A stretch of DNA of 64,000 nt. Source: Cyanobacteria bacterium P01_F01_bin.150 (GTDB lineage Bacteria > Cyanobacteriota > Cyanobacteriia > CAKZMO01). Location: positions 32,001 to 96,000 of the forward strand of contig JBCCYL010000009.1 of NCBI GenBank assembly GCA_039189765.1, given 5' to 3'. The translations under genes were made by a program, and so were the position numbers. This document shows, piece after piece, positions 1 through 64,000 of the stretch. Under the pieces are notes generated by a model. It saw only the letters and a list, made by a program, of their open reading frames with translations. It did no database searches and had not been told where the DNA came from. Every line of letters starts with the position of its first letter. Position 1 is the stretch's first letter.

Positions 1-231
1 GAAATGGATGCCTGCTACGATATGGTTACCTGGCATGGTGCAAAAACTCTGGGAGTGGGCGATCGCTACGGCATAGAAAAGGGCAAACCCGCTAATTTAA
101 TCGTGTTAGACGGCGATAGCCGTTACGATGTCCTCAGACGTCGAGCAACCGTGCGATACGTTATTTCCCAAGGAAAGCTGATTAGCTGGACCGAACCACC
201 TGTAACCCACTGGCCGGACGGCGCTATTTAA
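1..231 (+). CDS. codA: Cytosine deaminase/amidohydrolase, C-terminal end (gene starts before the window)
   Basis: MVTWHGAKTLG...YGIEKGKPANLIVLD...VRYVISQGKLI matches the CodA-type amidohydrolase C-terminus. Confidence 0.75.
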   Translation, partial: EMDACYDMVTWHGAKTLGVGDRYGIEKGKPANLIVLDGDSRYDVLRRRATVRYVISQGKLISWTEPPVTHWPDGAI

Positions 232-2365
232 ACAGCTTTGCAAGGATACAGTCAGCGCTAACCGTATGTATGCTGCCCTCTTTCAAAACCGTACATTTTG
301 ATTGGAAACGCTGCAACACCGGGCGCTGTCTGGACGAAGTATCGATAGTATCATCGACTGCCAAACCCGCTTTGACGTCATATTGTTGAATCCAGTGATC
401 ATTCAAATAGTCATCATCGTAGGCATCCGCTTCTAGAAGCCAAACATCAATGCCATACCCTTCAATAAATTGGGCCAATTCTTGTTTATCAGTCGTATAG
501 TGGGCCTTAAGCAGCGCGATCGCCCGTCGCCGAAACTGCTCGTAGTAGCCCATGTGATAAGGAATGGCATACTCATGGCCAATCAAAATCGATCGCTGGG
601 CAAAAACAGGAATATTGTCCGCTTCTTTTGCAATAGACGCCACCAGAATATCCTTAGGCTGGGCACGCAAATAGGCATAGGTATCAGGAAAGCTCCCCAC
701 CTTGTATTTGGTAAGGGGAAACGGATCAACAAATTGAGGATAAATAATCAGCAAGAGGAAAATAAAGAGAGTGAAAGCGATCGCCACAAGGGATTTTAGA
801 TTTTGGATTTTGGATTTTGGATTTTTGGGAAGGTGTTGGGGTGTTGGAGTGTCGGGGTGTTGGAGCGTTGGATTTTTGGGGTGTTGGGGGGTTGAGCGTT
901 GGGCGTTGAGACGTTGAGACGTTGAAGCAAGGAATTCAAAAAGTTGGGACCGCAAAGAACGAACGGTGACATTTTGGGTTTTAGATGCTTTCGACAAGTT
1001 CTGCACAGGTTTTCGACTTTTACTCAGCCATCCCCTGCTCCCCTGCTCCCCCGCTCCTCTGCTCCTCCGCTCCCCTGCTCTCCTACTTCCCAAACGACAA
1101 CCATTAAAAAGCGCATCAAGCACAAGAGTCAGCACAATAGCAGAGGCGATCGCCATAATAATGCGCAAACTATGGTCGGTATAGCGGCTGGGTAGGTGGA
1201 GGCGGAATAGGAGTAAATGGGCGGCAATAAATAAGGCGGTTGAGGCTAGGAGAAGATGACCAAGACGGTAAATCGTGGGAGTGATGGCGTTAATTAGGGG
1301 AAATTGACTGGGAAAGCGGAAAATAAGCGGTAGAAATAGGCCGAGGGCTAGGGTGGCAGGGCGCACTAGGCCGACGTGCAGAAAACCGCTGCGATCGCCC
1401 ACTCCATAAAACCACCACGGATTATCGCTAAAGAAAAAGCTCCGGCCTCCAGGCCAAAATTCCGGCATTGCTTTTGCTTGCTCTGGCGTTACCACCGGAC
1501 CGTAATCTGATGCAGTAGAGGCATAATAGAGGATAACGATAAGGATGGTGGCGATTGTGCTCAGATAGAACTCGGTTTTGCTCCCTGTCATTTTCAAGCC
1601 ATCTTTACGCTGAATAATCGCTGACCGGAGCCAACCCATAACAGTTCCATCTGTAATCATGGCAATGCCCAGCATTGCCCCCGCAAGCAGGACATATTGG
1701 GGGTAAAACAGTCCCAGCAGAGTGAGGGAAATAATACAGGCTAGGATGATGGCTTTTGTTTTCGTACTTCTGGATTTGAGGCTTTGAACGTTCCCATTTA
1801 GGGAAGCCGCTTGTAAGATAGGCGATCGCCGATGGACTTGGTCAAACCTTGCCCAATAAAAGAGAAACGCCAAAAATAATGGATATACAAAGGCTCTGGG
1901 GGTTGCGGATATCAGATCATCCTTCATCCAGATTGTTTGATTAAACACCACCGATGCAATCCACGCTGTAAAAGGAATGGGCAAAATGGAGAACGTAAGT
2001 CGGAATAAGTATTGGGTGGCAATTAGCCCCAGAATGGTGGGCAAGATAATATTGAACTGAAAGGGATGGATGCCAAGGGCGATCGCTCCCCCATACAGGG
2101 CTTTGTATCCCAGGGGGGTAACGGATTGGAAGTAGCTGGCAATGAGGTCATTGGGAAAGAGGGAGGAATCGAGCGATCGCTGCATCCAAAAAAGATACTG
2201 ACGAGCATCATCTTGGATCACATAGGGCTGACTTAAGGGTTCTTCCAAAGCCAGAATTGCATACCCTAAAGCGGTTGCCAGACTTAACCCCAACCAGAAA
2301 AAGTAGGGACGACGACTTTGGGACACAGGCGTTGTCAGAAGCGTTTGCAATCCAGCAATCAGCAT
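224..2365 (-). CDS. Polytopic membrane protein (possible GT-C fold glycosyltransferase-like) with a repeat-derived low-complexity insert
   Basis: 713-aa ORF, many hydrophobic helices, an early QDDARQ acidic motif after TM1, and an R/G/P/Q-rich insert at about aa 425-525. Confidence 0.7.
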   Translation of the reverse strand: MLIAGLQTLLTTPVSQSRRPYFFWLGLSLATALGYAILALEEPLSQPYVIQDDARQYLFWMQRSLDSSLFPNDLIASYFQSVTPLGYKALYGGAIALGIHPFQFNIILPTILGLIATQYLFRLTFSILPIPFTAWIASVVFNQTIWMKDDLISATPRAFVYPLFLAFLFYWARFDQVHRRSPILQAASLNGNVQSLKSRSTKTKAIILACIISLTLLGLFYPQYVLLAGAMLGIAMITDGTVMGWLRSAIIQRKDGLKMTGSKTEFYLSTIATILIVILYYASTASDYGPVVTPEQAKAMPEFWPGGRSFFFSDNPWWFYGVGDRSGFLHVGLVRPATLALGLFLPLIFRFPSQFPLINAITPTIYRLGHLLLASTALFIAAHLLLFRLHLPSRYTDHSLRIIMAIASAIVLTLVLDALFNGCRLGSRRAGERRSRGAGEQGSRGWLSKSRKPVQNLSKASKTQNVTVRSLRSQLFEFLASTSQRLNAQRSTPQHPKNPTLQHPDTPTPQHLPKNPKSKIQNLKSLVAIAFTLFIFLLLIIYPQFVDPFPLTKYKVGSFPDTYAYLRAQPKDILVASIAKEADNIPVFAQRSILIGHEYAIPYHMGYYEQFRRRAIALLKAHYTTDKQELAQFIEGYGIDVWLLEADAYDDDYLNDHWIQQYDVKAGLAVDDTIDTSSRQRPVLQRFQSKCTVLKEGSIHTVSADCILAKLFK
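793..1090. repeat. Stacked STRR-type short tandem repeats inside the CDS
   Basis: TTTTGGA/TTTTAGA heptamers (793-830), GGTGTTGG-type octamers (831-890), CGTTGAG units (891-925), CCCCTGCT octamers (1031-1090). Confidence 0.85.
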
Positions 2366-2378
2366 GAAAAAAACAGAC

Positions 2379-2795
2379 TTAGCGACGGCGTTCGTCTAAC
2401 CATTGTTGCAGAATAATTGCAGCCGCTTTGCGATCGATCAGACCCTTGTTACGAGAAGGGGATTGATCGTTTGCCTTTATCATTTCTTCGGCTTCAAAGG
2501 ACGTCAGACGCTCATCTACATATTCAATCGGTAGACTTAACGCTTTAGAAAAACGCTGGGCCAGTTTCTGAGTTTGCTTTGCTTGGGAACCCAGTTCACC
2601 GTCCATTGTGTAAGGGAGACCCACCACCAGCACTTCCACCCGACGGTCTTCTACAAATTGCCGCAGGAGTTCCACATCCTGCCGAAACGCTCTACGATTG
2701 ATTGTCGTTAGCCCTGTAGCCATTAGCCCCAATCCGTCGCATCCGGCGACACCGATGCGTTTACGTCCAATATCTAACCCCAGCGCTGAAACCAT
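2379..2795 (-). CDS. ruvX: RuvX/YqgF family RNase H-like nuclease
   Basis: ALGLDIGRKRIGVA, VVGLP, YVDERLTS and IDRKAAAIILQ motifs. Confidence 0.95.
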   Translation of the reverse strand: MVSALGLDIGRKRIGVAGCDGLGLMATGLTTINRRAFRQDVELLRQFVEDRRVEVLVVGLPYTMDGELGSQAKQTQKLAQRFSKALSLPIEYVDERLTSFEAEEMIKANDQSPSRNKGLIDRKAAAIILQQWLDERRR

Positions 2796-2824
2796 AAAAT
2801 CCTATGCCTACTTAAACCCCCCTA

Positions 2825-4234
2825 TTATTTGCCAGCGCTTTGGCTCCCTTCATCATCCCCACTGGCGGGTGATGGTGGGGATGCGTGTGGTGAATCAAAC
2901 TGAGGTGAATCAAACTGAGGCGAGTCAAACGAAAATCTTCCAGGAATTGGTTTTTGCCCCTGCTGCCATCCTTGTAAAACACTAGAAAATTGGATATTTT
3001 CCAATGTGACCTGCTTCGTTTCCCTCACTTTATGCCAAACGGATCGGGACATTAGTAAGGTGTGCTGGATGCGGGTTGCGCTTACCTGTTCCAGATAGCC
3101 TTCCCGTTCCGTTTGATAATCTGAAGAGGTGAGTTGAATAGATTGTTTGGGGTATTTTTGAACGATTCGGGCCATCTGGGTCAGTAGTTCTAAATACAGC
3201 CAAGTGTAAGCCGGGTGAACCGTTAGCTCAGCAGTATGGGGTTGACTCCCATCTCGACACAGATCCAACTGAAAGTAGCCAATTGCCGCCTTACGCTGGG
3301 GTTCAAAGACATAATTTCGGATGGTCTCCTTAGGTTTGATCAATTGCTGAATGCCTTTCAAAGGAACCTCTGAAAGATGGGTCTTGAAATCTGACACATG
3401 GCGATCAAACACCTGACGGACTAGTGGTGGCATGGATACTGTGTCTAGCTGATGCAACAGCCCTGCGTCCGCATTGCTCACGGGCCGCAAATTTAGAGTA
3501 GTAATAGATCGTTCCGTTAAAGATTCTAAAACATCGGGAGCGATCGCCCAATACGTGACATGGGCTAGCGGCTGAAAGCCATGGTGACGGTACAACGCTA
3601 GCTCCTGCTTATCGGATACGCCGACTTCCACCAGCCAAGTACGAGCTTCCCATAAAGTGTCAAGACAGTAGCGCAATAGCTGGGAAGTCACATCAGTTCC
3701 TAGGGGCGGAGCATCCGCAACCGATCGCGATTTAGTTTTCGATAGATGTTTCTCTGGAATCTTAGTAGAGACCTCTGTGGAGGCATTTATTCCTGCGGCT
3801 GTATCACCATTATAGTTAGAGGCTCCTTTGAGAACCTTATCGGACGCACGGGAAAATGAGGATGTAACCGTTGGTGAGGATGGGGTAACTCTACTAGAAG
3901 AGGTTGGAAAGGCGGCAATGCGCTCCACTCTCCAGGTACTGTGGGTATAGTTAAACGGAGATACCTGGATAAAGCCTGCTAGCTGATGTTGGCATTCTGC
4001 GACATAGGTTGAGAAGAAATGCTGGAGAGGGTTAGGAAAAAGCTGTAAGCACTTAATTGGTCCGTACCACTGACGAACGTGCTGGAGCTGTTCGCTAAAT
4101 TCCAAACGAGTACCGTATTGAGTGGTGTCTAATCCCGATCGCATTTGCCCACTGACGTCAGCCATTCGATCCAGGTCACGATATTGACACGACCGAATCG
4201 TGAGAGATGAAGAACCAGACTTTGATGAAACCAT
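2825..4234 (-). CDS. Cyanobacterial multi-GNAT N-acetyltransferase-like protein
   Basis: LALYRHHGFQPL GNAT motif; lies directly upstream of ruvX; start placed at ATG 4234; FDSPQ-like x3 repeat near the C-terminus. Confidence 0.8.
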   Translation of the reverse strand: MVSSKSGSSSLTIRSCQYRDLDRMADVSGQMRSGLDTTQYGTRLEFSEQLQHVRQWYGPIKCLQLFPNPLQHFFSTYVAECQHQLAGFIQVSPFNYTHSTWRVERIAAFPTSSSRVTPSSPTVTSSFSRASDKVLKGASNYNGDTAAGINASTEVSTKIPEKHLSKTKSRSVADAPPLGTDVTSQLLRYCLDTLWEARTWLVEVGVSDKQELALYRHHGFQPLAHVTYWAIAPDVLESLTERSITTLNLRPVSNADAGLLHQLDTVSMPPLVRQVFDRHVSDFKTHLSEVPLKGIQQLIKPKETIRNYVFEPQRKAAIGYFQLDLCRDGSQPHTAELTVHPAYTWLYLELLTQMARIVQKYPKQSIQLTSSDYQTEREGYLEQVSATRIQHTLLMSRSVWHKVRETKQVTLENIQFSSVLQGWQQGQKPIPGRFSFDSPQFDSPQFDSPHASPPSPASGDDEGSQSAGK

Positions 4235-4404
4235 AAACGGTAAGACGGTTAGGAAGACAGGAGCAAGAATCGACACGGAAACTACGATTTAGAACCCGTT
4301 ATAGCTATATACTATCTCATCAGTGCTGATGGCTCGTGTATTGAATGGATAACTACAGCATTGCTAAAGTATTTTTTTCCAGTCCCTTGCGATTACTTTA
4401 AGTG

Positions 4405-4466
4405 GGTAGTGGGGGCGCGAAGCGCCCCCACTACCGTTAATTTTGTTTCGCCTTAAAACGAAACCC
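4405..4466 (+). repeat. GC hairpin plus conserved tail (dispersed family A, copy 1)
   Basis: Perfect 14-bp stem GGTAGTGGGGGCGC-GAA-GCGCCCCCACTACC followed by GTTAATTTTGTTTCGCCTTAAAACGAAAC. Confidence 0.85.
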
Positions 4467-4541
4467 CGATTTAAAAAGTTTGTATAAATTTTAGATATCC
4501 CTTGCCGTAGCGGATTGATTACCTCTTCGCACCTTGGCTGG

Positions 4542-5687
4542 TCATGTGGTGATAATTTGTCCAGCATCCACCGTAAGAACCTGGGCTGATTTGACCCACT
4601 GGGCATCAAAGGCTCCCAAATGTGTGGTGGTGACAATAGTTTGAAATCTTTCTTGAATGGTCTCTAGAAGCTGGTTCTGGCGCTTTAAATCCAGTTCAGC
4701 TAGCACATCATCTAGCAGCAGCAGCGGTGGTTCTCCCACCACCGTTTCGATCAGACTGAGTTCCGCCAACTTTAGGGCTAATACTAATGTCCGCTGTTGT
4801 CCTTGGGAGCCATACTGACGAGCTGGGGTTTGGTTAATTAGAAAGTTAATCTCGTCTCGGTGGGGGCCCACCAGAGATGTCCCCTGATGCTGTTCGGCGA
4901 TCGCCCGTTCCTGAATCTTGGCTAAAAACGCCTGCTGAATCTTGCCGGGGTTATCCTGATCCTCTGGATTAGTCGGAAATGCATTGGGGGCATAGGCAAT
5001 TTCCAAGTCTTCTAGTCGTCCGCTAATTTCTCGATGCCATTTGTGGGCAATGGACGCGAGACGGGCGATCGCCCTAGTGCGCCGCCGAATCACCCGTGTT
5101 CCCGCCGTAGCAAGTTGGGCATCCCATATGGCTAATTGGGCTGGGTCAATTGATGAGGTGCCCTCTTTTGTCAATTCTGACCGTCGCTTTTTTAGTAAAG
5201 CATTACGCTGTTTCAGCACCGTTTGGTACTGCTGCAAAATATGGGCATATATGGGTTCTAACTGCACCAGCAATACATCCAGCCATCGTCGCCGTTCCCC
5301 AGGACCACCGCGCACTAAGTCCAAATCTAAACTGGAAAACTGGACGGCATTCATAATACCAAGGAAATCTAGCTGACGCTTTTGATTTTCGCCGTTGATG
5401 GCGACAGTGCGTCGACCGCTGCTGCGCAGGGTCATTGATAAAGCGGCTGGACCGGCGAGTCGCTTTAAGCGGGCGGCGATTTGTCCGGCAGTTTGTGAGT
5501 CTTGGACGAGATCGCGATCGCGGCTGGCTCGATGGGATCGTAACGTTGCCAGTAGCTCCACTGCTTCTAGCAGATTGGATTTGCCCTGGGCGTTGTCTCC
5601 CACAATAATCGTCTTGGGTGCCAGGAATTCAACCGGCTGTTCGCCATAGTTTCTGAAGTGGCGCAGATGAAGACGTTCAAGAAACAT
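4542..5687 (-). CDS. recF: DNA replication/repair protein RecF
   Basis: [31 protein letters not shown] and [11 protein letters not shown] motifs. Confidence 0.98.
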
Positions 5688-6055
5688 GGTGACAACGGGA
5701 TAATGTTACAGACTCAATCAATATTGTTATCGAAATCCTGAACACAAGAGCCGTATATTAAAATGTCGAAACGGGAAAATCAGAATAACATCATAGCCAT
5801 TATCGAAGGTCTGATGGTTTTGGGCTATTGACCGAATCATCATTTGTAAACTTGATAAAAGCACCAATGAAATGTGCTTAAGAAGACTGTGGTGGCTTAA
5901 AAAAGAAGAGGAGCGCTATACGTTTTTGACGGCAATTCCAAAGGCGCAATCTTAGTCTGTAGCACAAGAAATCTCTAAATTTTTAGACCTGAGAGATTAA
6001 TGACCGCCTACAAGTCTGGGAGCAAATGGTGAACGATAGCGGCAATCAGCCTCGC

Positions 6056-6094
6056 GTAGGGTGTATTAGCGTAACGAATGGAGCATAATGCACC
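6056..6094 (+). repeat. GTAG-type REP-like imperfect palindrome
   Basis: GTAG-GGTGTATTA...TAATGCACC. Confidence 0.5.
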
Positions 6095-6247
6095 GTTTAG
6101 CAACCAGGATACGAGATCGGTGGATTGCACTCACTCTGGTAGCCCAGAACCCTGGGTTTTAAATCCAGTCACGGTCAGCCAATGGCGCGGACAATACGCA
6201 ACAATTTTGCTTTTCAACGAGCAGATATAGAATCTTAGAGAGAGGCG

Positions 6248-6901
6248 TTAGGTTGATATGCCATATATCGAACTCTGCTTGTTCGAAAAGTTGTGGTGGT
6301 TCAACAAATAAGCGATTTGGGTCGCAATCTTTTCTCCCCCCTGCACCGATGGCTCGATGGGAGCGTTAGCAGCATAATCTTCAGGCTGGTTGCACACCAC
6401 CCGTAAGTCCAAGAGCGGTAGTCCTGCTTGAATCGCTTCACGGAAGATGCAGTCGTTGTACATGGGCAGGGCCGAATATATAAGCTGTTTCATATAGGGA
6501 TCTTGGGTGGGGCACTGGTCGTAAATGGTGCAGAGAGTAATGGCTAAATCTTTTGCTAGGACAGCGTCAAGCATCTGACGATATTGGTGGTGGAAAAGGG
6601 CTTTCATTTCCACAAATCGCTGGAGAGATGCGATCGCATCTCCAGGCGGATCCTGCATTAGTAATGCTGCTTCTCTTAAGGCATTGTTTCCACCCGCACT
6701 AATGATTAGATGCGTCGCAGTGGTAGGCAACTGACCTAACTGGTCAATAACATCACGGGTCACACTGCCATCAATCGCCAGCAGTGTTGCGTCCCAATCA
6801 GAGGGAAGTATTGCCCGAAGTTGAGTAACCACGTCCGGTCCAGGTTCCACATACGCACGATTATCAAAAATAGAATCCCCAAGCAAAATTAGATGATTCA
6901 T
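6248..6901 (-). CDS. SGNH/GDSL hydrolase
   Basis: LLGDSIFDN (block I), AIDG, SAGGNNAL (block III); block V reads PIEPS. Confidence 0.9.
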   Translation of the reverse strand: MNHLILLGDSIFDNRAYVEPGPDVVTQLRAILPSDWDATLLAIDGSVTRDVIDQLGQLPTTATHLIISAGGNNALREAALLMQDPPGDAIASLQRFVEMKALFHHQYRQMLDAVLAKDLAITLCTIYDQCPTQDPYMKQLIYSALPMYNDCIFREAIQAGLPLLDLRVVCNQPEDYAANAPIEPSVQGGEKIATQIAYLLNHHNFSNKQSSIYGIST

Positions 6902-6989
6902 AACCTTCGCTAGTAAAAGTGATTTGGGTTAAGGTGCTGTAAATTTAGTCTTAGAGGGAGACGATCGCCTCAATAATCCCTAGCCTTCG

Positions 6990-7607
6990 TTATTTTCTGC
7001 CCCCGCAAGCAAATATCAGAATACCCACAATCTTATTTACTTCTTTGATGTAGTAGTCCTGTACGTCAATAAACACCGTTTGGTGTTCCAGCTTTAAAAA
7101 CTTCCAGGTTGTCCCCGTGGTGACCACACCGTAAATCGGATGGTCCGATGGCAACGCTGACGTATTATTTTTCTGATTAAACAACTCCGCTGCAATCATC
7201 GTCGCCGCACATTGACCCAAGCCACTGGGGATACTCTCATTTTTGGCTTCCACAATGGTCAACACCGGACTAGTAATGTAATACTGTTCTTCGGAATCGC
7301 TCAAAATAAAATCACAGCGTCCATCTAAGCCTTTGCTGGGATCCACTTCAAAATTGCTGCCAGAAAAAATAGCGATGTGATTTTGCAATTGACGTCGGAC
7401 ATCCATCAAAATAGGCATAATAATTAGCTCCGACCGCGCCTTTTCCGTATTGATTACACTCGCCAGTGGCACCTGATCTTTAAGAATTTGCTGGAGCAGT
7501 TCGCTAGGCTTAGCAGAGGCAGTATTGGCAAACAGATCCTCCGTTTCATTGGTGGTAACGTCAAAGGTTGATTTAACGGTGCTAAGGGTAAAGCTGCTGT
7601 AGGCCAT
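6990..7607 (-). CDS. Cyanobacterial PD-(D/E)XK nuclease-fold protein (HsdR_N-like)
   Basis: EKARSE, GRCDFIL, IVEAK, GQC and YGVVTTGTTWKFL motifs. Confidence 0.75.
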   Translation of the reverse strand: MAYSSFTLSTVKSTFDVTTNETEDLFANTASAKPSELLQQILKDQVPLASVINTEKARSELIIMPILMDVRRQLQNHIAIFSGSNFEVDPSKGLDGRCDFILSDSEEQYYITSPVLTIVEAKNESIPSGLGQCAATMIAAELFNQKNNTSALPSDHPIYGVVTTGTTWKFLKLEHQTVFIDVQDYYIKEVNKIVGILIFACGGRK

Positions 7608-7897
7608 TGCCGTTCTCCATTAGATGCGATGTGTCAAGATAAACGCGATCGCCCTTACTCTCCATTCGCTGGTACCCAGACTCACTAGGTACCGTGCGAG
7701 ACTTTGGCTCCGTCCTCCTCCCCTGAGCCAGAGTTGCAATAGGACACGCCTAGCCCTTCCTCGCCAGAGTTTATGAACGAGAGGAGACCCTGTGTCCAAG
7801 TATTTGGCGTTTTGATATTTCCATCGAAACGTTGCTATCTAAGCAATACTGGAACTAGACATTGATGGCATTTAGCTAGTGTTGCCATTAATTTATA

Positions 7898-8693
7898 TTA
7901 CTCCTGATTCAACTTGTACATTGCAGCAAAATGCTTACGCAGCAGTTCGTGTATAAAACGATAACGTCCTCCACATACAATAAGCGGGACAATCCCTAAT
8001 GCTGAAATAACTAATCCGCTTATTCCATTAACTAATCCGATAAATAATCCATTTTTTAAAGACAAAAAAATGCTTTCATTAGGATATGAGTTTGATTTAA
8101 CTTCTTTTTCTAATTCGCTTGGATTGGTTAAACTTATTGCTAAGACACCCACAGCTAAATTTCCCAAGGCACCGATTAATATTCCCCACCTATCCCCACC
8201 CAATTCCCTCAACACCCCTCCCCCAATACCACTGAGTAAAGCAGTACGAGCTATTCTCTGCAAACTAGGGACACTAGCTTGGTATGAATCAACAGAGGAA
8301 ATAATGTCGGCGTTGTTCTTCTCGTTCCAAATCTATTCTGACTAGTTCATGAAGAGAAGTTCTCAACCGCTTAGCGACAATGGACTGCTGGACTTCAATC
8401 AGTTGCTTGCGGAGGCGTTGTCTTTGCTCATCAGTTATTTCAGATTTTGCTGGAGCGATATATTTGTGAACAAAATCAATAATTTTGCCTAGGTTTCCAG
8501 TCCATACTGCAATCGTAGCTGTCACTATCGCAGTAATTGTAAATCCTGCGACAATCCAGTCAATTATCGAATTTACAAGTAGTGCATCAATCAATATTTC
8601 GGTACGATTTAGAAGACTGGTATCTGAGTTTGAACCAGCCTGGGCAATAAGTGAAAGGACGATTAATACGGGGGACACAAATAGAAACTCCAC
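7898..8693 (-). pseudogene. Internally deleted NACHT-transmembrane protein
   Basis: N-terminal piece (LRKQLI..VAKRLRTSLHELVRIDL) joined out of frame near 8308 to Gly-rich TM repeats, NESIFLSLKNGL and terminal GGRYRFIHELLRKHFA; no Walker A remains. Confidence 0.75.
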
Positions 8694-8818
8694 AACAAAA
8701 TTACTAAGTAGATAAAGTTAGGGTTGCGATATATCAAGAAGAAAATTAATAGATGCCTAAATGTCAATAGAATAGTATCAAGATACTTCAGTCCATCATG
8801 GAAATTTAGTAAAAATCA

Positions 8819-9394
8819 TTGGTTACCCTACAGCTACATCAAATTAATGTGCCCCCCGGTCAGCGGGTGGAATTTTCAGATGTGCCTTGGAGTAAATTTG
8901 AGGCGATGCTGACCGAACTTGGAGACTGTCGAAGTAGTCGTATTGCTTATAGCCACAGTACGTTAGAAATTATGACTCCATCCCCTGAACACGAAGTAAG
9001 CAAAGAGCTGATTGGGGATATGGCAAAAATTCTATTTGATGAACTAGATATAGACAACGAGTGCTTTGGATCTACCACGTTTAAGCGCAGGATATGAGTA
9101 GTGGCATAGAGCCGGATAACTGCTTCTATTGGCGCGATCCAGAGTCGATGATTGGGAAAAAGTGCATTAACCTTGAGAGCGACCCGCCGCCTGATTTGGC
9201 GATACGAAAACTATCAGCTTCGTATCGACGTGCTGCAAAGTGGACAGTATATCAAATCTTCATCTAGCATTGCCTTCCCGACGATTCCGGTGATTAAGGG
9301 CATATCATCGTTTCTGCGTCGTAGTCGAACGACTAGTCGCCATCAGGTTTTGCGAGGATTTCGGCAGTGGGTGCGCGATCGCCATTCTGGCTAG
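8819..9394 (+). pseudogene. Uma2/DUF820 endonuclease pseudogene
   Basis: LEIMTPSPEHE..GSTTFKR; frameshift near 9090 into SGIEPDNCFY..DPPPDLAI; then a jump to WRYENYQLRI with the EID..YxxLGVPE segment missing. Confidence 0.85.
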
Positions 9395-9473
9395 CAATTC
9401 GAACGCCCCCATAGTCACTTTTGTCGGATTGGAGTTCTAAAATGCAGTAAGAACCTTGAGGTTACCGCTTAAT

Positions 9474-10334
9474 CTACTGCCGATATTCTTCCACAAGTGT
9501 TACATTCATCCATTCGCCCCGTTCGTTATACTGGCGAATCATGCGCTGTCGGTACGTAGGCGTCACCATCCATCCGGCCTCTAGTAGAAAGGGGCGATCG
9601 CGCTCAATAGCCGTTGGCACAACCACCGAACCACCACCCGGCAACATCAATACGCGATAGGACAACTGGTTTTTACCTTCATTTGAGTCAAACCATAGAC
9701 TATTGCCCTCAATTCGCCCTGACGACTCCACGGTGCGAACTTCATCAGCACCACCCCCAAACGTAGTGGACTGGGTAAGCCTATCGTCATCTACAGCAAT
9801 CTTAAGATCGGTGCTCATTGAGGTAGGGTCTGCCCCCGATGCGTACATTGTTACCGCCTTACCCACCCAGTGACCGACCAATGCATCCACTGTTAGATCA
9901 GGAGAAGGCGGATCGCTATGACCAGCAAGAGTTTCTCGGATTAACGTAATACTCTTGAGGAGGCTTTTGCCGTCTACCGTGCCTTCAAAAAGCTGCACAA
10001 GCCGGAGCCGACGCTTACCGCTGGTCAAAGCAAGCTCTGCGCCAAACTGGCCAAAGGGTGCCCACTGGAGCGAGCCTTGGGTAAATGCGCCTGTTTCAAA
10101 AAAAGGTACCTTATCGCCTGGCCCTGGATAGGAAAACGATCGCACCATTTCATTGGCCGGACCATCTACAGGGGAACGGGTCAGGACCAGCCGAATCGTT
10201 TGTGCTGCGTCATCTTCTGCTAAGACTAAAACACTGGGCGTATCTTTTAATTCCTGACCATCGGGCGAGACTTGGGTAAACGATCCGTGCCATTCTCCCA
10301 GGTTCTCCCGTAAACAATCCCATTGAGACTTCAT
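9474..10334 (-). CDS. DUF3598 family protein
   Basis: MKSQWDCLRENLGEWHGSFT start, RRLRLVQLF, C-terminal RQRMIRQY..GEW..VTLVEE. Confidence 0.85.
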   Translation of the reverse strand: MKSQWDCLRENLGEWHGSFTQVSPDGQELKDTPSVLVLAEDDAAQTIRLVLTRSPVDGPANEMVRSFSYPGPGDKVPFFETGAFTQGSLQWAPFGQFGAELALTSGKRRLRLVQLFEGTVDGKSLLKSITLIRETLAGHSDPPSPDLTVDALVGHWVGKAVTMYASGADPTSMSTDLKIAVDDDRLTQSTTFGGGADEVRTVESSGRIEGNSLWFDSNEGKNQLSYRVLMLPGGGSVVVPTAIERDRPFLLEAGWMVTPTYRQRMIRQYNERGEWMNVTLVEEYRQ

Positions 10335-10405
10335 AATGCTCCTGCGATAGTTGGTATGCATCGTCGTTGCATAGAATGCTCCAACGATTTTCTATAGTAA
10401 ACCCG

Positions 10406-11257
10406 TTAGGGATTTGCCACTGCAAATGTATCGCACTGGCTCACATCTCCAGTACGAATGCCTTGGGTAAACCAGCGGACTCGCTGTTCTGATGAACCGT
10501 GGGTAAATGAATCTGGGACGACTCGACCTTGAAACTGACTTTGGAGGCGATCGTCTCCAATTGCACTGGCGGCCACCAACGCTTCCTCAATATCACCTGC
10601 TTCTAAGATGTTGCGAGCTTTCTGAGCACGGTTTGCCCAGACTCCAGCGTAGCAATCTGCCTGCAATTCCAGACGCACAGAGAGCTGGTTAGCTTGAGTC
10701 TGACTCACTTGCCGCTTAACTCGCTGCACCTCTCCAGAAGTTCCCATCAGGTTCTGGACATGGTGGCCCACTTCATGGGCAATCACATAGGCTTGGGCAA
10801 AGTCACCAGGGGCACCGTGGCGATCGCGCAAATCATTATAAAAGCTCAAATCGATATAGACTTTCTGGTCAGCAGGACAATAAAACGGCCCCATTGCCGA
10901 CTGAGCTTGCCCACAGGCTGACTGTACAATCCCATCAAAGAGGACTAGACGAGGCTCCTGATAGACCGCTCCATTTTCTCGATAGATTTGATGCCAGGTA
11001 TCTTCCGTATCTGCCAGCACCACAGAGACAAATTCAGCTAGCTGATCTGACTGCCCTTGGGATAGCTGACCATTGGCACTAGGACCACTGCCTGTAGATA
11101 TGTTCTGGTCAAGAATTACCGTGGGATCGCCGCCAAGGAGCATAATGACAACGGCAAGGACAATAGTGCCGAGTCCACCGCCCACTACCATCGGGGCACC
11201 ACCTCCACCCCGACGGTCTTCCACGTTTGTGCTTCTGCGGCCTAGCTGCCAGCGCAT
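10406..11257 (-). CDS. Neutral zinc metallopeptidase (YpfJ family)
   Basis: RRSTNVEDRR, GPFYCPAD, AHEVGHHVQ (HExxH), ELQADC, DSFTHGSSEQR. Confidence 0.95.
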   Translation of the reverse strand: MRWQLGRRSTNVEDRRGGGGAPMVVGGGLGTIVLAVVIMLLGGDPTVILDQNISTGSGPSANGQLSQGQSDQLAEFVSVVLADTEDTWHQIYRENGAVYQEPRLVLFDGIVQSACGQAQSAMGPFYCPADQKVYIDLSFYNDLRDRHGAPGDFAQAYVIAHEVGHHVQNLMGTSGEVQRVKRQVSQTQANQLSVRLELQADCYAGVWANRAQKARNILEAGDIEEALVAASAIGDDRLQSQFQGRVVPDSFTHGSSEQRVRWFTQGIRTGDVSQCDTFAVANP

Positions 11258-11460
11258 AGGTTATCTCCAGGATTATAAAAGGATGGAGGAAAATTAATGT
11301 CTCAAGCTCCGGATCAATATTGCTGTTATTGTCCTGCAATTGATTCCTGGATTCAACCAATGCAAACGGCAATGTAACAGAAGGCAACATGCCTTTAGCT
11401 CCCAGCGCAGCTAGACCCCAAACGCCCTAATCAGAGTGGCGATCGCCACATATGCGAATA

Positions 11461-11594
11461 GTGTGGGCGCGTCGCGCCCACACCACCGTTAATTCTATTT
11501 CGCCTTGAAACGAAACCCAAACATTAAACGGTTTAAGCTTTAAGCTGAAAAGAATTTAACGGGATGCTGGGGCGCGTCGCGCCCCAGCATCCCG
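11461..11594. repeat. Inverted doublet of family A hairpins (REPIN/MITE-like)
   Basis: GTGTGGGCGC-GTC-GCGCCCACAC plus full tail at 11461-11518; second hairpin CGGGATGCTGGGGCGC-GTC-GCGCCCCAGCATCCCG (11560-11594) with its CCGTTAAATTCT tail on the opposite strand. Confidence 0.85.
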
Positions 11595-11615
11595 CCTTAA
11601 AATACAAGCCAAACA

Positions 11616-12893
11616 TCAAACAGAATCGGGGATCATAGATGCGTATGCTGGGTTCAAATTAAAATAGCCCAAATACTTTGCATTTAAGGCAAGGGCCACA
11701 TTCATATGATCGAATGCTGCCATTAACCACTGGAGCTGTTCATTTTCCGTATTAAAAAATTGATGGTAGAGATAGGCAAATCGCTTTTCCAACTCAAACC
11801 GGACTCGTTTACAGCTCAGCACAATATTAATCAAAAGACTGGTGACCAAATTAGAACCGACAGCCTCAAGCAAATAGTAAAAAGAATTTCCAGCATTGCT
11901 GCCATCACTGACAAGGGTATTTATCAGACGGCTAAACATTTGAATTCTGACCACCTGGGTTAGGGGAACGTTTGTCTGAAAATCAGCCATCGCAACCTGA
12001 AATAGTTGTTCAAATCGACGCTGACACCTTGGCCCTACATTTGAAACGGGCTGTACCACATGGTCAAGCAAGATCTGCTTAAATTCTCCAGCAGAGCGGA
12101 CATGTCGAGTACTTGCTTGGAAGTACTCGGCCTGATTCTTGAAACTATTGGAGCGTTTGGGACGATATAGGTTAATTGCGCCCAGCAAATCCTGATCGGA
12201 TAGGTGAGTTGGATTGATATTCGTCGCGACATCTATGTGTTGCGATCGCACATAAAATTGGTTTAGCTCTTGACCAAACTGCTTGAGTCTTTGATTACGC
12301 TTATATAAAATGCCCTGGTTTAGATGGGTCGCAGTATTGCTGATATCGGGCGTTTGAGTTCCTGCCTCATAGAGGAAAAAATAATCCTGAAATAAATCCC
12401 CAAAGTAGCGCTCCTGAGGAGACTCATTTTCTGCATACTCATCAGTGCCATAGGGATTATCAATCAGTCTTAGATGCCTCTTTAGTACGGCATAACGCTC
12501 ATCTTGCTGATAGGTTTGAATCGCGGTCCGTAATTTGCGAATTACCCGATTTTGGGCACGGTTTGCAGGCATATCTTCCAGCCAGAGAATCAGCCGAGTT
12601 AGGGCTTCTCCCCGATCGGTCTTCATATGCCAAAGATTAGTCAAGGTATAGTAACAACGATTGATAATATTAAGGCTCTGCTGTTCAAAGTCAGGAGCCA
12701 TAACAACGGCTTTCAATGCATTGGCGACAGTTTCGTTGGGATGGGCGTTCCCATTCCATAACAATCGATAAAAGCGCTCAATGGCATTATCATCATCAAG
12801 ATGCGCTAAGTCTCGGATATAGGTGTAGAGATCGCGTTGCTCAAGTGTGTCCGGTCGAGTCGGGTAGGAAGCGGTCGTATCGAATAGGTACAT
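11616..12893 (-). CDS. Uncharacterised filamentous-cyanobacterial protein
   Basis: Long ORF with AIERFYRLL, IINRCYYTL.N.W and IVL.C..V..ELEKRFA.LY..F motifs recalled from a cyanobacterial hypothetical family; start placed at ATG 12893. Confidence 0.7.
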   Translation of the reverse strand: MYLFDTTASYPTRPDTLEQRDLYTYIRDLAHLDDDNAIERFYRLLWNGNAHPNETVANALKAVVMAPDFEQQSLNIINRCYYTLTNLWHMKTDRGEALTRLILWLEDMPANRAQNRVIRKLRTAIQTYQQDERYAVLKRHLRLIDNPYGTDEYAENESPQERYFGDLFQDYFFLYEAGTQTPDISNTATHLNQGILYKRNQRLKQFGQELNQFYVRSQHIDVATNINPTHLSDQDLLGAINLYRPKRSNSFKNQAEYFQASTRHVRSAGEFKQILLDHVVQPVSNVGPRCQRRFEQLFQVAMADFQTNVPLTQVVRIQMFSRLINTLVSDGSNAGNSFYYLLEAVGSNLVTSLLINIVLSCKRVRFELEKRFAYLYHQFFNTENEQLQWLMAAFDHMNVALALNAKYLGYFNLNPAYASMIPDSV

Positions 12894-13091
12894 GCCCTGA
12901 ACGGTCCTAGCTAATGGGGGTATAGATAATATATGGTAGAAATAGAAACGAGAAAGAATGACCAAAGCCAATTCTTGAAGCGTATCAATTCCGGACTATG
13001 CATCCGGTTTGACGAGCAAATTCGACGAATGAAGATGTGACTCCAATCACCGCAATTTAAGATATTGATACCACGGTGACATAGTGACAAG

Positions 13092-16000
13092 CTATGGCAT
13101 GTGCAAATTTCTTAACTGTCCCCTAGCCTGAGAGGAGGGGAAGGACGCCGTTTGCAATTGCTTCTTTTCTATCTCAGACAGTCCTTGTACCTGCTGAAGA
13201 TTGATAGACAAAGGCACAGGCGCTTTATCCAGTGTACCCTTCACCAAAATATTAGTCTCAGATAACGCGCTACCAGGAGCACCATTTTGCTGCTTGTTAC
13301 CCAGACTTGCCACTTGCCAAATTAGTTCCCGCTGCTCCAAATTAAATATTTGGATTTGCATTCCCTGAGCAACCAGCATTAAGCGACCCGCGCTACAGGT
13401 TGTCAATACAGTCCCATAGCAATTGGACCGTTGAATAACGCGATAAGCCCCCGTTTGCCAATTCCAGCAAAAAAGGCTACCATCGCCGTTCTGACTGAGG
13501 CTACTGCCGGAAAGATAGGAGCCATTTGGGTCAAAACTCAGCCCCGTTAGTTGCCCAGAAGGTCGTTTCCATGAGACGACGCCAGTGTCTCTATTTATAA
13601 ACAGGGGGTCAGTATGCTCAATCTGTTCAACAACAGCTTCTCTGCGCACTTTGATGTAGGTAGACATTGGGTCCGCTTCTGCCCGCAATTGTCCATTCCA
13701 GGTCCAGCGCATATCCCAACAAAGATTTATCCCTACGGGCCACTCTTGATAGGATGGTGCTGAACGCGGCCAAGGCCGTAAATCCCAAATCAAGCCCTGA
13801 TTACTCTCACAAATACTCATTAATGCACAGCCATCAGGACTAAACGCAAGATGGCTAATCGCATTTCTATGGGCGATAAGAGGCTGGGGGCGATCGCCAT
13901 CAGCTCTGGCACCGATACCTGAACACATATCGTCCCACAGCACAATTGCACCGTTGGTCAAGCCAATAGCAATCCGGCCAATGGAACTTTGGACGATACA
14001 GCTAAAGGGAGCAGATAGAGAGGTCAATAGGGTTGGAGGCGTTGCATCATCCACCCACCATGAATAGACTCGCTGCTGACCCACTACGATCAGCGTATTT
14101 TGATCTTGAAAAACCAACTTCTCAATGGCTATCGATGGCTCTGCAGGAGGTTGCAGCGTTTTTTGTCCTGATGATTCTTGCTCTGACGCGGCTGTGGGTG
14201 GAAGATGGGCGATCGCTTTCAGCCGAAAGGTCCCTTCATTATGCTGCCAATAAAATAGTGCCCCAGCCTCATCTCCAATGGCGATCGCATTCCCCTTTGG
14301 CGTCATTGCTGCGGTCAATCGTCCGGTGAGATTTAAGGGCAAAAGGACATTTTGAAACCAGCACCCAGTAAAGTCCACCTGATGTAAATTGGCCTGTCGC
14401 AAATCCACATGCCGAATTGCTAGCCCTCTTAAATCAAATTCGGCTAGCGGCAGTTTTAGCGTGATGGCTAAATTCAGCAAATTGCTGGTGGCATACCCGC
14501 TCCTCAAGGTTGGATCAGCTTGGACAATCTTAAGCCAAGACTGTAGACGTTCAATCTGCTGCTGTTGAAATAATCCTTGGCGAAACTGGTGAGCGATGGC
14601 GATCCATAGCTTTTTATGGAGCCAATTCTGTCGCTCTGCTGACGCTGCACCGTGGAGCAACGGAAATGTATGTAGAGCTTGAAGGCTGGCAATGGGGCTA
14701 TCAACTATCTGTGGGGTCTGAGCTTTTAGCAGATCGGTGATGATTGCTTGCACCAGATGCTGGGCCAAAATATGGGCAAGGATGGGTGGGTTGATTCGAT
14801 ACCTCTGGTCACTGTCTTGACGGACTAAACAACGCTGCTCTAGAGAGACCAATGCCGATTCCCATTCTAAAGCCGACATATTTGGACTCTCAAGTTGGCG
14901 AATATCTTGGTATGAGAATGGTTTGAGTAGTAGCCAACACAGTAGCTGATATTCCTCTGGGGCAAGATTTACCAATACTTGGCTAAGGATAGTCACTAAC
15001 GATCGGTGGAGGGAGGGGTCGGCGATAAAATGCCGAATATTGGCAATATGCGATCGCTCCAGGGCCGTTGCTTCCACCAACAGCCAAGCTGGATTGCCTC
15101 CACAAAATTCTACAAACAGCTCCCAATTAGCATTGTCCCACTCTGCACCGGATGCAGCGGTGTCGGCTGAGTTAGAGAGGGGATCAGAGGGAGAATTAGG
15201 GGGACTAGGAGAAATAGAGGAGCTAGATATAGGGTCGAGTTGGCGCGATCGCAACAATAGAGCAGCATCTGGGACCTGAAGTCCTGTAACTTGATGGACC
15301 TTTAGCATCCCGTATTGAGCATTAAAGCACCCTGGTGGCTGTCGTCCCACCCAAATCAAACAGCCATAGCCTGACGGGGAATTTAGAAGAGACTTGAGCC
15401 ACTTTTCATAGCCACTGAACTCAGAACGGAAGCAACCCGCCAGTTGCTGGGATGCATAGAATTTGTCAGTGTGGTCAATCACCAGCAAAATCCGACACGA
15501 TTGCAACATTGCTACCAGGGCTGGAATGACGCTGGTATCGTCGGTTGTAGCCGGAACTGCAAAATTCAAGAATTGGTCGTTTCCATCTTTGGAGAGCTGG
15601 TGTCGAATTCTTTGATATAGATGCCCCAGAGTCATAACATTCGCGGCTTCATACCGCACTATGATATTGAAGTCGGCTCGAATTCGTTGCATTAGGGCAT
15701 GGGTAAAGTAAGTTTTCCCAATTCTCGCAGCTCCGCCGATAAACACGACTCGATGTCTCTGCTGAATGGCCTGAGACACGTCGTCTAAATCGGCTTTCCA
15801 AGTCTGAAATGGGAGCAAGTCATGGGGAACTTGATTGTTGGGATCGGATAATTTAGCCTGTTCTGGCTCCTCTTCTGGTTTGCGTGTACTGCGAATATCT
15901 GGTTCCGAAACATGGGTTTCAGCCTGGTGATGGTTGTACCAGTCCACTAACTTTCGGGGGCAGTTGTTTTTTCGAATGTCTTCCCCCAAAGCATTGCTTA

Positions 16001-16223
16001 AGCGTTTAAAGACCTGATAGCCATCGTTTTTCAGCGTTTTCCATTTGTAACGACCGTAGCCGGAATCTTTCAGGGAGTCGGGCATTTTCTCATAGGGTGG
16101 ATTCGAGTTACAAAGACAGGAATACAGCACTGCACGCTGGCTTGCAGGCAGGGCTTTACCATCCTTCTGCTGCAAATGACGCTCCACCTTATCCAAAAGT
16201 GCCTCAGCCTTTTCTCGTTCCAT
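13092..16223 (-). CDS. Divergent STAND (NB-ARC-like) NTPase with N-terminal HTH-like domain, pentapeptide stretch and WD40 repeats
   Basis: Walker A GAARIGKT, Walker B LLVIDH, CGGNPAWL (GxP), GYATSNLLNL, HVDLRQANLHQVDFTGC, AHRNAISHLAFSPDG..WD. Confidence 0.85.
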   Translation of the reverse strand: MEREKAEALLDKVERHLQQKDGKALPASQRAVLYSCLCNSNPPYEKMPDSLKDSGYGRYKWKTLKNDGYQVFKRLSNALGEDIRKNNCPRKLVDWYNHHQAETHVSEPDIRSTRKPEEEPEQAKLSDPNNQVPHDLLPFQTWKADLDDVSQAIQQRHRVVFIGGAARIGKTYFTHALMQRIRADFNIIVRYEAANVMTLGHLYQRIRHQLSKDGNDQFLNFAVPATTDDTSVIPALVAMLQSCRILLVIDHTDKFYASQQLAGCFRSEFSGYEKWLKSLLNSPSGYGCLIWVGRQPPGCFNAQYGMLKVHQVTGLQVPDAALLLRSRQLDPISSSSISPSPPNSPSDPLSNSADTAASGAEWDNANWELFVEFCGGNPAWLLVEATALERSHIANIRHFIADPSLHRSLVTILSQVLVNLAPEEYQLLCWLLLKPFSYQDIRQLESPNMSALEWESALVSLEQRCLVRQDSDQRYRINPPILAHILAQHLVQAIITDLLKAQTPQIVDSPIASLQALHTFPLLHGAASAERQNWLHKKLWIAIAHQFRQGLFQQQQIERLQSWLKIVQADPTLRSGYATSNLLNLAITLKLPLAEFDLRGLAIRHVDLRQANLHQVDFTGCWFQNVLLPLNLTGRLTAAMTPKGNAIAIGDEAGALFYWQHNEGTFRLKAIAHLPPTAASEQESSGQKTLQPPAEPSIAIEKLVFQDQNTLIVVGQQRVYSWWVDDATPPTLLTSLSAPFSCIVQSSIGRIAIGLTNGAIVLWDDMCSGIGARADGDRPQPLIAHRNAISHLAFSPDGCALMSICESNQGLIWDLRPWPRSAPSYQEWPVGINLCWDMRWTWNGQLRAEADPMSTYIKVRREAVVEQIEHTDPLFINRDTGVVSWKRPSGQLTGLSFDPNGSYLSGSSLSQNGDGSLFCWNWQTGAYRVIQRSNCYGTVLTTCSAGRLMLVAQGMQIQIFNLEQRELIWQVASLGNKQQNGAPGSALSETNILVKGTLDKAPVPLSINLQQVQGLSEIEKKQLQTASFPSSQARGQLRNLHMP

Positions 16224-16276
16224 GATCCTGAACCAGATTCACACCCCATTAGTCAGGTAGTGTATCGCAGAAAAAC

Positions 16277-16445
16277 TGACTTTTCATGACTTTTACTGAC
16301 TTTCTTGATGGTTGTTAATGACTTTTGAGGCTGAAATCAGGGTGAAAACTGACAAATGCTGACTAGAAAAGGCCAAAACTGCCTTTTATGACTGTGAAAA
16401 CCCCTTATTTTATAGTCATAAAAAGACTATAAAAAGTGCCTGACT
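16277..16445. promoter_or_regulatory. Phased TGAC(TTT) direct repeats in a divergent promoter
   Basis: TGAC at 16277/16287/16297, 16319, 16350/16360, 16389 and 16441. Confidence 0.55.
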
Positions 16446-16489
16446 ATTTTTCTTGAATCCTTTTTGCAGAACGGATAGAACATATTCAG

Positions 16490-16560
16490 GCCCCATAAAT
16501 AGCCCCCATAAGTAGCCCCTAGGTAAGTAGCCCCTGGTCAACGCCCCCATGAGTAGCCCC
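16490..16560. repeat. Six degenerate 12-15-bp tandem repeats (AGTA-GCCCC core)
   Basis: GCCCC cores start at 16490, 16502, 16515, 16530, 16543 and 16556. Confidence 0.8.
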
Positions 16561-16647
16561 AAAATGCTTGGAATTGGCTTTTTCCTGTAGCCTATTGCCC
16601 CCTCCAAGCATTTCAAAAAAACAATTGATGATTAAACGGAGTTCCTG

Positions 16648-16914
16648 ATGACTGTATTTAATGTCCTAAAACGAAGATGCGATCGCGCTTCTCGTTCTCC
16701 TCAAAAGTCTAATCCAAGTCGGAGTTTATTATTCCCAGAAGGCGATCGCGCTGTCGTTCTACAATCCATTGAACCGGACCATCTTGGCCGCATTTCCTAT
16801 CAAGGTACCCACTGGTTTGCCTGCGGTATAAATGATGTTTATATCCCGGAAAATACGCTAGTAAAAGTGCTCAGTCGTCGAGGTACTACTTGGTTAGTGC
16901 AACCCATTGACTGA
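16648..16914 (+). CDS. Stand-alone NfeD-like C-terminal (OB-fold) protein
   Basis: AVVLQSIEP..GRISYQGTHWFA...IPENTLVKVLSRRGTTWLVQP; GGAG upstream. Confidence 0.85.
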   Translation: MTVFNVLKRRCDRASRSPQKSNPSRSLLFPEGDRAVVLQSIEPDHLGRISYQGTHWFACGINDVYIPENTLVKVLSRRGTTWLVQPID

Positions 16915-17295
16915 TTAAATTATCAATATTCGGCAGCTAAATTCTGTATGAAGTTTAGGCTGAATTTTTATCTAGCCTCAACCTCAACCTCAACATCAGA
17001 AGTCGTGTGTTCATGATGTTTCCTATACTACCTATTTCTTTGCTTGGATGCTGATAATCCATACTCAACCGCCAAGTTAAAGTGGGTCACGCCACTATGG
17101 AGAAATATGTATTTCAAGGACTCCAATGCAAAGCAGAACAATCTTGAGAATGATGATATGACGATGCGCACTATTTACCATCTTACTTTAGCCGCTTAGT
17201 ACAGAACTTTTCAGAAATTAAATTAGCCTCATCATTTCTGTAATCACATTAAATTCAAATTCTCAAAGACATTCATCGACCTTCACATAAAGAGC

Positions 17296-18387
17296 ATGAA
17301 AAAATCAATCAAAAAAATCACAAAATTATCTGAAAGTAATTTTTTGAATTTAGATAATAGCCCTAATTTATTCAAAGAAAATATATATTTATATTTAACA
17401 ATTGTTTCAGCATCTTGCTTGAGCATATTTCTGCCATCAATATTATTATTTCTATTTAAACATAATTTTGACTGTGATAGATATGCTAAAATCACTCTAG
17501 ATGCAAACTATAAATTTGCATCTATACTTGGCAATATATGCATTATAATCATATTTTTCAGAAATAAAAAAATAGCAAAAGAAACTATTAGAAATCTCAG
17601 AAAAATATTATTTGGATTACTTTCTTTAATCACATTGATTTCATTTTCAAAACTTAGCTTTTCATCTTACATGGAAGGAAATTTTATTGATAAATCAAGC
17701 TCATTTCATATATCAATATTTTTTGTTTTTTCGGAATTGTCATTGCTAATTGTTATTTGGAAACTAGAATTTCTATTTGCCTTAAAATCAAAGAAGAAAG
17801 ATAATTTAGTGTCAAACCAACATAATTTTTTGCCTGTTCAGGAAAATTTATTTCGCTTGCCATTCAAAGTGGGTTCATTCTTTTGTTACAAATACATACT
17901 CATGATTCTTAATATTTTTCTGAATATGATGAAAAATATAGAGAAAAATAAATTTCAAAAGCGCACAGAAGAGGTAATAGAGATGTTTCAATATATTGTG
18001 ATAAACTTTATTATCAGTATGATCCCCTTTTTGATAGATTTGTTCCTTAGTTTTTCACTCTCAAATATAAAGCCACTTGGGAGAATTGTTGGCCTTAATG
18101 ATTTATATCTGATCCCTGCGGCTTTTGGTGCAGTTGAAGTCGCCTCGCAAATTTCGTCAAATAATGAGCTTAAAACCGAGGCCACCCGTTTTATGAAGAG
18201 ATTTCTTATTTTTGCAGTATGGATGGTTTCTTTGATTTCATTTTCACTATTTGCCTTTGGTTGTAATGAAAAAGCTTATGAGGATATGAATGAGCCTTTT
18301 GTCTATGCGATTGTAGGTAGTCTATATTGTATTATTGCTGTTTTAATTGTTGCGTTAAAATCTTTGGCTATAAGAGAGATTGAATAG
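17296..18387 (+). CDS. AT-rich multi-pass membrane protein, unknown function
   Basis: 363-codon ORF in very AT-rich, HIP1-free DNA; about 8-9 hydrophobic segments. Confidence 0.6.
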   Translation: MKKSIKKITKLSESNFLNLDNSPNLFKENIYLYLTIVSASCLSIFLPSILLFLFKHNFDCDRYAKITLDANYKFASILGNICIIIIFFRNKKIAKETIRNLRKILFGLLSLITLISFSKLSFSSYMEGNFIDKSSSFHISIFFVFSELSLLIVIWKLEFLFALKSKKKDNLVSNQHNFLPVQENLFRLPFKVGSFFCYKYILMILNIFLNMMKNIEKNKFQKRTEEVIEMFQYIVINFIISMIPFLIDLFLSFSLSNIKPLGRIVGLNDLYLIPAAFGAVEVASQISSNNELKTEATRFMKRFLIFAVWMVSLISFSLFAFGCNEKAYEDMNEPFVYAIVGSLYCIIAVLIVALKSLAIREIE

Positions 18388-18462
18388 CTTGATACGGTCC
18401 GTATATTTCCTATTTATGTAGTCTGTTAAGCATAAATTGTTGAAATTTGAAAAGTTTATTGC

Positions 18463-18584
18463 CCTGGCAACTAGAAGTTGCAGCTACACAAACGAAGTCC
18501 ACCTCCGTGGACTAGGTGTATCAAGGATTCTGACAACCCGCGTAGGCGGGTTTTGTTCGTATAGCCGCAATTTCAATTGCCAGG
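18463..18584. mobile_element. Palindromic MITE-like element (family B, copy 1)
   Basis: Inverted ends CCTGGCAA..GCAGCTACAC / GTATAGCCGC..TTGCCAGG; internal hairpins AGTCCAC-CTCC-GTGGACT and AACCCGC-GTAG-GCGGGTT; homologous copy near 37603. Confidence 0.8.
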
Positions 18585-19135
18585 AGGGCTTGATCAGTAG
18601 CCACTGTATTTTTACGTACAGAAAAATGTTTTGAAAGGTAGTTTTTAATAAGTCGCCAAATGCACAATGTATCAATTTTACGTATGAAGTATTGCGTAGG
18701 GTATAAACACTCATAAAGCACCGTTTCTTATTTTTATCAAAAACTTAATAATACGTTATGAAAACTTAAGCAATATAGTATGTTCAACGACAGATTGCGA
18801 TCGCACAAGGGATTGATTTATCGCTGTTCGCTAAGGACGATGACAACTCTAGCGTATCAGTACTTTATCATTAAAAAATATCTTACTGTTTATTTTGCTT
18901 GCATATAAATATTCAATCTAAATCGGCGAATTGACTGTTTACTTAAACACATAAAAAACTATAGGATTTGGGATATACTTTACTCTACTTTACTTTCTTC
19001 TTAAGTGTTTGTTGCAGTAAAGACGTGAAGGCCATCCTCTAGCTGCTACTGAATATTGCATGCATATTAGTGGATGCACTTAGGAATAAGAGTGGCCGGG
19101 GATTTTATGTTTTTATTCAGGATACGCATCTTACT

Positions 19136-22100
19136 ATGTCTCAATATTATCTCGGGGTTAATCTCGGCCATGAACGATCGGCCGCCCTTGTCAAAGATGG
19201 AAAGATTCTGGTTGCTATCGAGCAGGAAAGGTTAGATCGGCAGAAATATAGTATAGGGTTTATGCTGCAAGCGCCCGGCATTCCATCCCGCATGCAGCCT
19301 CCCAATCAAGCAATTCGTTACTGTTTAGACAGCTGCGGGATCACCCTGGATGATCTGGCTGCGATTACCGCAAATATGCCCGGTTATGATTTTGCTCCGG
19401 ACATCATGCGAAATCATTTTCCCGCAGATATTGCCGATAAAGTAAACGCTATTCCTAGCCATCATCTTGCCCATGCCTATTCAGCCTATTGGCCCTCAGG
19501 TTTTGATCAAGCGCTAGTCCTTGTCGCTGATGCTACAGGCAGTACGGATCAGGCTCATTGTACTGAATCTTACAGTCTGTATTTAGGAGATGGTCAGAGA
19601 TTAACCACTCTCCACAGTGAAACGGTCGCAGCCCATCTTGCCGGGCTATCAACGCTAGGCTTTGTTTATGAATATGTCACTCGCAAAGCGGGTTTCGTCA
19701 CCACAGTGGGAAATACCAAAATTAGCCATGCCGAAGCCGGTAAGCTGATGGGGTTGGCTCCGTTCGGTGGTGAGCAGATCAATTTTCATCGCTGGCTTAA
19801 AACCATTGAAAACAGCTACAGCCTCTCTATTTCTCCTTACGATATCTTTCTAGAAATTGCAGCACTGGAAAAAAAGTATGACACAGGAGAAGGGAAGCCC
19901 TATTTGCGTCCCTATCTGGTGGACTTAGCGTATAAGGTGCAGGATGAACTCGAAAAGGCATTGCAGCACATTGTCCAAGTTGCCATGGACAAGACCGGAT
20001 TGAAAAAGCTCTGCATCGCTGGCGGCGTCGGCCTAAATTCCGTAGCAAACTACAAGATTTTTCAAAATTTGGGATTGGAGGATATTTTTATCTTCCCCGC
20101 TGCTGGAGATAATGGCATTGCGGCAGGTGCTGCTTTATGGGCCTATGCCAATCAAGGTGGCGGTAAGCGGCCCAAACTAACCCAAGCAACCCTGGGCCAT
20201 GCCTACAGCCCATCCCTGGTCGATCAGGCCGTCCAAGAATTTGATGAAGCGATCGATGCGGAGGTCCTGTCCCCTGCTGAGATGCTGGAACGCAGCGCTC
20301 AGGCTCTGGCCAAGGGTCACATTGTGGCCCGGTTTGAAGGCGGTTCTGAGTATGGTCCCCGCGCCCTAGGCCATCGATCTATTATGGTGGACCCCACCTA
20401 TAAAAGGATGCGTGACATTGTTAATGCTAGGGTCAAGTTTCGAGAGGCTTTCCGGCCCTTCGCTCCAGTCATTCCCCGTGAGTGTGTCTCCGAGGTCTTT
20501 GAACTAGAGGCGGACTCTCCATTTATGCTGCTGGTTGCTCCCATTAAGCAAGAAGTGCAGGAGCAAATTCCCGCTGTCACCCACGTAGATGGGACGGGTC
20601 GTATTCAAACGGTGACAAACGAAGATAATTCCTACTTTTATCAGCTCTGTCATCGCTTAGTGCAATTGCGCCAGGGTCCACCCGTGTTACTCAACACCAG
20701 CTTTAATGTAGCAGGCCAACCCATTGTTGAAACTCCAGCCGAAGCCATTCAGACCTTTCTAAATACGGACATTGACTATCTTGCTGTAGATAACGTTTGG
20801 ATTTCCAAGCGACATGTCCAAGTCCAAAACTATGAGGAGCATCTTTCTAAGGTTAATCCCTCACCCATTCCCCATGGTTTATCACCCAATCAGCCTGCGG
20901 TGACGGACCTAATGGCTCAGCTGGATCAGGCACTATTTTTTGGCCCTCAGGAAAACTGTCCTTGGACGCCGGAAGAACTTAGGGCGCTGTCTGCGCTGGG
21001 CGCACGATATAAAGAAACAAGTGTATTGTTCCCTGAGACTCCATTTATGGGGTCTTTGAGGACAAAGGTAACGGAAGACATTGTATGGGTGCTTGATCCC
21101 CAGGATCGCTCTACTCTGGTTAATCTCTCTCTTCAGGGTAATCTTTCCTTTAAGACGCCCCAAGCGCTACCTGGTCGTCGCATCTCCTATGCCAGTCCTT
21201 CAAACTCTACATCTAATTCCGTAAGTGAGGTTGATCGATTAGAGGTTCGGGATACGGTCCAACTGTCAACCCAGCTTCAAGGCAAAGGCTATCGGCAGCT
21301 ATTACAAAAAGGAACAACTCAAGCGACAGCCTATAGTTTTGATGAGGTCAAACTGTTGATAGCGATGCTCTCTGGGCAGGAGGATTGGCGGGAGCGGATT
21401 CGGGTTGATCTGTGTCTTACTCATGCTGAATTGGAAAGCCATATTGCCTGGGCGGTTGAACAATTGACCCAGTATGGATTACAGCTACCTGAAGATGGGG
21501 CGATCGCCCACCCCTCTGATTCGTCCCTGCCCCCAAGCGTTGCCCAAACCTTAGAACCTTTTAGCAATGAACAGTTTTCCCAACGGCAGCTCTTAGCGGA
21601 GCTGCGATCGCGTCTCCACCATGCCAACTACACTTTGGACAACATTTGCGATCGCCTAAATGTAGAATCCCTACAGGCCATTGAACCCACGCGATTGCAC
21701 TATTACGATCGTTACCTGCTTGGGCAAGCCCTGTTAGATGATCTGATTCGTCTATTTCTGCTGCGGGTTGCTCTACCCAAGTCTCGACTAGAGGACTGTT
21801 TGGGCGTTCAAGTAGTAGAATCCCTGATTCGCCTGGGAGTTATTATTCGTCGTTCCCTCGCCCCATCTGTGGACTCAAATCCATCTGTAGAATCGGCCGA
21901 AGCTGAACTGTGGTCCTCCCGCATCGATCTATTTTGTGTCGATGGTTTATATATTGCCACCGATCATCGATATATGCTGCTGGCAGAAGATCAGATGGAT
22001 GAAAATCCAGTGATGTATGTTGGTGCTGATAGTCAAGGCTTAGTGTACTCGGCCCCACGCTATCCTGCAAAACAGCTTCTCGATTTATGCTGTGGTGGTG

Positions 22101-23164
22101 GCATTCAAGGATTAGTCGCCAGTCGTTATGCCCAGAAGGTTACGTCTGTTGACCTTAATCCCAGGGCTATTCGCTTTGCTCGCTTTAACGCCCAGCTTAA
22201 CGATATTCGGAATATCCAATTCCGCCTAGGCAGTCTGTATGAGCCTGTCGGCGAACAGCGATTTGATACCATCTTGGCCAATCCGCCCTTTGTGCCCAGC
22301 CCTACTCGGGAACTTGGCTTCCGAGATGGAGGTGCTACTGGTGAAGATATTCTTGCGGCCATTATTGCAGGTAGTGCGGCTCACCTGAATCCTAACGGCC
22401 ATGTATTTATCGTCACCGATTTGGTTGATATCGACACCTATGAGGCTAAGTTGGCTCAATGGTGGCAGGGGGGAGCCGCCCATCAGCTTGTGCTTTGTAC
22501 GGCTGATCGAGACGACATTTTATTCTCCGTGCCCCATAGCCACGCTCCCTTTGGCCAATCCCTTGAGGAATACAATACGGAGCTAGAACAATGGGTGGAT
22601 AATTTCCATCAGGCGGATTTAAAGGCGGTGAATTTTGGCTATATTCTGATTCAAAAATCCGCTGAAGCCTCCTATTTCTGTCGTACGGTCCATAATCCCA
22701 CCCAGGCGATTTATCCCATGGTCCAGTCCTACTTCCAACAGCAGGAACTGGTGCGATCGCCCCTTAGAGCAACCGCATTTCTGACGCTGATGGATGGACT
22801 ACGAATTCGGGTGGAAGAAGGGGTGTATGGAGGCGAGCGCAAAATCGAACTCCTCATCCCCAATAATTCTTACTTCACCACCTATCAGATTAATGAGGGA
22901 CTCTATCAATTGCTGAAAACGATTCAGCGACTCCAGCCCCAGTGGCAGGATTTTGCGACCCCTGCCAACCGTCCCTATTTAGAAAATCTAATTGGTAAAG
23001 GGTTGTTGATCTTGAGTATGGAACAACCGAGGTTAGAACATGATTCCGGCAATGGCTTTGCTGAACGATCTTCTTTAGAGGCATCTCAGAAAGCCCAGGA
23101 GCAAGACATTGTAGAATTACGGACAAAGACAACGCCGACCTGCTTATCTGCATATCTCAAATAA
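19136..23164 (+). CDS. Carbamoyltransferase (CmcH/NodU/TobZ family) fused to a class I SAM methyltransferase
   Basis: HHLAHAYSA, GKLMGLAPFG, AGGVGLN, GDNG, EYGPRALGHRS, KFREAFRPFAP, HVDGTGRIQTV, LNTSFN; C-terminal LLDLCCGGG, VDLNPRA, ILANPPF. Confidence 0.92.
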   Translation: MSQYYLGVNLGHERSAALVKDGKILVAIEQERLDRQKYSIGFMLQAPGIPSRMQPPNQAIRYCLDSCGITLDDLAAITANMPGYDFAPDIMRNHFPADIADKVNAIPSHHLAHAYSAYWPSGFDQALVLVADATGSTDQAHCTESYSLYLGDGQRLTTLHSETVAAHLAGLSTLGFVYEYVTRKAGFVTTVGNTKISHAEAGKLMGLAPFGGEQINFHRWLKTIENSYSLSISPYDIFLEIAALEKKYDTGEGKPYLRPYLVDLAYKVQDELEKALQHIVQVAMDKTGLKKLCIAGGVGLNSVANYKIFQNLGLEDIFIFPAAGDNGIAAGAALWAYANQGGGKRPKLTQATLGHAYSPSLVDQAVQEFDEAIDAEVLSPAEMLERSAQALAKGHIVARFEGGSEYGPRALGHRSIMVDPTYKRMRDIVNARVKFREAFRPFAPVIPRECVSEVFELEADSPFMLLVAPIKQEVQEQIPAVTHVDGTGRIQTVTNEDNSYFYQLCHRLVQLRQGPPVLLNTSFNVAGQPIVETPAEAIQTFLNTDIDYLAVDNVWISKRHVQVQNYEEHLSKVNPSPIPHGLSPNQPAVTDLMAQLDQALFFGPQENCPWTPEELRALSALGARYKETSVLFPETPFMGSLRTKVTEDIVWVLDPQDRSTLVNLSLQGNLSFKTPQALPGRRISYASPSNSTSNSVSEVDRLEVRDTVQLSTQLQGKGYRQLLQKGTTQATAYSFDEVKLLIAMLSGQEDWRERIRVDLCLTHAELESHIAWAVEQLTQYGLQLPEDGAIAHPSDSSLPPSVAQTLEPFSNEQFSQRQLLAELRSRLHHANYTLDNICDRLNVESLQAIEPTRLHYYDRYLLGQALLDDLIRLFLLRVALPKSRLEDCLGVQVVESLIRLGVIIRRSLAPSVDSNPSVESAEAELWSSRIDLFCVDGLYIATDHRYMLLAEDQMDENPVMYVGADSQGLVYSAPRYPAKQLLDLCCGGGIQGLVASRYAQKVTSVDLNPRAIRFARFNAQLNDIRNIQFRLGSLYEPVGEQRFDTILANPPFVPSPTRELGFRDGGATGEDILAAIIAGSAAHLNPNGHVFIVTDLVDIDTYEAKLAQWWQGGAAHQLVLCTADRDDILFSVPHSHAPFGQSLEEYNTELEQWVDNFHQADLKAVNFGYILIQKSAEASYFCRTVHNPTQAIYPMVQSYFQQQELVRSPLRATAFLTLMDGLRIRVEEGVYGGERKIELLIPNNSYFTTYQINEGLYQLLKTIQRLQPQWQDFATPANRPYLENLIGKGLLILSMEQPRLEHDSGNGFAERSSLEASQKAQEQDIVELRTKTTPTCLSAYLK

Positions 23165-23204
23165 AGTCCATATCAGTAACGGAATGGTGAGACAGAGCTA
23201 ATGG

Positions 23205-23231
23205 TGGTGTGGGCGCAACGCGCCCACACCA
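23205..23231. repeat. Family A hairpin between convergent genes (may also act as terminator)
   Basis: TGGTGTGGGCGC-AAC-GCGCCCACACCA followed by TTTGTTTTT. Confidence 0.75.
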
Positions 23232-23238
23232 TTTGTTT

Positions 23239-24066
23239 TTAAGCTGTTAAAGGGCCAGGCTGCAATGCCTTAAGATACTTCAGAAACTCTGTTTGTTCAC
23301 GAGCACTGAGCTGCTGGCGTGATCGCTTATGGTATTTTTGATCCAGCCAATCCCGTCCTTGGGCAATGGTCCACCCCACCCGCTGCATTTCAATCAAAAT
23401 CAAATCCGATACCGATAGCTCAATCACTCCAGCAATTAATTTCCAGCACGGATCGTCACCTTCCCAGCTGGGCGGACGGTGGGGCAAACCTAAACTCATC
23501 GTTATCAAGCATTGAGCACTGGGCCTATGACCTTGATCTAATTGGGCAACAAATGCTGGATCGGTAATGGGTACCTGATAAATCGTTTGCCCCAGAGCCG
23601 TTGTAAACGATCCTTTCCAGCGGGTTCCAGTGGAACGGACATCACCCGTGACCTGAAAAGACTGGGTGCGGATTAGCTCTAACGTTCGGCGGTTTTGGAG
23701 AGGCTGCGATCGCAGCCACGGCTCTGATACATACTTACGTTCGGTATGCAAAATCTGAGGCCGACAGCTACAAAAGGTCATTACCCTAGCAGGCTGTGCC
23801 CGATCAATCCGTTGCCATTGGCCATCGCGAATCCAGTAATTTTCACGGGCCATGCGATCGCGGTCCACTTTGTAGGCTAGCGGAATACTCAAGATATCCA
23901 GAAGCGCCGGTTCGTCACCGTCAATAAGGCGGATATCCGCTGGCACTTGACCATCGGGGAGGCGATCGCACACTGGCCGTACCCATTGGCCTGTATAAAT
24001 ATCGATACCAGCAATGCATCGCTCTCCATGTTTCCAGGAGTTTGCTAAACAAATCAACGTCGCCAT
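23239..24066 (-). CDS. Dual OB-fold domain protein with a small C-terminal helical domain
   Basis: LICLANSWKHGERCIAG..WVRPV start, ITDP, LITMSLG, CWKLIAGVI; tail EMQRVGWT..QGR..L...Y.KRSRQQL. Confidence 0.8.
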   Translation of the reverse strand: MATLICLANSWKHGERCIAGIDIYTGQWVRPVCDRLPDGQVPADIRLIDGDEPALLDILSIPLAYKVDRDRMARENYWIRDGQWQRIDRAQPARVMTFCSCRPQILHTERKYVSEPWLRSQPLQNRRTLELIRTQSFQVTGDVRSTGTRWKGSFTTALGQTIYQVPITDPAFVAQLDQGHRPSAQCLITMSLGLPHRPPSWEGDDPCWKLIAGVIELSVSDLILIEMQRVGWTIAQGRDWLDQKYHKRSRQQLSAREQTEFLKYLKALQPGPLTA

Positions 24067-24084
24067 GCGTTCTAATAAAAAGGC

Positions 24085-24537
24085 TCAAAGATGATGAATC
24101 GTGACATCGCTCCACCGATCGGATAAATATTCGGCGACCAGTCGCCGATGGCAATGGTGGGGAGTTGCTTCACTACAGAGCAAACATCCTCCATCAAGTA
24201 ACTCCGGAGACAGGGTTTCCTCAATCCGTCGTTCGGCCATTAGTGCATTAAACTGACGGGTGTATTGGTCCCAGTCTCCCAGTTTTCCTCGTTTGCCGCC
24301 GGGCTTTTTGTAGGCGTCCAGAATATTTTTGGTGGGTGCGAGATTCAGTTGGTGCGTGTAGTTAATGTTCCCAATTTCCCCCAGGAAATATTCAAGATCG
24401 GGAGATTTGCTAAAGCCTGCAAGCTGGGATTTATTATTTAGCCGCACATCGATAACGGTTTTCACGCCTGCGTTGATTAAACGGCTAAAAAACGTCCGTG
24501 CTGTTTTCTTGGTAAATCCAATAGTGTAAATCTTCAC
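24085..24537 (-). CDS. DUF488 family protein
   Basis: IYTIGFTKK, IDVRL, LAP, CLLCSE..PHHCHRRLVAEYL. Confidence 0.9.
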   Translation of the reverse strand: MKIYTIGFTKKTARTFFSRLINAGVKTVIDVRLNNKSQLAGFSKSPDLEYFLGEIGNINYTHQLNLAPTKNILDAYKKPGGKRGKLGDWDQYTRQFNALMAERRIEETLSPELLDGGCLLCSEATPHHCHRRLVAEYLSDRWSDVTIHHL

Positions 24538-24672
24538 CGCTATGTTGAGGCTACTGCCTAACTGACCCTATATTACATATATACTATATCTTTAGTGGGT
24601 TTCGTGAAATAAGCGACAGTGGAGGCACAGACACCTCCATTGCCTGCCTAACGTTAGCGATACAATAACTCT

Positions 24673-25452
24673 ATGAACAGACCTAATTTTCCTGGCATGA
24701 ATCCCTATTTGGAGCGACCAGATATCTGGCCAGAGATCCATTATGGTCTGATAAGTGGTTTGATGCGATCGCTAAATCCTCTTTTAGTCCCCAAATACAG
24801 GGCCGCAGTGGATAAACGGACCTATATGGATTCTGTTTTAGTGGGGATTCCCGATACCACTGTTATCCAATCACCCAAGTCTATTGACTCACAGCAGCTA
24901 ACTGGTCGATCTGCGGCTAACCTTCAAGCGGCCACGACCATCTTGAGCAAACCAGAGATTGTTTCAGTTCCAATACAGGAAGAAGTGACCGAACGCTTTT
25001 TGGAAATTCGAGAAACAGCCACTGGCAAAGTGGTAACAGTGATTGAAGTGTTATCACCTAAAAATAAACAAGGAGGAGAAGGGCGCTTGAAATATCTGAA
25101 AAAGCGCCAAATGATTTTCAGCAGTCAGACTCACTTTGTTGAAATTGATCTCTTGAGAATGGGGCAACCGATGCCAATTCAAGGAGGCCGAAAATCGTCT
25201 TATCAAATTTTGGTCAGCCGAGTGGACCAGCGCCCCAGTGCAGAACGCTACCCCTTTGATATGCAACATCCGATTCCAGTTTTTACATTACCTCTGATGG
25301 TAATGGATACTGAGCCTGTAATTCAGTTAAATAAATTAATTGATCAAGCCTATCAGGAAGCCGCTCTTGATTTAGTCATTGACTACAGTCAACCGCCTGC
25401 GCCTCCCTTGGGGAAGAAGGACAGAGTATGGCTTGAATCTTTGCTCAATTGA
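24673..25452 (+). CDS. DUF4058 family (PD-(D/E)XK-like) protein
   Basis: FPGMNPYLE..W.EIH, PDTTV, FLEIRE, VIEVLSPKNK, VEIDLLR. Confidence 0.9.
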   Translation: MNRPNFPGMNPYLERPDIWPEIHYGLISGLMRSLNPLLVPKYRAAVDKRTYMDSVLVGIPDTTVIQSPKSIDSQQLTGRSAANLQAATTILSKPEIVSVPIQEEVTERFLEIRETATGKVVTVIEVLSPKNKQGGEGRLKYLKKRQMIFSSQTHFVEIDLLRMGQPMPIQGGRKSSYQILVSRVDQRPSAERYPFDMQHPIPVFTLPLMVMDTEPVIQLNKLIDQAYQEAALDLVIDYSQPPAPPLGKKDRVWLESLLN

Positions 25453-25511
25453 TTTTTCTAGTATCCCTGGTTGCCACAATCTGGATGAACCAGGGGTATC
25501 GTCATCAGACG

Positions 25512-25576
25512 GGTGGTTTGGGGGGGGCGCGCCCCCCCCCCACCACCGTTAATTTTATTTCGCTTTAAAACGAAAG
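25512..25576 (+). repeat. Family A hairpin plus tail (degenerate stem)
   Basis: GGTGG..GGGGGCGCGCCCCC..CCACC-GTTAATTTTATTTCGCTTTAAAACGAAAG; bracketed by the direct repeat TGAACCAGGG (25486 and 25579). Confidence 0.75.
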
Positions 25577-25599
25577 CCTGAACCAGGGAAAAATTGTGA

Positions 25600-26340
25600 T
25601 TACTTTCGGTAGGCAATTTTTTTACCTTGTTGACAATAGGCTATTGCGATCGCCCTCTGTCTTTTTTCTAACTGCGGCTCTAGCCAATCTTTAAATACAT
25701 CCAACTGTCTGACTACAGTAATGCTGCTATCCCTTTTACGATTGTTCTCCTCAAAAGTGCTAGAAGGTGTCGGTCTTGCTTTAGTTCCAAACACACTTAG
25801 TAAATCCAGTTGGGCGATCGCCTCTTCAGGCTCCGGCTCTGGCTGATCGGGAGTATATAACTTTAGTAATCGATCCTCCAGCTCTGAGTGGGATTCCAGC
25901 CGACCATTGCGTAAAATATGTTGGATAGTATGGCCATCAGTATGAAGGGGACGGCTTACTAAAATAGCCCGATGACAGGTAATCGGATCGTGCTCGGCAC
26001 ACATCAGAGCAATGGAATGGGTTTCCGACCCTTTGACCAGACGGTTTAATCCCTCGATAAAAATAGGCGTTTGGGCCAGTCGTTCATAACTTACGGTTCC
26101 ATCAATGTAGCAATCCGGATCGGTGCTGCGGGGTCCCAGTTCTTTTCCTAAAAATACATAACTCAGTCCAGCTTTACGGATTGCGCCTTCTAGAGGAGCT
26201 TTGCAAAAGTGCTGGCAGTAGCGACTGTAGGGATGCGATCGCACATCAGCCAGCGCGGTTACACCATGATGCTTAAGGAGACCAATAAACTCGTCAATGG
26301 TGTGATTGGAGTGACCGATGGTAAAGATGGGACGTGGCAT
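25600..26340 (-). CDS. DUF488 family protein (long type)
   Basis: IFTIGHSNH, LADVRSHPYSR, ELG, ALMCAEHDPITCHRAILV, C-terminal AY..QG.KIAY. Confidence 0.9.
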   Translation of the reverse strand: MPRPIFTIGHSNHTIDEFIGLLKHHGVTALADVRSHPYSRYCQHFCKAPLEGAIRKAGLSYVFLGKELGPRSTDPDCYIDGTVSYERLAQTPIFIEGLNRLVKGSETHSIALMCAEHDPITCHRAILVSRPLHTDGHTIQHILRNGRLESHSELEDRLLKLYTPDQPEPEPEEAIAQLDLLSVFGTKARPTPSSTFEENNRKRDSSITVVRQLDVFKDWLEPQLEKRQRAIAIAYCQQGKKIAYRK

Positions 26341-26419
26341 GAACTAGCACGAACAAAAGGTCTATTATTTTATTCTAACCGCCAGCGAAATTGAAGAATA
26401 TGCGCCTAAAGTCTACGAG

Positions 26420-27649
26420 TTAGGAGGGTTCCAGATAAACCTGGATTTTGCAACCTTTGCCAGGTTCGCTGTTAATTTTGAGACTGCCCTGGAGAGCTAA
26501 AATTCGTTCCTCCATCCCCTGTAGCCCAAACCCACTGCGCTGACTGGCCATGCGATCAAAGCCCTTGCCATTATCTTTTACGATTAGAGACAGCCCCGAA
26601 GGATTTGACTCCAGGTGAATATCGACGGTGGTCGCTTCGGCGTGCTTAAAAATATTGGTCAGTGCTTCTTGAATTACTCGGTAAAGGGCAGTGGAAACGT
26701 TTAGAGGAGGATTAGTACCTAATTGGATATGAACGGTCGGGTTAATTTGAGTTGTGCGGTGAAAGTTTTGAGTCAGGGTGGCGATCGCCTCTTCCAGTGG
26801 CTTATCTTTCAGAGGATTTGTTCGCATGGCCGCAACGGACTGACGCACATCCTGTAAGGCTGTAGATCCCAAACGTTTTGCCTCTTGCAAAAAGCTCTGG
26901 GACTGCTCAGGGCGGACCGTCGCTAACTTTAGGGCTCCCTCGATTTGCAGATTTAAGGCTGTTAAAGAATGACCGAGAGAATCATGGATTTCACGGGCAA
27001 TGCGATTCCGCTCCTGTTCCATCGCCAGGGACTCAACCCGGAGAGCATAGTTACGCAGTTGATCATTGGCATCAATCAGCTTTTCTCGACTTTCTCGCTC
27101 GGTTACCAAGGCATTAGTCAGGAGCAATACCAGAATTAAGCACAGCCCAAACAGAAGCGAAAAATTAAGACCAAAGGCCATTAGCATACGTTGACTGAGC
27201 TGCCAAATACTGACTGCGGCGGGACTGTCAAACGTCGGATTCACAATGCGACTGCCTGCCTGGCTGATCCGATCAAGCACTACGGACACAAAAATGCCAA
27301 AGGCAAGAATGGTTACGACCAGACGCCCCCGCAATCGAAAGATAAGGGAGCTGCGAATCACCATAATCAGTTGGGGAAATGGAAACCCCCGTCCCGATAC
27401 CCCAAAAGCCATTAGGACAATAAGTCCCATTTGCCCCGCTGTATAGAGCCACTTATGACTAGCCTTTTGGGTGGGAATAGCCAATCCCATCAGACCAAAA
27501 ACAATAATGACCAAAATGGCGGGAAAGGGATTATTACTACGAAAGGGGGCAAATAGCTCTAGGAGAATAGCCAATAGCAGTAACCCCCATTCCACATACA
27601 GCAAAAAGGGAAACGGGTGATTGCGAGGGGTAATCACACGATGATTCAT
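26420..27649 (-). CDS. Membrane sensor histidine kinase (HisKA_3, NarX/DesK class)
   Basis: ERNRIAREIHDSLGH, QEALTNIFKHA, DNGKGF, GFGLQGMEER; N-terminal TM region. Confidence 0.95.
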   Translation of the reverse strand: MNHRVITPRNHPFPFLLYVEWGLLLLAILLELFAPFRSNNPFPAILVIIVFGLMGLAIPTQKASHKWLYTAGQMGLIVLMAFGVSGRGFPFPQLIMVIRSSLIFRLRGRLVVTILAFGIFVSVVLDRISQAGSRIVNPTFDSPAAVSIWQLSQRMLMAFGLNFSLLFGLCLILVLLLTNALVTERESREKLIDANDQLRNYALRVESLAMEQERNRIAREIHDSLGHSLTALNLQIEGALKLATVRPEQSQSFLQEAKRLGSTALQDVRQSVAAMRTNPLKDKPLEEAIATLTQNFHRTTQINPTVHIQLGTNPPLNVSTALYRVIQEALTNIFKHAEATTVDIHLESNPSGLSLIVKDNGKGFDRMASQRSGFGLQGMEERILALQGSLKINSEPGKGCKIQVYLEPS

Positions 27650-27839
27650 ATTTTTTCTCTGATGCGGTGCGTTATCACAGGGGTATTGTAGGCGCGATCG
27701 CACCTTTCCATAACAGCTTTGAGTACATTATTAACGTTGTGGATAGTGGCTTATGGATTCCTTTCACCGTGTCACATGATCGAATAGCCCCGGTAGGGTT
27801 CAAGTAAAATATGGATACATCCTTTATGGGCTCCACATT

Positions 27840-28484
27840 ATGACCCAAAGTCTTGCGATCTCTAAAAATATTCTTACAATGGCGGCTGTCCAGCAGCGTT
27901 TTGGGGTGGTTCCAAGCGCGGATCCAGCCTTTTTTACAGAATGGAGTCAAGCGTTGCCAGCATTAACCCAGTCAGATCTTGAAATACTTGACCAAGTAAA
28001 AGCGAGATTTGACCGTCATCGTCATCAAGGCCCCTTGGCCGAAGGAACCATTAATCAGCTACTGATTTCTCCGCTGCTGACGCTGGCGGGTCTATATGAC
28101 GCTCCCTTCTTTGTTTCTACAGAACCTAGCCTTGAAATTGAGATAGAAGACAGGGATGAAGTTTTACGGGGACGCATTGATACCTTGATTGTTCAAGACC
28201 AATTTTGGGCGTTGGTGATTGAATCAAAGTCCACTATCGCATTTTCACTGGCGTTGCCTCAGGCGATGACGTATATGATGGCCAATCCCTATCCCGATCG
28301 CCCCGTTTATGGGTTAATCAGCAATGGGGACGAGTTTATGTTTATTAAAATGCTGACCCAAGGACTCCCCCAATATGACCTGTCCAACGTTTTTTCCCTA
28401 CTGATTCCCCGACGCAATCAGCTTCAAGACATTCTGCAAATCCTTCGGCAAATTCGGCAAATTATGGTCAGTTCTACACACTGA
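27840..28484 (+). CDS. HsdR_N-like PD-(D/E)XK protein
   Basis: EGTI, LRGRIDTL, VIESK, PQAMTYM, YGLISNGDEFMFIK. Confidence 0.8.
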   Translation: MTQSLAISKNILTMAAVQQRFGVVPSADPAFFTEWSQALPALTQSDLEILDQVKARFDRHRHQGPLAEGTINQLLISPLLTLAGLYDAPFFVSTEPSLEIEIEDRDEVLRGRIDTLIVQDQFWALVIESKSTIAFSLALPQAMTYMMANPYPDRPVYGLISNGDEFMFIKMLTQGLPQYDLSNVFSLLIPRRNQLQDILQILRQIRQIMVSSTH

Positions 28485-29103
28485 CCGTTCTCAAAACTTG
28501 ATTCGCTGTCAATGTCAGGCCAGGAAATGTGGGAGAAACAATCAGATTGTCGTCTCGAAACTGCTGGACCTGATACCGACCATTCACCAGGGTAAAAATG
28601 GAAAGCGTGGGTCTTTTGGGACTGCCAATATGGCGAGTACCGCCTATCCCCGCATAGTCTGCAATCCAGTATTCAGGGATACCTAAGGTCTCGTAGTCCT
28701 CTAACTTGCGAGAGTAGTCATTTTGCCAATTACTGCTAACGACTTCAGCGATCATCTTAATTGAGCGACTCTGCGTCAAAATTGACTGTTCCTGCCAGAG
28801 CGGTTCGTTATGTAGATTGGCTTCATCGATTACAGCCACATCAGGGCGAAAGGCCGTCATCGCAATATTCGGTGGACGAAAAAGCGGCCGTTGCAAGACA
28901 ACCCAAGCGAGATCTGCTAGATCTATCTGAACGCAAGTCTTCTTAGTGATAAACCCCGCTACCTGCTCATGAGGACCAGTTGGTTCCAAATCAAACACTT
29001 CTCCGTCAATCAGTTCATATCGGTTGTCACCACCATACCGTGTCAGGAACTCATCAACGCTGAGTGGCCTTTGTTGTAGAGGTGGATTGATTGCGATGGT
29101 CAT
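28474..29103 (-). CDS. Uma2/DUF820 family endonuclease
   Basis: RYELIDG, PTGPHE, RPDVAV, AEVVS, KLEDYETLGIPEYWI. Confidence 0.93.
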   Translation of the reverse strand: MTIAINPPLQQRPLSVDEFLTRYGGDNRYELIDGEVFDLEPTGPHEQVAGFITKKTCVQIDLADLAWVVLQRPLFRPPNIAMTAFRPDVAVIDEANLHNEPLWQEQSILTQSRSIKMIAEVVSSNWQNDYSRKLEDYETLGIPEYWIADYAGIGGTRHIGSPKRPTLSIFTLVNGRYQVQQFRDDNLIVSPTFPGLTLTANQVLRTVSV

Positions 29104-29168
29104 AGGACGATCGTTCCTTGAGTTAGCTTTCCTTTTTTGACCATACTATAAGGCTAAATGTTATGCAG

Positions 29169-32087
29169 TTAAAGCCAATTGCCCAACAGGACAAAGGGTG
29201 CCCAATAATAAGGAACATTAAGGTTTGGATCTGGATCGTTTAGGAGAGAAAGTTGGGCTTGTCGGAGCGCTTCTGCTTTAGTCACGTCTTGATTAACCCA
29301 AACGTCATAGAATTTTGCCATGGTTTGTGATGTGGACGCGTCATCAACGGTCCATAGGGAGGCTAAGGTACTTCGCGCCCCCGATCGCACCGCCATTCCT
29401 GCCAACCCTAAACTTGCTCGACTATCTCCCGATGCCGTTTTACAGGCACTTAGCACTAATAGCTCAATAGGGCGACGGCGATTGAGTTCACTTGACTGGA
29501 GCAGGGTACTCACTTCATTGATATTTAGACGAGTATCCCAGGCTAGGATAAACGTATTTTCGACCTGAGGTCCAAACTCTCCATGGGTGGCTAAATGCAC
29601 CACTGGTGCAGATGTTGCACTAATGCGGTCTTGAATGGTGCGCTCAGTAAATCGTTCGTTAAGCAACTGCTGACTAGACGCAACGATCGCCCCAATTTGA
29701 TCAAACTCATCATTCACATTGGGCAATGGAGTGAAGTCTTGCTCGTCTTCTGGAATTTCACTCAGCCCACCCATAAATACTTCTAATTCTTGGACATTAG
29801 GGGGAGCTGATTCCGTCAGTTGGATACCGGGGGCAAGGGCAATGCTATAGGTTTCAAGCAGGTAGCGATCGCCATCAAATAGCGTTGCCATTGGAATACT
29901 GCGGAGTGCCCCGTCCAACACAAAAACCAGGGTTTTAACACCACTCTTTTCCAGTTCTTCCGCAAAGGGGGCTAACAACCAGTCATATAGCATCTTTAAG
30001 TTTTGCTGAAGCTGAGCTTTGCTTCCACGACTTAAGCGACGCTGAGTCATAAAGCTGCGTATCAGTCGCGTGGTGTTTTCAATCTCTTGCGTAGACACAG
30101 GGCTTGCACTATTGAGAATAGAGCGTGATGGTTTATTGGAGGCAACATCGTCCGTGGCCGTTTGCTTAGTGGATAGTGAATCTGGTTGGGACTCGTTGGT
30201 TGTAGTTTGAGCGGTGGGCTGGGGTAAACTCAGAATAACTTCGAGGCGATCGCTCAAAATAATCGGGTAGATCACTGCGGCTTGTGAATCTACCTCATCG
30301 ATATTGACATCATTGGCATTGAGACACGACTCTCGAAAAAAGTTATCAAGTTCAGCAAGCTGTAGGTCTTCAATGGTTTGACGGGCTTTTTCCAGATCCT
30401 GATCCTTCTGATTTTTGTCAGATGTGGAGACCTTATTCGGCTCAAGTAACAACTCTACCAATTCACGGTGGATTGGTTCAGTGGTGTCTCGAAAGGAAAA
30501 CTGCACGTTTCGATCTACTGCTGCCAGATCCTGCCGCAACACTTTAAGCGATTGGATCGCCTGATCGTAGGCTGCGATCGCCCCCTCTCTATCATTACCC
30601 TGTCGTCGTAACTGGGCCAACTGCCAATACCATCGATAGGTGATCTCATCCGCATTAGCCCTTTGGGCTAATTGAAGGGCTTGTTGGGTTAAGTAAAGGG
30701 ACTCACCCCGCCGATTCTGTTTTTCTACATCGGTTTCTTCTTCCCTTTCAGCCTTTATGTATACGGTGCCGAGAGTTCCCAACACCTGGGCCTGAACTCT
30801 AGCATCTCCTAAAGATTCTGCCTGTTGGTTTGCTGTCGCTAACAGGGTTGCAATGTCGGTCCACTGAATTAGCTGGATGGATGGAGGAAGAGAATCGGCT
30901 GTATCGATTTGCTTTTGCTTGAGTCGTATTAGTTCTTGTGCGAGATCAACTCGCTGGTAAATACTAGTGCGGCTAGGGGGCAGAGACTGGAACTGGAGCT
31001 GAATTTGAGTTCTAAGCGGCTGTAGCTCTTGCCAAGGGATGGCTTCATCGTTTTCCGTCAGCAAAAGATGGAATTTTTTCAGACGGGCATCAATCTGGGT
31101 AGATGCTGAAGGGGATTGGTCGATCGCTTGCTGATATAGGTTTAGAGCGCTCTCAATAAGGACCTGTCGTTGGAATTCAAAGTCCGAGTCTTGAATTCGA
31201 AACGCTTTTGCCCGTTGAACATCTCCCTGGCTGAGGTAAATATCGGCGATCGCCTGGTCCAACTCAAATCGCTTGGCCATCACCAATGCCTGATCCAAAA
31301 TTGTGGTTGCATCTGGTTGCAGAGCATTCTGACCAGTCCTGTTTGGGATCTTTTGATCGATCTCCGTATTCACAGATGATGAAGGTGCCAAAATTCCAGC
31401 AATGCGGAGAGCATTCCCTAAACTATGGAGGGTCGAGACCTTTGTTGGAGAATCCGGCTCAGCGGCTAGTGTATTCCGAATCTCGGTTAGCTGGTCGATG
31501 GCTTGCTGATAAAATCCCATCGACTGTAGGGCTTGGGTTTGATTAAATTGGCTTTTAATGATGCCAGTTTGATCACCCGCTTGACGATAATAGGTTGCAG
31601 CTTGTTTCCAGGTCTCCACCGCATCACGGAACTGGCCTTGGGAAAATTGCAGTTTTCCCTGAATCATCAAGGATTGAGCCATTACATCAGCCTTGCCATT
31701 CTCAGTTAAAGGCGTTAGTAAGCTAAGGCTCGTTTCAATAGTGGTGCGAGCGTCGCGCCAGTTGCCAAGCTGTTGATGGGCTAAAGACAAGTTACTAAGG
31801 GCGATCGCCTGCTGCAACGTATCACCACTGGCCTCATAGGTGGCCAATGCCTGTTGCAAAAGCTGGATGGCTTCCCTATACTGTCCAGCTTCGTAGCGAT
31901 CGCGCCCTTGCTCGACTAGGCCTTGCGCCGTTGGGTAAAGAGAAGACGGGCTAGATGGTGCTTGCGTGGTGAAGGGGCGACTCGGCGCAACGCGATTGGA
32001 GGCCAGATGGGCGATCGCGGGTAGAGCCACAATGCAAAATACGGCTGTAAGGACTGAAATCAGCGCTAACTTATATCGTTTTCCCAT
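29169..32087 (-). CDS. Exported TPR-CHAT (caspase/HetF-like) protein
   Basis: N-terminal signal peptide, TPR repeats, LQLAELDNFF, VHLATHGEF and LVLSACKTA catalytic dyad, PYYWAPFVLLGNW. Confidence 0.93.
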   Translation of the reverse strand: MGKRYKLALISVLTAVFCIVALPAIAHLASNRVAPSRPFTTQAPSSPSSLYPTAQGLVEQGRDRYEAGQYREAIQLLQQALATYEASGDTLQQAIALSNLSLAHQQLGNWRDARTTIETSLSLLTPLTENGKADVMAQSLMIQGKLQFSQGQFRDAVETWKQAATYYRQAGDQTGIIKSQFNQTQALQSMGFYQQAIDQLTEIRNTLAAEPDSPTKVSTLHSLGNALRIAGILAPSSSVNTEIDQKIPNRTGQNALQPDATTILDQALVMAKRFELDQAIADIYLSQGDVQRAKAFRIQDSDFEFQRQVLIESALNLYQQAIDQSPSASTQIDARLKKFHLLLTENDEAIPWQELQPLRTQIQLQFQSLPPSRTSIYQRVDLAQELIRLKQKQIDTADSLPPSIQLIQWTDIATLLATANQQAESLGDARVQAQVLGTLGTVYIKAEREEETDVEKQNRRGESLYLTQQALQLAQRANADEITYRWYWQLAQLRRQGNDREGAIAAYDQAIQSLKVLRQDLAAVDRNVQFSFRDTTEPIHRELVELLLEPNKVSTSDKNQKDQDLEKARQTIEDLQLAELDNFFRESCLNANDVNIDEVDSQAAVIYPIILSDRLEVILSLPQPTAQTTTNESQPDSLSTKQTATDDVASNKPSRSILNSASPVSTQEIENTTRLIRSFMTQRRLSRGSKAQLQQNLKMLYDWLLAPFAEELEKSGVKTLVFVLDGALRSIPMATLFDGDRYLLETYSIALAPGIQLTESAPPNVQELEVFMGGLSEIPEDEQDFTPLPNVNDEFDQIGAIVASSQQLLNERFTERTIQDRISATSAPVVHLATHGEFGPQVENTFILAWDTRLNINEVSTLLQSSELNRRRPIELLVLSACKTASGDSRASLGLAGMAVRSGARSTLASLWTVDDASTSQTMAKFYDVWVNQDVTKAEALRQAQLSLLNDPDPNLNVPYYWAPFVLLGNWL

Positions 32088-32137
32088 GATTTTTTCTCAC
32101 TCCTAACGGCTTATTTTTAGGTTAATTTGCAAATCTC

Positions 32138-33919
32138 CTAAAAGGCTTCCCATTCTAGGGACATATAAATTCCCATTTCCTGTAGTGAATCATCATCACG
32201 CGTATCTACATCTACTAAGGGCAAACCAATGTCGATACGGGCGGTTAAGTCATTTTGCTGCCATTGCAGTCCAAACCCAGTTCCGACAATTGTGCTGGGG
32301 TCCGGGTCCTCATCACTGATATTCCAACCTTTTCCCACGTCCAAGAAGGGAATAAGATGTAGCACACCATCGACTTTACGGGCTTTGATGATGGGAAATC
32401 GGACTTCAGCAGATGCCAAGACGCCATTGTCGGTGAGCAATAGATCCTGACGATAGCCCCGAACAGTGCGTTGTCCGCCAAGGCCAAATTGCTCCAGGGA
32501 CAGTAAATCATCATCGGCAAATTGTAAATCGGTTTGCACTAGGAGCAGGGTGTCTTCTTCTAGAAGCCGTGCCCATTGGGCTTGGCCTCGCCACGCGACA
32601 AAGCGACTGTCGGGGCGACCATCTGTGTTGACGGTGGAGTTAAGGGCGTCTAGTCCAATGGAAAATTGCGATCGCGCCGCAAAGACATCTCGCGCTCGCC
32701 GTTTGTTCCACTCCTGGAAAAGCCGTAGGGTCGATACCCGAATCTCACCATCTTCATTGGCCCCAAAACGGGTAAGGGGAATGGGACCACCAAAGTCATT
32801 CGATAAGTCGAAGACACTGCGGGTTTGCTGGTGGCCAACGCTGACCCCCAATGCCAATTCCTCGGTTAGGGTCTGAAACAAGGGCTGGCGGTAGGCGAGT
32901 TCTGCAAAAAATGAGTCAGATTCGAGGTTGAGAATTTCAAAGGGGTCTTCAATAATTTCACTTTTGGAAATGCCGCCGCGCAGTTGAAGCGTGCTGTTAT
33001 CGGCTCCCAGGAAAGTGGAGATGCTGCCATCAAGGGCGGTACTGCCGCTGGTACGCGCTAAGCCCAAATTGAAGGTTTCTCCATAACCATTAAAATTCAG
33101 GAGATTGAGATCAAGGAACTGGCGAAAACTGCCGACGCTGGGCGATCGCGAATTGTCCAGCCCCAACACCACATTTAGGTCATCCCCTTCCACCACATCC
33201 ACCGTGAGGATACCTTCTCCTAAAGCCACGCCACCGCTTAACTCTGCTGACAAAGTGGCAATGCGGGGATCAAGCTGTAAGCGGCGCAGGGTATCAAGCA
33301 AATCTTCCACATTAAGCGGCGTCTCGATATCCCGCCAAATTCGATTGGCAATATAGCTATCCTTGAGCTTTTCATTGCCTCGAATATCAATCGTCGTTAA
33401 ACTCCCTTCCACGATTTGAATCGTAATCACCCCGTCTTGGATGGGCTGTTCGGGTAAGAAAGCTCCAGACGATGCATAACCTGCATCGATATATTTTTGA
33501 GCGACGGCAGAGCGAATTTCGTACAAGCGATTAATCGTCACTGACTCGCCAATAATCCCCTCTGGAATAACCGCCGCTAATTCTTCATCAGAGAAGATCG
33601 TATGGCCCTTGAACTCGATACGGTTTACGGTTACCCGCAGTTCTGATTCATCGCCCAGTTCTGGGGTTGAGGATGGCTCAGGAGATTGCAGTAATTCTTC
33701 AACCGAAGGTAAAGGGGTTAAGTCAGGCTCAGGCAATGGATCTGGGTCAAATTCAGGGGTTGTATCTTGGGGAAGAATTTGCTGGGCAACGAACAGCGGC
33801 TGGGCGATCGCGCTATTGGGAACAAGCGCTATCCCCAGGACAAGTGCCATGCTGGCGGGAACAGACTTCAACAAATACATGGGCCGAGCAAACGGAGATA
33901 GGGCGGGAAGATACAACAT
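32138..33919 (-). CDS. TpsB outer-membrane transporter (ShlB/FhaC/HecB family)
   Basis: POTRA motifs (YIDAGYASSGA, IQIVEG), GGQRTVRGY, C-terminal aromatic WEAF. Confidence 0.93.
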   Translation of the reverse strand: MLYLPALSPFARPMYLLKSVPASMALVLGIALVPNSAIAQPLFVAQQILPQDTTPEFDPDPLPEPDLTPLPSVEELLQSPEPSSTPELGDESELRVTVNRIEFKGHTIFSDEELAAVIPEGIIGESVTINRLYEIRSAVAQKYIDAGYASSGAFLPEQPIQDGVITIQIVEGSLTTIDIRGNEKLKDSYIANRIWRDIETPLNVEDLLDTLRRLQLDPRIATLSAELSGGVALGEGILTVDVVEGDDLNVVLGLDNSRSPSVGSFRQFLDLNLLNFNGYGETFNLGLARTSGSTALDGSISTFLGADNSTLQLRGGISKSEIIEDPFEILNLESDSFFAELAYRQPLFQTLTEELALGVSVGHQQTRSVFDLSNDFGGPIPLTRFGANEDGEIRVSTLRLFQEWNKRRARDVFAARSQFSIGLDALNSTVNTDGRPDSRFVAWRGQAQWARLLEEDTLLLVQTDLQFADDDLLSLEQFGLGGQRTVRGYRQDLLLTDNGVLASAEVRFPIIKARKVDGVLHLIPFLDVGKGWNISDEDPDPSTIVGTGFGLQWQQNDLTARIDIGLPLVDVDTRDDDSLQEMGIYMSLEWEAF

Positions 33920-33962
33920 AAAAAATGGGGCCGATTAGCTAAAGGGAACTTATTTTGGAGTC

Positions 33963-36900
33963 TTATGACGGACAAACGTTTGGGGTAGCAGGGGGGACGG
34001 CAGCAGCATTAGCATCTGCCACTAACCACAGATCTCCATTAGCATCCTGAACCATTTCCTGGGCTTCAACGGCGTCAGGCTCAACACTAATATCAAAGGA
34101 TTCTGGGGTTGCAGAGGGTTCTGAAAGCGTGGCCACATCACTACCTGCGGTGGGCAGATTGACCCAGTCCGCTACGATATCATTAGTATTGGGACGATCG
34201 CGAATACTCGGTGGAATGCCCCCACGTCCAGTCACATACAGCGCACCGAGTTCATCACTCGCCAACTGACCTGGCCCTGGACAAACTTGAGTTAGCAAGC
34301 TTTCCACATCCACCACCAATACAGGTAACTCAAACACTCCCCGGACCGGGTCTACATCCAATTCATTAATTGAAATTAGTCCTTCCGTACCAAATTCAGA
34401 GCTAGCTGTAATATCATTACTGAAGTCGAAATCTCGTTCTCGCTTTGCAATATCATTCAGATTAATAAAAAAGCCTGCAGTCGTAATGTTTCCTCCATCA
34501 CCGTCAAACGCATTCGCGTTAATGTTGTTATCGTTAGAAGGGAAACCGAAAATGGCATTTAATCCTAGTCCGATATTACCGCCATCTCCGCCACCACCTA
34601 TTTGATCAACCCCAGCTTCCGTGCTGACATCACTCTTTTCAGCTAAGAACAAGGTGTTACCAATAGTCACAATATTACCGCCATCACCAGAAGTGGCTGT
34701 TGCTCTAAACTTGCTATCTTCTCGCAACACCTGTACTCCGGAGGTAAATACGATAATATCGCCTGCTTGATTATTATCTCCAAATGCGCTGGCTGTAAGC
34801 TCACCACCGTTGGTTAAGGCCGCATCCCCTGCAATGACAAAAATCGTTCCCCCCACACTAGGGAGTGTTTGACCAGTCACGGGGTCTACTGTTACAGGTT
34901 CACCATTTAAACCCTCTGTTAGACCAGTAGCTCCTTCTGTTCTGACATCAATGAGACCGTTGTTATCCAACTTGAGGAATTCAGTAACAACAAAAATAGA
35001 GCCACCATCACCCGTCGCATTTTCATTCACAATACTGAAGAAAGAACTGGGGAAAATATCATCTCTTCCTAAATCTGGATTAAATTGGGTGCGGAATCCT
35101 TCAAGTTCAACCTCATTAGCAAAAACAATGATGTTGCCCGCATCCCCTCGCCCCGCAGCATCTACAGAATCTGCTCCACGAACTAGAGTCTGTAGTTGAG
35201 AGGCATCTGAAAGTTTTACTGAACCTGCCCGAACTGTAATAGCCCCTTCATCTGGTGTACGAACCTGATTAGGAGAGGTAAATGTACTCGTATTACTATT
35301 CTCATTCTGGATGACGCCCCCATTTCCACCAGGTTCAATATTGCTGAGAATCAAACTAAAGTCAGATAGGGTAACACGACCATCAGGAGAGTTCTCAGTG
35401 CTCCTATTATCAGCAAAAATATCTATATTGCCAGGGTTTCCGTTCCCTTCCGTGCTCACACTAATCCCTGCTAAATCTGACAATTGTAGAGAACCTGTGT
35501 TAATGACAATGCCTCCAGCGTCCCCAGTCGCATCAGCACCAACAACACTACGAATTTGAAATAGCCGTTCATCAGGTAGTCCCGTTGGGGGTGCGCCGAT
35601 GCCTGAAACATTTATGGAATTGGTGGCAATTAGAAATACTAACCCTGCATTACCTCCTCGCGGACTCAATACACTTGTATTGATTTGAGCGCTAAACCCA
35701 TTTCCCGCTTCTCCCTCAAGAACAATATCGTTGGCCCCAATGACAACAGAACCAAATAGCTGATCAAAATCCAGGGTATCTTGATTAAGCAATCTCCGTT
35801 CTAAATCGTCAAAGACCTCACGACTGTTTTCTTCGGTTTGAGCGGTTGAATTAGGATAGATGAAATTAAAAATCTGACTGCCTTGGGAAATATTAACGGT
35901 ACCTTCAGCTAGTAAAACAATGTTGCCGGCTCTACTGCTGCTATCTCCAATCTCTTGCTCAAGGAGAGTAGCAAGTTCTTCGTCTATTCCGGGCACTCGT
36001 CCACTTGCACAAGCCAGCCCAGGACCAATGCCACCACAAATACTACTTAAATTTCTAAGGGTAATATTTTGTCCGTAGAGTGTGACATCCCCTTTATTCT
36101 CCCCTGTCACATCAATCAGTGCCCGTCCTGCAATGGTAATGTCAGATACCTCAGGAGCAAAAAAGTCAGAATCGAAATCGAGCAATTTATCGCGATCGAT
36201 TTTATAACGATTGGTCCTTGGGTCTGGCCCCGTATTCTCTGGGTCTGGCTCCGGATCTGAAATAATAGGCAGGGCTACGGTTTCATTGCCACCCAACGCC
36301 GCAATTTCTACACGCCCTTTAGGCGCTTGGAGGATCCCGCCTTGGATATTGATCGGACCACCCGCCAACATAAGAGTACGACGATTAGTCATCACTAATC
36401 CTGGCGTTTCCTCCAGATCAGGACGCTCAACCGTAATCGCTCGTTCATTGATGGCGGGACGATTAGCCAATTGATTGAAAACAAGAGCGTCTGGCGTCAC
36501 TCTTAAATTGACATCTGATCTTGTATCGTCCAACGCAAAATGTTGATTATCTCCAAACCTAATCTCATCGGCAGTGCTGGCAATAAATGAACCGCGCAAA
36601 TCCAACTGGGCATTTTCACCAAACACAATGCCATCCGGATTAAGCAGAAAAAGGTTTGCGGTTCCGTCGTTTGCAACACCTAAAAGCCCATTGATATCAG
36701 ACTGAGTCCCCCCTACAACCCGACCAATTATATTTTCAACACCACTAGCGGCTCTAAATCTTACGGCTTCACCAGAATTAATGTCAAAACTCTCAAAACT
36801 ATGAAACAGATTCCTGCCTCGTCGGAAACCATCTATTATTAAGAACGCATTATTTCCATCGTCATCGATTCCTTGGCGATCAACTTGGGTGCCCAGACTA

Positions 36901-37085
36901 GTAGGGCTGCTATTAGGTTCGGGGACGGGTTCGGCGATCGCTCCTTCTCCCATTCCGATCACCATTGCCAGAGAAAAGAGAGAGGTGATCGCCCCTTGTT
37001 TGAGTCGAGTAGAAAATACTATTTTGAGGGAAGGAGCTGAACCGGAATCAGAAACCTTAGATACTGGGGAAGATGCAGCAATCAT
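33963..37085 (-). CDS. TpsA filamentous-haemagglutinin N-terminal domain exoprotein
   Basis: NLFHSFESF, IIGRVVGG..SDING, ANLFLLNPDGIVFG, GxAGNIxI beta-helix repeats, C-terminal C..VTGRGGIP..VEAQ..C. Confidence 0.92.
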   Translation of the reverse strand: MIAASSPVSKVSDSGSAPSLKIVFSTRLKQGAITSLFSLAMVIGMGEGAIAEPVPEPNSSPTSLGTQVDRQGIDDDGNNAFLIIDGFRRGRNLFHSFESFDINSGEAVRFRAASGVENIIGRVVGGTQSDINGLLGVANDGTANLFLLNPDGIVFGENAQLDLRGSFIASTADEIRFGDNQHFALDDTRSDVNLRVTPDALVFNQLANRPAINERAITVERPDLEETPGLVMTNRRTLMLAGGPINIQGGILQAPKGRVEIAALGGNETVALPIISDPEPDPENTGPDPRTNRYKIDRDKLLDFDSDFFAPEVSDITIAGRALIDVTGENKGDVTLYGQNITLRNLSSICGGIGPGLACASGRVPGIDEELATLLEQEIGDSSSRAGNIVLLAEGTVNISQGSQIFNFIYPNSTAQTEENSREVFDDLERRLLNQDTLDFDQLFGSVVIGANDIVLEGEAGNGFSAQINTSVLSPRGGNAGLVFLIATNSINVSGIGAPPTGLPDERLFQIRSVVGADATGDAGGIVINTGSLQLSDLAGISVSTEGNGNPGNIDIFADNRSTENSPDGRVTLSDFSLILSNIEPGGNGGVIQNENSNTSTFTSPNQVRTPDEGAITVRAGSVKLSDASQLQTLVRGADSVDAAGRGDAGNIIVFANEVELEGFRTQFNPDLGRDDIFPSSFFSIVNENATGDGGSIFVVTEFLKLDNNGLIDVRTEGATGLTEGLNGEPVTVDPVTGQTLPSVGGTIFVIAGDAALTNGGELTASAFGDNNQAGDIIVFTSGVQVLREDSKFRATATSGDGGNIVTIGNTLFLAEKSDVSTEAGVDQIGGGGDGGNIGLGLNAIFGFPSNDNNINANAFDGDGGNITTAGFFINLNDIAKRERDFDFSNDITASSEFGTEGLISINELDVDPVRGVFELPVLVVDVESLLTQVCPGPGQLASDELGALYVTGRGGIPPSIRDRPNTNDIVADWVNLPTAGSDVATLSEPSATPESFDISVEPDAVEAQEMVQDANGDLWLVADANAAAVPPATPNVCPS

Positions 37086-37602
37086 GGCGGGGGTATGCCT
37101 CTTAAAAACGGGGGAACCACTCTAATCAAGAAAGTGGATAATGCTTGATAGTAGAAATATCAGGAATTTTCCACCAATGCAAGGGATTTGCATTGAAAAT
37201 TCTGAGGTAGAGAATAGGGTTAATGACAGTGTTTTTTGGGGGGCGATCGTTTGCCGTGTTTGAATTAATGCCAAATTATGCGCCGAGCTACTGAAGCGTC
37301 AGTGGCGATCGATTCTCTCAATCTATAGATATCTTTGCGATGCTTGATTAACAGAATAATAACTACTTATTTTTCATCAATCGTTCAGGCGAAAGTTGTT
37401 CCACATACGATTGAATTTGTAGCTGAATCGATGGTGTATTCATGGACGTATCTCCAAGAGACAGATATATGTTCAAACACTAGAACTATTTTTTAGGTTG
37501 ACATAAGGTGTCAACACTAATCGTTATAATATTAGAACATCTGAATTAAAGGGTCAAACAAAATTGTATTTCTCGCAAATCCCTTGATGTTGCATTTATC
37601 GC

Positions 37603-37720
37603 CTTGGCTACTGAAGTTATGGCTACACAAACGAAGTCTACCTCCGTGGACTAGGGCGATCAAGAATTCTGGTAACCCACGCAGGCGGGTTTTGTTTGTA
37701 TAGCCTTAGTTTCAACGACT
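37603..37720. mobile_element. MITE-like element (family B, copy 2)
   Basis: GGCTACACAAACGAAGTCTACCTCCGTGGACTAG...AACCCACGCAGGCGGGTTTTGTTTGTATAGCC is colinear with 18463-18584. Confidence 0.8.
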
Positions 37721-37839
37721 TCGCTTTTTTGACTAAAATAGCAAACCCCAGAAGGGGAACTCTTACTTACGTTCAGAGAGAGTTCTCAAGAAGCTTAGAG
37801 TAATGTAAGACATTTGCCTCAAAAGTTTGCATAGCCGAA

Positions 37840-38712
37840 TTATTCTGTGGGACTTTCGCAAAGAGTCATCTTAATTTGCTCCAGCCGTTGGGCCAACTCA
37901 GGGGACGGATTTTCCACTGAAAATAGGGCGTCGAGACTGTCATACAGCAACCGTAGATCATGCTGAATAAAGAAGCGCGATCGCCGCAGCGCCAATTCCT
38001 CAGCCGTTGCCCCACTGGAGTGAACTTGCTCCTCTAGCTGAGATAGCTCTGCGTCTATCATGCGTCGGTCTTCGCTCCCTAAACGTTCCAATAAAAGTGG
38101 GTCAGTGGATGCGCCATCGGACGTTATGCCGACAAACGTCAAGGTATAAAGCTGTCCTGGCTGTAACTCTTCTCCCGCATATCGCACGGCAGTATCAGTA
38201 GGCTGAACTGAGTACGTCCACATCTTCTGATTGTCTAGCAAATTGCGGACAATAATCTGACTGACATCCCCCTGCCACACAATCAGGGGGCGATCGGTCC
38301 ACACCATAAATGGCCCATTACGGACCTCTTCTAACTTGAATGCATAAGGACTAATCGGACAGAACTTGGAGGTTCGGCTTCCCCCCGGTTCACCCCATCT
38401 GAAAAAATCGACTAAATCATCAGCCATTTCAGACACCGAGCCAGTGCCCGGTTCATCCCAATCACTATCAAACTCTTCCTCTCCCTGATCATTACCGGAT
38501 GTCTGTCCGATTAGAGATGCCTGTCCGATTGGAGCGGACAGGGACTTCTGCCGCTGGGCTAAATCAACGGGGGCAAATGGGGCTAGTGGTGAAACATTAG
38601 CGCCAAACGATAGAGAGTGTGTAGCGATCGCTATAGATGTATGAGCCAATCCCAAACAGCCAAGTAAGACAGTAAATGCAGCACACCGATATAAACGAGA
38701 GGAATTAAACAT
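37840..38712 (-). CDS. DUF928-like exported protein
   Basis: Signal peptide, PGGSR..C.ISP, W.DRP..VW, YAGEELQPGQLY, L.YD.L; start overlaps the CHASE2 gene stop. Confidence 0.75.
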   Translation of the reverse strand: MFNSSRLYRCAAFTVLLGCLGLAHTSIAIATHSLSFGANVSPLAPFAPVDLAQRQKSLSAPIGQASLIGQTSGNDQGEEEFDSDWDEPGTGSVSEMADDLVDFFRWGEPGGSRTSKFCPISPYAFKLEEVRNGPFMVWTDRPLIVWQGDVSQIIVRNLLDNQKMWTYSVQPTDTAVRYAGEELQPGQLYTLTFVGITSDGASTDPLLLERLGSEDRRMIDAELSQLEEQVHSSGATAEELALRRSRFFIQHDLRLLYDSLDALFSVENPSPELAQRLEQIKMTLCESPTE

Positions 38713-41455
38713 TGGGCTTTCTCCGCAATACACGTAAAATATAAATCCAAACCAATACAGTGGGTAGGGTCCAGGGCAACAAAACGCCTGCTGAAATATA
38801 AAGCTGAAGGCTGGCCAGACCAGATAGTCCCGTTAAACCAGTAAATCCCAGCGTTAAGCGACGCCGCTGAAGATGAGTCCATTGGGAGTGAGGATAAGCC
38901 ACCTTAATCCACTGGGCCGTCACATAGCCAAAAAGTGCGGCGATCGCCACGACCCAACTATCCGGCACATGAATCACCTTACGCTGCGTCAAAAAATGGT
39001 GAACCATATAGGCATGAGCTTCGCCTTTGGGGAATGCTTCTTTGGTTCCAGATGGGAGAGGAGCGTTTGTAGTTGGATCGCTGATTAGATGAGACACTGG
39101 CGGAAAGATAGAATACCAATGTTTTGTAGCGCTAGGCAACGGTTCATTATCCTTGGCCTCATCAATTCCCGCTTCTGTATATCCCCCTGGTACGATCATC
39201 ACTGTCCGCCCCGATAAATCTAGTGACTGATCTAATACCGATTCATCTAATAAGGCCCAGGCTGGAATTCGGGCATACACCGCATCTGGAGGAATAGAAA
39301 AATCTAATAGTTGGGCAAACCATGTCTGACCAAACTGTTTATTGCTCCATAACGTTAGTGGGTGAAAGCGCGATCGCTCTTGAACGCGCTCTAAACGGTA
39401 CAGAGCATTAACAGCTTCAGACGTTAACGATATATTTGGAACTTGAGCACTATCAACAGGTGGAGATAACTCCACCGTATTTATAAACTGAGCGCGGAGA
39501 TCGGCTTGATTACTGCGGCTAGGAGGCTTAATCTGTGCAGCAATATCTGGATCCTGAGTGGCTTGCTGCAAAAGCGATAACAGATACGCAAATGGGCAGC
39601 GATTTAGGCGACAATCATCCCCAGGCGCTTGGAGGGTCATATATCCCATTAGGACATCAATATGAGCGCCCATCATCCATGAGGGCTGAGCAATTTCACT
39701 TTTTTGATTAACGCTGACTTCTTGTCCATCTTCACCAATAATAGACGCAAAAACCAACCACATTTCTTGATCAACCGCTTGATTGACTGCCTCCTGTAAG
39801 CGCTGGTCCATTTTAGGATCATCAGCCGGACGATCAAGAAGATAATCGATGCCAATAATGGATGCTTTTTGTTGAGCTAACGTCTGGATTAAATCAGCAA
39901 GGTAACTGCGATCAATTGGGAATGGGTCTCCCATTCGCCGATCTTTCTTCAAAGATTCTTCGTCTACCTGCACCAGTACAACAGGGGGGGAATCTGTGGC
40001 CGGAACCTGGTGGGTAAGTTGGCGATAGATGGCTTGGGTGCGTAATCGCTGGTCAAGACCGATCGACTGAGCGCTGGGCAGTAAGCTGAGGCCGAGGCAG
40101 GCAGTGAGGGCGATCGCTTCATACCTTAAGGGAATTAGTGTTTTAAGCTTTTGTCTCAGTCCTCTTTTCGGAATTCGAAATAGGGTTGCATCAGGATGGC
40201 AAAAAAGCGAAGGAACTAAATTAGCAGAGGGATAGGTAAATTGCTGCTCTAGCTTGAGCCATTGACAGGCTGACTGCATGGCTTCTTGCACATCTAGATG
40301 ATTCGCTAAGCTCTGCATAAATTTCCACAAGAAGGCTTGGGCAACCCGAGTATGGATTGGCTCCCGCATCACTACAACTTGGCTCAAGCCCAAATCCATC
40401 AAAAACTCGGCAATATCTAACCCATTACAGGAATTAAACAGCGCAAACTGTAGCCCCTTTTCCTTCGCAATTGATAAAGAGGGCGCTAACTCCTGCATAG
40501 TAATAGATGACCCTGGAGCAATGGCAAGCTGTCCGCCCATCAACTCTTTCTCATTACTGTGTCCGGCAAAAAGCAATAGATCCCAGCCATCATCATCGGC
40601 GATCGCCTTACAGACACGAATCTTTACCGCTTCTGGGGATTGATTTGGCTGCCAGCCCTCAAACGTGATATCCGCAATATTGGTTAAAGACTGAACCGCC
40701 TTTCGATCTTCGCGAAAATCTAAACCCGTGCTATCTCCTAAAATGATTAAGATTCGGGGACGACGATGACGACGATAGCGAAGGTGAGTCGCACCCGAAG
40801 CAGCATGAATTGTCAATGAACTACGAACAATCTGTACTGAATCTCTAGTGGCGAATTCGGCCCCTATTTCCCAAGTTTCCCAGGGAAAACGAGCCAGTTC
40901 AAGCGGATAACAGCTAAGAAAAAGGCGGGTTTCCATCGCCTGCTCAGGTAGTTGCTCCGTAGTCGGTTGCTTCTCTTGCTTTGGCAAATCTAGTGATGTT
41001 GTGCCCCGTGACTTTACTCCAGCAATAGTGGCACGGACTTCAAATAAGTCACTATGCCGTAACCAACGTTGAAATTCATAGGTTAAGGTCGTTTCTGCCT
41101 GGACTAAACGCTCATGCCAATCAGGTGGGGGAAGATTCACTGAACCCCCTGTGACTGCTTTTCCTCGCAAAGAGTTACTGGGTTTTGAGCTAGCACTATC
41201 CGTTACCAAAGAGTTTGGATCGGTAGCAAGAACCCTATCTTTAAGACGATCAGCACTCCGGAGTTCCATATCCGAAAGTTGCGAATAAAACGTAAGGTAT
41301 TGTCGTTGCCAATCTTGATATCTTTTTTCCAGAACAGAGGGATAGGGCACACGCGCCATTATTTTCTGCCCTTGTCCCCAAGACAGTTCAAATAAACAGA
41401 CCGCCTCAACGCGTTGAACCTGTAGATAAAAGTGACGGGAAGATTGGGAAACCAT
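38705..41455 (-). CDS. CHAT-CHASE2 transmembrane protein
   Basis: LARFPWETW, LLFAGHS and LFNSCNG (CHAT His/Cys), a TM, CHASE2 (VVLVQVDEES, RSYLADLI, IGIDYLLD, GEAHAY), then 3 C-terminal TMs. Confidence 0.9.
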   Translation of the reverse strand: MVSQSSRHFYLQVQRVEAVCLFELSWGQGQKIMARVPYPSVLEKRYQDWQRQYLTFYSQLSDMELRSADRLKDRVLATDPNSLVTDSASSKPSNSLRGKAVTGGSVNLPPPDWHERLVQAETTLTYEFQRWLRHSDLFEVRATIAGVKSRGTTSLDLPKQEKQPTTEQLPEQAMETRLFLSCYPLELARFPWETWEIGAEFATRDSVQIVRSSLTIHAASGATHLRYRRHRRPRILIILGDSTGLDFREDRKAVQSLTNIADITFEGWQPNQSPEAVKIRVCKAIADDDGWDLLLFAGHSNEKELMGGQLAIAPGSSITMQELAPSLSIAKEKGLQFALFNSCNGLDIAEFLMDLGLSQVVVMREPIHTRVAQAFLWKFMQSLANHLDVQEAMQSACQWLKLEQQFTYPSANLVPSLFCHPDATLFRIPKRGLRQKLKTLIPLRYEAIALTACLGLSLLPSAQSIGLDQRLRTQAIYRQLTHQVPATDSPPVVLVQVDEESLKKDRRMGDPFPIDRSYLADLIQTLAQQKASIIGIDYLLDRPADDPKMDQRLQEAVNQAVDQEMWLVFASIIGEDGQEVSVNQKSEIAQPSWMMGAHIDVLMGYMTLQAPGDDCRLNRCPFAYLLSLLQQATQDPDIAAQIKPPSRSNQADLRAQFINTVELSPPVDSAQVPNISLTSEAVNALYRLERVQERSRFHPLTLWSNKQFGQTWFAQLLDFSIPPDAVYARIPAWALLDESVLDQSLDLSGRTVMIVPGGYTEAGIDEAKDNEPLPSATKHWYSIFPPVSHLISDPTTNAPLPSGTKEAFPKGEAHAYMVHHFLTQRKVIHVPDSWVVAIAALFGYVTAQWIKVAYPHSQWTHLQRRRLTLGFTGLTGLSGLASLQLYISAGVLLPWTLPTVLVWIYILRVLRRKPNV

Positions 41456-41949
41456 ATCAAATTTAATACTATGGGGGATAAAAAATATGAAATACCGTTA
41501 GTATCCCACTCTGGTTGCGGATTGAATGTATCTCACCGTCCCACAGCTAGGATTCAGAGCTGATTTCATAGGCTGTTAATGAGCACACTTCGTTTTGCCC
41601 AACCGACACAAACATCAGGCCGTTGAGTTTGGGCAACTCTCACCTGCCTCCTTTCATTGTTATATGTCTCACCTGCTTCTAGCTATACAAATGACGGATT
41701 AAAATCCTGCCGACCCTTACCAAAATTGGCACACCCCATTGCGTTCGTTAAAAGGGCTGAAATTCCCATTTTTACGTTTATTACTCCATTTCTTGCCTTG
41801 TAAAAGTGAACCACTCTGAAAAGTGAGCGAGTTGGTCCCCATGCGTTCAGACAGTTCTCCTACGGTAAAGACATCGGGTTCGTTGGCGAGTTATTTCTTC
41901 CCAACAGCCCAAACCTCCACCGTTGCACTGTCTTAATACCGAAATTGCT

Positions 41950-44013
41950 ATGTTGAATTCCACTCATGATCCGCTTTACCTTACTTCTGACATCACAAAG
42001 GTAAACTTGAGCCCAGATTCCAAATCTTTTAGCGGCACTTTGGGCACTGATGATACACAACTCTATGCCTTTCAGACTAAAGACCCCAGCAGCCTATATG
42101 CTGAAGTTGAAGGAGAAGAGGTCGTCGTTACCTTAGCAAAAGATATTAATCAGGACGGCATCATTAGCCGCGATGAAACTCTGGCTAACTCCCGCTCCCG
42201 CTCTACCTCCTTTTTCTCTGGCCAGGCGTCTGATACGACGATTCAAGGGCTAAATGCATCCAACTTATCCAGCGACACGTTTTATCTACAGGTCTCTGGC
42301 TCTGGTGAGTACACTCTTTCGGCGTCCCTAAATGAGGCGATCGCCCCAACCTCCACCTCCACCTCCAGAAGCCGTAATGCATTCTCTAGTAGTGGGCAGC
42401 GCATCTCCAAAAAGAACTGGAATGCCAGCTTCCTCAATCTCTCCAGTCGTAGATTGAGGGACTACGACAGTTATGATTTTAGTAATGCCAACGCGGTCTA
42501 TGATTTGGGCAGTCGCAATAAAAAAGGTCGCATTGCCGCCAGACTCGAATTCGACTTTGGCAATAGCAGCCCCGAGGGAGTCAATTCCAGCAAGTTTGCC
42601 ATGGAAGCCTGGACGCGGGTGCGCTTGGCCAGAGGAAAGTTCTATCGGCTTAACGCAGTTTCCGATGATGGCATTCGCTTCGAGTTTCGAGACAGAAAGA
42701 CGGGCGAAGTGATTACAGAACTTGAGGGAGACTGGAGCGATCGCAGCCTCGACGATCCCGCCTATACCCAACTGCTGACTGCACCCAAAGGCGGCAACTA
42801 TGACTTCTATGTCCAGTATTACGATCGCCGGGGATACTCCGCCGCCGATGTCACCATAGAAAAAGCTAGACTCAGAGGCCAAGTCACCTCTTCGGCCCTT
42901 AATCTTCGTAACGGCCCCAGCACCGTCAATACGTCTACCATTGACACTTTGGCCCAGGGAGAAACCTTCCGCATCGTCAGACAGGTAACCTCTCCCACCG
43001 ACTCTACCTATCGCAACTGGTACAGAGTTGTCACCAGTGACAAGCAAAAAGGCTTTATTGCTGCGGATTCAAGATTTATAGATATTACCAATGACACCAC
43101 TGATGTGATCACGGTGGAAAATGCAGCCGATATTACTCCTCCCCCCTTATTTCCTGACAGCCCTACAGTTCCTGATAACGGCGGTGTAGACAGTGGCGCT
43201 GATTCCTCCAAAGGAATTATTAGCTCCAAAGTCTGGATTACCTCCGATGACAAAATTGCATTCCGTAATGACAAAAGCATTTCCGGTACCCAGCTTGCAC
43301 GCTTGCCTGAGGGCACCCCTGTGACGATTTTGAGCGAAGAAGTGGGTGGACGCTACTTAAATGATTTCGACCTCTGGTACAAAATTCAGGCAAACGTTGG
43401 GGGCGTCACTCAAGAGGGATATGTCGCCGCATACTATGTAGAGCGTACTACTTTTAACGGCACCTACGGCACATCAATTTCCAAAAGTAATGGCTCCTAC
43501 GCTCATCATATTGATGAAGCCACCAACGCTCGCTTTGACCCCAAAAACTCCAGCTACCGCCCCTTAATCGAAGACGCGGCCAGCAGATATGACTGGCTAG
43601 CGCCATCAGTGGTGGCAGGCATTGGCTCCCGAGAATCTGCCTGGGGTCGCTTCCTTAGCCCCCAAGGGCCAACCGGAACAGGAGATGGCGGCCACGGTCG
43701 CGGTCTAATGCAAATTGACGATCGCTTCCACCAAAGCTTTATCAACTCCGGCCAGTGGACCGACGCCAAAGCTAATATCAACTACGGCATCGACAATGTG
43801 TTGAGCGACTACTACGACTACTTGGATATCAGCACCAATCTAGAAGGCAAGGATTTATTGAGAGGCGCGATCGCCGCCTACAACGCTGGTCCCCAGAGCG
43901 TCCTTAACGCCATTAACCAAAACCTGGATATTGACTACTACACCACCGGACAGGACTACTCCTGGGATGTATTAAATCGGGCAGGCTGGTTCCAATCCCA
44001 CGGCTGGGCGTAA
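41950..44013 (+). CDS. Multidomain peptidoglycan hydrolase: PPC-like + PA14-like + 2x SH3b + goose-type (GH23) lysozyme
   Basis: SDDGIRF (PA14), LNLRNGPST..WYRV and WYKI..GYVA (SH3b), AGIGSRES, GRGLMQID, AAYNAG, TTGQDYSWDVLNRA. Confidence 0.85.
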   Translation: MLNSTHDPLYLTSDITKVNLSPDSKSFSGTLGTDDTQLYAFQTKDPSSLYAEVEGEEVVVTLAKDINQDGIISRDETLANSRSRSTSFFSGQASDTTIQGLNASNLSSDTFYLQVSGSGEYTLSASLNEAIAPTSTSTSRSRNAFSSSGQRISKKNWNASFLNLSSRRLRDYDSYDFSNANAVYDLGSRNKKGRIAARLEFDFGNSSPEGVNSSKFAMEAWTRVRLARGKFYRLNAVSDDGIRFEFRDRKTGEVITELEGDWSDRSLDDPAYTQLLTAPKGGNYDFYVQYYDRRGYSAADVTIEKARLRGQVTSSALNLRNGPSTVNTSTIDTLAQGETFRIVRQVTSPTDSTYRNWYRVVTSDKQKGFIAADSRFIDITNDTTDVITVENAADITPPPLFPDSPTVPDNGGVDSGADSSKGIISSKVWITSDDKIAFRNDKSISGTQLARLPEGTPVTILSEEVGGRYLNDFDLWYKIQANVGGVTQEGYVAAYYVERTTFNGTYGTSISKSNGSYAHHIDEATNARFDPKNSSYRPLIEDAASRYDWLAPSVVAGIGSRESAWGRFLSPQGPTGTGDGGHGRGLMQIDDRFHQSFINSGQWTDAKANINYGIDNVLSDYYDYLDISTNLEGKDLLRGAIAAYNAGPQSVLNAINQNLDIDYYTTGQDYSWDVLNRAGWFQSHGWA

Positions 44014-44014
44014 T

Positions 44015-44092
44015 TTGAATTTTGGATTTTAGATTTTAGATTTTGGACGGGTAAAAATTAAATCCAAAATCTAAAATCCAAAATCTAAAATC
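44015..44092. repeat. Inverted arrays of TTTT(A/G)GA heptamers forming a long hairpin between convergent genes
   Basis: TTTTGGATTTTAGATTTTAGATTTTGGA ... TCCAAAATCTAAAATCCAAAATCTAAAA. Confidence 0.85.
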
Positions 44093-44095
44093 TGT

Positions 44096-45121
44096 TTATC
44101 CATTCCGACTCAACGCCGTGATCATTGCCTGCTGGCTGACCGACTGGTAAACCGTATCCAAATATTGACGAACGGTTTGGGCATCATTGGGAGCCAGGGG
44201 CATTTTTCCTAATACGTCCAGTACGGTTTGGGCGGAGCCGGGGGGAGTGATTACCACTAGGGAAGGATCTAAGGGTTCGTTGTATTGCCAGAAGGCTTGG
44301 GGATCAAAATTGTCCATGTCCAACTCTGGAGATGGGTCGGGACCGGATTCTTGACGATGCTCTTCCTGAGCGTCTACGCGATCGCCTTTTGAGGATATTT
44401 CACTTGAATTTGATTCAGTCGTAACGGTAACGGATGGTGTCTCAGTTGATTCTGGGACGCCATTTTTTTCTGAGTTGTCGTTCGCAGTATCTTCAGCAAT
44501 ATCTTTGCTATCTTTAGATGCTGCATCGGGTAATGAGGTCAATAGGGGCGACCCTCCACTACGCTTTTGGCGTACCGCTTCCAAAATCTGACTTTTGGAA
44601 CGGCCCCGGAGTTCAAATAGGACAAACGGATCTTCTCTAAAAAAGTCCCCTAGCTGGTAGTAAACTGCGGCAATATGCTTACAGGGATTTTTGGGATCGG
44701 GGCAGTTGCAGCGCGATCGCACTTCCGCTAGCTTAAACGGGAATAGGCTGAGGCCATTGGCGGTAAAGACAGCTTCAATATCATCGGGCATTGTCCCAGC
44801 TAGCAGCTTAGCGGAATAAATCGCTTTTTCGGCAATGCTGCCTATGACATAATCCCAATCCTCGTCACTAAAGCGTTCGATGGAAATCTGAAGTTTATAA
44901 GGTTCATCTGCGGTGCCCTGTACCGTGGCGTAGACCTTCCCCTTCCGGAACTCCATATGCAGGATATTGCCTTCACGGGCATAGATCCGCCCACGCTCTA
45001 ACCGTTTTTTGAAGCGATAGGTATTGAGCAAGTCAACCCAGCGTTGGACCCACCATTCCTGTTCAATGGTTTCCCCTGTGGCTTGTACCGCCTCATTAGC
45101 GGCAGGCATCTGTGCAGTCAT
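44096..45121 (-). CDS. SWIM zinc-finger protein
   Basis: RLERGRIYAREG, VQGT..PY, CNCPD..PCKHIAAV, DPF.LF.LRG. Confidence 0.92.
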   Translation of the reverse strand: MTAQMPAANEAVQATGETIEQEWWVQRWVDLLNTYRFKKRLERGRIYAREGNILHMEFRKGKVYATVQGTADEPYKLQISIERFSDEDWDYVIGSIAEKAIYSAKLLAGTMPDDIEAVFTANGLSLFPFKLAEVRSRCNCPDPKNPCKHIAAVYYQLGDFFREDPFVLFELRGRSKSQILEAVRQKRSGGSPLLTSLPDAASKDSKDIAEDTANDNSEKNGVPESTETPSVTVTTESNSSEISSKGDRVDAQEEHRQESGPDPSPELDMDNFDPQAFWQYNEPLDPSLVVITPPGSAQTVLDVLGKMPLAPNDAQTVRQYLDTVYQSVSQQAMITALSRNG

Positions 45122-45444
45122 AAATTCACGCAGTTCAAAACATCTTTTTATCTTAATTCTTTGGATTGACCTTCAAGCTTAAAGAAATATAACCGACAAA
45201 CGATCTTAATACTTCTAGGGTGACAACTTTAGGTAGATGCTTTGCTCCCACACACCGCTTCATTGAAATAAATCAAGTTGTGATAATATCTGGCAAGTAA
45301 TTTCTTGTTGGGAGAAATATGGCCCAGCAAAATGTTTGATAAATTAGGGCTGCTTGATTTGTCTGAAGCCAGGAAGAATTTAACGAAATCCTGGGACACA
45401 AACCTCCCCAGTATTCTGTCTCAAAACACAAGCTAATAAATTTA

Positions 45445-46191
45445 ATGCCAATTAATCCTTTAGCCAAATCAAAAAACATCGCGTTATGGACTTGCCCTAG
45501 AAGTCGTTCAACCTTGGTAACCAGAGCATTTGAACAACTAGATGAGGGAATTATTTTTGATGAGCCTTTCTGTGCTCCCTATATACTGCACCATGGGTTT
45601 AATCAGCCTCACCGACAAGAGTTGTTAGCATTTTATAAAAACGATCACGATTACATCAAAGTGATTGAGAAAATTACGGGTGATCTACCACCTGGAGCGT
45701 CTTTTTCTTTTCAAAAACATATGTCTAAACATGTTCTACCGGACTTTGGTAAGGAATGGATGCAAGATCTTCACCATGTCTTTTTAATTCGGGATCCAAA
45801 GGAAATTGTCTTATCTTGGCATAAAGTCTGTGGAGACGTGACAGCCCATGATATTGGGATGGAAGTGCACTACCAAATATTTAAGTATGTTCAATCATTT
45901 AGTCAACATACTCCATTAGTCCTTGACTCAATTGATTTAGTGAGAAATCCTGAGGCGTTTCTTCGTCTAATCTGTTCACACTTTAATCTGAATTTTTCCA
46001 GTAGAATGTTGACCTGGAAAGCAGGTCTGAAAGACTCTAATCTGTTGTTTTCTGGCGCTTTATCCTCATTGGCTTCAACTTGGTATGAGGATGTTGCAAA
46101 CTCCACTGGCTTTCTGCCTTATCAAGAGAAGGAGATTTCTCTAACTGATAATCTAAAACGTCTGGCAGAAGATTGTTTCCCCTTCTATTAA
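45445..46191 (+). CDS. Sulfotransferase-like P-loop protein, possibly truncated by a late nonsense codon
   Basis: IALWTCPRSRST, DEPF, FQKHM, FLIRDP, P.VLDS.DL..NPE, ML.W, WY..V..STGF; in-frame ELYHYRHIFE continues after the TAA. Confidence 0.8.
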   Translation: MPINPLAKSKNIALWTCPRSRSTLVTRAFEQLDEGIIFDEPFCAPYILHHGFNQPHRQELLAFYKNDHDYIKVIEKITGDLPPGASFSFQKHMSKHVLPDFGKEWMQDLHHVFLIRDPKEIVLSWHKVCGDVTAHDIGMEVHYQIFKYVQSFSQHTPLVLDSIDLVRNPEAFLRLICSHFNLNFSSRMLTWKAGLKDSNLLFSGALSSLASTWYEDVANSTGFLPYQEKEISLTDNLKRLAEDCFPFY

Positions 46192-46280
46192 GAACTCTAC
46201 CATTATCGTCATATATTTGAATAATAGTGAAGGGACAACCTCTACGAGATTGCCCCCTCATCACAAAGCCGATGCAATAA

Positions 46281-46817
46281 TTAGGATTCTTGAGCAGCGC
46301 TTCCAGGCTGAATCAGATTCCTGACCCTGTTTTGACCGCCTTGATAAATGCGACGGACTCGATCGCCCCACTTGGCCCGATTTTGTTCGGCTTTTTGGGG
46401 AAACCAGGAAAAGATCGCCAAGTCTAGCATCAGCTCAGCCATGCGAGTCACGATCAGTAGCACTCCTGCCAGTAATCGGTAGCGAATTAAATAGTAGGGC
46501 GTAAAGGCAAAGGCGGAGAGCTGAAGAAAATTATCAAATAGTTCTTTATCCAGGTTAAACGAGACGCTGACATGCACCCGCATTAGGCTGTACCAAAGGG
46601 AAAAGACCACCAAAGTACTGACGACAAAGCCAATAAAGCCTTCCACTTTGTCCCAGGTAAACTTTAGAAAACGCTTGAAGGAAAGCCAGAGGGTACCACC
46701 AATGGCGATCGCCACGGTGCCGTAGGTAGCAACGTCAGCCCAGTCCAGTTCGCTTAGGTCTCCTAAGCTGGTCAAATCAAACTGCTGTAGCCAATCCAGT
46801 AAAAACGAGTCCCACAT
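46281..46817 (-). CDS. Small membrane protein, unknown function
   Basis: 178-aa ORF, AAGGAG SD upstream, about 4 hydrophobic segments. Confidence 0.7.
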   Translation of the reverse strand: MWDSFLLDWLQQFDLTSLGDLSELDWADVATYGTVAIAIGGTLWLSFKRFLKFTWDKVEGFIGFVVSTLVVFSLWYSLMRVHVSVSFNLDKELFDNFLQLSAFAFTPYYLIRYRLLAGVLLIVTRMAELMLDLAIFSWFPQKAEQNRAKWGDRVRRIYQGGQNRVRNLIQPGSAAQES

Positions 46818-47127
46818 TTTTTAATCACTCCTTAACAAATCCATGTGGCAATTCTGCAAGACATGGATATAAGCGTTAATGGCCTTGATATCCCTCGTCT
46901 CACACCAATAGACTAACGTGATGCTATTGGTGCTGTAGAGTACGGATTGTGCCATTGCCAGCCGATATCGCCCTTGATGACCAAGCCTTTTTACCGGGCC
47001 GCAAACGCTTAGCAGTCGTTCCTTAAGCCCCAAAAATCATGCATTTAAAAGTGCAATAATTCGGGTAGGGATAACCGCAGAGTCTGAGCGTTAGTTCCAA
47101 ATTGCTCACCATTCCTTCCATTCACCA

Positions 47128-47160
47128 GCGATCGCTCTCACTATTCCACTCAGCGATCGC
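47128..47160. repeat. HIP1 spacer array 1 (2 copies)
   Basis: GCGATCGC at 47128 and 47153. Confidence 0.7.
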
Positions 47161-47217
47161 CCTCTACCCCCAAAGACACAGTACCATTTAGGTGGGTGTA
47201 TTGATTGTTTTTCGCTT

Positions 47218-47308
47218 ATGCCAACGTTATTGAGAGTCGGTCCATATCGTTTTTTCTGCTATGCTGGTGACCCTGCTGGAGAGTTGGCATGACTTCTTCA
47301 ATGATTGA
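47218..47308 (+). pseudogene. DUF4160 (HicA-like toxin) remnant with central deletion
   Basis: ATG 47218 gives MPTLLRVGPYRFFCYAGD; another frame from 47273 gives LLESWHDFFND*, overlapping the DUF2442 start; the HxPPHxH core is absent. Confidence 0.8.
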
Positions 47309-47597
47309 TCGGATTGATACTCAAATAGTGAAGTTAGTAACAGTAACAGTAACTGATGAGTTTCTAACTGTTGATGTAATGGATGGACGGGTTATTTCTG
47401 CACCTTTGACCTGGTATCCTCGCCTGCTTAATGCATCTCAGGCAGAAAGAGAGAACTGGCGGCTAACAGGTGGAAAAACTGGCATTCATTGGCCTGACTT
47501 GGATGAGGATATTAGCATCCGGAATATTATTCTGGGTCAGCCATCTGGAGAAAGTCAAAAGTCACTCCAACGTTGGCTCAAAAGTAGAATGCAGTAG
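47289..47597 (+). CDS. DUF2442 family putative antitoxin
   Basis: L.VD..DGR.IS.PL.WYPRLLNAS..ER.NW...GIHWPDLDEDIS. Confidence 0.92.
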   Translation: MTSSMIDRIDTQIVKLVTVTVTDEFLTVDVMDGRVISAPLTWYPRLLNASQAERENWRLTGGKTGIHWPDLDEDISIRNIILGQPSGESQKSLQRWLKSRMQ

Positions 47598-47604
47598 TTT
47601 TTGA

Positions 47605-47783
47605 GCGATCGCCCCTCTCATCATAACTTGCGACAACGCGATCGCCCCCAAATTCCACAACAGCGATCGCCTCCAAATTCCACAACAGCGATCGCCCTCA
47701 CAATCCCAAACAGCGATCGATCCCACCACTCCACTAAAAAGCGATCGCCATTACAACCTAAAATCCCCACAATCAGCGATCGC
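47605..47783. repeat. HIP1 spacer array 2
   Basis: GCGATCGC at 47605, 47638, 47663, 47688, 47741, 47776 plus a variant at 47713; periods 25-35 bp. Confidence 0.9.
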
Positions 47784-47817
47784 ATACAATTACTCTGGTG
47801 CTCTACTCTGGCTTGGG

Positions 47818-48117
47818 ATGGCGATACGTAATTTTCAGAACAAGGCAACGGAAGATATCAACTATGGAGTAGTTTCAAAAATTGCGCTGAAGCTCCTTCC
47901 TCAAGAGTTGCATCGAAAGGCGCGAATTAAATTAGCGAGATTAGGTGCTGCCACTTCGATTCAGGATTTGCGAGAATTGAAAGGAAATCGGCTTGAAGCA
48001 CTGAAAGGGGACAGAAAGGGACAATATAGTATCAGAATTAATGATCAGTATCGGATTTGTTTTAAGTGGAAGCAAGATTATCCATACGATGTTGAGATTG
48101 TTGATTATCACGATTAG
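47818..48117 (+). CDS. higB: HigB (RelE/ParE family) toxin
   Basis: GNRLEALKGDRKGQYSIRINDQYRICF..VEIVDYH. Confidence 0.95.
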   Translation: MAIRNFQNKATEDINYGVVSKIALKLLPQELHRKARIKLARLGAATSIQDLRELKGNRLEALKGDRKGQYSIRINDQYRICFKWKQDYPYDVEIVDYHD

Positions 48118-48132
48118 AGTGGAGATAAGTTC

Positions 48133-48420
48133 ATGACCATACAACATGTTACGTCAATTCATCCTGGAGAGGTTTTACAAGACGAGTTAGAGGAACTAGA
48201 TATTTCACCCGAAATCTTAGCCGAGCACATCAAAGTTCCCATAACGAATATTTTGGATATCTGTAGTGGTCAAAAGGATATTGATGCAACGCTTGCCATT
48301 AAGCTTTCACGCGCATTAGGAGCTAGTCCTCTGTTTTGGCTTAATCTTCAAAACAATTGGGAATTAAGTCAAATTGATGAGTCCGCTTACCAGGATATTA
48401 AACCTGTCGTAGCTGCTTGA
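48133..48420 (+). CDS. higA: HigA family antitoxin (HTH)
   Basis: IHPGEVLQDEL, A.KLSRALG.SP.FWLNLQ. Confidence 0.95.
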   Translation: MTIQHVTSIHPGEVLQDELEELDISPEILAEHIKVPITNILDICSGQKDIDATLAIKLSRALGASPLFWLNLQNNWELSQIDESAYQDIKPVVAA

Positions 48421-48421
48421 C

Positions 48422-48653
48422 GCGATCGCCCCTAAAAATCTCACCAACGAGCGATCGCCTCCACAAAGTCCATCAACCAGCGATTGCCCTCAAAACTCCA
48501 CAAGTCAGCGATCGCCCTTCACCAATCCACCAACCAGCGACGCCCCTCCCATCATAACTGGCAACAAAGCGATCGCGTTCCAGCACCAGGAGCGATCGCT
48601 TTCCAAACTCCACAACAGCAGTCGATCCCACCACTCCACGAAAAAGCGATCGC
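48422..48653. repeat. HIP1 spacer array 3
   Basis: GCGATCGC at 48422, 48451, 48508, 48569, 48592, 48646 plus variants at 48480, 48537, 48618. Confidence 0.9.
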
Positions 48654-48679
48654 ATTTCTGACTCTCTACATTCCTAGGA

Positions 48680-49006
48680 TCAGGCACTCTTCTTTGTTGC
48701 CGTCTCTTTTTGAAGAAGAAAATCAAGGTATTCTTCGAGTTGAAGAAGTCTAGGTTCTGATAGCTGTCCTAACTTGTCTAGAATTGCTTGCTGCTGTTGC
48801 CATTGTTGCAGGGGCATGATTTGTGATGCTGCAACTTCTACAGTGACATTAGGAACGTCAAACCCTTCTAGGCTATAGCCATCTTCCTCATTTTCAGGCA
48901 TGGCGTAATATTCCACGACTGTGGCACGATCGCCTCTCTTGAGACGATATTCGGGAATATCTTCGGCCAGGGCAACTTTGGAAAACAGAGGGTGTTGGCT
49001 GCTCAT
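48680..49006 (-). CDS. DUF4926 domain protein (putative antitoxin/immunity) with a short DUF2281-like tail
   Basis: LFSKVALAEDIPEY.LKRGD.ATVVE..GYSLE; tail L.QL.E..L.QL.EYLDFL; ATG 49006 overlaps the upstream stop. Confidence 0.8.
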   Translation of the reverse strand: MSSQHPLFSKVALAEDIPEYRLKRGDRATVVEYYAMPENEEDGYSLEGFDVPNVTVEVAASQIMPLQQWQQQQAILDKLGQLSEPRLLQLEEYLDFLLQKETATKKSA

Positions 49007-49335
49007 AAATTTTCTCCTTTGTCTGGCACTAGGGTAACAAATCTGGTCACTGTGGGAGTCACCATCCAGATCGTTTTGATGTTTAGTTCTACTCCATTTT
49101 CTCCTACCAGAGTGGCTCGGATGCAATATTTCTGTCCGTATTTGTTGGTTTCAAGCAGTTCGGCAGGTTGAGATAAGACTTGAGTTTGTAAGTCTTCTTC
49201 TAGCTTTTCCCAGTTATCAAGCGTGTAACCTGCTTTTGCCAGAAATTTAGATTTGTCATCTTTAGGTAAGGGAATCAGTAAATACTGGGTTAGTTTTGCT
49301 TCTGGAATTGCTGCGTCTGGGGGAAGAAAAGCCAT
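49003..49335 (-). CDS. DUF6883 domain protein (putative nuclease toxin)
   Basis: IPEAKLTQYLL...DKSKFL..AGY...YGQKY.I...L.G.NG..TIW....RFVTLVP. Confidence 0.8.
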   Translation of the reverse strand: MAFLPPDAAIPEAKLTQYLLIPLPKDDKSKFLAKAGYTLDNWEKLEEDLQTQVLSQPAELLETNKYGQKYCIRATLVGENGVELNIKTIWMVTPTVTRFVTLVPDKGENL

Positions 49336-49378
49336 CGATGCACCAAACGAGAATTACTTCTATTGTAATTTAAGTTTT

Positions 49379-49650
49379 GCGATCGCTCCCTTCTCTTGTG
49401 GCCACTCCACCAGCCTGCGATCGCCCCTCTCACCATAACTTGCGACAAAGCGATCGCATTCCTCATCACTACAAGCGATCGCCACTACCAAGTCATCAGT
49501 CAGCGATCGCTCCCTAATCTGCACACATAGCGACCGCTTTTTGTCCCCCTAATAAACAGCAAGCGATCCTCACAACTCTACACACTGCGATCGCCTACCA
49601 AAACTCCATAAGGGTGTTCGCTCTCCATAATACCCACAATCAGCGATCGC
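49379..49650. repeat. HIP1 spacer array 4
   Basis: GCGATCGC at 49379, 49417, 49450, 49475, 49503, 49587, 49643 plus variants at 49530, 49563, 49614. Confidence 0.9.
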
Positions 49651-49684
49651 TCTCCACAAATCTATAACAACGAGAACTGTCTGA

Positions 49685-51217
49685 TTATGCTATTTCCAAA
49701 TGTGTTAAAGGCGACATCATTTGACGACAATACAAAGAGTGACACAGTTGATTTTTTTCATCAAACCAAATGACGCCAATTTTTCTATCTAAACACATAT
49801 ATTCTTGTAACCATGAAACCACAGTTGGTTCATTAGGAAAAACAAGACACAATATTACGTCATAGCCTATGATATGTTGATACCTGAAACGATACTCATA
49901 TAGTTGACTAATTCCTTTTCGAGATTGACTTAGGAGATTATCTCTCGTCGTACTTTTGACCTCAAAAATGAATTTCTCTCCGTTAGAAGGTAATTGAGCA
50001 AAAAGATCAATATGTTCATTTTCGGTTGACTCAACACCACGTTCTTTAAGATAAGAATAGAGCTTCTCCAGAATTATCTTGTGATTCAGATTTGCTCTTT
50101 GCCGCTTAATTCTAGTGATTTCTGGGTCAGCATAAACTGGCTTCTTCAATTTTTTATTTTGAGGATTAGACTCCTCAAATTTTAGAGGCTTAAACTCGTA
50201 TATACTCTCTGATTTCTGAATTTCTATTTGATTATCAGAGGAAATATCAAGACCTTGAAGCTCAGTATAAATTTTAGGATCTTCATTTGTCAGGATTTCA
50301 ACCGATTCTGCACTTAGTGTTTTGATACCGTCAAAATAATCACCCCAGGAACAAATCCTGACCTCATCTAACAGATCATCAGAGCTTGATGCCTTATCAA
50401 ATCCCCGAAACTCAGTTTGTATAGCACTAATTGCATTTAATTTAGCTTCAAGCTGGCGTCTATCGGATTGACTAACATATCTTCTAAGTCTAATTGCATC
50501 ACGATCAGAAACCAACAAATTAGTATGCTTTAGAATATGAAAACGACTCTCATATTTCTGAGGCGGAAATAAAGTACCGTTACGAGACTTTTCTAGTACA
50601 CAAATCACATCATCTAAATTTGGATTAGCACGACTATTTGTTCTAGGATGGTTGGCTAGAATAAAAACTTCTGACCGAGATAAAGCTGCATTAAAGAGGC
50701 TAACATCTCGCAAGAAAGAGTCAGCCTGAATACCTTTGCATATAAGCCTTAAGGGGGATAAATGTATATTATTTTTGACAAATTCTAAAGTTCTGTCACG
50801 TGTGTTAGATTGTATCCTTACATTATTAGAATTTGTTTGATAAGCAATACCCATGCCGTTTGGATACTGAAATAGTGTAAGTTGAAGTACCATAAAGGAT
50901 GATACATTTGGCTCTTCGCAAACTAAAAATCGCCTGGTGGTTTCGCTAATAAATATATGCCAGATTCCATCTTTAAGTGCAACTCTGTATAGCCCTAAAT
51001 ACGCAGGGTAAGCACTTATCTCATCTCTAAATTTAGAAGGATCTCTTGCGACCTTAGATGCTCTTGGACTGATTTTTGACAAACGAGCTTCGATTGCTTT
51101 TCGGTCGTAAGGTTTTCCATCAAATTCGGAAAATATAGTCGCAATATCAATCAGCTTATCCGACCAGTCGTCACCACTTGAATGAATTTTATGACTAAAT
51201 AGATCTTTTATTTCCAT
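49685..51217 (-). CDS. Putative restriction endonuclease with C-terminal PD-(D/E)XK domain
   Basis: IDLFAQ..FIFEVKS..RKGISQLYEY; overlaps the 3' end of a C5-MTase by 23 bp; AT-rich. Confidence 0.7.
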   Translation of the reverse strand: MEIKDLFSHKIHSSGDDWSDKLIDIATIFSEFDGKPYDRKAIEARLSKISPRASKVARDPSKFRDEISAYPAYLGLYRVALKDGIWHIFISETTRRFLVCEEPNVSSFMVLQLTLFQYPNGMGIAYQTNSNNVRIQSNTRDRTLEFVKNNIHLSPLRLICKGIQADSFLRDVSLFNAALSRSEVFILANHPRTNSRANPNLDDVICVLEKSRNGTLFPPQKYESRFHILKHTNLLVSDRDAIRLRRYVSQSDRRQLEAKLNAISAIQTEFRGFDKASSSDDLLDEVRICSWGDYFDGIKTLSAESVEILTNEDPKIYTELQGLDISSDNQIEIQKSESIYEFKPLKFEESNPQNKKLKKPVYADPEITRIKRQRANLNHKIILEKLYSYLKERGVESTENEHIDLFAQLPSNGEKFIFEVKSTTRDNLLSQSRKGISQLYEYRFRYQHIIGYDVILCLVFPNEPTVVSWLQEYMCLDRKIGVIWFDEKNQLCHSLYCRQMMSPLTHLEIA

Positions 51218-52322
51218 TACTTAAAAAATTGAGTTCTAGGATTTTAATTAACTCATCAATGCTTGGTTTTGCTTCTGTATTAAAAATATTCTGCGAAACA
51301 TATCTCGCTAAAATACCCGCAAATAGTGGTGGAACCGCATTGCCAACCTGACGAATTACATGTCTCCCAGTCCCATGAAAATCCCACCAATCAGGGAATG
51401 TTTGAATACGAGCGCTTTCTCGTGGAGTCACTTCTCGTGGGTCATAGGGATGGACATGTCCTTTCCCTCCACCTGCATCAGAACCAACAATAATTGTAAA
51501 GCTTGGTCTATCTGGATTTAATTTATTTATTCTCGTTTTTGGATCTCTTTCTCCATAGGATAAGGAATGATAACGCTCAACAATTCTTTCACTGTGCTTG
51601 CGTCCCACATGTCCATTGAGCGGCGGTTTTTTTTTCCAATCAGTGATGGGTTTAGGTAAACCGGATAGTGCAGACTGAACAGTATTAAATGGCCGACAAT
51701 CATTCAATAATGATTTTTGCTCTCCAAAAATTTCTTTTTTTACTTCTGAATGAGTTGAAAACATTTTTGGAACTTTCTTGCCAGAGCGAGTTCCAATAAA
51801 GAATAGTCTTCGTCTAAATTGAGGCACACCAAACTCAGCTAGCTCATATTCATGGTCTGAGATGGTATATTCTCCGCTCAAAGATAAAGTCTTAAGAAGT
51901 TCCTGATATAGGTTGCCATTGTGGATAGTTTTCAACCCAGTCACATTCTCAAAGATAAATGCTTCAGGCTTTATCTCGTTAATTATTCGGGCGTATTCGA
52001 ATACCAAACCACCACGAGGATCTTCTAATCCCTTTCTTCGACCAAAAATAGAGAATGCCTGACACGGAGGACCACCAATAATGAAATCGATGTTGCAGTG
52101 ACCGATCTCATTCTTGACACTTTGTTGTGATAGCTGCCGCACGTCCTGACATAAAACCGGATGCTTGTTGAGATAAGGCTTCTTCTCTTGGTTTTGCTCT
52201 AGTGTTTTACATGAGAACGAGTCTATATCAGATGATAAAACTAAATGAAAACCAGCAGCAGAAAAACCTAAGTCAAGGCCACCGCCACCAGAAAACAACC
52301 CTAGTGTGTTGATTTGTGTCAT
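51195..52322 (-). CDS. DNA (cytosine-5) methyltransferase
   Basis: LFSGGGG (I), GGPPCQ (IV), FENV (VI), QFRRRLF (VIII), RESARIQTFP (IX), QVGNAVPP (X). Confidence 0.96.
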   Translation of the reverse strand: MTQINTLGLFSGGGGLDLGFSAAGFHLVLSSDIDSFSCKTLEQNQEKKPYLNKHPVLCQDVRQLSQQSVKNEIGHCNIDFIIGGPPCQAFSIFGRRKGLEDPRGGLVFEYARIINEIKPEAFIFENVTGLKTIHNGNLYQELLKTLSLSGEYTISDHEYELAEFGVPQFRRRLFFIGTRSGKKVPKMFSTHSEVKKEIFGEQKSLLNDCRPFNTVQSALSGLPKPITDWKKKPPLNGHVGRKHSERIVERYHSLSYGERDPKTRINKLNPDRPSFTIIVGSDAGGGKGHVHPYDPREVTPRESARIQTFPDWWDFHGTGRHVIRQVGNAVPPLFAGILARYVSQNIFNTEAKPSIDELIKILELNFLSNGNKRSI

Positions 52323-52554
52323 CTATCAACGTCCAAACAATCATTAAGCTGGGTGAATGAGAATTAACAGTTGATGATGTAACTCCCACTTTAAGAACTA
52401 TAGTACCAGCTCTAGCTACTGCTGATATTGCTACATATCTAGCGTTCTCCTCAAACGCATCGGAGAGGCTATCGGTTAACGCCTTTTGAATATGGTACAG
52501 CACTCGCTCATAATAGAGGGGCATCACCTTAACAAACTAGAATACTATGTTTTT

Positions 52555-52779
52555 CCAAAACTCTAAGATATTCGCAGCACGGAAGCTACCCGTATACGCC
52601 CGGTGACTCCACAGCAGCTCTTACGCTTCGTGGACGTCTTCGGGAATGCCTTCTACCACGGTGCTGATGTTGGAATGGGTAGATGTGATCGCCATTCCAA
52701 ACAAATTAACTTCGAATGACGATAAACGGTTAGTAACCAGTCCCAGTGGCCCTGCATCCAAGAGAATTACTCGACTCAC
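52555..52779 (-). pseudogene. Decayed PIN-domain (VapC-like) toxin
   Basis: GTG 52779 overlaps the upstream TGA; reads VSRVILLDAGPLGLVTN, then a frameshifted CLEW..HL and IPED.HEA*ELL; stop at 52621-52623. Confidence 0.75.
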
Positions 52780-53486
52780 CAGCTAACCCCTTTCATTGAC
52801 GAGGGAAAGAGTTTTCGCTCCGAAGAACGGTTTTTATCGAGTGCATGGACAAGAAATTCCCCTGTTTCGCATTGTTCAGGATCATCCTCATCCAACCAGC
52901 TTTGCAACAACTGCACGCCTTCAATTGCTGAAGCCGATACTTGAGGGGTTGAAGCTACCTGCTGTTGAGCCTCAGAAGATAAGGATTGAGTCCCAGACTC
53001 TGTTGCAGCAAGCCGCATTTCTCTCAATGCATTCAATAAATAGTCAAGGTACTGTTCAAATGAATCCGCACTCTCTCCTTCGATGCCGTGATGAAGCTTG
53101 ATATATTCCAATGCAACGACTGCACAATCTACGTCTAACTCTAATGCTTGATACGTTTCCTTCAGTCTTGATAGAGCATAGTCATCAAGGGGGGCAGAGC
53201 TATCCGTAACTAAACAGTAGCTTATTAGCCTTAGGAAGAAAGTAATGTCTCGATAACAACATGCGCTGTGACGTGTATCCAAGGCATAGCTGGGAAAATG
53301 CATGTAAACAGCTTGAGACGCTTTCTGAGCTAAAGAGTCTGAACATCTTGCTAATTGCTGTGCCGCATCTAGTCTTACAGATGCCTTGTGGAAACCATGC
53401 CAAACACTTTGCATCTCAGAGTTATTTAAAAAACGAGCTTGATCATGAGCATCAGCACAGATAGCGTTTATGGTACTAATATTCAT
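52776..53486 (-). CDS. Phycobiliprotein-like domain fused to a C-terminal antitoxin-like domain
   Basis: ADAHDQARFL..E, AVY.HFP, CYRDI.FFLR.ISYCLV, PLDDY, YIK.HHG..G, YLDY.LNAL (phycocyanin-alpha-like); tail LLQSWLDEDD.EQ.ETGEFL..ALDK.R.SERKLFP..KGVSW. Confidence 0.85.
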   Translation of the reverse strand: MNISTINAICADAHDQARFLNNSEMQSVWHGFHKASVRLDAAQQLARCSDSLAQKASQAVYMHFPSYALDTRHSACCYRDITFFLRLISYCLVTDSSAPLDDYALSRLKETYQALELDVDCAVVALEYIKLHHGIEGESADSFEQYLDYLLNALREMRLAATESGTQSLSSEAQQQVASTPQVSASAIEGVQLLQSWLDEDDPEQCETGEFLVHALDKNRSSERKLFPSSMKGVSW

Positions 53487-53983
53487 ATTTTCCTATTTCC
53501 TTCAACACTAACCAGCAATATCAGAATCAATGCATGTTGTTTGTAAATGAATTTATGAGGTCGTCTTCCTTGTTTTAACATCTTCCTTTTCCTTGGAGCT
53601 ATTCAAAACCCCACCGACCTAGTAAGGCTTGTCCTGGCTGACTCCGGCCTTGGCTACCGTTACCGCGCCGTAGACCGATAGCTGATGCTGACGGAGCAGT
53701 TGGGCAATAGGCCATGCATAGGCAGGCAAGAATGCGATCGCCATTCCTAATTACTCAGAAATCCACAAAATTCTGACCTTTTCCTGACTCCTCAGCCTTC
53801 AGTGGCCTATTTCTGCCAAATAACGTTAAATACCAGGCAAGTCTGGAGCTTGACTCTGAACAAGAATCAGCCTATGTTCGTTTTTATGGCGATCGCAACG
53901 CTGCATCGGTAATTTACATCCAAGTGACTTACCGTATCAGCCCCTTGCCGTCGCTCTGGCTCAGAACTCAGGAGACTTAGCGC

Positions 53984-54015
53984 CATCGGCGGGTGCAGCG
54001 AACACCACACCGATG
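53984..54015 (+). promoter_or_regulatory. Stem-loop in the leader of a small-protein gene
   Basis: CATCGGCGGGTG-CAGCGAA-CACCACACCGATG with a CATCGG/CCGATG closing stem. Confidence 0.4.
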
Positions 54016-54165
54016 ACTACACCCCAAAAACTGTTCGAGGCAGTTCGGAGGTATGGGTTGATTATCGCCCAGCTACCCCGATTTGTACCACAGGTTGCGG
54101 AGTGGCTGAGTGATTTTGGGTTCTGGTCTCTATCCATTGATGTTTATATCTGGAGACCAGAAAAC

Positions 54166-54531
54166 ATGTCTCAACCCTTTGAACCGGGCGTATTTACGCC
54201 CACAGTTTGTGATGAAAATTATCCTGGAAACTACCCTGGAAACTACCCTGCATATTACGCAGGCAATTACCTGACAAACTACACCACAAGCTATATTGCG
54301 AATTATGCAGCAAACACCGTGGCAGTAAGTGCAACGATGTCGTCATCGTCGCCGCCCCACTACGAACCCGTGCGCCATATGCTCTTTGGCAGCATCGCCG
54401 CAGTCCAGAACACGATCAAACTGCTGTACGTCCTTAACTACGCCGAACCCAATGATTGGAGTCATCCTGTTCCGTCAGGCCAACCCGGTGAAGTCGTCGT
54501 CGTCTTAACTAAAAAAGTTCGTATCGGCTAA
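54166..54531 (+). CDS. Small cyanobacterial hypothetical protein with NY-x-x repeats
   Basis: GGAGA SD at 54152; C-terminal VRHMLFGS..AV..TI..L.VLNYAEPNDWS.P.P...GEV domain; ORF is also open upstream to 54013. Confidence 0.75.
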   Translation: MSQPFEPGVFTPTVCDENYPGNYPGNYPAYYAGNYLTNYTTSYIANYAANTVAVSATMSSSSPPHYEPVRHMLFGSIAAVQNTIKLLYVLNYAEPNDWSHPVPSGQPGEVVVVLTKKVRIG

Positions 54532-54578
54532 CTAGTAATAGGCGGCAGAAGTTCTGCCCCATTAATTCTGGTAATTCT

Positions 54579-54631
54579 GGTTCCCAGACTCCGGCTGGGA
54601 ACCACACTTGGAGACTCTGGCTCCAGGTGTG
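54579..54631. repeat. Tandem pair of REP-like hairpins
   Basis: GGTTCCCAG-ACTCCGG-CTGGGAACC and CACACTTGGAG-ACTCTGG-CTCCAGGTGTG. Confidence 0.65.
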
Positions 54632-54649
54632 TTTAAATTCAGCTAGTTA

Positions 54650-54658
54650 TGCTACCCT
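54650..54658 (+). promoter_or_regulatory. Putative extended -10 promoter of rpsB-tsf
   Basis: TG-C-TACCCT just upstream of the rpsB leader. Confidence 0.45.
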
Positions 54659-54677
54659 AGTGGGGTTGTCAAAAAAT

Positions 54678-54766
54678 CGCACACCCAGACTTTCGGGTGT
54701 TTTCGTGAATTGTTGTTTAACCACTTCATCACGAAAATGCACCTGGGTGGAGGCATAACCCGAATA
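54678..54766 (+). ncRNA. rpsB 5' leader (S2 autoregulatory, t44-like)
   Basis: GCACACCC..CGGGTG, inner stem TTTTCGTGA/TCACGAAAA, GGGTGGAGGCATAACCC before the rpsB SD. Confidence 0.7.
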
Positions 54767-54778
54767 AGGAGAAAATAC

Positions 54779-55585
54779 ATGCCAGTTGTTTCGTTGGCTC
54801 AATTACTTGAGTCAGGTGTTCACTTTGGGCACCAGACCCGCCGCTGGAATCCTAAGATGGATCAGTATATCTATACAGCGCGTAACGGGGTTCATATTAT
54901 TGACCTGGTTCAGACCGCCCAGCTAATGGAAGAAGCCTATGCTTTTATGCGGAATGCGTCTGAGAAGGGTCAGAAAGTATTATTTGTTGGCACTAAGCGC
55001 CAGGCAGCTGGAATTGTTGCTCAGGAAGCCGTACGCTGTGGTTCCTACTATGTGAATCAGCGTTGGTTGGGTGGCATGTTGACCAACTGGGCAACGATCA
55101 AGACCCGCTGTGAGCGCCTCAAGGAGTTGGAACGTCGTGAGGAGACAGGTGCGTTAGATCTCCTGCCCAAAAAAGAAGCCTCCATGTTGCGTCGTGAGAT
55201 GGAAAAGCTTCGTAAGTATTTGGGTGGCATTAAAACCATGCGTCAGGTTCCTGACATTGTCGTCATCGTGGACCAGAAGCGTGAGTATAACGCAGTGCAA
55301 GAATGTCAGAAGCTGGGTCTACCCATCATCTCTTTGCTAGATACCAACTGTGATCCTGACGTTGTTGATATTCCTATTCCTGCCAACGATGATGCGATTC
55401 GTTCCATCAAGTTAATCGTTGGTAAGTTGGCAGACGCCATCTATGAAGGACGCCACGGCCAACTCGATACTGATGCAGAAGATATAGATGATATCTATGC
55501 AGATTACGATGGTGCCGAAGAAGACTATGATGATTACGAAGAGCCAGTAGAAGAAGCTTCTGCTGAGGAATCTAGCGAAGAATAA
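54779..55585 (+). CDS. rpsB: 30S ribosomal protein S2
   Basis: [48 protein letters not shown]. Confidence 0.99.
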
Positions 55586-55642
55586 TCTTCTTCAAATGGC
55601 TAAGATATTTGGCGTTGATTTTTAACGTCAATTTAAGTGAAC

Positions 55643-55668
55643 AGATGGGGCTAACTTGTCCCATCTTT
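55643..55668 (+). terminator. Hairpin between rpsB and tsf
   Basis: AGATGGG..CCCATCT with a short T tail. Confidence 0.4.
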
Positions 55669-55747
55669 CAAGCAATGATCTCCCGCTTCAGTGCGGACCT
55701 CAAATAATCACTATCGTTAAACTGAATTGGAGTAGGATTTAGGCACA

Positions 55748-56425
55748 ATGGCTGCGATATCGGCGAAGATCGTCAAAGAGTTACGGGACAAAACGGGCGC
55801 AGGCATGATGGACTGCAAGAAAGCCCTCACAGAAAACGACGGTAATATTGACAAGGCGATCGAATGGCTCCGTCAGAAGGGGATTTCCTCTGCTGAGAAG
55901 AAAGCTGGTAAGGTTGCCGCAGAAGGATTGATTGGTCAATATATCCACACAGGTGGTCGCGTTGGGGTATTAGTTGAAGTCAACTGTCAAACTGACTTTG
56001 TGGCTCGGAATGAATCCTTTCAGGAGTTGGTTCGCAATGTGGCGATGCAGATTGCCGCATGTCCGAATGTCGAGTTTGTTTCCACTGATGAAATTCCTGA
56101 ATCGGTGGTTCAACGAGAGCGAGAGATCGAAATGGGCCGTGAGGACCTAGCAAGCAAGCCCGAAAACATTCGCGAAAAGATTGTTGATGGTCGTATTGGC
56201 AAGCGTTTGGGTGAGTTGGCCCTAATGAGTCAGCCTTACATTCGTGACCAGAGTATTACTGTAGAGGATTTGGTGAAGCAAACGTCCGGTGACTTGGGTG
56301 AAAAAATTCAAGTACGCCGCTTTTCTCGTTTTGTCCTAGGTGAAGGCATCGAGAAGAAAGAAGATGACTTTGCTGCTGAAGTGGCAGCTCAGGCCGCAGC
56401 AGCTAAAGCCAAAGCAAAGGGCTAG
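55748..56425 (+). CDS. tsf: Elongation factor Ts (short cyanobacterial type)
   Basis: [35 protein letters not shown]. Confidence 0.99.
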
Positions 56426-56625
56426 GCATTCACAGGACAATAAGAATCTAGCTAATGTCTAAAGCCAATTTACTCAATGAGTGAACCATCAATCATTAAT
56501 TTAGCTTGATGAGGCTAGGCGAGTTTTGGGAAATCCGAATAGTATAGGGGGATGGGCCAGCTAAGATTATCTGCTATGCCTGTCCCATTTTTTATTTACT
56601 GGATTACGTAGGAAATACAACGTTT

Positions 56626-58050
56626 ATGGCTGATGCGGTTCGACAAATAAGGCATGACCTGGAACAGATAGAAAAAGCTGTTGACGCCTTGGGAGAAGAA
56701 TTCAATCAGGTTTACGACAATTACCTGACGACGTTGCAAACCTCAGTCCAAAAGCAGGTGATACTGGCATGTTATCACCTATGTACTCAAAGTTATCCTG
56801 AACGGTTTCTGGTGCTATCGTATCGTCAACGGGAAACGTTGCAGCAAGCAATCCAGCGATATATTCAAGAGCTTCAGCGAAAGATAGAGCATGCCTATGT
56901 GTTAGCGACAATCTCTCTGGTAAAAGAAGAAGAGGAAGAAATTGTGACCCGCTCAGGTCGGCGGCGATCGCTCCCGTCCTCCGAACGGTCTTCAAGGCGT
57001 CGTGGTCGAGGTGATTCGAGAAACCGCAGAGATGTTGATGATGACTCCCCCGATCGCGATGGCCCCTCCATTGAGCTGATTGCGATTACCAACATGGATG
57101 GGGATGATGCATTGGATGCTGCTAAGGATCCATTTTTAGCCGCAGCCCTATCTGAATTTGCCGATAGTCTGGCGTTAGATGAAGAAGCCATTCTTGATCG
57201 AGTCAAACAGGAACTGCTGCGAAAAGCAACTCGTTCATCATCGAGTCAATCTATTGAAGGTGAGTCAAAAGATAGGACAGATGCAGATGCGGATACAGAT
57301 GCGGATGTAGATGATAAAAGTGATATGGGAGCCGCAGAGAAATCCTTGAGCCAGCCAACTACTGGGCCTGAAAGTACTGCAAATCCTCTTTCAGAGTCCT
57401 CCTCTATCGCTTCGGGGCCTTCTGTGAACTCTTCTTCAGAAAACCCTCAGGAGTCTGAGAGTAGTGTGGGCAGCGAAGAGAAGGGACAGCGTTCAGAGGT
57501 ATCGGCGATCGCCCTATCAAGCCTTGAGGCAAAATCAACCCCTGTGGATAAACCAGCCTTTCCTGATAACCCTGATGGTAAACGCTTTGCTGATTGTGAT
57601 GAAACATTGATTCCCGATATCTTAGCGGCCCGACAGGAGCAGTTGGAGCTGAATCTAGCGGGGTTTCTGCGGGAATTGTCAAAGCAAATCAACAATGAAC
57701 TACATAATGTGGGGATGATTCCTAAGAAAATCCCCGGTGCGGTGCTAAGGGCGGCGCTCCAAACGGATATGTCTTCTGAATTTAATGGGTCTCCCAACAT
57801 TTTGAATTTGTTAGTTGAAGCAGAAGGCAAATCTAAAGGGGCTAACGTGATGAAGGTTACTGCCCTGCGGTTGCGGCCTCAGGAATTAGAGTTCAGCGAT
57901 CCTCAGCTTTCAGCCTGCCGATCGCGTATTCGTGAGTTAACCGGCAAGTTGCAGAAGCTTGGCAAGCAGTATCATAAAAAACTTCGGGATAAAGCGATCG
58001 CCGAAGCTGAATCTGCATGGCGATCCAGTTGGTACGAGAACAAGGATTAA
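56626..58050 (+). CDS. Conserved cyanobacterial hypothetical protein with a long acidic/Ser-rich linker
   Basis: KQVILACYHLCTQSYPE.FL.LS, PN.LNLLVE, ELEFSD..L, AEAESAWRSSWYE. Confidence 0.8.
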   Translation: MADAVRQIRHDLEQIEKAVDALGEEFNQVYDNYLTTLQTSVQKQVILACYHLCTQSYPERFLVLSYRQRETLQQAIQRYIQELQRKIEHAYVLATISLVKEEEEEIVTRSGRRRSLPSSERSSRRRGRGDSRNRRDVDDDSPDRDGPSIELIAITNMDGDDALDAAKDPFLAAALSEFADSLALDEEAILDRVKQELLRKATRSSSSQSIEGESKDRTDADADTDADVDDKSDMGAAEKSLSQPTTGPESTANPLSESSSIASGPSVNSSSENPQESESSVGSEEKGQRSEVSAIALSSLEAKSTPVDKPAFPDNPDGKRFADCDETLIPDILAARQEQLELNLAGFLRELSKQINNELHNVGMIPKKIPGAVLRAALQTDMSSEFNGSPNILNLLVEAEGKSKGANVMKVTALRLRPQELEFSDPQLSACRSRIRELTGKLQKLGKQYHKKLRDKAIAEAESAWRSSWYENKD

Positions 58051-58219
58051 ATACGCTAGGGCCTACTTTGGCGATTTTTCGAAATAAATATACCAACGAC
58101 GATGGGTTACGCTGTCGCTTTTCTTGAATGCCCCTTGGGCCATACCCATCCTACAAGCGGTACATTCTTTTTCAGAAATAGCCTTCTGCCAAGTCATGTA
58201 AACTAGCTGTATGGCACCC

Positions 58220-61200
58220 CTACCAGGGGTTACCGACTGCAGTAAACGCTGACCAAAAATAGGGATGGGATAAGTCGGTGGTGGCTGTAGCTAGACTTTC
58301 TGGAGGCAGGGGAATACCGTCCTCTAAACCATCGATAAACAAAACTCCGTTTTCTATATACACGTTACCCTTTACCAGCGCTAGCTGTGCCTGACGCAGT
58401 GCTTCTGCCTTAATAGGAGCGGTATTTAGCATATTGTAAAACTGAGTCATCAGAGACGTCGTGGCAACATCATCTACGGCCCAGAGGCTGGCGATCGCCG
58501 TTTTTACCCCTGTTTGAACTGCCAGTCCAGCAAAGCCCAGCTCGGCCTCACGACTTCCCACTGCCGTTTGACAAGCACTCAACACCAGCATTTCTACCGC
58601 CGGATTATTCCAGCCTAACTGTCTGACTTTGTCCATTGTAAGCTGATCATCCCATAGCTGAATATAAGAATCACTGTATTTCCCGGGCTGGAAGCGGGCA
58701 TGGGTAGCCATATGAATAATTCCAAATGGAGTCCGTTCTCGCACATCTTTTAAGGTGTCAAAGGTAGCGCGTTCATTCAAGAAGAGTTCTCCTTTCCACA
58801 CATCAAAAATGAGTGTGGACAACTCAGTGGGCACGGCTGGCAGAGGCGTCTGGCCGTTGGTCTCTTCTGACACCCCCATCGCTAACATACTAGAATCTCG
58901 CACATCCACATATTCGGTGTTTGTCAAACTTAGGCTGGGCATCAGCCCCATGCTGTAGTTTTCCACCAAATAGTTATTACCATCGTGGATAGCCGCAAAG
59001 GGGATGGTGCGTAGTCCTTCGTCCGCAAGAAAGGATAAATTGGTCACACCATGCAAATCTAGCTGATCTTGGATAGGTTCCACCAGCCATCGATAAAGCT
59101 GGTTTGCCTCGTTTAAATGACGGGTAGCATTACGGGTTGGGGAGGTAATATCCCCCCGAAACTCTCGAGCAATACGAGTGACTTGACTTCGTGTAACGCC
59201 CGGTACACGCCGACGAATCATGCCACCGCGAGCTGTAATCACCACCAGCTCCAGCTCATCTTCATTTTGACCTTTATAGTTCTCTAAATCCTCAACAGTC
59301 AGGATTGTGTCAAAATTAGGCGGCACAAAACTGATGTATATAAATCCTGGACGTTCACCAGTGGCCTTTTCAATCTCGTGAGCCAACTGTCGGGCACCTT
59401 CAGGCCCTGCAAGTTCAAGTTCTTGGGAAACTGTTTCTATTTCCGGTAAATCTAAATAAGCTGCAAAATCATTGGAGAAAAATGTTTCTAATGTTTTCAG
59501 ATGGGTCGATTGCTCCAGCGAGTTGATCGGATTGACCGTATAAAACTCTACTGGAGGCAATGGCGGAATTTCAATGGGTGCTTCTACTTCATTGGAGACT
59601 ACAGTGTCGATGGCTGGACGTAAATCCTCTGGAAGCTGTGGATTCAGGACTACAGTGTCGGGGCGTTCTCTGGGATTTGGCGCGCGGATCTTTTCAGCAT
59701 CCACTATTGGTTCTGGCTCGCCATCAGGGATTGGTTCTGGCTCAATATTGGGTGTTGGAGTAAGCGTTAAGTCAGGACCGGGTCGAGGCGTCACCGTGGG
59801 TGTGGGTGTGGGCGTCACCGTGGGTATGGGCGTCACTGTAGGGATGGGCGTCACTGTAGGCGTGGGCGTCACTGTAGGCGTGGGCGTTACCGATGGCGGA
59901 GGGGTAGGCATTGCAGTAATATCGACAGTGACTGTAATGGGACTAGACGTTGATACGCGATCGCTTGCCACCACCTGAAGAACATCTGCTTCACCTGTTA
60001 CACCTGGGGCGGGAGTATACAGAATTTGGTCATCCAGCGAAATCTCCGCATCCACTTCCAGGGGTTCCCCATTAATGGTCAATATGGCCCCATCACTGAT
60101 ACTGTCTACCTTCAAACGGACTGCATCATTATCGGCGTCTGTAACGGTGACAGGATCGAGCGATTCACCTAGGGAAATTAAAACGGGAGTCCCTTCAGAT
60201 GTGGCAAACTCCGCAGTTCCCGTTAACTCAGGCGCACTGTTTACAGACGTAATCATCACCCGATCAGAGCCATTGGCCGATACCCCGAGGTCATCGGTCA
60301 CCACTGGAAATCGCTGATCCTGAACAATCAGTTCTTCAATTAGAAATGTCGGTTCTCCGTCAATAAAGTCTCCATCGGCAAGTCTCTCTTCTGTGCCTGT
60401 GCGAATTGCACCTGATGTCCCATTCAACACCACATCTGCTGTACCAGTGCCATCAGCGTTAATATTTTGGCCGTTGCCCACAATAAAGTCGTCATTGTCT
60501 GAGCCACCAGAATGGGTGATTTGGACCGATCCGCTGAAATTCTCCGAACTGCCAATAACAACATTGAAGTTGCCGTCATTGCCGTCAATATCTCCATCCT
60601 CTGGCCCGCTTCCGACAACGCTTCGTCCGTCTGTAATAATTGAGTTGCCTTGTTTATCAGTGCCAATAATCTGAATCAGGTCACCCGTGAGTACGACATC
60701 TCCCCCTGACCCCGAAGAACTGCTTGTGTTAATTGGAGCAAACGCTTCTGCATCATCAGCATTGGGGACCCCAATTCGCACTGTCCCCTCTCCAGTGACA
60801 CTGATATCGCCCCCATCATTCTCCCCTACGCCAGCGGTCAGGAATGAACGCCCCATCACATCGCCACTGGCAACAATGGTAATATTTCCGGCATTTCCGT
60901 TTCCAAAACTTGTGTCTATCGTGCCTAAGAGAATATTTGCCCCTTGGATGATGACATCATTACCGTTAGTGATGAGCTTGTCGTTAGGAATAGTACTTTC
61001 GTCAGCGGGGTTCTGATCTGTGGATGCCATCGAAAAGTCGCCCTGGCCATTACCGTCGGCATCGGCAATAAAGCTAGCATCAGTGGACAAGTTGAATTGC
61101 CCCCTGCTTACAGCAGCTATCCTAATATCATTGGTGGCTTCAAGAATGATTTGACCGTTAGCATTGATATTGGCGTCCAAAAGCCTAATATCTCCACCAG

Positions 61201-62245
61201 CGATCGCCACATTTCCCTCTAACTCTGTTTCTTCAGAAATAGGCAATACGTCCACCGTGCCAGCAATTGTTACTGCTTCATCTTCAACAGAGATTGTTTG
61301 TCCTGAGGCTAAAGCAAGAGAGCCATCTGGATTAACCTTCACCGCATCAGCATGGTCCAAGTCTCCGCCAGTCAGAACCTCTGGCAGAGCTGCAACTGGG
61401 AGGGTCCAGGTTGCTAAAGAATCTATATTTGCATCATTGTTTGCTGGGTCTGCCGTCCCCAGTATTCCATCCAGAGGATCCACATCCAAGCTCAATACCT
61501 GACCCGCTAGGTTAAGACTCACTAACGATTGTCCTGGAACCGCTGCCAGCAAAACTTGCCCACCATCGCTAGCCAATGTACCTGTAGATAGCACCTGTCC
61601 CCCAATCAGTGAGAGCGTTTGCCCTTGGGTAACTGACAATGCTCCACCATTAAAAATAGGACCGGGTGTATCAGTTCTGAAAACAAATTGATCTGGATTG
61701 CCGACTAACCTACTGTAATCGTTGATGCTTGCATCGCCTAGTACATCGAACCAACCATTTTCAAATCCAATACCCGTTGCAGTTGTAGCGGTGAAAGAAG
61801 CCGGGACATTTAGCTTGGCATTATCCCCAAAAAATACGCCGGCAGGGTTGACCAAAAATAAATTAGCATCTGCCCCAGTAATCGTTAATTGACCATTGAT
61901 AATGGAGGGTGTGCCTCCCACCACCCGCGACAGAATATTCAATGTCTGCGGATCAACGATAAAGTTAGCAATTTGGTTTAGATCAAGGTCAAACTGATCA
62001 AAACTATGAAAAACATTTTGCCCATTATTCGATAAAGTTCCGCCCGTAATATCAAATTGCTGATCATTGGGTGTTGTGACTATCGTGCCTATCTGGTTCG
62101 GATTCTCGGGTGTAACGAATTGGGCCAACGCTGGACTAGCGAAGGGAAGGGTCAATATAGGAAGAGTCAATATGGAAAGGGAGCTGATGCCCAGTACCCG
62201 ACATACCGCATTTGGATAGTTGGACGCAGAATATTGAACAGCCAT
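58220..62245 (-). CDS. TpsA (FHA N-terminal domain)-CHAT fusion with a cadherin-like domain and Pro/Thr linker
   Basis: NVFHSFDQF, ANLFLVNPAGVFFG, NSAP..YTP, (TPTPTV)n, IHMATHARF and LVLSACQTA, HPYFWSAFTAVGNPW. Confidence 0.92.
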   Translation of the reverse strand: MAVQYSASNYPNAVCRVLGISSLSILTLPILTLPFASPALAQFVTPENPNQIGTIVTTPNDQQFDITGGTLSNNGQNVFHSFDQFDLDLNQIANFIVDPQTLNILSRVVGGTPSIINGQLTITGADANLFLVNPAGVFFGDNAKLNVPASFTATTATGIGFENGWFDVLGDASINDYSRLVGNPDQFVFRTDTPGPIFNGGALSVTQGQTLSLIGGQVLSTGTLASDGGQVLLAAVPGQSLVSLNLAGQVLSLDVDPLDGILGTADPANNDANIDSLATWTLPVAALPEVLTGGDLDHADAVKVNPDGSLALASGQTISVEDEAVTIAGTVDVLPISEETELEGNVAIAGGDIRLLDANINANGQIILEATNDIRIAAVSRGQFNLSTDASFIADADGNGQGDFSMASTDQNPADESTIPNDKLITNGNDVIIQGANILLGTIDTSFGNGNAGNITIVASGDVMGRSFLTAGVGENDGGDISVTGEGTVRIGVPNADDAEAFAPINTSSSSGSGGDVVLTGDLIQIIGTDKQGNSIITDGRSVVGSGPEDGDIDGNDGNFNVVIGSSENFSGSVQITHSGGSDNDDFIVGNGQNINADGTGTADVVLNGTSGAIRTGTEERLADGDFIDGEPTFLIEELIVQDQRFPVVTDDLGVSANGSDRVMITSVNSAPELTGTAEFATSEGTPVLISLGESLDPVTVTDADNDAVRLKVDSISDGAILTINGEPLEVDAEISLDDQILYTPAPGVTGEADVLQVVASDRVSTSSPITVTVDITAMPTPPPSVTPTPTVTPTPTVTPIPTVTPIPTVTPTPTPTVTPRPGPDLTLTPTPNIEPEPIPDGEPEPIVDAEKIRAPNPRERPDTVVLNPQLPEDLRPAIDTVVSNEVEAPIEIPPLPPVEFYTVNPINSLEQSTHLKTLETFFSNDFAAYLDLPEIETVSQELELAGPEGARQLAHEIEKATGERPGFIYISFVPPNFDTILTVEDLENYKGQNEDELELVVITARGGMIRRRVPGVTRSQVTRIAREFRGDITSPTRNATRHLNEANQLYRWLVEPIQDQLDLHGVTNLSFLADEGLRTIPFAAIHDGNNYLVENYSMGLMPSLSLTNTEYVDVRDSSMLAMGVSEETNGQTPLPAVPTELSTLIFDVWKGELFLNERATFDTLKDVRERTPFGIIHMATHARFQPGKYSDSYIQLWDDQLTMDKVRQLGWNNPAVEMLVLSACQTAVGSREAELGFAGLAVQTGVKTAIASLWAVDDVATTSLMTQFYNMLNTAPIKAEALRQAQLALVKGNVYIENGVLFIDGLEDGIPLPPESLATATTDLSHPYFWSAFTAVGNPW
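59787..59900 (-). repeat. Tandem repeat of about 18 bp encoding the VTP(T/I)PT linker
   Basis: GGCGTCAC(C/T)GT(A/G)GG units repeated about 6 times. Confidence 0.85.
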
Positions 62246-62483
62246 GATACTTTTTATACGTAGACTAATGACGGAAACTACATTCACTTTTCGGGCTTTT
62301 CCTGTCGGGTCCGCAATCCTACGGATGGATGGCTATTGCAAAGGCCTGTATGCATTGTCCAAAGCCTTGCTGATCAAGGCTTTTAAGAGTTCTTTATCTT
62401 TCATCAAGTCTTGATGAATATCCTCTGGAGGATAGACATTAAACCGTTCGTGACCAAACCCCGCTATGATGAACGATTGATGT

Positions 62484-64000
62484 ATGGGAAAAGATATGGG
62501 CAGACGGCGTTCTATTTGGGTTTTGGTGGGCATCTTAGCCGCTGTAGTAATCATTACGCTTCAATCCTTCATTGGGCCAAATCTGGGGCAATTGTTGGGG
62601 CGAACTCTGGGACGCACTATGGGGTTTGGGGATAATGACTCATTATCTGTATTTGTCGTTGCAGATGCCCACTTTGGTTCGACCCACCGCGATCAGCCAA
62701 CCAATGAACAGATTCGGGACGCAATGCGTCACATTTATGGACGGTTTCCGGATTTAGATATGGTGTGGGATGCTGGGGATGCTCATCACAATACGGACTT
62801 AGATGTAGCAAGGGGAGAATGGCTTGCCTATCTTGCTGGAGAAGTGCATCAAAAGCCTCTGTACTACACTGCTGGGAATCACGAGCTTGATAACTTTAAT
62901 AGCCCTTTTGATCCGGAAGAACGGGCTTCACAGTTGGGGAGTTTGACTGCACGCCCTTACTACAGCCTGGACATCAAAAATATTCATCTAATTGCTTTGC
63001 CGGAATTAATTGATGTCAACTACCTGAGCGTGGAAGAGCTGGCTTGGTTAGACCTAGATCTTCAGCTTAATCAAGATAAAACAGTGATTATTATTAGTCA
63101 CAATGCATTGACAGGGACGACAAAGACGAACGCTAACCAAATTGCCTATCGCAGACTTGCTAACAGTGATGCCATCCTTGAACGAATGGAGAAATATAAA
63201 AATATTCGAGCTTGGATTCACGGCCATAATCATACCTATGAAGTGGTTAAACAGGATGACACTCTGTTTGTTTCCGCAGGACGAATCGGAGGGTTTAATG
63301 GCGATCGCAAGACCGATCTCAAACTAAAAGCTGATAATCTGGGGGGTATCTACTTTGAGGTCACTCAAAATAAATTAATGTTGCGGGCTTACAACGCGTC
63401 GAAGCAGGCATTTATGGATGAATTAGGGCATCCTAGTCTGTCCGCAACTCTAGAGTTTGATACGGGCTTAGAGCCAACATCTCCGGCTAGCCTCAGTTAC
63501 GGCTATGGCTTAGCCCGAGATGGCCAACGGATTCCCGTTTATAATCACCATCTGGGTGCGACCCAGCGGGAGTTGTTTATCAGTGGTGCATCGGGGGCTA
63601 TCTTTAGTGATAATCCTCAATTTACGTCCTACAGCCAAGATACAAAGCGGAGTAAGACTTTAAACGCGATCGCCATTTCTCCCAAAGAGTCCTATGAATG
63701 GCTAGAGCCATCAGTACGCTTACTGCCAAAAGCCGCCGATAAGAAGAAGATAAGCGTTAGTCTAGCGACTAAGCCAGCCGGTAAATGGGCGTATTACCGA
63801 GCTGCTCCCAATCATACCTACACCGCAACCCTTAAATTAAATGCTGCCGAAGGAGGCCAGAAAGTCCGGTTCTACGCAAAGCTATTTGATAGTGATGGTA
63901 ATTTGGTCACCACCTTACCTCCCGAGGCTCAAGATTTGACAAAAGCCTCCCAAACCCTCAGCTATCAGTTTCAGGTGCCAGAGCTGGCTGACTATCCCAG
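62484..64000 (+). CDS. Calcineurin-like metallophosphoesterase with N-terminal signal/anchor (runs off the window; absent from the ORF track)
   Basis: Read by hand from ATG 62484: MGKDMGRRRSIWVLVGILAAVVII.., VADAHFG, DAGD, GNHE, ISHN, HGHNH; no stop up to 64000. Confidence 0.88.
   Translation, partial: MGKDMGRRRSIWVLVGILAAVVIITLQSFIGPNLGQLLGRTLGRTMGFGDNDSLSVFVVADAHFGSTHRDQPTNEQIRDAMRHIYGRFPDLDMVWDAGDAHHNTDLDVARGEWLAYLAGEVHQKPLYYTAGNHELDNFNSPFDPEERASQLGSLTARPYYSLDIKNIHLIALPELIDVNYLSVEELAWLDLDLQLNQDKTVIIISHNALTGTTKTNANQIAYRRLANSDAILERMEKYKNIRAWIHGHNHTYEVVKQDDTLFVSAGRIGGFNGDRKTDLKLKADNLGGIYFEVTQNKLMLRAYNASKQAFMDELGHPSLSATLEFDTGLEPTSPASLSYGYGLARDGQRIPVYNHHLGATQRELFISGASGAIFSDNPQFTSYSQDTKRSKTLNAIAISPKESYEWLEPSVRLLPKAADKKKISVSLATKPAGKWAYYRAAPNHTYTATLKLNAAEGGQKVRFYAKLFDSDGNLVTTLPPEAQDLTKASQTLSYQFQVPELADYP

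Follow-up and report, generated by a model that had tools for sequence, protein, structure and literature searches.

The eight-letter cyanobacterial palindrome HIP1 (GCGATCGC) has been without a consensus function for three decades. Recombination and chromosome structure have been proposed as its roles, joined most recently by DNA uptake (passages of PMC5861425 and PMC13756078). Both deletion and plasmid recombination at HIP1 are reported in passages of PMC13756078 and PMC9239245, and a higher transformation efficiency of donor DNA containing HIP1 in a passage of PMC13756078; the studies on deletions flanked by HIP1 and on plasmid recombination (Gupta 1993, Robinson 1997, Akiyama 1998) are cited here via the passages of PMC13756078, PMC5861425 and PMC9239245 that refer to them.

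The closest described system to the repeats presented below is the SDR5-in-HIP1 of Elhai. SDR5, one of the small dispersed repeats (SDRs) of Nostocaceae (Elhai et al. 2008, Genome Res 18:1484, as summarized in later papers), is described in passages of PMC4390886, PMC5861425 and PMC13756078 as a 21-nt module located solely inside HIP1, between its bases 3 and 4. In the relevant passage of Xu et al. 2018, which cites Elhai et al. 2008, HIP1-embedded mini-repeats are stated to be found only in Nostocaceae. Among integrons, attC clusters without an integrase are termed CALIN (PMC4889954).

Here we describe four arrays of HIP1 in a 64,000-nt window (the whole stretch of DNA that was analysed) from a 118,983-bp contig of Cyanobacteria bacterium P01_F01_bin.150. 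The arrays are one family of mosaic repeats, in which each unit consists of one intact HIP1 octamer and, after it, a G-poor, C/A-rich linker of 15-30 nt. Literature searches returned no description of HIP1 arrays beside toxin-antitoxin (TA) genes.

HIP1 arrays and the genes that they separate

The window contains 94 perfect HIP1 sites, compared with a mean of 0.74 in 100 shuffles, and 21 of the 94 lie between positions 47128 and 49650, in four same-strand arrays designated A1 to A4 (Table 1). Seven degenerate copies (47713, 48480, ~48537, ~48620, 49530, 49563 and 49614) are also present, and with these included the spacing from HIP1 to HIP1 within the arrays is 23-38 bp. These numbers were obtained by recounting and agree with those of a preliminary description of this DNA. 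Fifteen of the 16 HIP1 pairs of the window that are at most 60 bp apart fall inside the same region. In a census of the 39 intergenic gaps of at least 30 nt in the window, 21 of 28 intergenic HIP1 were located in the four gaps around TA pairs and 7 in the other 35 gaps.

Table 1. Arrays and genes of the island; coordinates are those of the window.
Feature	Position	Strand	Remarks
Array A1	47128..47160	.	Two HIP1 25 bp apart, one C/A-rich linker; 57 nt upstream of DUF4160 stub
DUF4160 remnant, 24 codons	47218..47292	+	Stop overlaps DUF2442 start codon (ATGA)
DUF2442 protein, 102 aa	47289..47597	+	Pfam PF10387, E 7.5e-19
Array A2	47605..47783	.	6 perfect + 1 degenerate HIP1
HigB-like RelE-family toxin, 99 aa	47818..48117	+	Pfam PF05015, E 6.9e-16
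HigA antitoxin, 95 aa	48133..48420	+	TIGR02607, E 3.3e-21; also HTH_3
Array A3	48422..48653	.	6 perfect + about 3 degenerate HIP1
DUF4926 protein, 109 aa	48680..49009	-	Pfam PF16277, E 1.2e-08; ATG overlaps DUF6883 stop (ATGA)
DUF6883 protein, 110 aa	49003..49335	-	Pfam PF21814, E 2.1e-18
Array A4	49379..49650	.	7 perfect + 3 degenerate HIP1
510-aa protein, no known family	49685..51217	-	G+C ~0.35; HIP1-free
Type II cytosine-5 DNA methyltransferase, 375 aa	51195..52322	-	PF00145, E 1.7e-66; TIGR00675; PADLOC MTase_II

The arrays fill the entire spacers between three TA-like pairs and a restriction-modification pair, and their placement exactly between these modules, as given in the preliminary description, was confirmed. 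A2 begins 7 nt past the DUF2442 stop and finishes 34 nt ahead of the HigB start, A3 extends from 1 nt past the HigA stop to 26 nt from the DUF4926 stop, and A4, upstream of DUF6883, leaves 43 nt to the start of that gene and 34 nt to the stop codon of the 510-aa gene. On the + strand the linkers have the composition A 0.33, C 0.39, G 0.08 and T 0.20, which is alike in all four arrays, and the + strand stays C/A-rich although cassette 3 (DUF6883-DUF4926) is encoded on the - strand, as had been noted before. The base preceding HIP1 is A at 16 of the 21 array sites, versus 9 of the 73 sites elsewhere in the window.

HigB and HigA pass curated cut-offs and are thereby classified as a type II TA pair. 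The DUF2442, DUF4926 and DUF6883 proteins each score above the Pfam cut-off and are presumed to be TA components, and the 4-nt gene overlaps inside the TA-like pairs were read from the sequence. The 24-aa DUF4160 stub gave no Pfam match even at E 10, but can be aligned to the N-terminal end of a protein annotated as DUF4160. For the 510-aa protein, which is presumably the restriction partner of the neighbouring methyltransferase, no match was obtained in Pfam, NCBIfam or PADLOC, and residues 347-416 matched one solved structure (8g8i_A, C3HR3_9r_shift4, E 8.6e-05). A tRNA scan gave no match. The island DNA outside the arrays contains no HIP1 in 4932 bp, where 6.2 would be expected (P 0.002), and the G+C content of the island is 0.35-0.45 compared with about 0.47-0.50 in the flanks. 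Such HIP1-free genes of lower G+C fit foreign cassettes set in resident repeat DNA.

Relatedness and structural class of the arrays

The arrays have blocks in common that measure 27-83 nt at 80-95% identity, namely 83 nt (80%) for A3/A4, 63 nt (86%) for A2/A3, and 41 nt (95%) together with a terminal block of 27 nt (85%) for A2/A4. These blocks are longer than a single unit and support the earlier reading in so far as the arrays are related to one another; all four linker types that had been named as re-used were found in the arrays concerned. Copying between the spacers has involved as many as three units at a time, always in the same orientation. In addition, the arrays enlarge in place through duplication of HIP1-to-HIP1 units. 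A2 contains a 25-bp unit three times, copies 1 and 2 being 97% alike, and the neighbouring 25-bp units at 47638 and 47663 exhibit 97% identity over 32 nt. Head-to-tail copies of one unit, which define a tandem repeat or minisatellite, were returned by Tandem Repeats Finder at 47633-47719 (period 25, 3.5 copies, 89% matches) and at 48422-48545 (period 29, 4.3 copies, 71% matches). The divergence of A4 and most of A3 is too great for tandem-repeat scoring. The longest exact run between arrays, as read from the block alignments, is at most 18 nt. When the order of units was shuffled no significant collinearity was observed (558, 353 and 1573 of 2000 shuffles reached at least the observed score); the suggestion that whole arrays are collinear copies was therefore discarded, and the block matches were retained.

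The preliminary description had likened the arrays to attC sites with no adjoining integrase. The latter part is borne out, since integrase, transposase and Y1 transposase domains were absent from the 55 window ORFs (13 + 42) scanned with Pfam. The attC analogy itself did not survive. An attC site was taken as a 57-141-nt imperfect inverted repeat that forms a single-strand hairpin with extrahelical bases; three pairs of inverted repeats were found in 46800-49800 and none is attC-like, while the minimum-energy folds of the arrays contain only 8-bp HIP1:HIP1 stems with the linkers unpaired. Both array strands fold better than shuffles, with z from -2.4 to -7.0 as RNA and from -3.2 to -7.2 as DNA, which is a trivial consequence of repeating a palindrome. 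Nor do the arrays show the integron pattern of one 3' site per cassette with a polarity that follows the cassette. They stand on both sides of each cassette, and they keep one polarity even beside cassette 3 and the restriction-modification pair, which sit on the opposite strand. An integron or attC cassette array was rejected on these grounds, with neither an IntI-type recombinase and attI nor an attC found (55 window ORFs; fold search).

A CRISPR reading was likewise rejected. CRISPR repeats measure 23-50 nt, their spacers are unique and similarly long, and cas genes or a leader accompany them; here the repeat has only 8 nt, "spacers" of 15-30 nt are re-used between arrays, and no cas domain was found in the window. 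The 8-bp perfect palindrome, the one-polarity linkers and the lack of a Y1 transposase domain in the window speak against REP or BIME elements, and Rfam gave no match for the arrays at E up to 1. Dispersal over many unrelated spacers, as for SDR5, was rejected because array-type units are confined to 47.1-49.7 kb of the window. The unit length here is 23-38 nt compared with 21 nt for SDR5, and insertion of an ATCGC-linker-GCG unit between bases 3 and 4 of HIP1 would yield exactly the observed HIP1-linker-HIP1.

Recurrence in other cyanobacteria

In total 1.38 Mb of other cyanobacterial DNA was examined, and just one further locus with such arrays was found, on plasmid f of Pseudanabaena sp. 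ABRG5-3, where they adjoin MazEF and HigBA. The 110,227 bp examined of this plasmid have C/A arrays at three sites only; two of the arrays frame MazEF and the third is 30 nt from the HigA stop. Common to these arrays is a 65-nt HIP1-X-HIP1-Y-HIP1 element of single polarity. With a profile of this element run over the 1.38 Mb, the top 8 non-self matches lay in the window arrays, all on the + strand, and in 371 kb of Pseudanabaena plasmids array units were confined to 4.3 kb. Both loci are near SWIM, CHAT and ShlB genes and their HigBA pairs have 37-54% amino-acid identity; the two are not fully independent cases. The same layout in a distant cyanobacterium hints at integrase-free swapping of small defence genes.

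A DUF6883-DUF4926 cassette that is homologous to that of the window, at 70% nucleotide identity, was found on an Allocoleopsis plasmid, between 82-nt direct repeats that are 93% alike and have a core bounded by HIP1. There are just two copies of this repeat in the plasmid collection, and no empty site for the cassette was found there. HIP1-bounded modules of a second, different family, whose linkers measure 25 and 22 nt and whose copies are 85-91% alike, occur singly or as a four-unit array on plasmids of Pseudanabaena sp. ABRG5-3, P. galeata and Planktothrix. Their contexts are mostly non-TA spacers, and HIP1-linker modules therefore need no cassette.

The neighbouring SWIM protein, searched across genomes, gave 56 loci with best protein identities of 63-65%; three further loci had 68-75% identity over the best segment with much weaker E-values. 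The arrays had no match in 853 kb around the SWIM-gene homologues of these 56 other cyanobacteria, and the genes flanking the island were carried by none of the 56 loci. A BLAST search of the whole region against plasmids at E 1e-5 matched no array, whereas A2 at E 10 recovered the Pseudanabaena array. Matches of A3, A4 and the Pseudanabaena array to Kovacikia and two Nostoc were judged on inspection to be due to chance, as was a match to Nostoc pNLP3 with two HIP1 only. A protein search with a spurious ORF spanning A2 matched nothing but itself. Of the 325,675-bp plasmid of Leptolyngbya sp. NIES-3755, the first 50,000 bp were examined and contained no close HIP1 pairs. Arrays were lacking beside the TA-like cassettes examined on Pseudanabaena plasmids e and b, Synechocystis B12 and NIES-970. 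The association of arrays with TA genes is supported by the Pseudanabaena MazEF/HigBA locus and weakened by the array-free state of most TA cassettes examined elsewhere.

Explanations and known systems

Our preferred reading, which we hold tentatively, is that cassettes are turned over by host recombination, with resident HIP1 mosaic repeats serving as the direct-repeat joints. The arrays would be resident HIP1-saturated DNA into which short foreign cassettes have been set. Because arrays flank each cassette as direct repeats, host recombination can act on it and could duplicate, delete or exchange cassettes between arrays. RecA might use the longest stretches common to the arrays, a route disfavoured because 18-nt exact runs are short for RecA, or slippage or illegitimate exchange might occur on HIP1 microhomology. 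Natural transformation would perhaps assist the exchange, and a dedicated integrase would not be required. The system resembles an integron in outcome, but not in mechanism or family membership. An earlier suggestion that the arrays are joints or scars of cassette capture is partly supported, as regards joints, by the flanking direct repeats and the Pseudanabaena and Allocoleopsis parallels. Scars fit poorly, since those left by unrelated cassettes should vary in composition and the linkers are uniformly G-poor and C/A-rich. We regard it as unlikely that the locus is an integrase-free counterpart of the integron, with HIP1/C-A arrays as portable flanks, HIP1 as a signal for uptake and recombination, and the host providing the recombination. 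Portable flanks would then ease the uptake of small TA/defence cassettes by natural transformation, and host recombination would slot in, duplicate or drop cassettes between arrays.

It is also conceivable, though rather less so than the joint reading, that the HIP1 + linker units are selfish mini-modules that insert into existing HIP1, as SDR5 does, with the cassettes as bystanders. Modules would accumulate locally because every insertion creates a new HIP1 target. SDR5 is reported, in the accounts cited above, as a module found only inside HIP1, the second HIP1-bounded family resides mostly in non-TA contexts, and the same linker types recur across arrays. However, HIP1 is a palindrome, so independent insertions should occur in either orientation, yet a single polarity holds throughout the four window arrays and the three Pseudanabaena arrays. 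What is re-used is not the single unit but blocks of as many as three, and a module is carried by none of the five other HIP1-bearing intergenic gaps of the window but by all four gaps beside TA pairs. The linkers are G-poor and unpaired, whereas SDR4-6 reportedly have a predicted stem-loop in common. Neutral minisatellites, in which a HIP1-containing unit is expanded by slippage, HIP1 is retained by a genome-wide maintenance process and TA proximity reflects chance or young unconstrained DNA, appear very unlikely. The tandem structure found by Tandem Repeats Finder, the variable length and number of units and the non-significant unit-order test are as this explanation would have it, but it does not sit well with four separate spacers that have common blocks and a single polarity, with 35 other gaps of the window that lack arrays, or with the sole other array locus in 1.38 Mb again adjoining TA cassettes.

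A functional role as punctuation that insulates neighbouring TA operons from each other is improbable, although TA operons are sensitive to read-through. The arrays might form RNA HIP1:HIP1 hairpins that stop or stabilise transcripts in a REP/BIME-like manner, or a dense methylated CGATCG/GATC block might bind a nucleoid protein. Arrays do adjoin stop codons, which are 1, 7 and 26 nt away in the window, and in Pseudanabaena the MazF stop is 6 nt from an array. Folding via 8-bp stems is also far better than in shuffles for both strands, and the G-poor composition persists amid diverged linker sequences, which suggests constraint. On the other hand, the folding score is the trivial outcome of a repeated palindrome, a terminator scan found 0 sites versus 2.6 expected in shuffles, and no Rfam family was matched. 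Array polarity is moreover independent of the direction of the adjoining gene, since cassettes 1-2 have the C/A-rich strand as sense strand, but cassette 3 and both Pseudanabaena cassettes the G/T-rich one, and TA cassettes on the other plasmids examined manage without arrays. A true site-specific system, in which a recombinase encoded elsewhere recognises the arrays, or HIP1 in its linker context, as IntI does attC, is most improbable. The cassettes are tightly bounded by arrays, HIP1-bounded direct repeats surround cassettes in three genomes, and passages of PMC4390886 and PMC9239245 mention site-specific recombination at HIP1. Yet no integrase or transposase domain was found in the 55 window ORFs scanned, and the annotation shows none up to 6 kb from the Pseudanabaena arrays; an attC-like imperfect hairpin is absent, and the arrays differ freely in length and in their number of units, which is not expected of a defined recombination site.

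The locus constitutes a natural test bed, with 21 HIP1 packed between HIP1-free, foreign-looking cassettes and a counterpart in a distant genus, on which one can measure directly whether a high density of HIP1 favours the insertion, deletion or uptake of cassettes. With it, the range of HIP1-embedded mini-repeats widens beyond Nostocaceae to take in Leptolyngbya-like and Pseudanabaena lineages. If the integrase-free counterpart of the integron proves true, HIP1 would gain a definite role in gene exchange; if the arrays are local repeat pile-ups only, they add modestly to the intergenic mosaic repeats on record for bacteria.

Such mosaics include the enterobacterial BIMEs, which are built of REP elements, and the Neisseria NIMEs, built of dRS3 repeats with RS units. 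As in these, a short core alternates here with a few linker types re-used between loci, in intergenic positions and often just past stop codons. REP is a 20-40-nt imperfect palindrome of alternating orientation that is spread by RAYT transposases. In contrast, the core here is an 8-bp perfect palindrome, hyper-abundant genome-wide, with one-polarity linkers, and a RAYT-like gene is absent from the window ORFs scanned. With the chromosomal integrons of Vibrio, in which TA cassettes lie between attC (VCR) sites, the locus shares small TA cassettes, often equipped with a promoter, that lie in either orientation and are set apart by related repeats of one orientation; an array without an adjoining integrase is also a known state (CALIN). 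It differs in having no attC structure, no IntI and no site of fixed length, in repeats that flank both sides of a cassette with a varying number of units, and in a cassette mobility that is so far a proposal.

The HIP1 deletions and plasmid recombination cited at the outset agree with the joint reading in treating HIP1 as a point of illegitimate or site-specific exchange, but as described in those passages they concern single dispersed HIP1, with neither arrays nor TA cassettes. The SDRs of Nostocaceae come closest, being modules of ~20-25 nt that, like the arrays, are physically tied to HIP1, lack an encoded enzyme, and are dispersed, intergenic and at times tandem or nested. SDR5 as described in the cited passages splits HIP1 and is confined to Nostocaceae, whereas the present arrays alternate whole HIP1 with several types of G-poor, unpaired linkers and occur in Pseudanabaena and in a host that is Leptolyngbya-like by its best SWIM-protein matches. 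Unlike SDR5, which is compared here by its description, they adjoin TA cassettes.

HIP1 arrays and the genes between them

The window is cyanobacterial chromosomal DNA; a Pfam scan of its ORFs found recF-like, ruvX, rpsB and tsf genes and a phycobilisome-like gene. HIP1, the eight-letter palindrome GCGATCGC, has 94 copies in it, where shuffled sequence gives 0.74, and 21 of these sites lie within 47128-49650, grouped as four arrays. The preliminary description had reported 21 perfect and about seven degenerate copies spaced 23-38 bp apart, and this is borne out: the spacing holds once the seven degenerate copies are included, and 15 of the 16 HIP1 pairs in the window that are at most 60 bp apart fall in this region. 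The window has 39 intergenic gaps of at least 30 nt, with 28 HIP1 sites among them; 21 of these sites are in the four gaps that border the small gene pairs, and seven are in the remaining 35.

Positions of the HIP1 arrays and of related elements (L059, L069, L076 and L077 are retrieved comparison sequences)
Feature	Sequence	Coordinates	Position relative to genes
Array A1	window	47128-47160	
Array A2	window	47605-47783	begins 7 nt past DUF2442 stop
Array A3	window	48422-48653	begins 1 nt past HigA stop; other end 26 nt from DUF4926 stop
Array A4	window	49379-49650	43 nt to DUF6883 start
Site 1, array	plasmid f		end 6 nt from stop of MazF-family toxin gene
Site 2, array	plasmid f		58 nt upstream of antitoxin gene of that MazF-family toxin
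Site 3, single two-linker element	plasmid f		30 nt past HigA gene stop
Second-family module copy	L059	3276-3347	
Second-family module copy	L059	5225-5266	
Second-family module copy	L076	about 2590-2735	
Second-family module copy	L077	2017-2058	
Second-family module copy	L069	31739-31776	
Second-family module copy	L069	34341-34377	

The linkers, that is, the DNA between HIP1 sites (548 nt in total), have the same plus-strand composition in every array (A 0.33, C 0.39, G 0.08, T 0.20), in agreement with the earlier claim of a constantly C/A-rich plus strand. HIP1 is preceded by A at 16 of the 21 array sites; at the 73 window sites outside the arrays the most frequent preceding base is G (34 of 73). 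The first A4 linker (49387-49416, minus strand) includes in its reverse complement GCTGGTGG, the E. coli Chi octamer, and several GTGG runs occur on the G/T-rich strand of the arrays; both may be chance products of such composition.

The arrays had also been described as lying between gene modules, and they do fill the spacers almost completely. The earlier gene calls were likewise upheld, with DUF2442, the HigB-like toxin, HigA, DUF4926 and DUF6883 all scoring above their curated cut-offs. A 24-codon stub (47218-47292) that overlaps the DUF2442 start by 4 nt gave no match in a Pfam search, and its sequence can be aligned to the N-terminal end of a protein annotated as DUF4160. DUF4160 is cut to 24 codons by an internal deletion, the joint of which is away from any HIP1, and DUF2442 is left an orphan. 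The small pairs are followed by a 510-aa protein, for which no known family was found, and a type II C5 DNA methyltransferase. In the island, i.e. the array region with the three pairs and the methyltransferase/510-aa pair, the DNA outside the arrays (4932 bp) contains no HIP1 against 6.2 expected (P 0.002) and has a G+C content below that of the flanks, and is therefore HIP1-free, foreign-looking cargo within HIP1-saturated spacers. The stretch at 49651-53733, 4.08 kb without HIP1 and with a G+C content of 0.35-0.42, spans the C5 methyltransferase, its 510-aa partner and the spacer beyond, and looks like a recent acquisition.

Relations among the arrays

The arrays enlarge by unit duplication and spread as short block copies. 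Two neighbouring 25-bp units of A2 are 97% identical over 32 nt, and parts of A2 and A3 were scored as tandem repeats by Tandem Repeats Finder; in-place duplication of units is therefore still ongoing. Matches longer than one unit were found between A3 and A4 (83 nt at 80%), A2 and A3 (63 nt at 86%) and A2 and A4 (41 nt at 95%, and a terminal 27 nt at 85%), and the longest exact run common to two arrays, read off pairwise alignments, is at most 18 nt. When the order of units was shuffled the result was non-significant, with 558, 353 and 1573 of 2000 shuffles matching or exceeding the observed score; collinear duplication of whole arrays was thus dropped, and it is block copying that we claim. 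Tandem heptamer/octamer repeats (e.g. GGATTTT, TTTGGAT, AAATCTA) are seen at 791-925, 1031-1091 and 44014-44093, of the type called short tandemly repeated sequences in filamentous cyanobacteria.

Compared with shuffles, the arrays fold strongly on both strands (z -2.4 to -7.0 as RNA, -3.2 to -7.2 as DNA) because the HIP1 palindrome copies, and nothing else, pair with one another; the linkers are unpaired in the predicted folds.

Array loci in other genomes

A uniform scan of 1,375,682 bases, comprising the window, 56 neighbourhoods of SWIM-gene homologues from other cyanobacteria (853 kb), 50 kb of a Leptolyngbya plasmid, three Pseudanabaena plasmids and smaller pieces, placed arrays of the window type at one further locus only, on Pseudanabaena sp. 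ABRG5-3 plasmid f, first detected when A2 served as a BLAST query with a permissive cut-off. Its three sites combine HIP1 with 20-21-nt C/A linkers (period 28-29), and all are copies, in the same polarity, of one 65-nt HIP1-X-HIP1-Y-HIP1 element; the likeness of the copies ends at their outer HIP1 sites. With a profile of this element the eight top non-self matches all fell in the window arrays, on the plus strand (E 0.0024-0.07), and the top non-self match of the reverse search was in a Pseudanabaena array (E 0.027). The two loci are not fully independent, since SWIM, CHAT and ShlB genes lie near both; their HigBA pairs share 37-54% amino-acid identity.

CHAT-domain, two-partner-secretion (TPS, ShlB), CHASE2 and SWIM genes cluster at window positions 29169-45121 and 58220-62287, and these families also cluster on plasmid f (L060 2914-18207), about 6-16 kb from its arrays, at 37-42% amino-acid identity. 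A 214-aa protein at 27840-28484, without a Pfam match, is 38-40% identical to short 'restriction endonuclease subunit R' proteins of Pseudanabaena plasmids f and e; the plasmid f homologue, the one scanned, is HSDR_N-like and adjoins the MazEF array.

A looser third case is an Allocoleopsis plasmid, where a DUF6883-DUF4926 cassette 70% identical in nucleotides to that of the window is framed by 82-nt direct repeats, 93% alike, with a core that starts and ends with HIP1. Two other Pseudanabaena ABRG5-3 plasmids, e (111,135 bp) and b (152,084 bp, of which 150,000 bp were covered), have toxin-antitoxin (TA)-like pairs (DUF433/PIN-like, nucleotidyltransferase/DUF86, DUF6883/DUF4926 and a MazF pair) but no array of the window type, and the TA cassettes of the Synechocystis B12 and NIES-970 plasmids are also without arrays. 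A profile search of a Stanieria locus gave no match, and the SWIM-homologue genome scan gave no locus closer than 63-65% protein identity and none with flanks in common with the island.

A distinct second family of HIP1-bounded modules, with alternating 25-nt and 22-nt linkers, is present on plasmids of Pseudanabaena sp. ABRG5-3, P. galeata and Planktothrix agardhii, either as single modules or as an array of four units. Its copies are 85-91% alike, and the host spacers mostly have no relation to TA genes; a pentapeptide-repeat gene on plasmid f has one copy on each side. This second family, the array-free TA plasmids, the Stanieria result and the limited independence of the two array loci all count against a wider significance of the arrays.

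Possible role of the arrays and known repeat systems

The reading we tentatively favour is that the arrays are a resident HIP1 mosaic-repeat family, unit-duplicating and block-copied, that may act as direct-repeat joints for cassette turnover by host recombination. Unit duplication and the copying of short blocks are shown by the comparisons among the arrays; host recombination between arrays could, in addition, duplicate, lose or swap cassettes with no dedicated integrase. We infer that small foreign cassettes entered at the arrays as such joints. The arrays keep one polarity whatever the gene direction, as flanking direct repeats must; random insertion into a palindrome would not produce this. 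The latter point bears on a rather unlikely alternative, in which the arrays are selfish mini-modules of the SDR5 type (a small dispersed repeat of Elhai) that target HIP1, with the cassettes as bystanders.

Insulating or regulatory punctuation, to be set beside the closeness of the arrays to gene ends and the lack of any terminator-like site or Rfam match in the array region, seems improbable, and neutral minisatellites, beside the tandem-repeat calls and the concentration in four gaps, quite improbable. A true site-specific system with its recombinase encoded elsewhere is very improbable: the array region holds no attC-like hairpin, and no integrase or transposase domain was detected among the 55 window ORFs scanned. 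These ORFs also gave no cas domain, and a tRNA scan found no gene. The features that define integrons, CRISPR and REP/BIME were looked for and found lacking. The earlier observation is confirmed, and its integron-like interpretation is supported in part: the statement that no integrase is adjacent stood, and the likeness to attC did not; unlike the window arrays, attC sites do not keep a constant polarity regardless of gene direction.

The layout is reminiscent of BIME and NIME mosaics, and of chromosomal integrons in which attC sites separate TA cassettes. A full-text literature search found no account of HIP1 arrays next to TA genes. The closest described system is the SDR5 of Elhai, a 21-nt module located solely inside HIP1, and according to Xu et al. 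2018 SDR-like repeats were not found beyond Nostocaceae (PMC4390886, PMC5861425, PMC13756078). The arrays belong, as a variant, among the intergenic mosaic repeats or HIP1-embedded mini-repeats.

What the first reader, a model, noticed from the sequence alone, without database searches (positions are those of the whole stretch)
52776..53486. Phycobiliprotein domain fused to a PIN-toxin antitoxin
Seen: aa 1 to about 156 align by eye with phycocyanin alpha. They keep the bilin-binding Cys in C-x-R-D (CYRD), have a shortened loop before it, and show some beta/APC-like features (LKETY). A Q/S/A-rich linker follows, then a tail of about 50 aa ending KGVSW whose TGA overlaps (GTGA) the start of a PIN gene. 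Known (from recall): ..SWL.E..EQ.ET..L..ALD..R.S.RKLFP.. proteins are the small partners upstream of SRVILLD.GPLG PIN genes in cyanobacteria. The gene lies away from any cpc/apc operon, inside a defence island. Inference: a TA module whose antitoxin carries a light-harvesting-protein domain. It might act as a decoy or sensor for phycobilisome-degrading factors (NblA/Clp, including phage NblA), for bilin supply or for light. The domain is strongly diverged yet open, which argues against a recent chance fusion.
Basis: partly seen in the sequence, partly recalled or inferred. Interest (0 to 1): 0.85.

Follow-up and report, generated by a model that had tools for sequence, protein, structure and literature searches.

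The report
Phycobiliprotein-antitoxin fusion beside a dead toxin
A cyanobacterial gene joins a divergent light-harvesting (phycocyanin-like) domain to the toxin-binding tail of a toxin-antitoxin system, but its partner toxin gene survives only as a short stub, so it is a real and unusual orphan whose function is unproven.

Summary
The ORF 52776-53486 (-), 236 aa, is a real chimera. Residues 1-156 form a full alpha-type phycobiliprotein domain (Pfam PF00502, E 5e-33; AF2 pLDDT 90-98; Foldseek top hits are phycocyanin alpha chains). It keeps the C-x-R-D bilin site and has an 8-residue loop deletion. Residues ~189-236 are the C-terminal tail of a cyanobacterial antitoxin family. Canonical members are 94-aa ribbon-helix-helix proteins that overlap (GTGA) a 150-aa PIN-like nuclease gene, as on a Nostoc plasmid.

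The "PIN gene" here is a stub: only codons 1-23 are homologous, and a low-GC restriction-modification cassette follows it. No toxin is present. Also, no other protein among the 150 hits listed (of 260 found in 1.84 billion representatives) joins both parts, and no locus in the species genomes does.

However, other divergent phycobiliprotein-like proteins carry different C-terminal modules. In two genomes such a fusion sits directly upstream of a retropepsin-like protease that matches the untested PADLOC defence candidate PDC-M08B.

Best reading: a domain-swapped antitoxin, now orphaned. Function, bilin binding and selection are untested.

The parts
52776..53486 (-). Whole fusion ORF, 236 aa (P0001), ATG start, TGA stop
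   Evidence: Codon-usage log-odds are positive only in this frame (0.19 bits/codon against -0.56 and -0.79), similar to the neighbouring methyltransferase at 0.17.
53019..53486 (-). Divergent alpha-type phycobiliprotein domain, aa 1-156. C77/R79/D80 align with CpcA Cys84/Arg86/Asp87. There is an 8-residue loop deletion before the site.
   Evidence: Pfam PF00502 E 5e-33. CpcA chains in PDB at E 1.4e-29 with alignment. AF2 pLDDT 90-98 for aa 21-160. Foldseek top hits are phycocyanin alpha, E 3e-10, target TM 0.73.
52923..53018 (-). Q/S/A-rich linker, aa 157-188. It has no significant homology to anything.
   Evidence: It scores 3.2 bits against an HMM of the ribbon-helix-helix N-termini; 167 of 2000 shuffles do as well. 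Identity to members is 18.8%, against 37.3% among members. AF2 pLDDT for aa 171-190 is 57-58.
52779..52922 (-). Antitoxin-type C-terminal tail, aa 189-236 (LLQSWLDEDD..EQ.ETGEFL..ALD..R.S.RKLFP...KGVSW). It is the presumed toxin-binding peptide.
   Evidence: It is 72% identical to P0002. 61 other proteins carry this tail behind varied N-termini. It keeps nearly all positions conserved at 80% or more. The Nostoc plasmid homologue lies upstream of a PIN-like gene.
52621..52779 (-). Stub of the PIN-like toxin gene: a 52-aa ORF with a GTG start inside GTGA. Only codons 1-23 (52711-52779) are homologous to intact partners.
   Evidence: tblastn of the intact 150-aa partner P0155 gives 16 of 23 identical and nothing else in any frame. 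No Pfam or NCBIfam match.
49685..52322 (-). Low-GC restriction-modification-like cassette next to the stub. It holds a C5 cytosine methyltransferase (51195-52322) and an overlapping 510-aa ORF with no family (49685-51217).
   Evidence: PF00145 E 1.7e-66. PADLOC MTase_II 2.7e-81. GC is 35-39% and GC3 0.26-0.30, against 0.48 for rpsB and tsf.
49643..53734 (.). A stretch free of HIP1 (GCGATCGC) that holds the cassette, the stub and the fusion gene. It is probably acquired DNA.
   Evidence: There are 94 HIP1 sites in the window and none between 49643 and 53734. The fusion gene has GC3 0.37.
53487..53503 (-). Purine-rich Shine-Dalgarno-like stretch (GAAGGAAATAGGAAAAT) directly upstream of the ATG
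   Evidence: Read from the sequence. The promoter scan found no sigma-70-like site on this strand.

Best explanation
The gene encodes a domain-swapped type II antitoxin that has lost its toxin.

Its last ~48 residues are the toxin-neutralising tail of a cyanobacterial antitoxin family. Ordinary members pair a ribbon-helix-helix DNA-binding domain with this tail and overlap a PIN-like nuclease gene. Here a divergent alpha-type phycobiliprotein domain and a low-complexity linker stand where the ribbon-helix-helix domain should be.

The cognate PIN-like gene was cut off after codon 23, where a low-GC restriction-modification cassette now lies. The whole stretch looks horizontally acquired.

Shown: the two homologies, the sharp boundary between them, the intact fold prediction, the stub, and the composition. 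Inferred: that the tail binds PIN-like toxins, that the fusion once served as the antitoxin of the lost toxin, and that today it can at most act in trans on paralogous PIN toxins elsewhere in the genome or is on its way to decay.

The phycobiliprotein domain most likely supplies a stable helical body, possibly for oligomerisation, in place of the DNA-binding dimer. Whether it binds bilin is open.
For: - The domain and the tail are each highly significant.
- The tail matches genuine members as well as they match each other (60.2% against 62.8%). The preceding 38 aligned columns do not (18.8% against 37.3%).
- An intact reference module has the identical GTGA overlap.
- In a fold model of a canonical member, the N-terminal ~40 residues match Arc, CopG, NikA, CopA(SO) and M. 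tuberculosis VapB chains. Foldseek probabilities are 0.9-0.99 and rmsd 1.0-1.5 A, but E is only 0.25-2.
- The same tail sits behind visibly different N-termini. By eye these are DUF433-like, Phd/YefM-like and others. The module is therefore mobile between antitoxin bodies.
- The stub is homologous for 23 codons only.
- There is a GC and HIP1 break.
- The ORF is open, with in-frame coding bias in all three parts.
- Its Pfam score (114.7 bits) lies within the range of its relatives (53.9-129.3 bits).
Against: - It is a singleton. No second protein or locus with this fusion was found.
- The only close relative is a 62-aa N-terminal fragment, 49 of 62 identical, whose C-terminus is unknown.
- With no toxin in cis there is no obvious selection to keep the tail.
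- The tail is on the divergent side of its family: rank 46 of 57 by mean identity and the lowest HMM score of 57, though the other 56 trained the model. It has Asp to Asn at one position conserved at 80% or more.
- No promoter-like site or terminator was found.
- Binding of tail to toxin rests on gene order and homology alone. No solved relative exists by sequence.
- The PIN assignment of the reference partner is just under Pfam's cutoff (22.6 against 23.6 bits).
Confidence: 0.5

Rival explanations
1. An evolutionary accident without function. A phycobiliprotein paralogue and the 3' part of an antitoxin gene were joined by a rearrangement inside a decaying, horizontally acquired island. The ORF is open only because the event is recent.
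For: - It is a singleton in all searches.
- Both ends of the former toxin-antitoxin module are gone. The ribbon-helix-helix part is unrecognisable and the toxin is cut at codon 23.
- The region is foreign in composition.
- The stub's homologous codons are about as diverged as the tail from the same Nostoc module (16 of 23 against about 65% identical). This gives no sign that the tail is better kept than dead DNA.
Against: - 236 codons are open, with in-frame coding bias in every part.
- The phycobiliprotein domain scores as well as its relatives and folds confidently.
- A fragment 79% identical, with mostly conservative changes (56 of 62 positives), shows that the domain lineage exists elsewhere.
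- C-terminal additions are common in this kind of paralogue: 27 of 66 domains carry 40 residues or more.
Confidence: 0.3
2. A working sensor-antitoxin, and one example of a wider class. In this class a phycobiliprotein-like domain reports on bilin, light or phycobilisome integrity, for example degradation triggered by phage or NblA. It would control a tethered inhibitory tail that releases an effector, here a PIN RNase encoded in trans and elsewhere a retropepsin-like protease.
For: - The bilin-site triad C-x-R-D is kept.
- In two unrelated genomic contexts (L002, L003), a phycobiliprotein-like protein with a DUF5678-like tail lies 5-6 nt upstream of a retropepsin-like protease.
- Those proteases match PADLOC candidate PDC-M08B at 8e-12 and 1.2e-9.
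- The tail of P0004, the nearest relative of the window's domain, weakly matches PDC-M08A (1.4e-4, 21 residues).
- One database protein, P0072, joins a PIN_3 domain to a phycobiliprotein domain.
Against: - No toxin in cis, and none of this family elsewhere in the window.
- The Cys84 equivalent is absent in 30 of 66 related domains, including P0021, the fusion in L002. Bilin attachment is therefore not a family constant.
- PDC systems are untested candidates (passages of the preprint 10.1101/2024.01.29.577857).
- P0001 has no PADLOC hit.
- The domain tree gives no supported clade uniting the fusions.
- There is no phage link by sequence.
Confidence: 0.15

Closest known systems
VapB-type ribbon-helix-helix antitoxins paired with PIN (VapC-like) toxins; concretely the 94-aa protein plus 150-aa 'nuclease' pair on Nostoc sp. 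UHCC 0870 plasmid NZ_CP091915.1
   Same: The C-terminal ~48 residues are homologous (32 of 49 identical to the Nostoc protein). The position is the same, directly upstream of the toxin start with a GTGA overlap.
   Different: The ribbon-helix-helix DNA-binding domain is absent and a phycobiliprotein domain stands in its place. The toxin gene is truncated to 23 homologous codons.
C-phycocyanin alpha subunit (CpcA)
   Same: The full-length globin-like phycobiliprotein fold, 36-40% identity to solved CpcA chains, and Cys84/Arg86/Asp87 equivalents.
   Different: It is far below the NCBIfam CpcA cutoff (115.8 against 269.45 bits). It has an 8-residue loop deletion and Cys/Ala where CpcA has Trp128/Tyr129. 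It has no beta-subunit or linker genes nearby. It carries an 80-residue C-terminal extension.
Non-canonical phycobiliprotein-like paralogues with C-terminal extensions (P0004, P0006-P0008, P0013, P0021, P0034, P0042, P0043 and others). These are unnamed in the sources I could see.
   Same: A short-loop alpha-type domain followed by a 45-100 residue tail. P0004 is the nearest relative (45% identity over aa 8-153). 34 of 66 domains share the short loop and 27 of 66 carry 40 or more extra C-terminal residues.
   Different: Their tails are unrelated to the window's. One kind is DUF5678-like (Atlas score 0.91, a lead only). A second, the '...YMYG.PKEE' tail, also occurs on 11 small proteins. A third is an 'RGVVV' tail. 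Only P0001 has the PIN-antitoxin tail.
PADLOC phage defence candidate PDC-M08 (two genes, untested)
   Same: This applies to the relatives in L002 and L003, not to the window gene. A small first gene product sits directly upstream of a retropepsin-like protease that matches PDC-M08B.
   Different: In those loci the first product carries an N-terminal phycobiliprotein-like domain. The match to PDC-M08A is weak (P0004, P0034) or absent (P0021, P0043, P0042). The window gene matches no PADLOC model.
Modular or promiscuous antitoxin architectures. Domain shuffling in type II systems is established knowledge. I saw only the search listing and abstract of PMC10440598 and ran a term search in it.
   Same: A neutralising module is recombined with different partner domains. 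The same tail occurs behind several unrelated N-termini.
   Different: A light-harvesting-protein domain as the partner is not mentioned there. 'phycobili' and 'globin' each occur 0 times in the main text.

Membership tests
Phycobiliprotein (Pfam PF00502) | Sequence match above the curated cutoff over the whole domain | tested here: met
   114.7 bits against cutoff 22.2; profile positions 4-155 of 155.
Phycobiliprotein (Pfam PF00502) | Globin-like all-helical fold with an N-terminal helical hairpin | tested here: met
   AF2 gives pLDDT 90-98 over aa 21-160 with helices throughout. Foldseek top hits are all phycocyanin or phycoerythrin alpha chains, E 3e-10, target TM 0.73. This is a prediction only.
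Phycobiliprotein (Pfam PF00502) | Bilin-attachment Cys (Cys84 equivalent) with Arg86 and Asp87 | tested here: met
   C77, R79 and D80 align to them. The roles of these residues are from established knowledge.
Phycobiliprotein (Pfam PF00502) | Covalently bound bilin chromophore | not testable with these tools
   Needs expression with bilin synthesis and lyases.
Canonical CpcA (NCBIfam TIGR01338 equivalog) | Score above the equivalog cutoff, and a gene in a cpc operon beside cpcB | tested here: not met
   115.8 bits against cutoff 269.45. No other phycobiliprotein gene in the window.
Type II antitoxin of the ribbon-helix-helix / PIN-like family | C-terminal tail homologous to proteins encoded directly upstream of the PIN-like gene | tested here: met
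Type II antitoxin of the ribbon-helix-helix / PIN-like family | N-terminal ribbon-helix-helix DNA-binding domain | tested here: not met
   The linker scores 3.2 bits against the N-terminal HMM; 167 of 2000 shuffles do as well. Identity is 18.8% against 37.3% among members.
Type II antitoxin of the ribbon-helix-helix / PIN-like family | Intact cognate toxin gene immediately downstream | tested here: not met
   Only 23 homologous codons remain, in a 52-aa ORF.
Type II antitoxin of the ribbon-helix-helix / PIN-like family | Binds and neutralises the toxin | not testable with these tools
   The reference PIN-like protein comes from a plasmid record that the fold tools do not accept. There is no solved relative by sequence.
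PIN-domain toxin (for the downstream ORF) | Complete PIN domain of ~130-150 aa | tested here: not met
   The ORF is 52 aa with no family match. Homology ends at codon 23.
PADLOC PDC-M08 (considered for the wider family) | Match to components A and B in adjacent genes | tested here: inconclusive
   Component B is met in L002 and L003 (8e-12, 1.2e-9). Component A is matched weakly by P0004 (1.4e-4) and P0034 (0.024) only, and neither of these is encoded in L002 or L003. It is absent in P0021, P0043 and P0042. P0001 has no hit.

The most novel reading that the evidence does not exclude
Cyanobacteria may have recruited phycobiliprotein-like domains, outside light harvesting, as N-terminal sensor or scaffold modules of two-gene toxin or defence pairs. 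The domain would be tethered to a short inhibitory tail that holds an effector in check: a PIN RNase in this lineage and a retropepsin-like protease in others. This would couple effector release to bilin supply or to phycobilisome breakdown, such as that caused by phage-encoded NblA. On this reading the window holds a degraded member of that class.
Probability: 0.12. Interest if true: 0.85.

Novelty: new variant of a known kind. Interest (0 to 1): 0.55.

Why it matters
Phycobiliproteins are treated almost only as antenna pigments. A phycobiliprotein fold grafted onto an antitoxin tail would show that this fold is reused as a general protein module in mobile toxin and defence genes. So would its relatives grafted onto partners of retropepsin-like proteases.

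It would also offer a testable route by which cells could link growth arrest or abortive infection to the state of their antenna.

For antitoxin biology, it is a clear natural case where the DNA-binding domain is replaced by a non-DNA-binding domain while the neutralising tail is kept.

Against this, the example in the window is a singleton with a dead toxin. Its own present-day function may be nil.

Tried and rejected
1. A remnant of the ribbon-helix-helix domain in the linker. MAFFT and tblastn suggested 'QSLSSEA' against 'QGLSTEA'. An HMM test was not significant, with 167 of 2000 shuffles as good. I dropped the claim that the junction lies inside that domain or at the old start codon.

2. 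A mixed alignment of phycobiliprotein-like and tail proteins (A7). It misaligned the last phycobiliprotein helix with the tail and was not used.

4. Genome scans.
- A4 (P0001 plus P0004) matched 62 stretches, none of them a relative.
- A5 gave 76 loci. In 74 of them the ORF tested at the end of the match showed no long extension of the phycobiliprotein ORF. Where the match ran on, that ORF began after the phycobiliprotein gene. I did not inspect those loci one by one.

5. The three other tail types searched against plasmids: no match. P0001 against phages: no match. The Atlas search for the 'YMYG' tail scored 0.76, which is nothing usable.

6. The domain tree of 66 rows is poorly resolved (10 of 63 branches starred), and P0001 falls in no supported clade. 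No claim is made about single or multiple origins of the fusions.

7. The promoter and terminator scan was uninformative: 2 promoter-like sites against 2.7 expected, none on the gene's strand, and 0 terminators. There is no Rfam family in 46-55 kb and no tRNA in the window.

8. Complex prediction, pairing the L002/L003 protease with the DUF5678-like tail, never ran because the queue was full at every attempt. That pairing is therefore untested.

9. Literature searches.
- 'phycobiliprotein' + 'antitoxin': 41 papers, none relevant by title or abstract start among the 15 listed.
- 'phycobiliprotein-like' + fusion + cyanobacteria: 0 papers.
- 'DUF5678': 1 irrelevant paper.
- 'PDC-M08': 0 papers.
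- 'phycobilisome protein' / PF00502 / paralog: 19 papers, none relevant among the 15 listed.
- phycobilisome / toxin-antitoxin / PIN domain / fused: all 12 listed papers had 0 occurrences of 'phycobilisome'.
Full report
WHAT IS THERE

The minus-strand ORF 52776..53486 is open for 236 codons from an ATG. A purine-rich Shine-Dalgarno-like stretch lies just upstream. Codon-usage log-odds trained on 14 long genes of the window are positive only in the annotated frame. This holds for the domain part (0.17 bits/codon), the linker (0.26) and the tail (0.20), and is comparable to the neighbouring methyltransferase (0.17).

THE N-TERMINAL DOMAIN

- Residues 11-154 match Pfam Phycobilisome over essentially the whole profile (E 5e-33, 114.7 bits).
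- NCBIfam ranks it alpha-type: CpcA 115.8 bits, CpeA 104.5, ApcB 58.5, ApcA 58.4, CpcB 36.2. All are far below the equivalog cutoffs (CpcA 269.45), so it is not a canonical subunit.
- A phmmer search of PDB sequences found 185 distinct sequences at E <= 0.001, led by C-phycocyanin alpha chains at 1.4e-29. The printed alignment shows a single 8-residue gap in the loop before the chromophore site. C77, R79 and D80 fall on Cys84, Arg86 and Asp87.
- AlphaFold2 with a 38-sequence alignment gives mean pLDDT 82, with 90-98 across residues 21-160.
- Foldseek against the PDB returns only phycocyanin or phycoerythrin alpha chains at the top (E 3e-10, target-normalised TM 0.73, 36-40% identity).
- No other phycobiliprotein gene lies in the 64-kb window.

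THE TAIL

- A word-indexed search with the last 66 residues found one protein, P0002 (94 aa), 72% identical over the last 47 residues.
- The exhaustive phmmer search of 1.84 billion representatives gave 260 hits at E <= 0.001, of which 150 were listed. These fall into two disjoint sets.
61 others carry the tail motif, all from that search except the plasmid protein P0154. Only P0001 has both.
- The commonest tail-bearing form is 92-97 aa with the tail starting at residue 50 (14 proteins).
- Its N-terminus, modelled for P0046 (mean pLDDT 68, 70-85 in the first 40 residues), matches Arc, CopG, NikA, CopA(SO), Rv0298 and an M. tuberculosis VapB. Rmsd is 1.0-1.5 A over ~38-44 residues. Foldseek probability is up to 0.99, but E-values are only 0.25-2, and none reaches 0.001.
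- Pfam gives only weak ParD, NikA-like and HicB hints for P0002 (E 0.025-0.074).
- By eye, the same tail also follows other N-termini that look DUF433-like, Phd/YefM-like and so on. Those labels are my reading and were not tested.

THE REFERENCE MODULE AND THE STUB

- tblastn of P0001 against PLSDB plasmids found the tail on Nostoc sp. UHCC 0870 plasmid NZ_CP091915.1.
- There a 94-aa 'hypothetical protein' ends in a GTGA overlap with a 150-aa 'nuclease'.
- That nuclease matches Pfam PIN at 22.6 bits, just under the 23.6 cutoff (E 1.7e-4). It has no NCBIfam, PADLOC or PDB sequence match. I therefore call it 'PIN-like', not proven PIN.
- In the window the same GTGA overlap is present, but the downstream ORF is only 52 aa.
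- tblastn of the intact nuclease against 52200-53600 finds residues 1-23 only (16 of 23 identical) and nothing further in any frame. A search of the whole window and of all 77 loci found no other copy. The toxin gene is therefore a stub.
- Directly beyond it lies a C5 cytosine methyltransferase (PF00145 1.7e-66; PADLOC MTase_II 2.7e-81) and an overlapping 510-aa ORF with no family.
- This cassette has GC 35-39% and GC3 0.26-0.30, against GC3 0.48 for rpsB and tsf. The fusion gene has GC3 0.37.
- The window holds 94 HIP1 octamers, yet none between 49643 and 53734. The cassette, the stub and the fusion gene thus sit together in DNA that looks acquired.

WHERE THE HOMOLOGY STOPS

Against 14 ribbon-helix-helix members, the P0001 tail is 60.2% identical on average, compared with 62.8% among the members. 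In the 38 aligned columns before it, P0001 is 18.8% identical, compared with 37.3% among members.

An HMM of the members' first 49 residues scores the linker at 3.2 bits, and 167 of 2000 shuffles reach that score. I therefore do not claim a ribbon-helix-helix remnant, although alignments hinted at one.

Over 57 tails, P0001 ranks 46th by mean identity (60.5% against 64.2%). It keeps nearly every position conserved at 80% or more. The exceptions are Tyr to Phe and one Asp to Asn.

IS THE FUSION FOUND ELSEWHERE?

No.
- The word-indexed search found only the protein itself among 254 candidates of 129-413 aa.
- No listed hit holds both parts.
- A scan of 185,579 species genomes with patterns from P0001 and P0004 matched 62 stretches, none of them a relative. 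The source genome itself is therefore not in that set either.
- The one close relative is a 62-aa fragment, 49 of 62 identical and 56 of 62 positives. Its C-terminus is unknown.

THE WIDER FAMILY

Among 66 near-complete related domains:
- 34 share the short loop.
- 36 keep the Cys84 equivalent.
- 27 carry 40 or more extra C-terminal residues.

The extra parts are of several unrelated kinds with no Pfam match.
- One kind is DUF5678-like. The Atlas score is 0.91, which is a lead only.
- One ends in '...YMYG.PKEE' and also occurs on 11 small proteins.
- One is an 'RGVVV' kind.

A second genome scan returned 76 loci. Two of them hold DUF5678-like fusions: L002 (P0021 itself) and L003 (P0043). In both, a 136- or 150-aa retropepsin-like aspartyl protease starts 5-6 nt after the stop. 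Its Pfam Asp_protease_2 scores are 3e-12 and 5.3e-13, and the two proteases are 54% identical to each other. The flanking genes differ between the two loci.

Both proteases match PADLOC PDC-M08B (8e-12 and 1.2e-9). The tail of P0004 matches PDC-M08A weakly (1.4e-4 over 21 residues) and P0034 at 0.024. P0021, P0043 and P0042 do not match.

PDC systems are untested candidates predicted by 'guilt-by-embedding'. I read passages of the preprint 10.1101/2024.01.29.577857. The label PDC-M08 itself is not in its main text, and its supplements were closed.

Other architectures in the hit list:
- phycobiliprotein + subtilase (P0015)
- pentapeptide repeats + phycobiliprotein (P0143)
- PIN_3 + phycobiliprotein (P0072; 35.2 bits against cutoff 27), which may be a gene-call artefact

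The domain tree is poorly resolved and puts P0001 in no supported clade.

INTERPRETATION

The best-supported reading is a domain-swapped antitoxin that has lost its toxin (confidence 0.5).
- Shown: two significant, sharply bounded homologies in one open, coding-like frame; a confident phycobiliprotein fold prediction; the toxin stub; and the foreign composition.
- Inferred: that the tail binds PIN-like toxins; that the protein once neutralised the lost neighbour; and that it may now act in trans or be decaying.

The accident reading (0.3) is favoured by the singleton status and by loss of both ends of the old module. It is disfavoured by the intact ORF and by the good domain scores.

The sensor reading (0.15) draws on the kept C-x-R-D site and on the protease-linked relatives. 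It has no direct evidence, and the attachment Cys is not a family constant.

NOVELTY

Six full-text searches found nothing on phycobiliprotein domains in antitoxins or defence genes. Two toxin-antitoxin papers checked by term search do not mention them.

I rate it a new variant of a known kind: a type II antitoxin with an unprecedented N-terminal domain. Interest is tempered because the specimen is a singleton with a dead toxin.

Noticed in passing
L002:4001-5160 and L003:3611-5097: There is a conserved two-gene pair. A phycobiliprotein-like protein with a DUF5678-like tail is followed after 5-6 nt by a retropepsin-like aspartyl protease matching PADLOC candidate PDC-M08B. The flanking genes differ between the two genomes.
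   Followed up: partly
protein P0072 (hit; no locus): This is a 284-aa protein with Pfam PIN_3 (aa 2-114, 35.2 bits, cutoff 27) followed by a CpeA-like phycobiliprotein domain lacking its first helix. It is a second PIN/phycobiliprotein link in the opposite order. It may be a gene-prediction artefact.
   Followed up: partly
proteins P0015, P0143, P0113, P0091 (hits): Phycobiliprotein domains occur in multidomain proteins: with a subtilase (715 aa), with pentapeptide repeats, at the C-terminus of a 1439-aa protein with ASH/Ig-like domains, and with a weak HTH_17 match.
   Followed up: no
window 49643-53734: A 4.1-kb stretch has no HIP1 octamer (94 in the window) and low GC. It holds a C5 methyltransferase and an overlapping 510-aa ORF with no family match, presumably the restriction partner.
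   Followed up: partly
window 52621-52710 and 52273-52527: The non-homologous remainder of the stub ORF has a positive in-frame coding score (0.40 bits/codon over 29 codons). An 84-aa ORF overlaps the methyltransferase start. Neither has any family match.
   Followed up: no
window 47818-49335: A HigB/HigA pair (47818-48420, +) and an overlapping DUF6883/DUF4926 pair (48680-49335, -) lie here. They are separated by HIP1-dense spacers that create many short spurious ORFs.
   Followed up: no
window 29169-41455 and 58220-62287: There are three large CHAT-domain proteins: one with TPR repeats, one with CHASE2, and one with a TPS secretion domain. Next to them are a ShlB/FhaC-type transporter and a 1040-aa TPS-domain protein.
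   Followed up: no
window 54013-54531: A 172-aa ORF with NYPGNYPGNYPAYYAGNY-type repeats and no family match lies between the fusion gene's upstream region and rpsB.
   Followed up: no
model m84a8822ac9a4 against BFVD: Segments of several Synechococcus phage tail-fibre-like or structural proteins (metaG-MbCM1, S-H9-1, Syn30, S-WAM2, ACG-2014d, S-ShM2, S-CAM1) align to the phycobiliprotein domain. Foldseek probability is 0.97-1.00. For five of them rmsd is 3.0-5.5 A over ~160 columns; S-CAM1 aligns at 2.6 A over 104 columns and S-WAM2 at 18.9 A over 208. E is only 0.085-0.62, so this is a lead only.
   Followed up: no
alignment A7: The last phycobiliprotein helix (E.N.YIDYLIN.AL) and the antitoxin tail core (EQ.ETGEYLIQ.ALD) look alike enough for MAFFT to misalign them. 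This is probably a coincidence.
   Followed up: no
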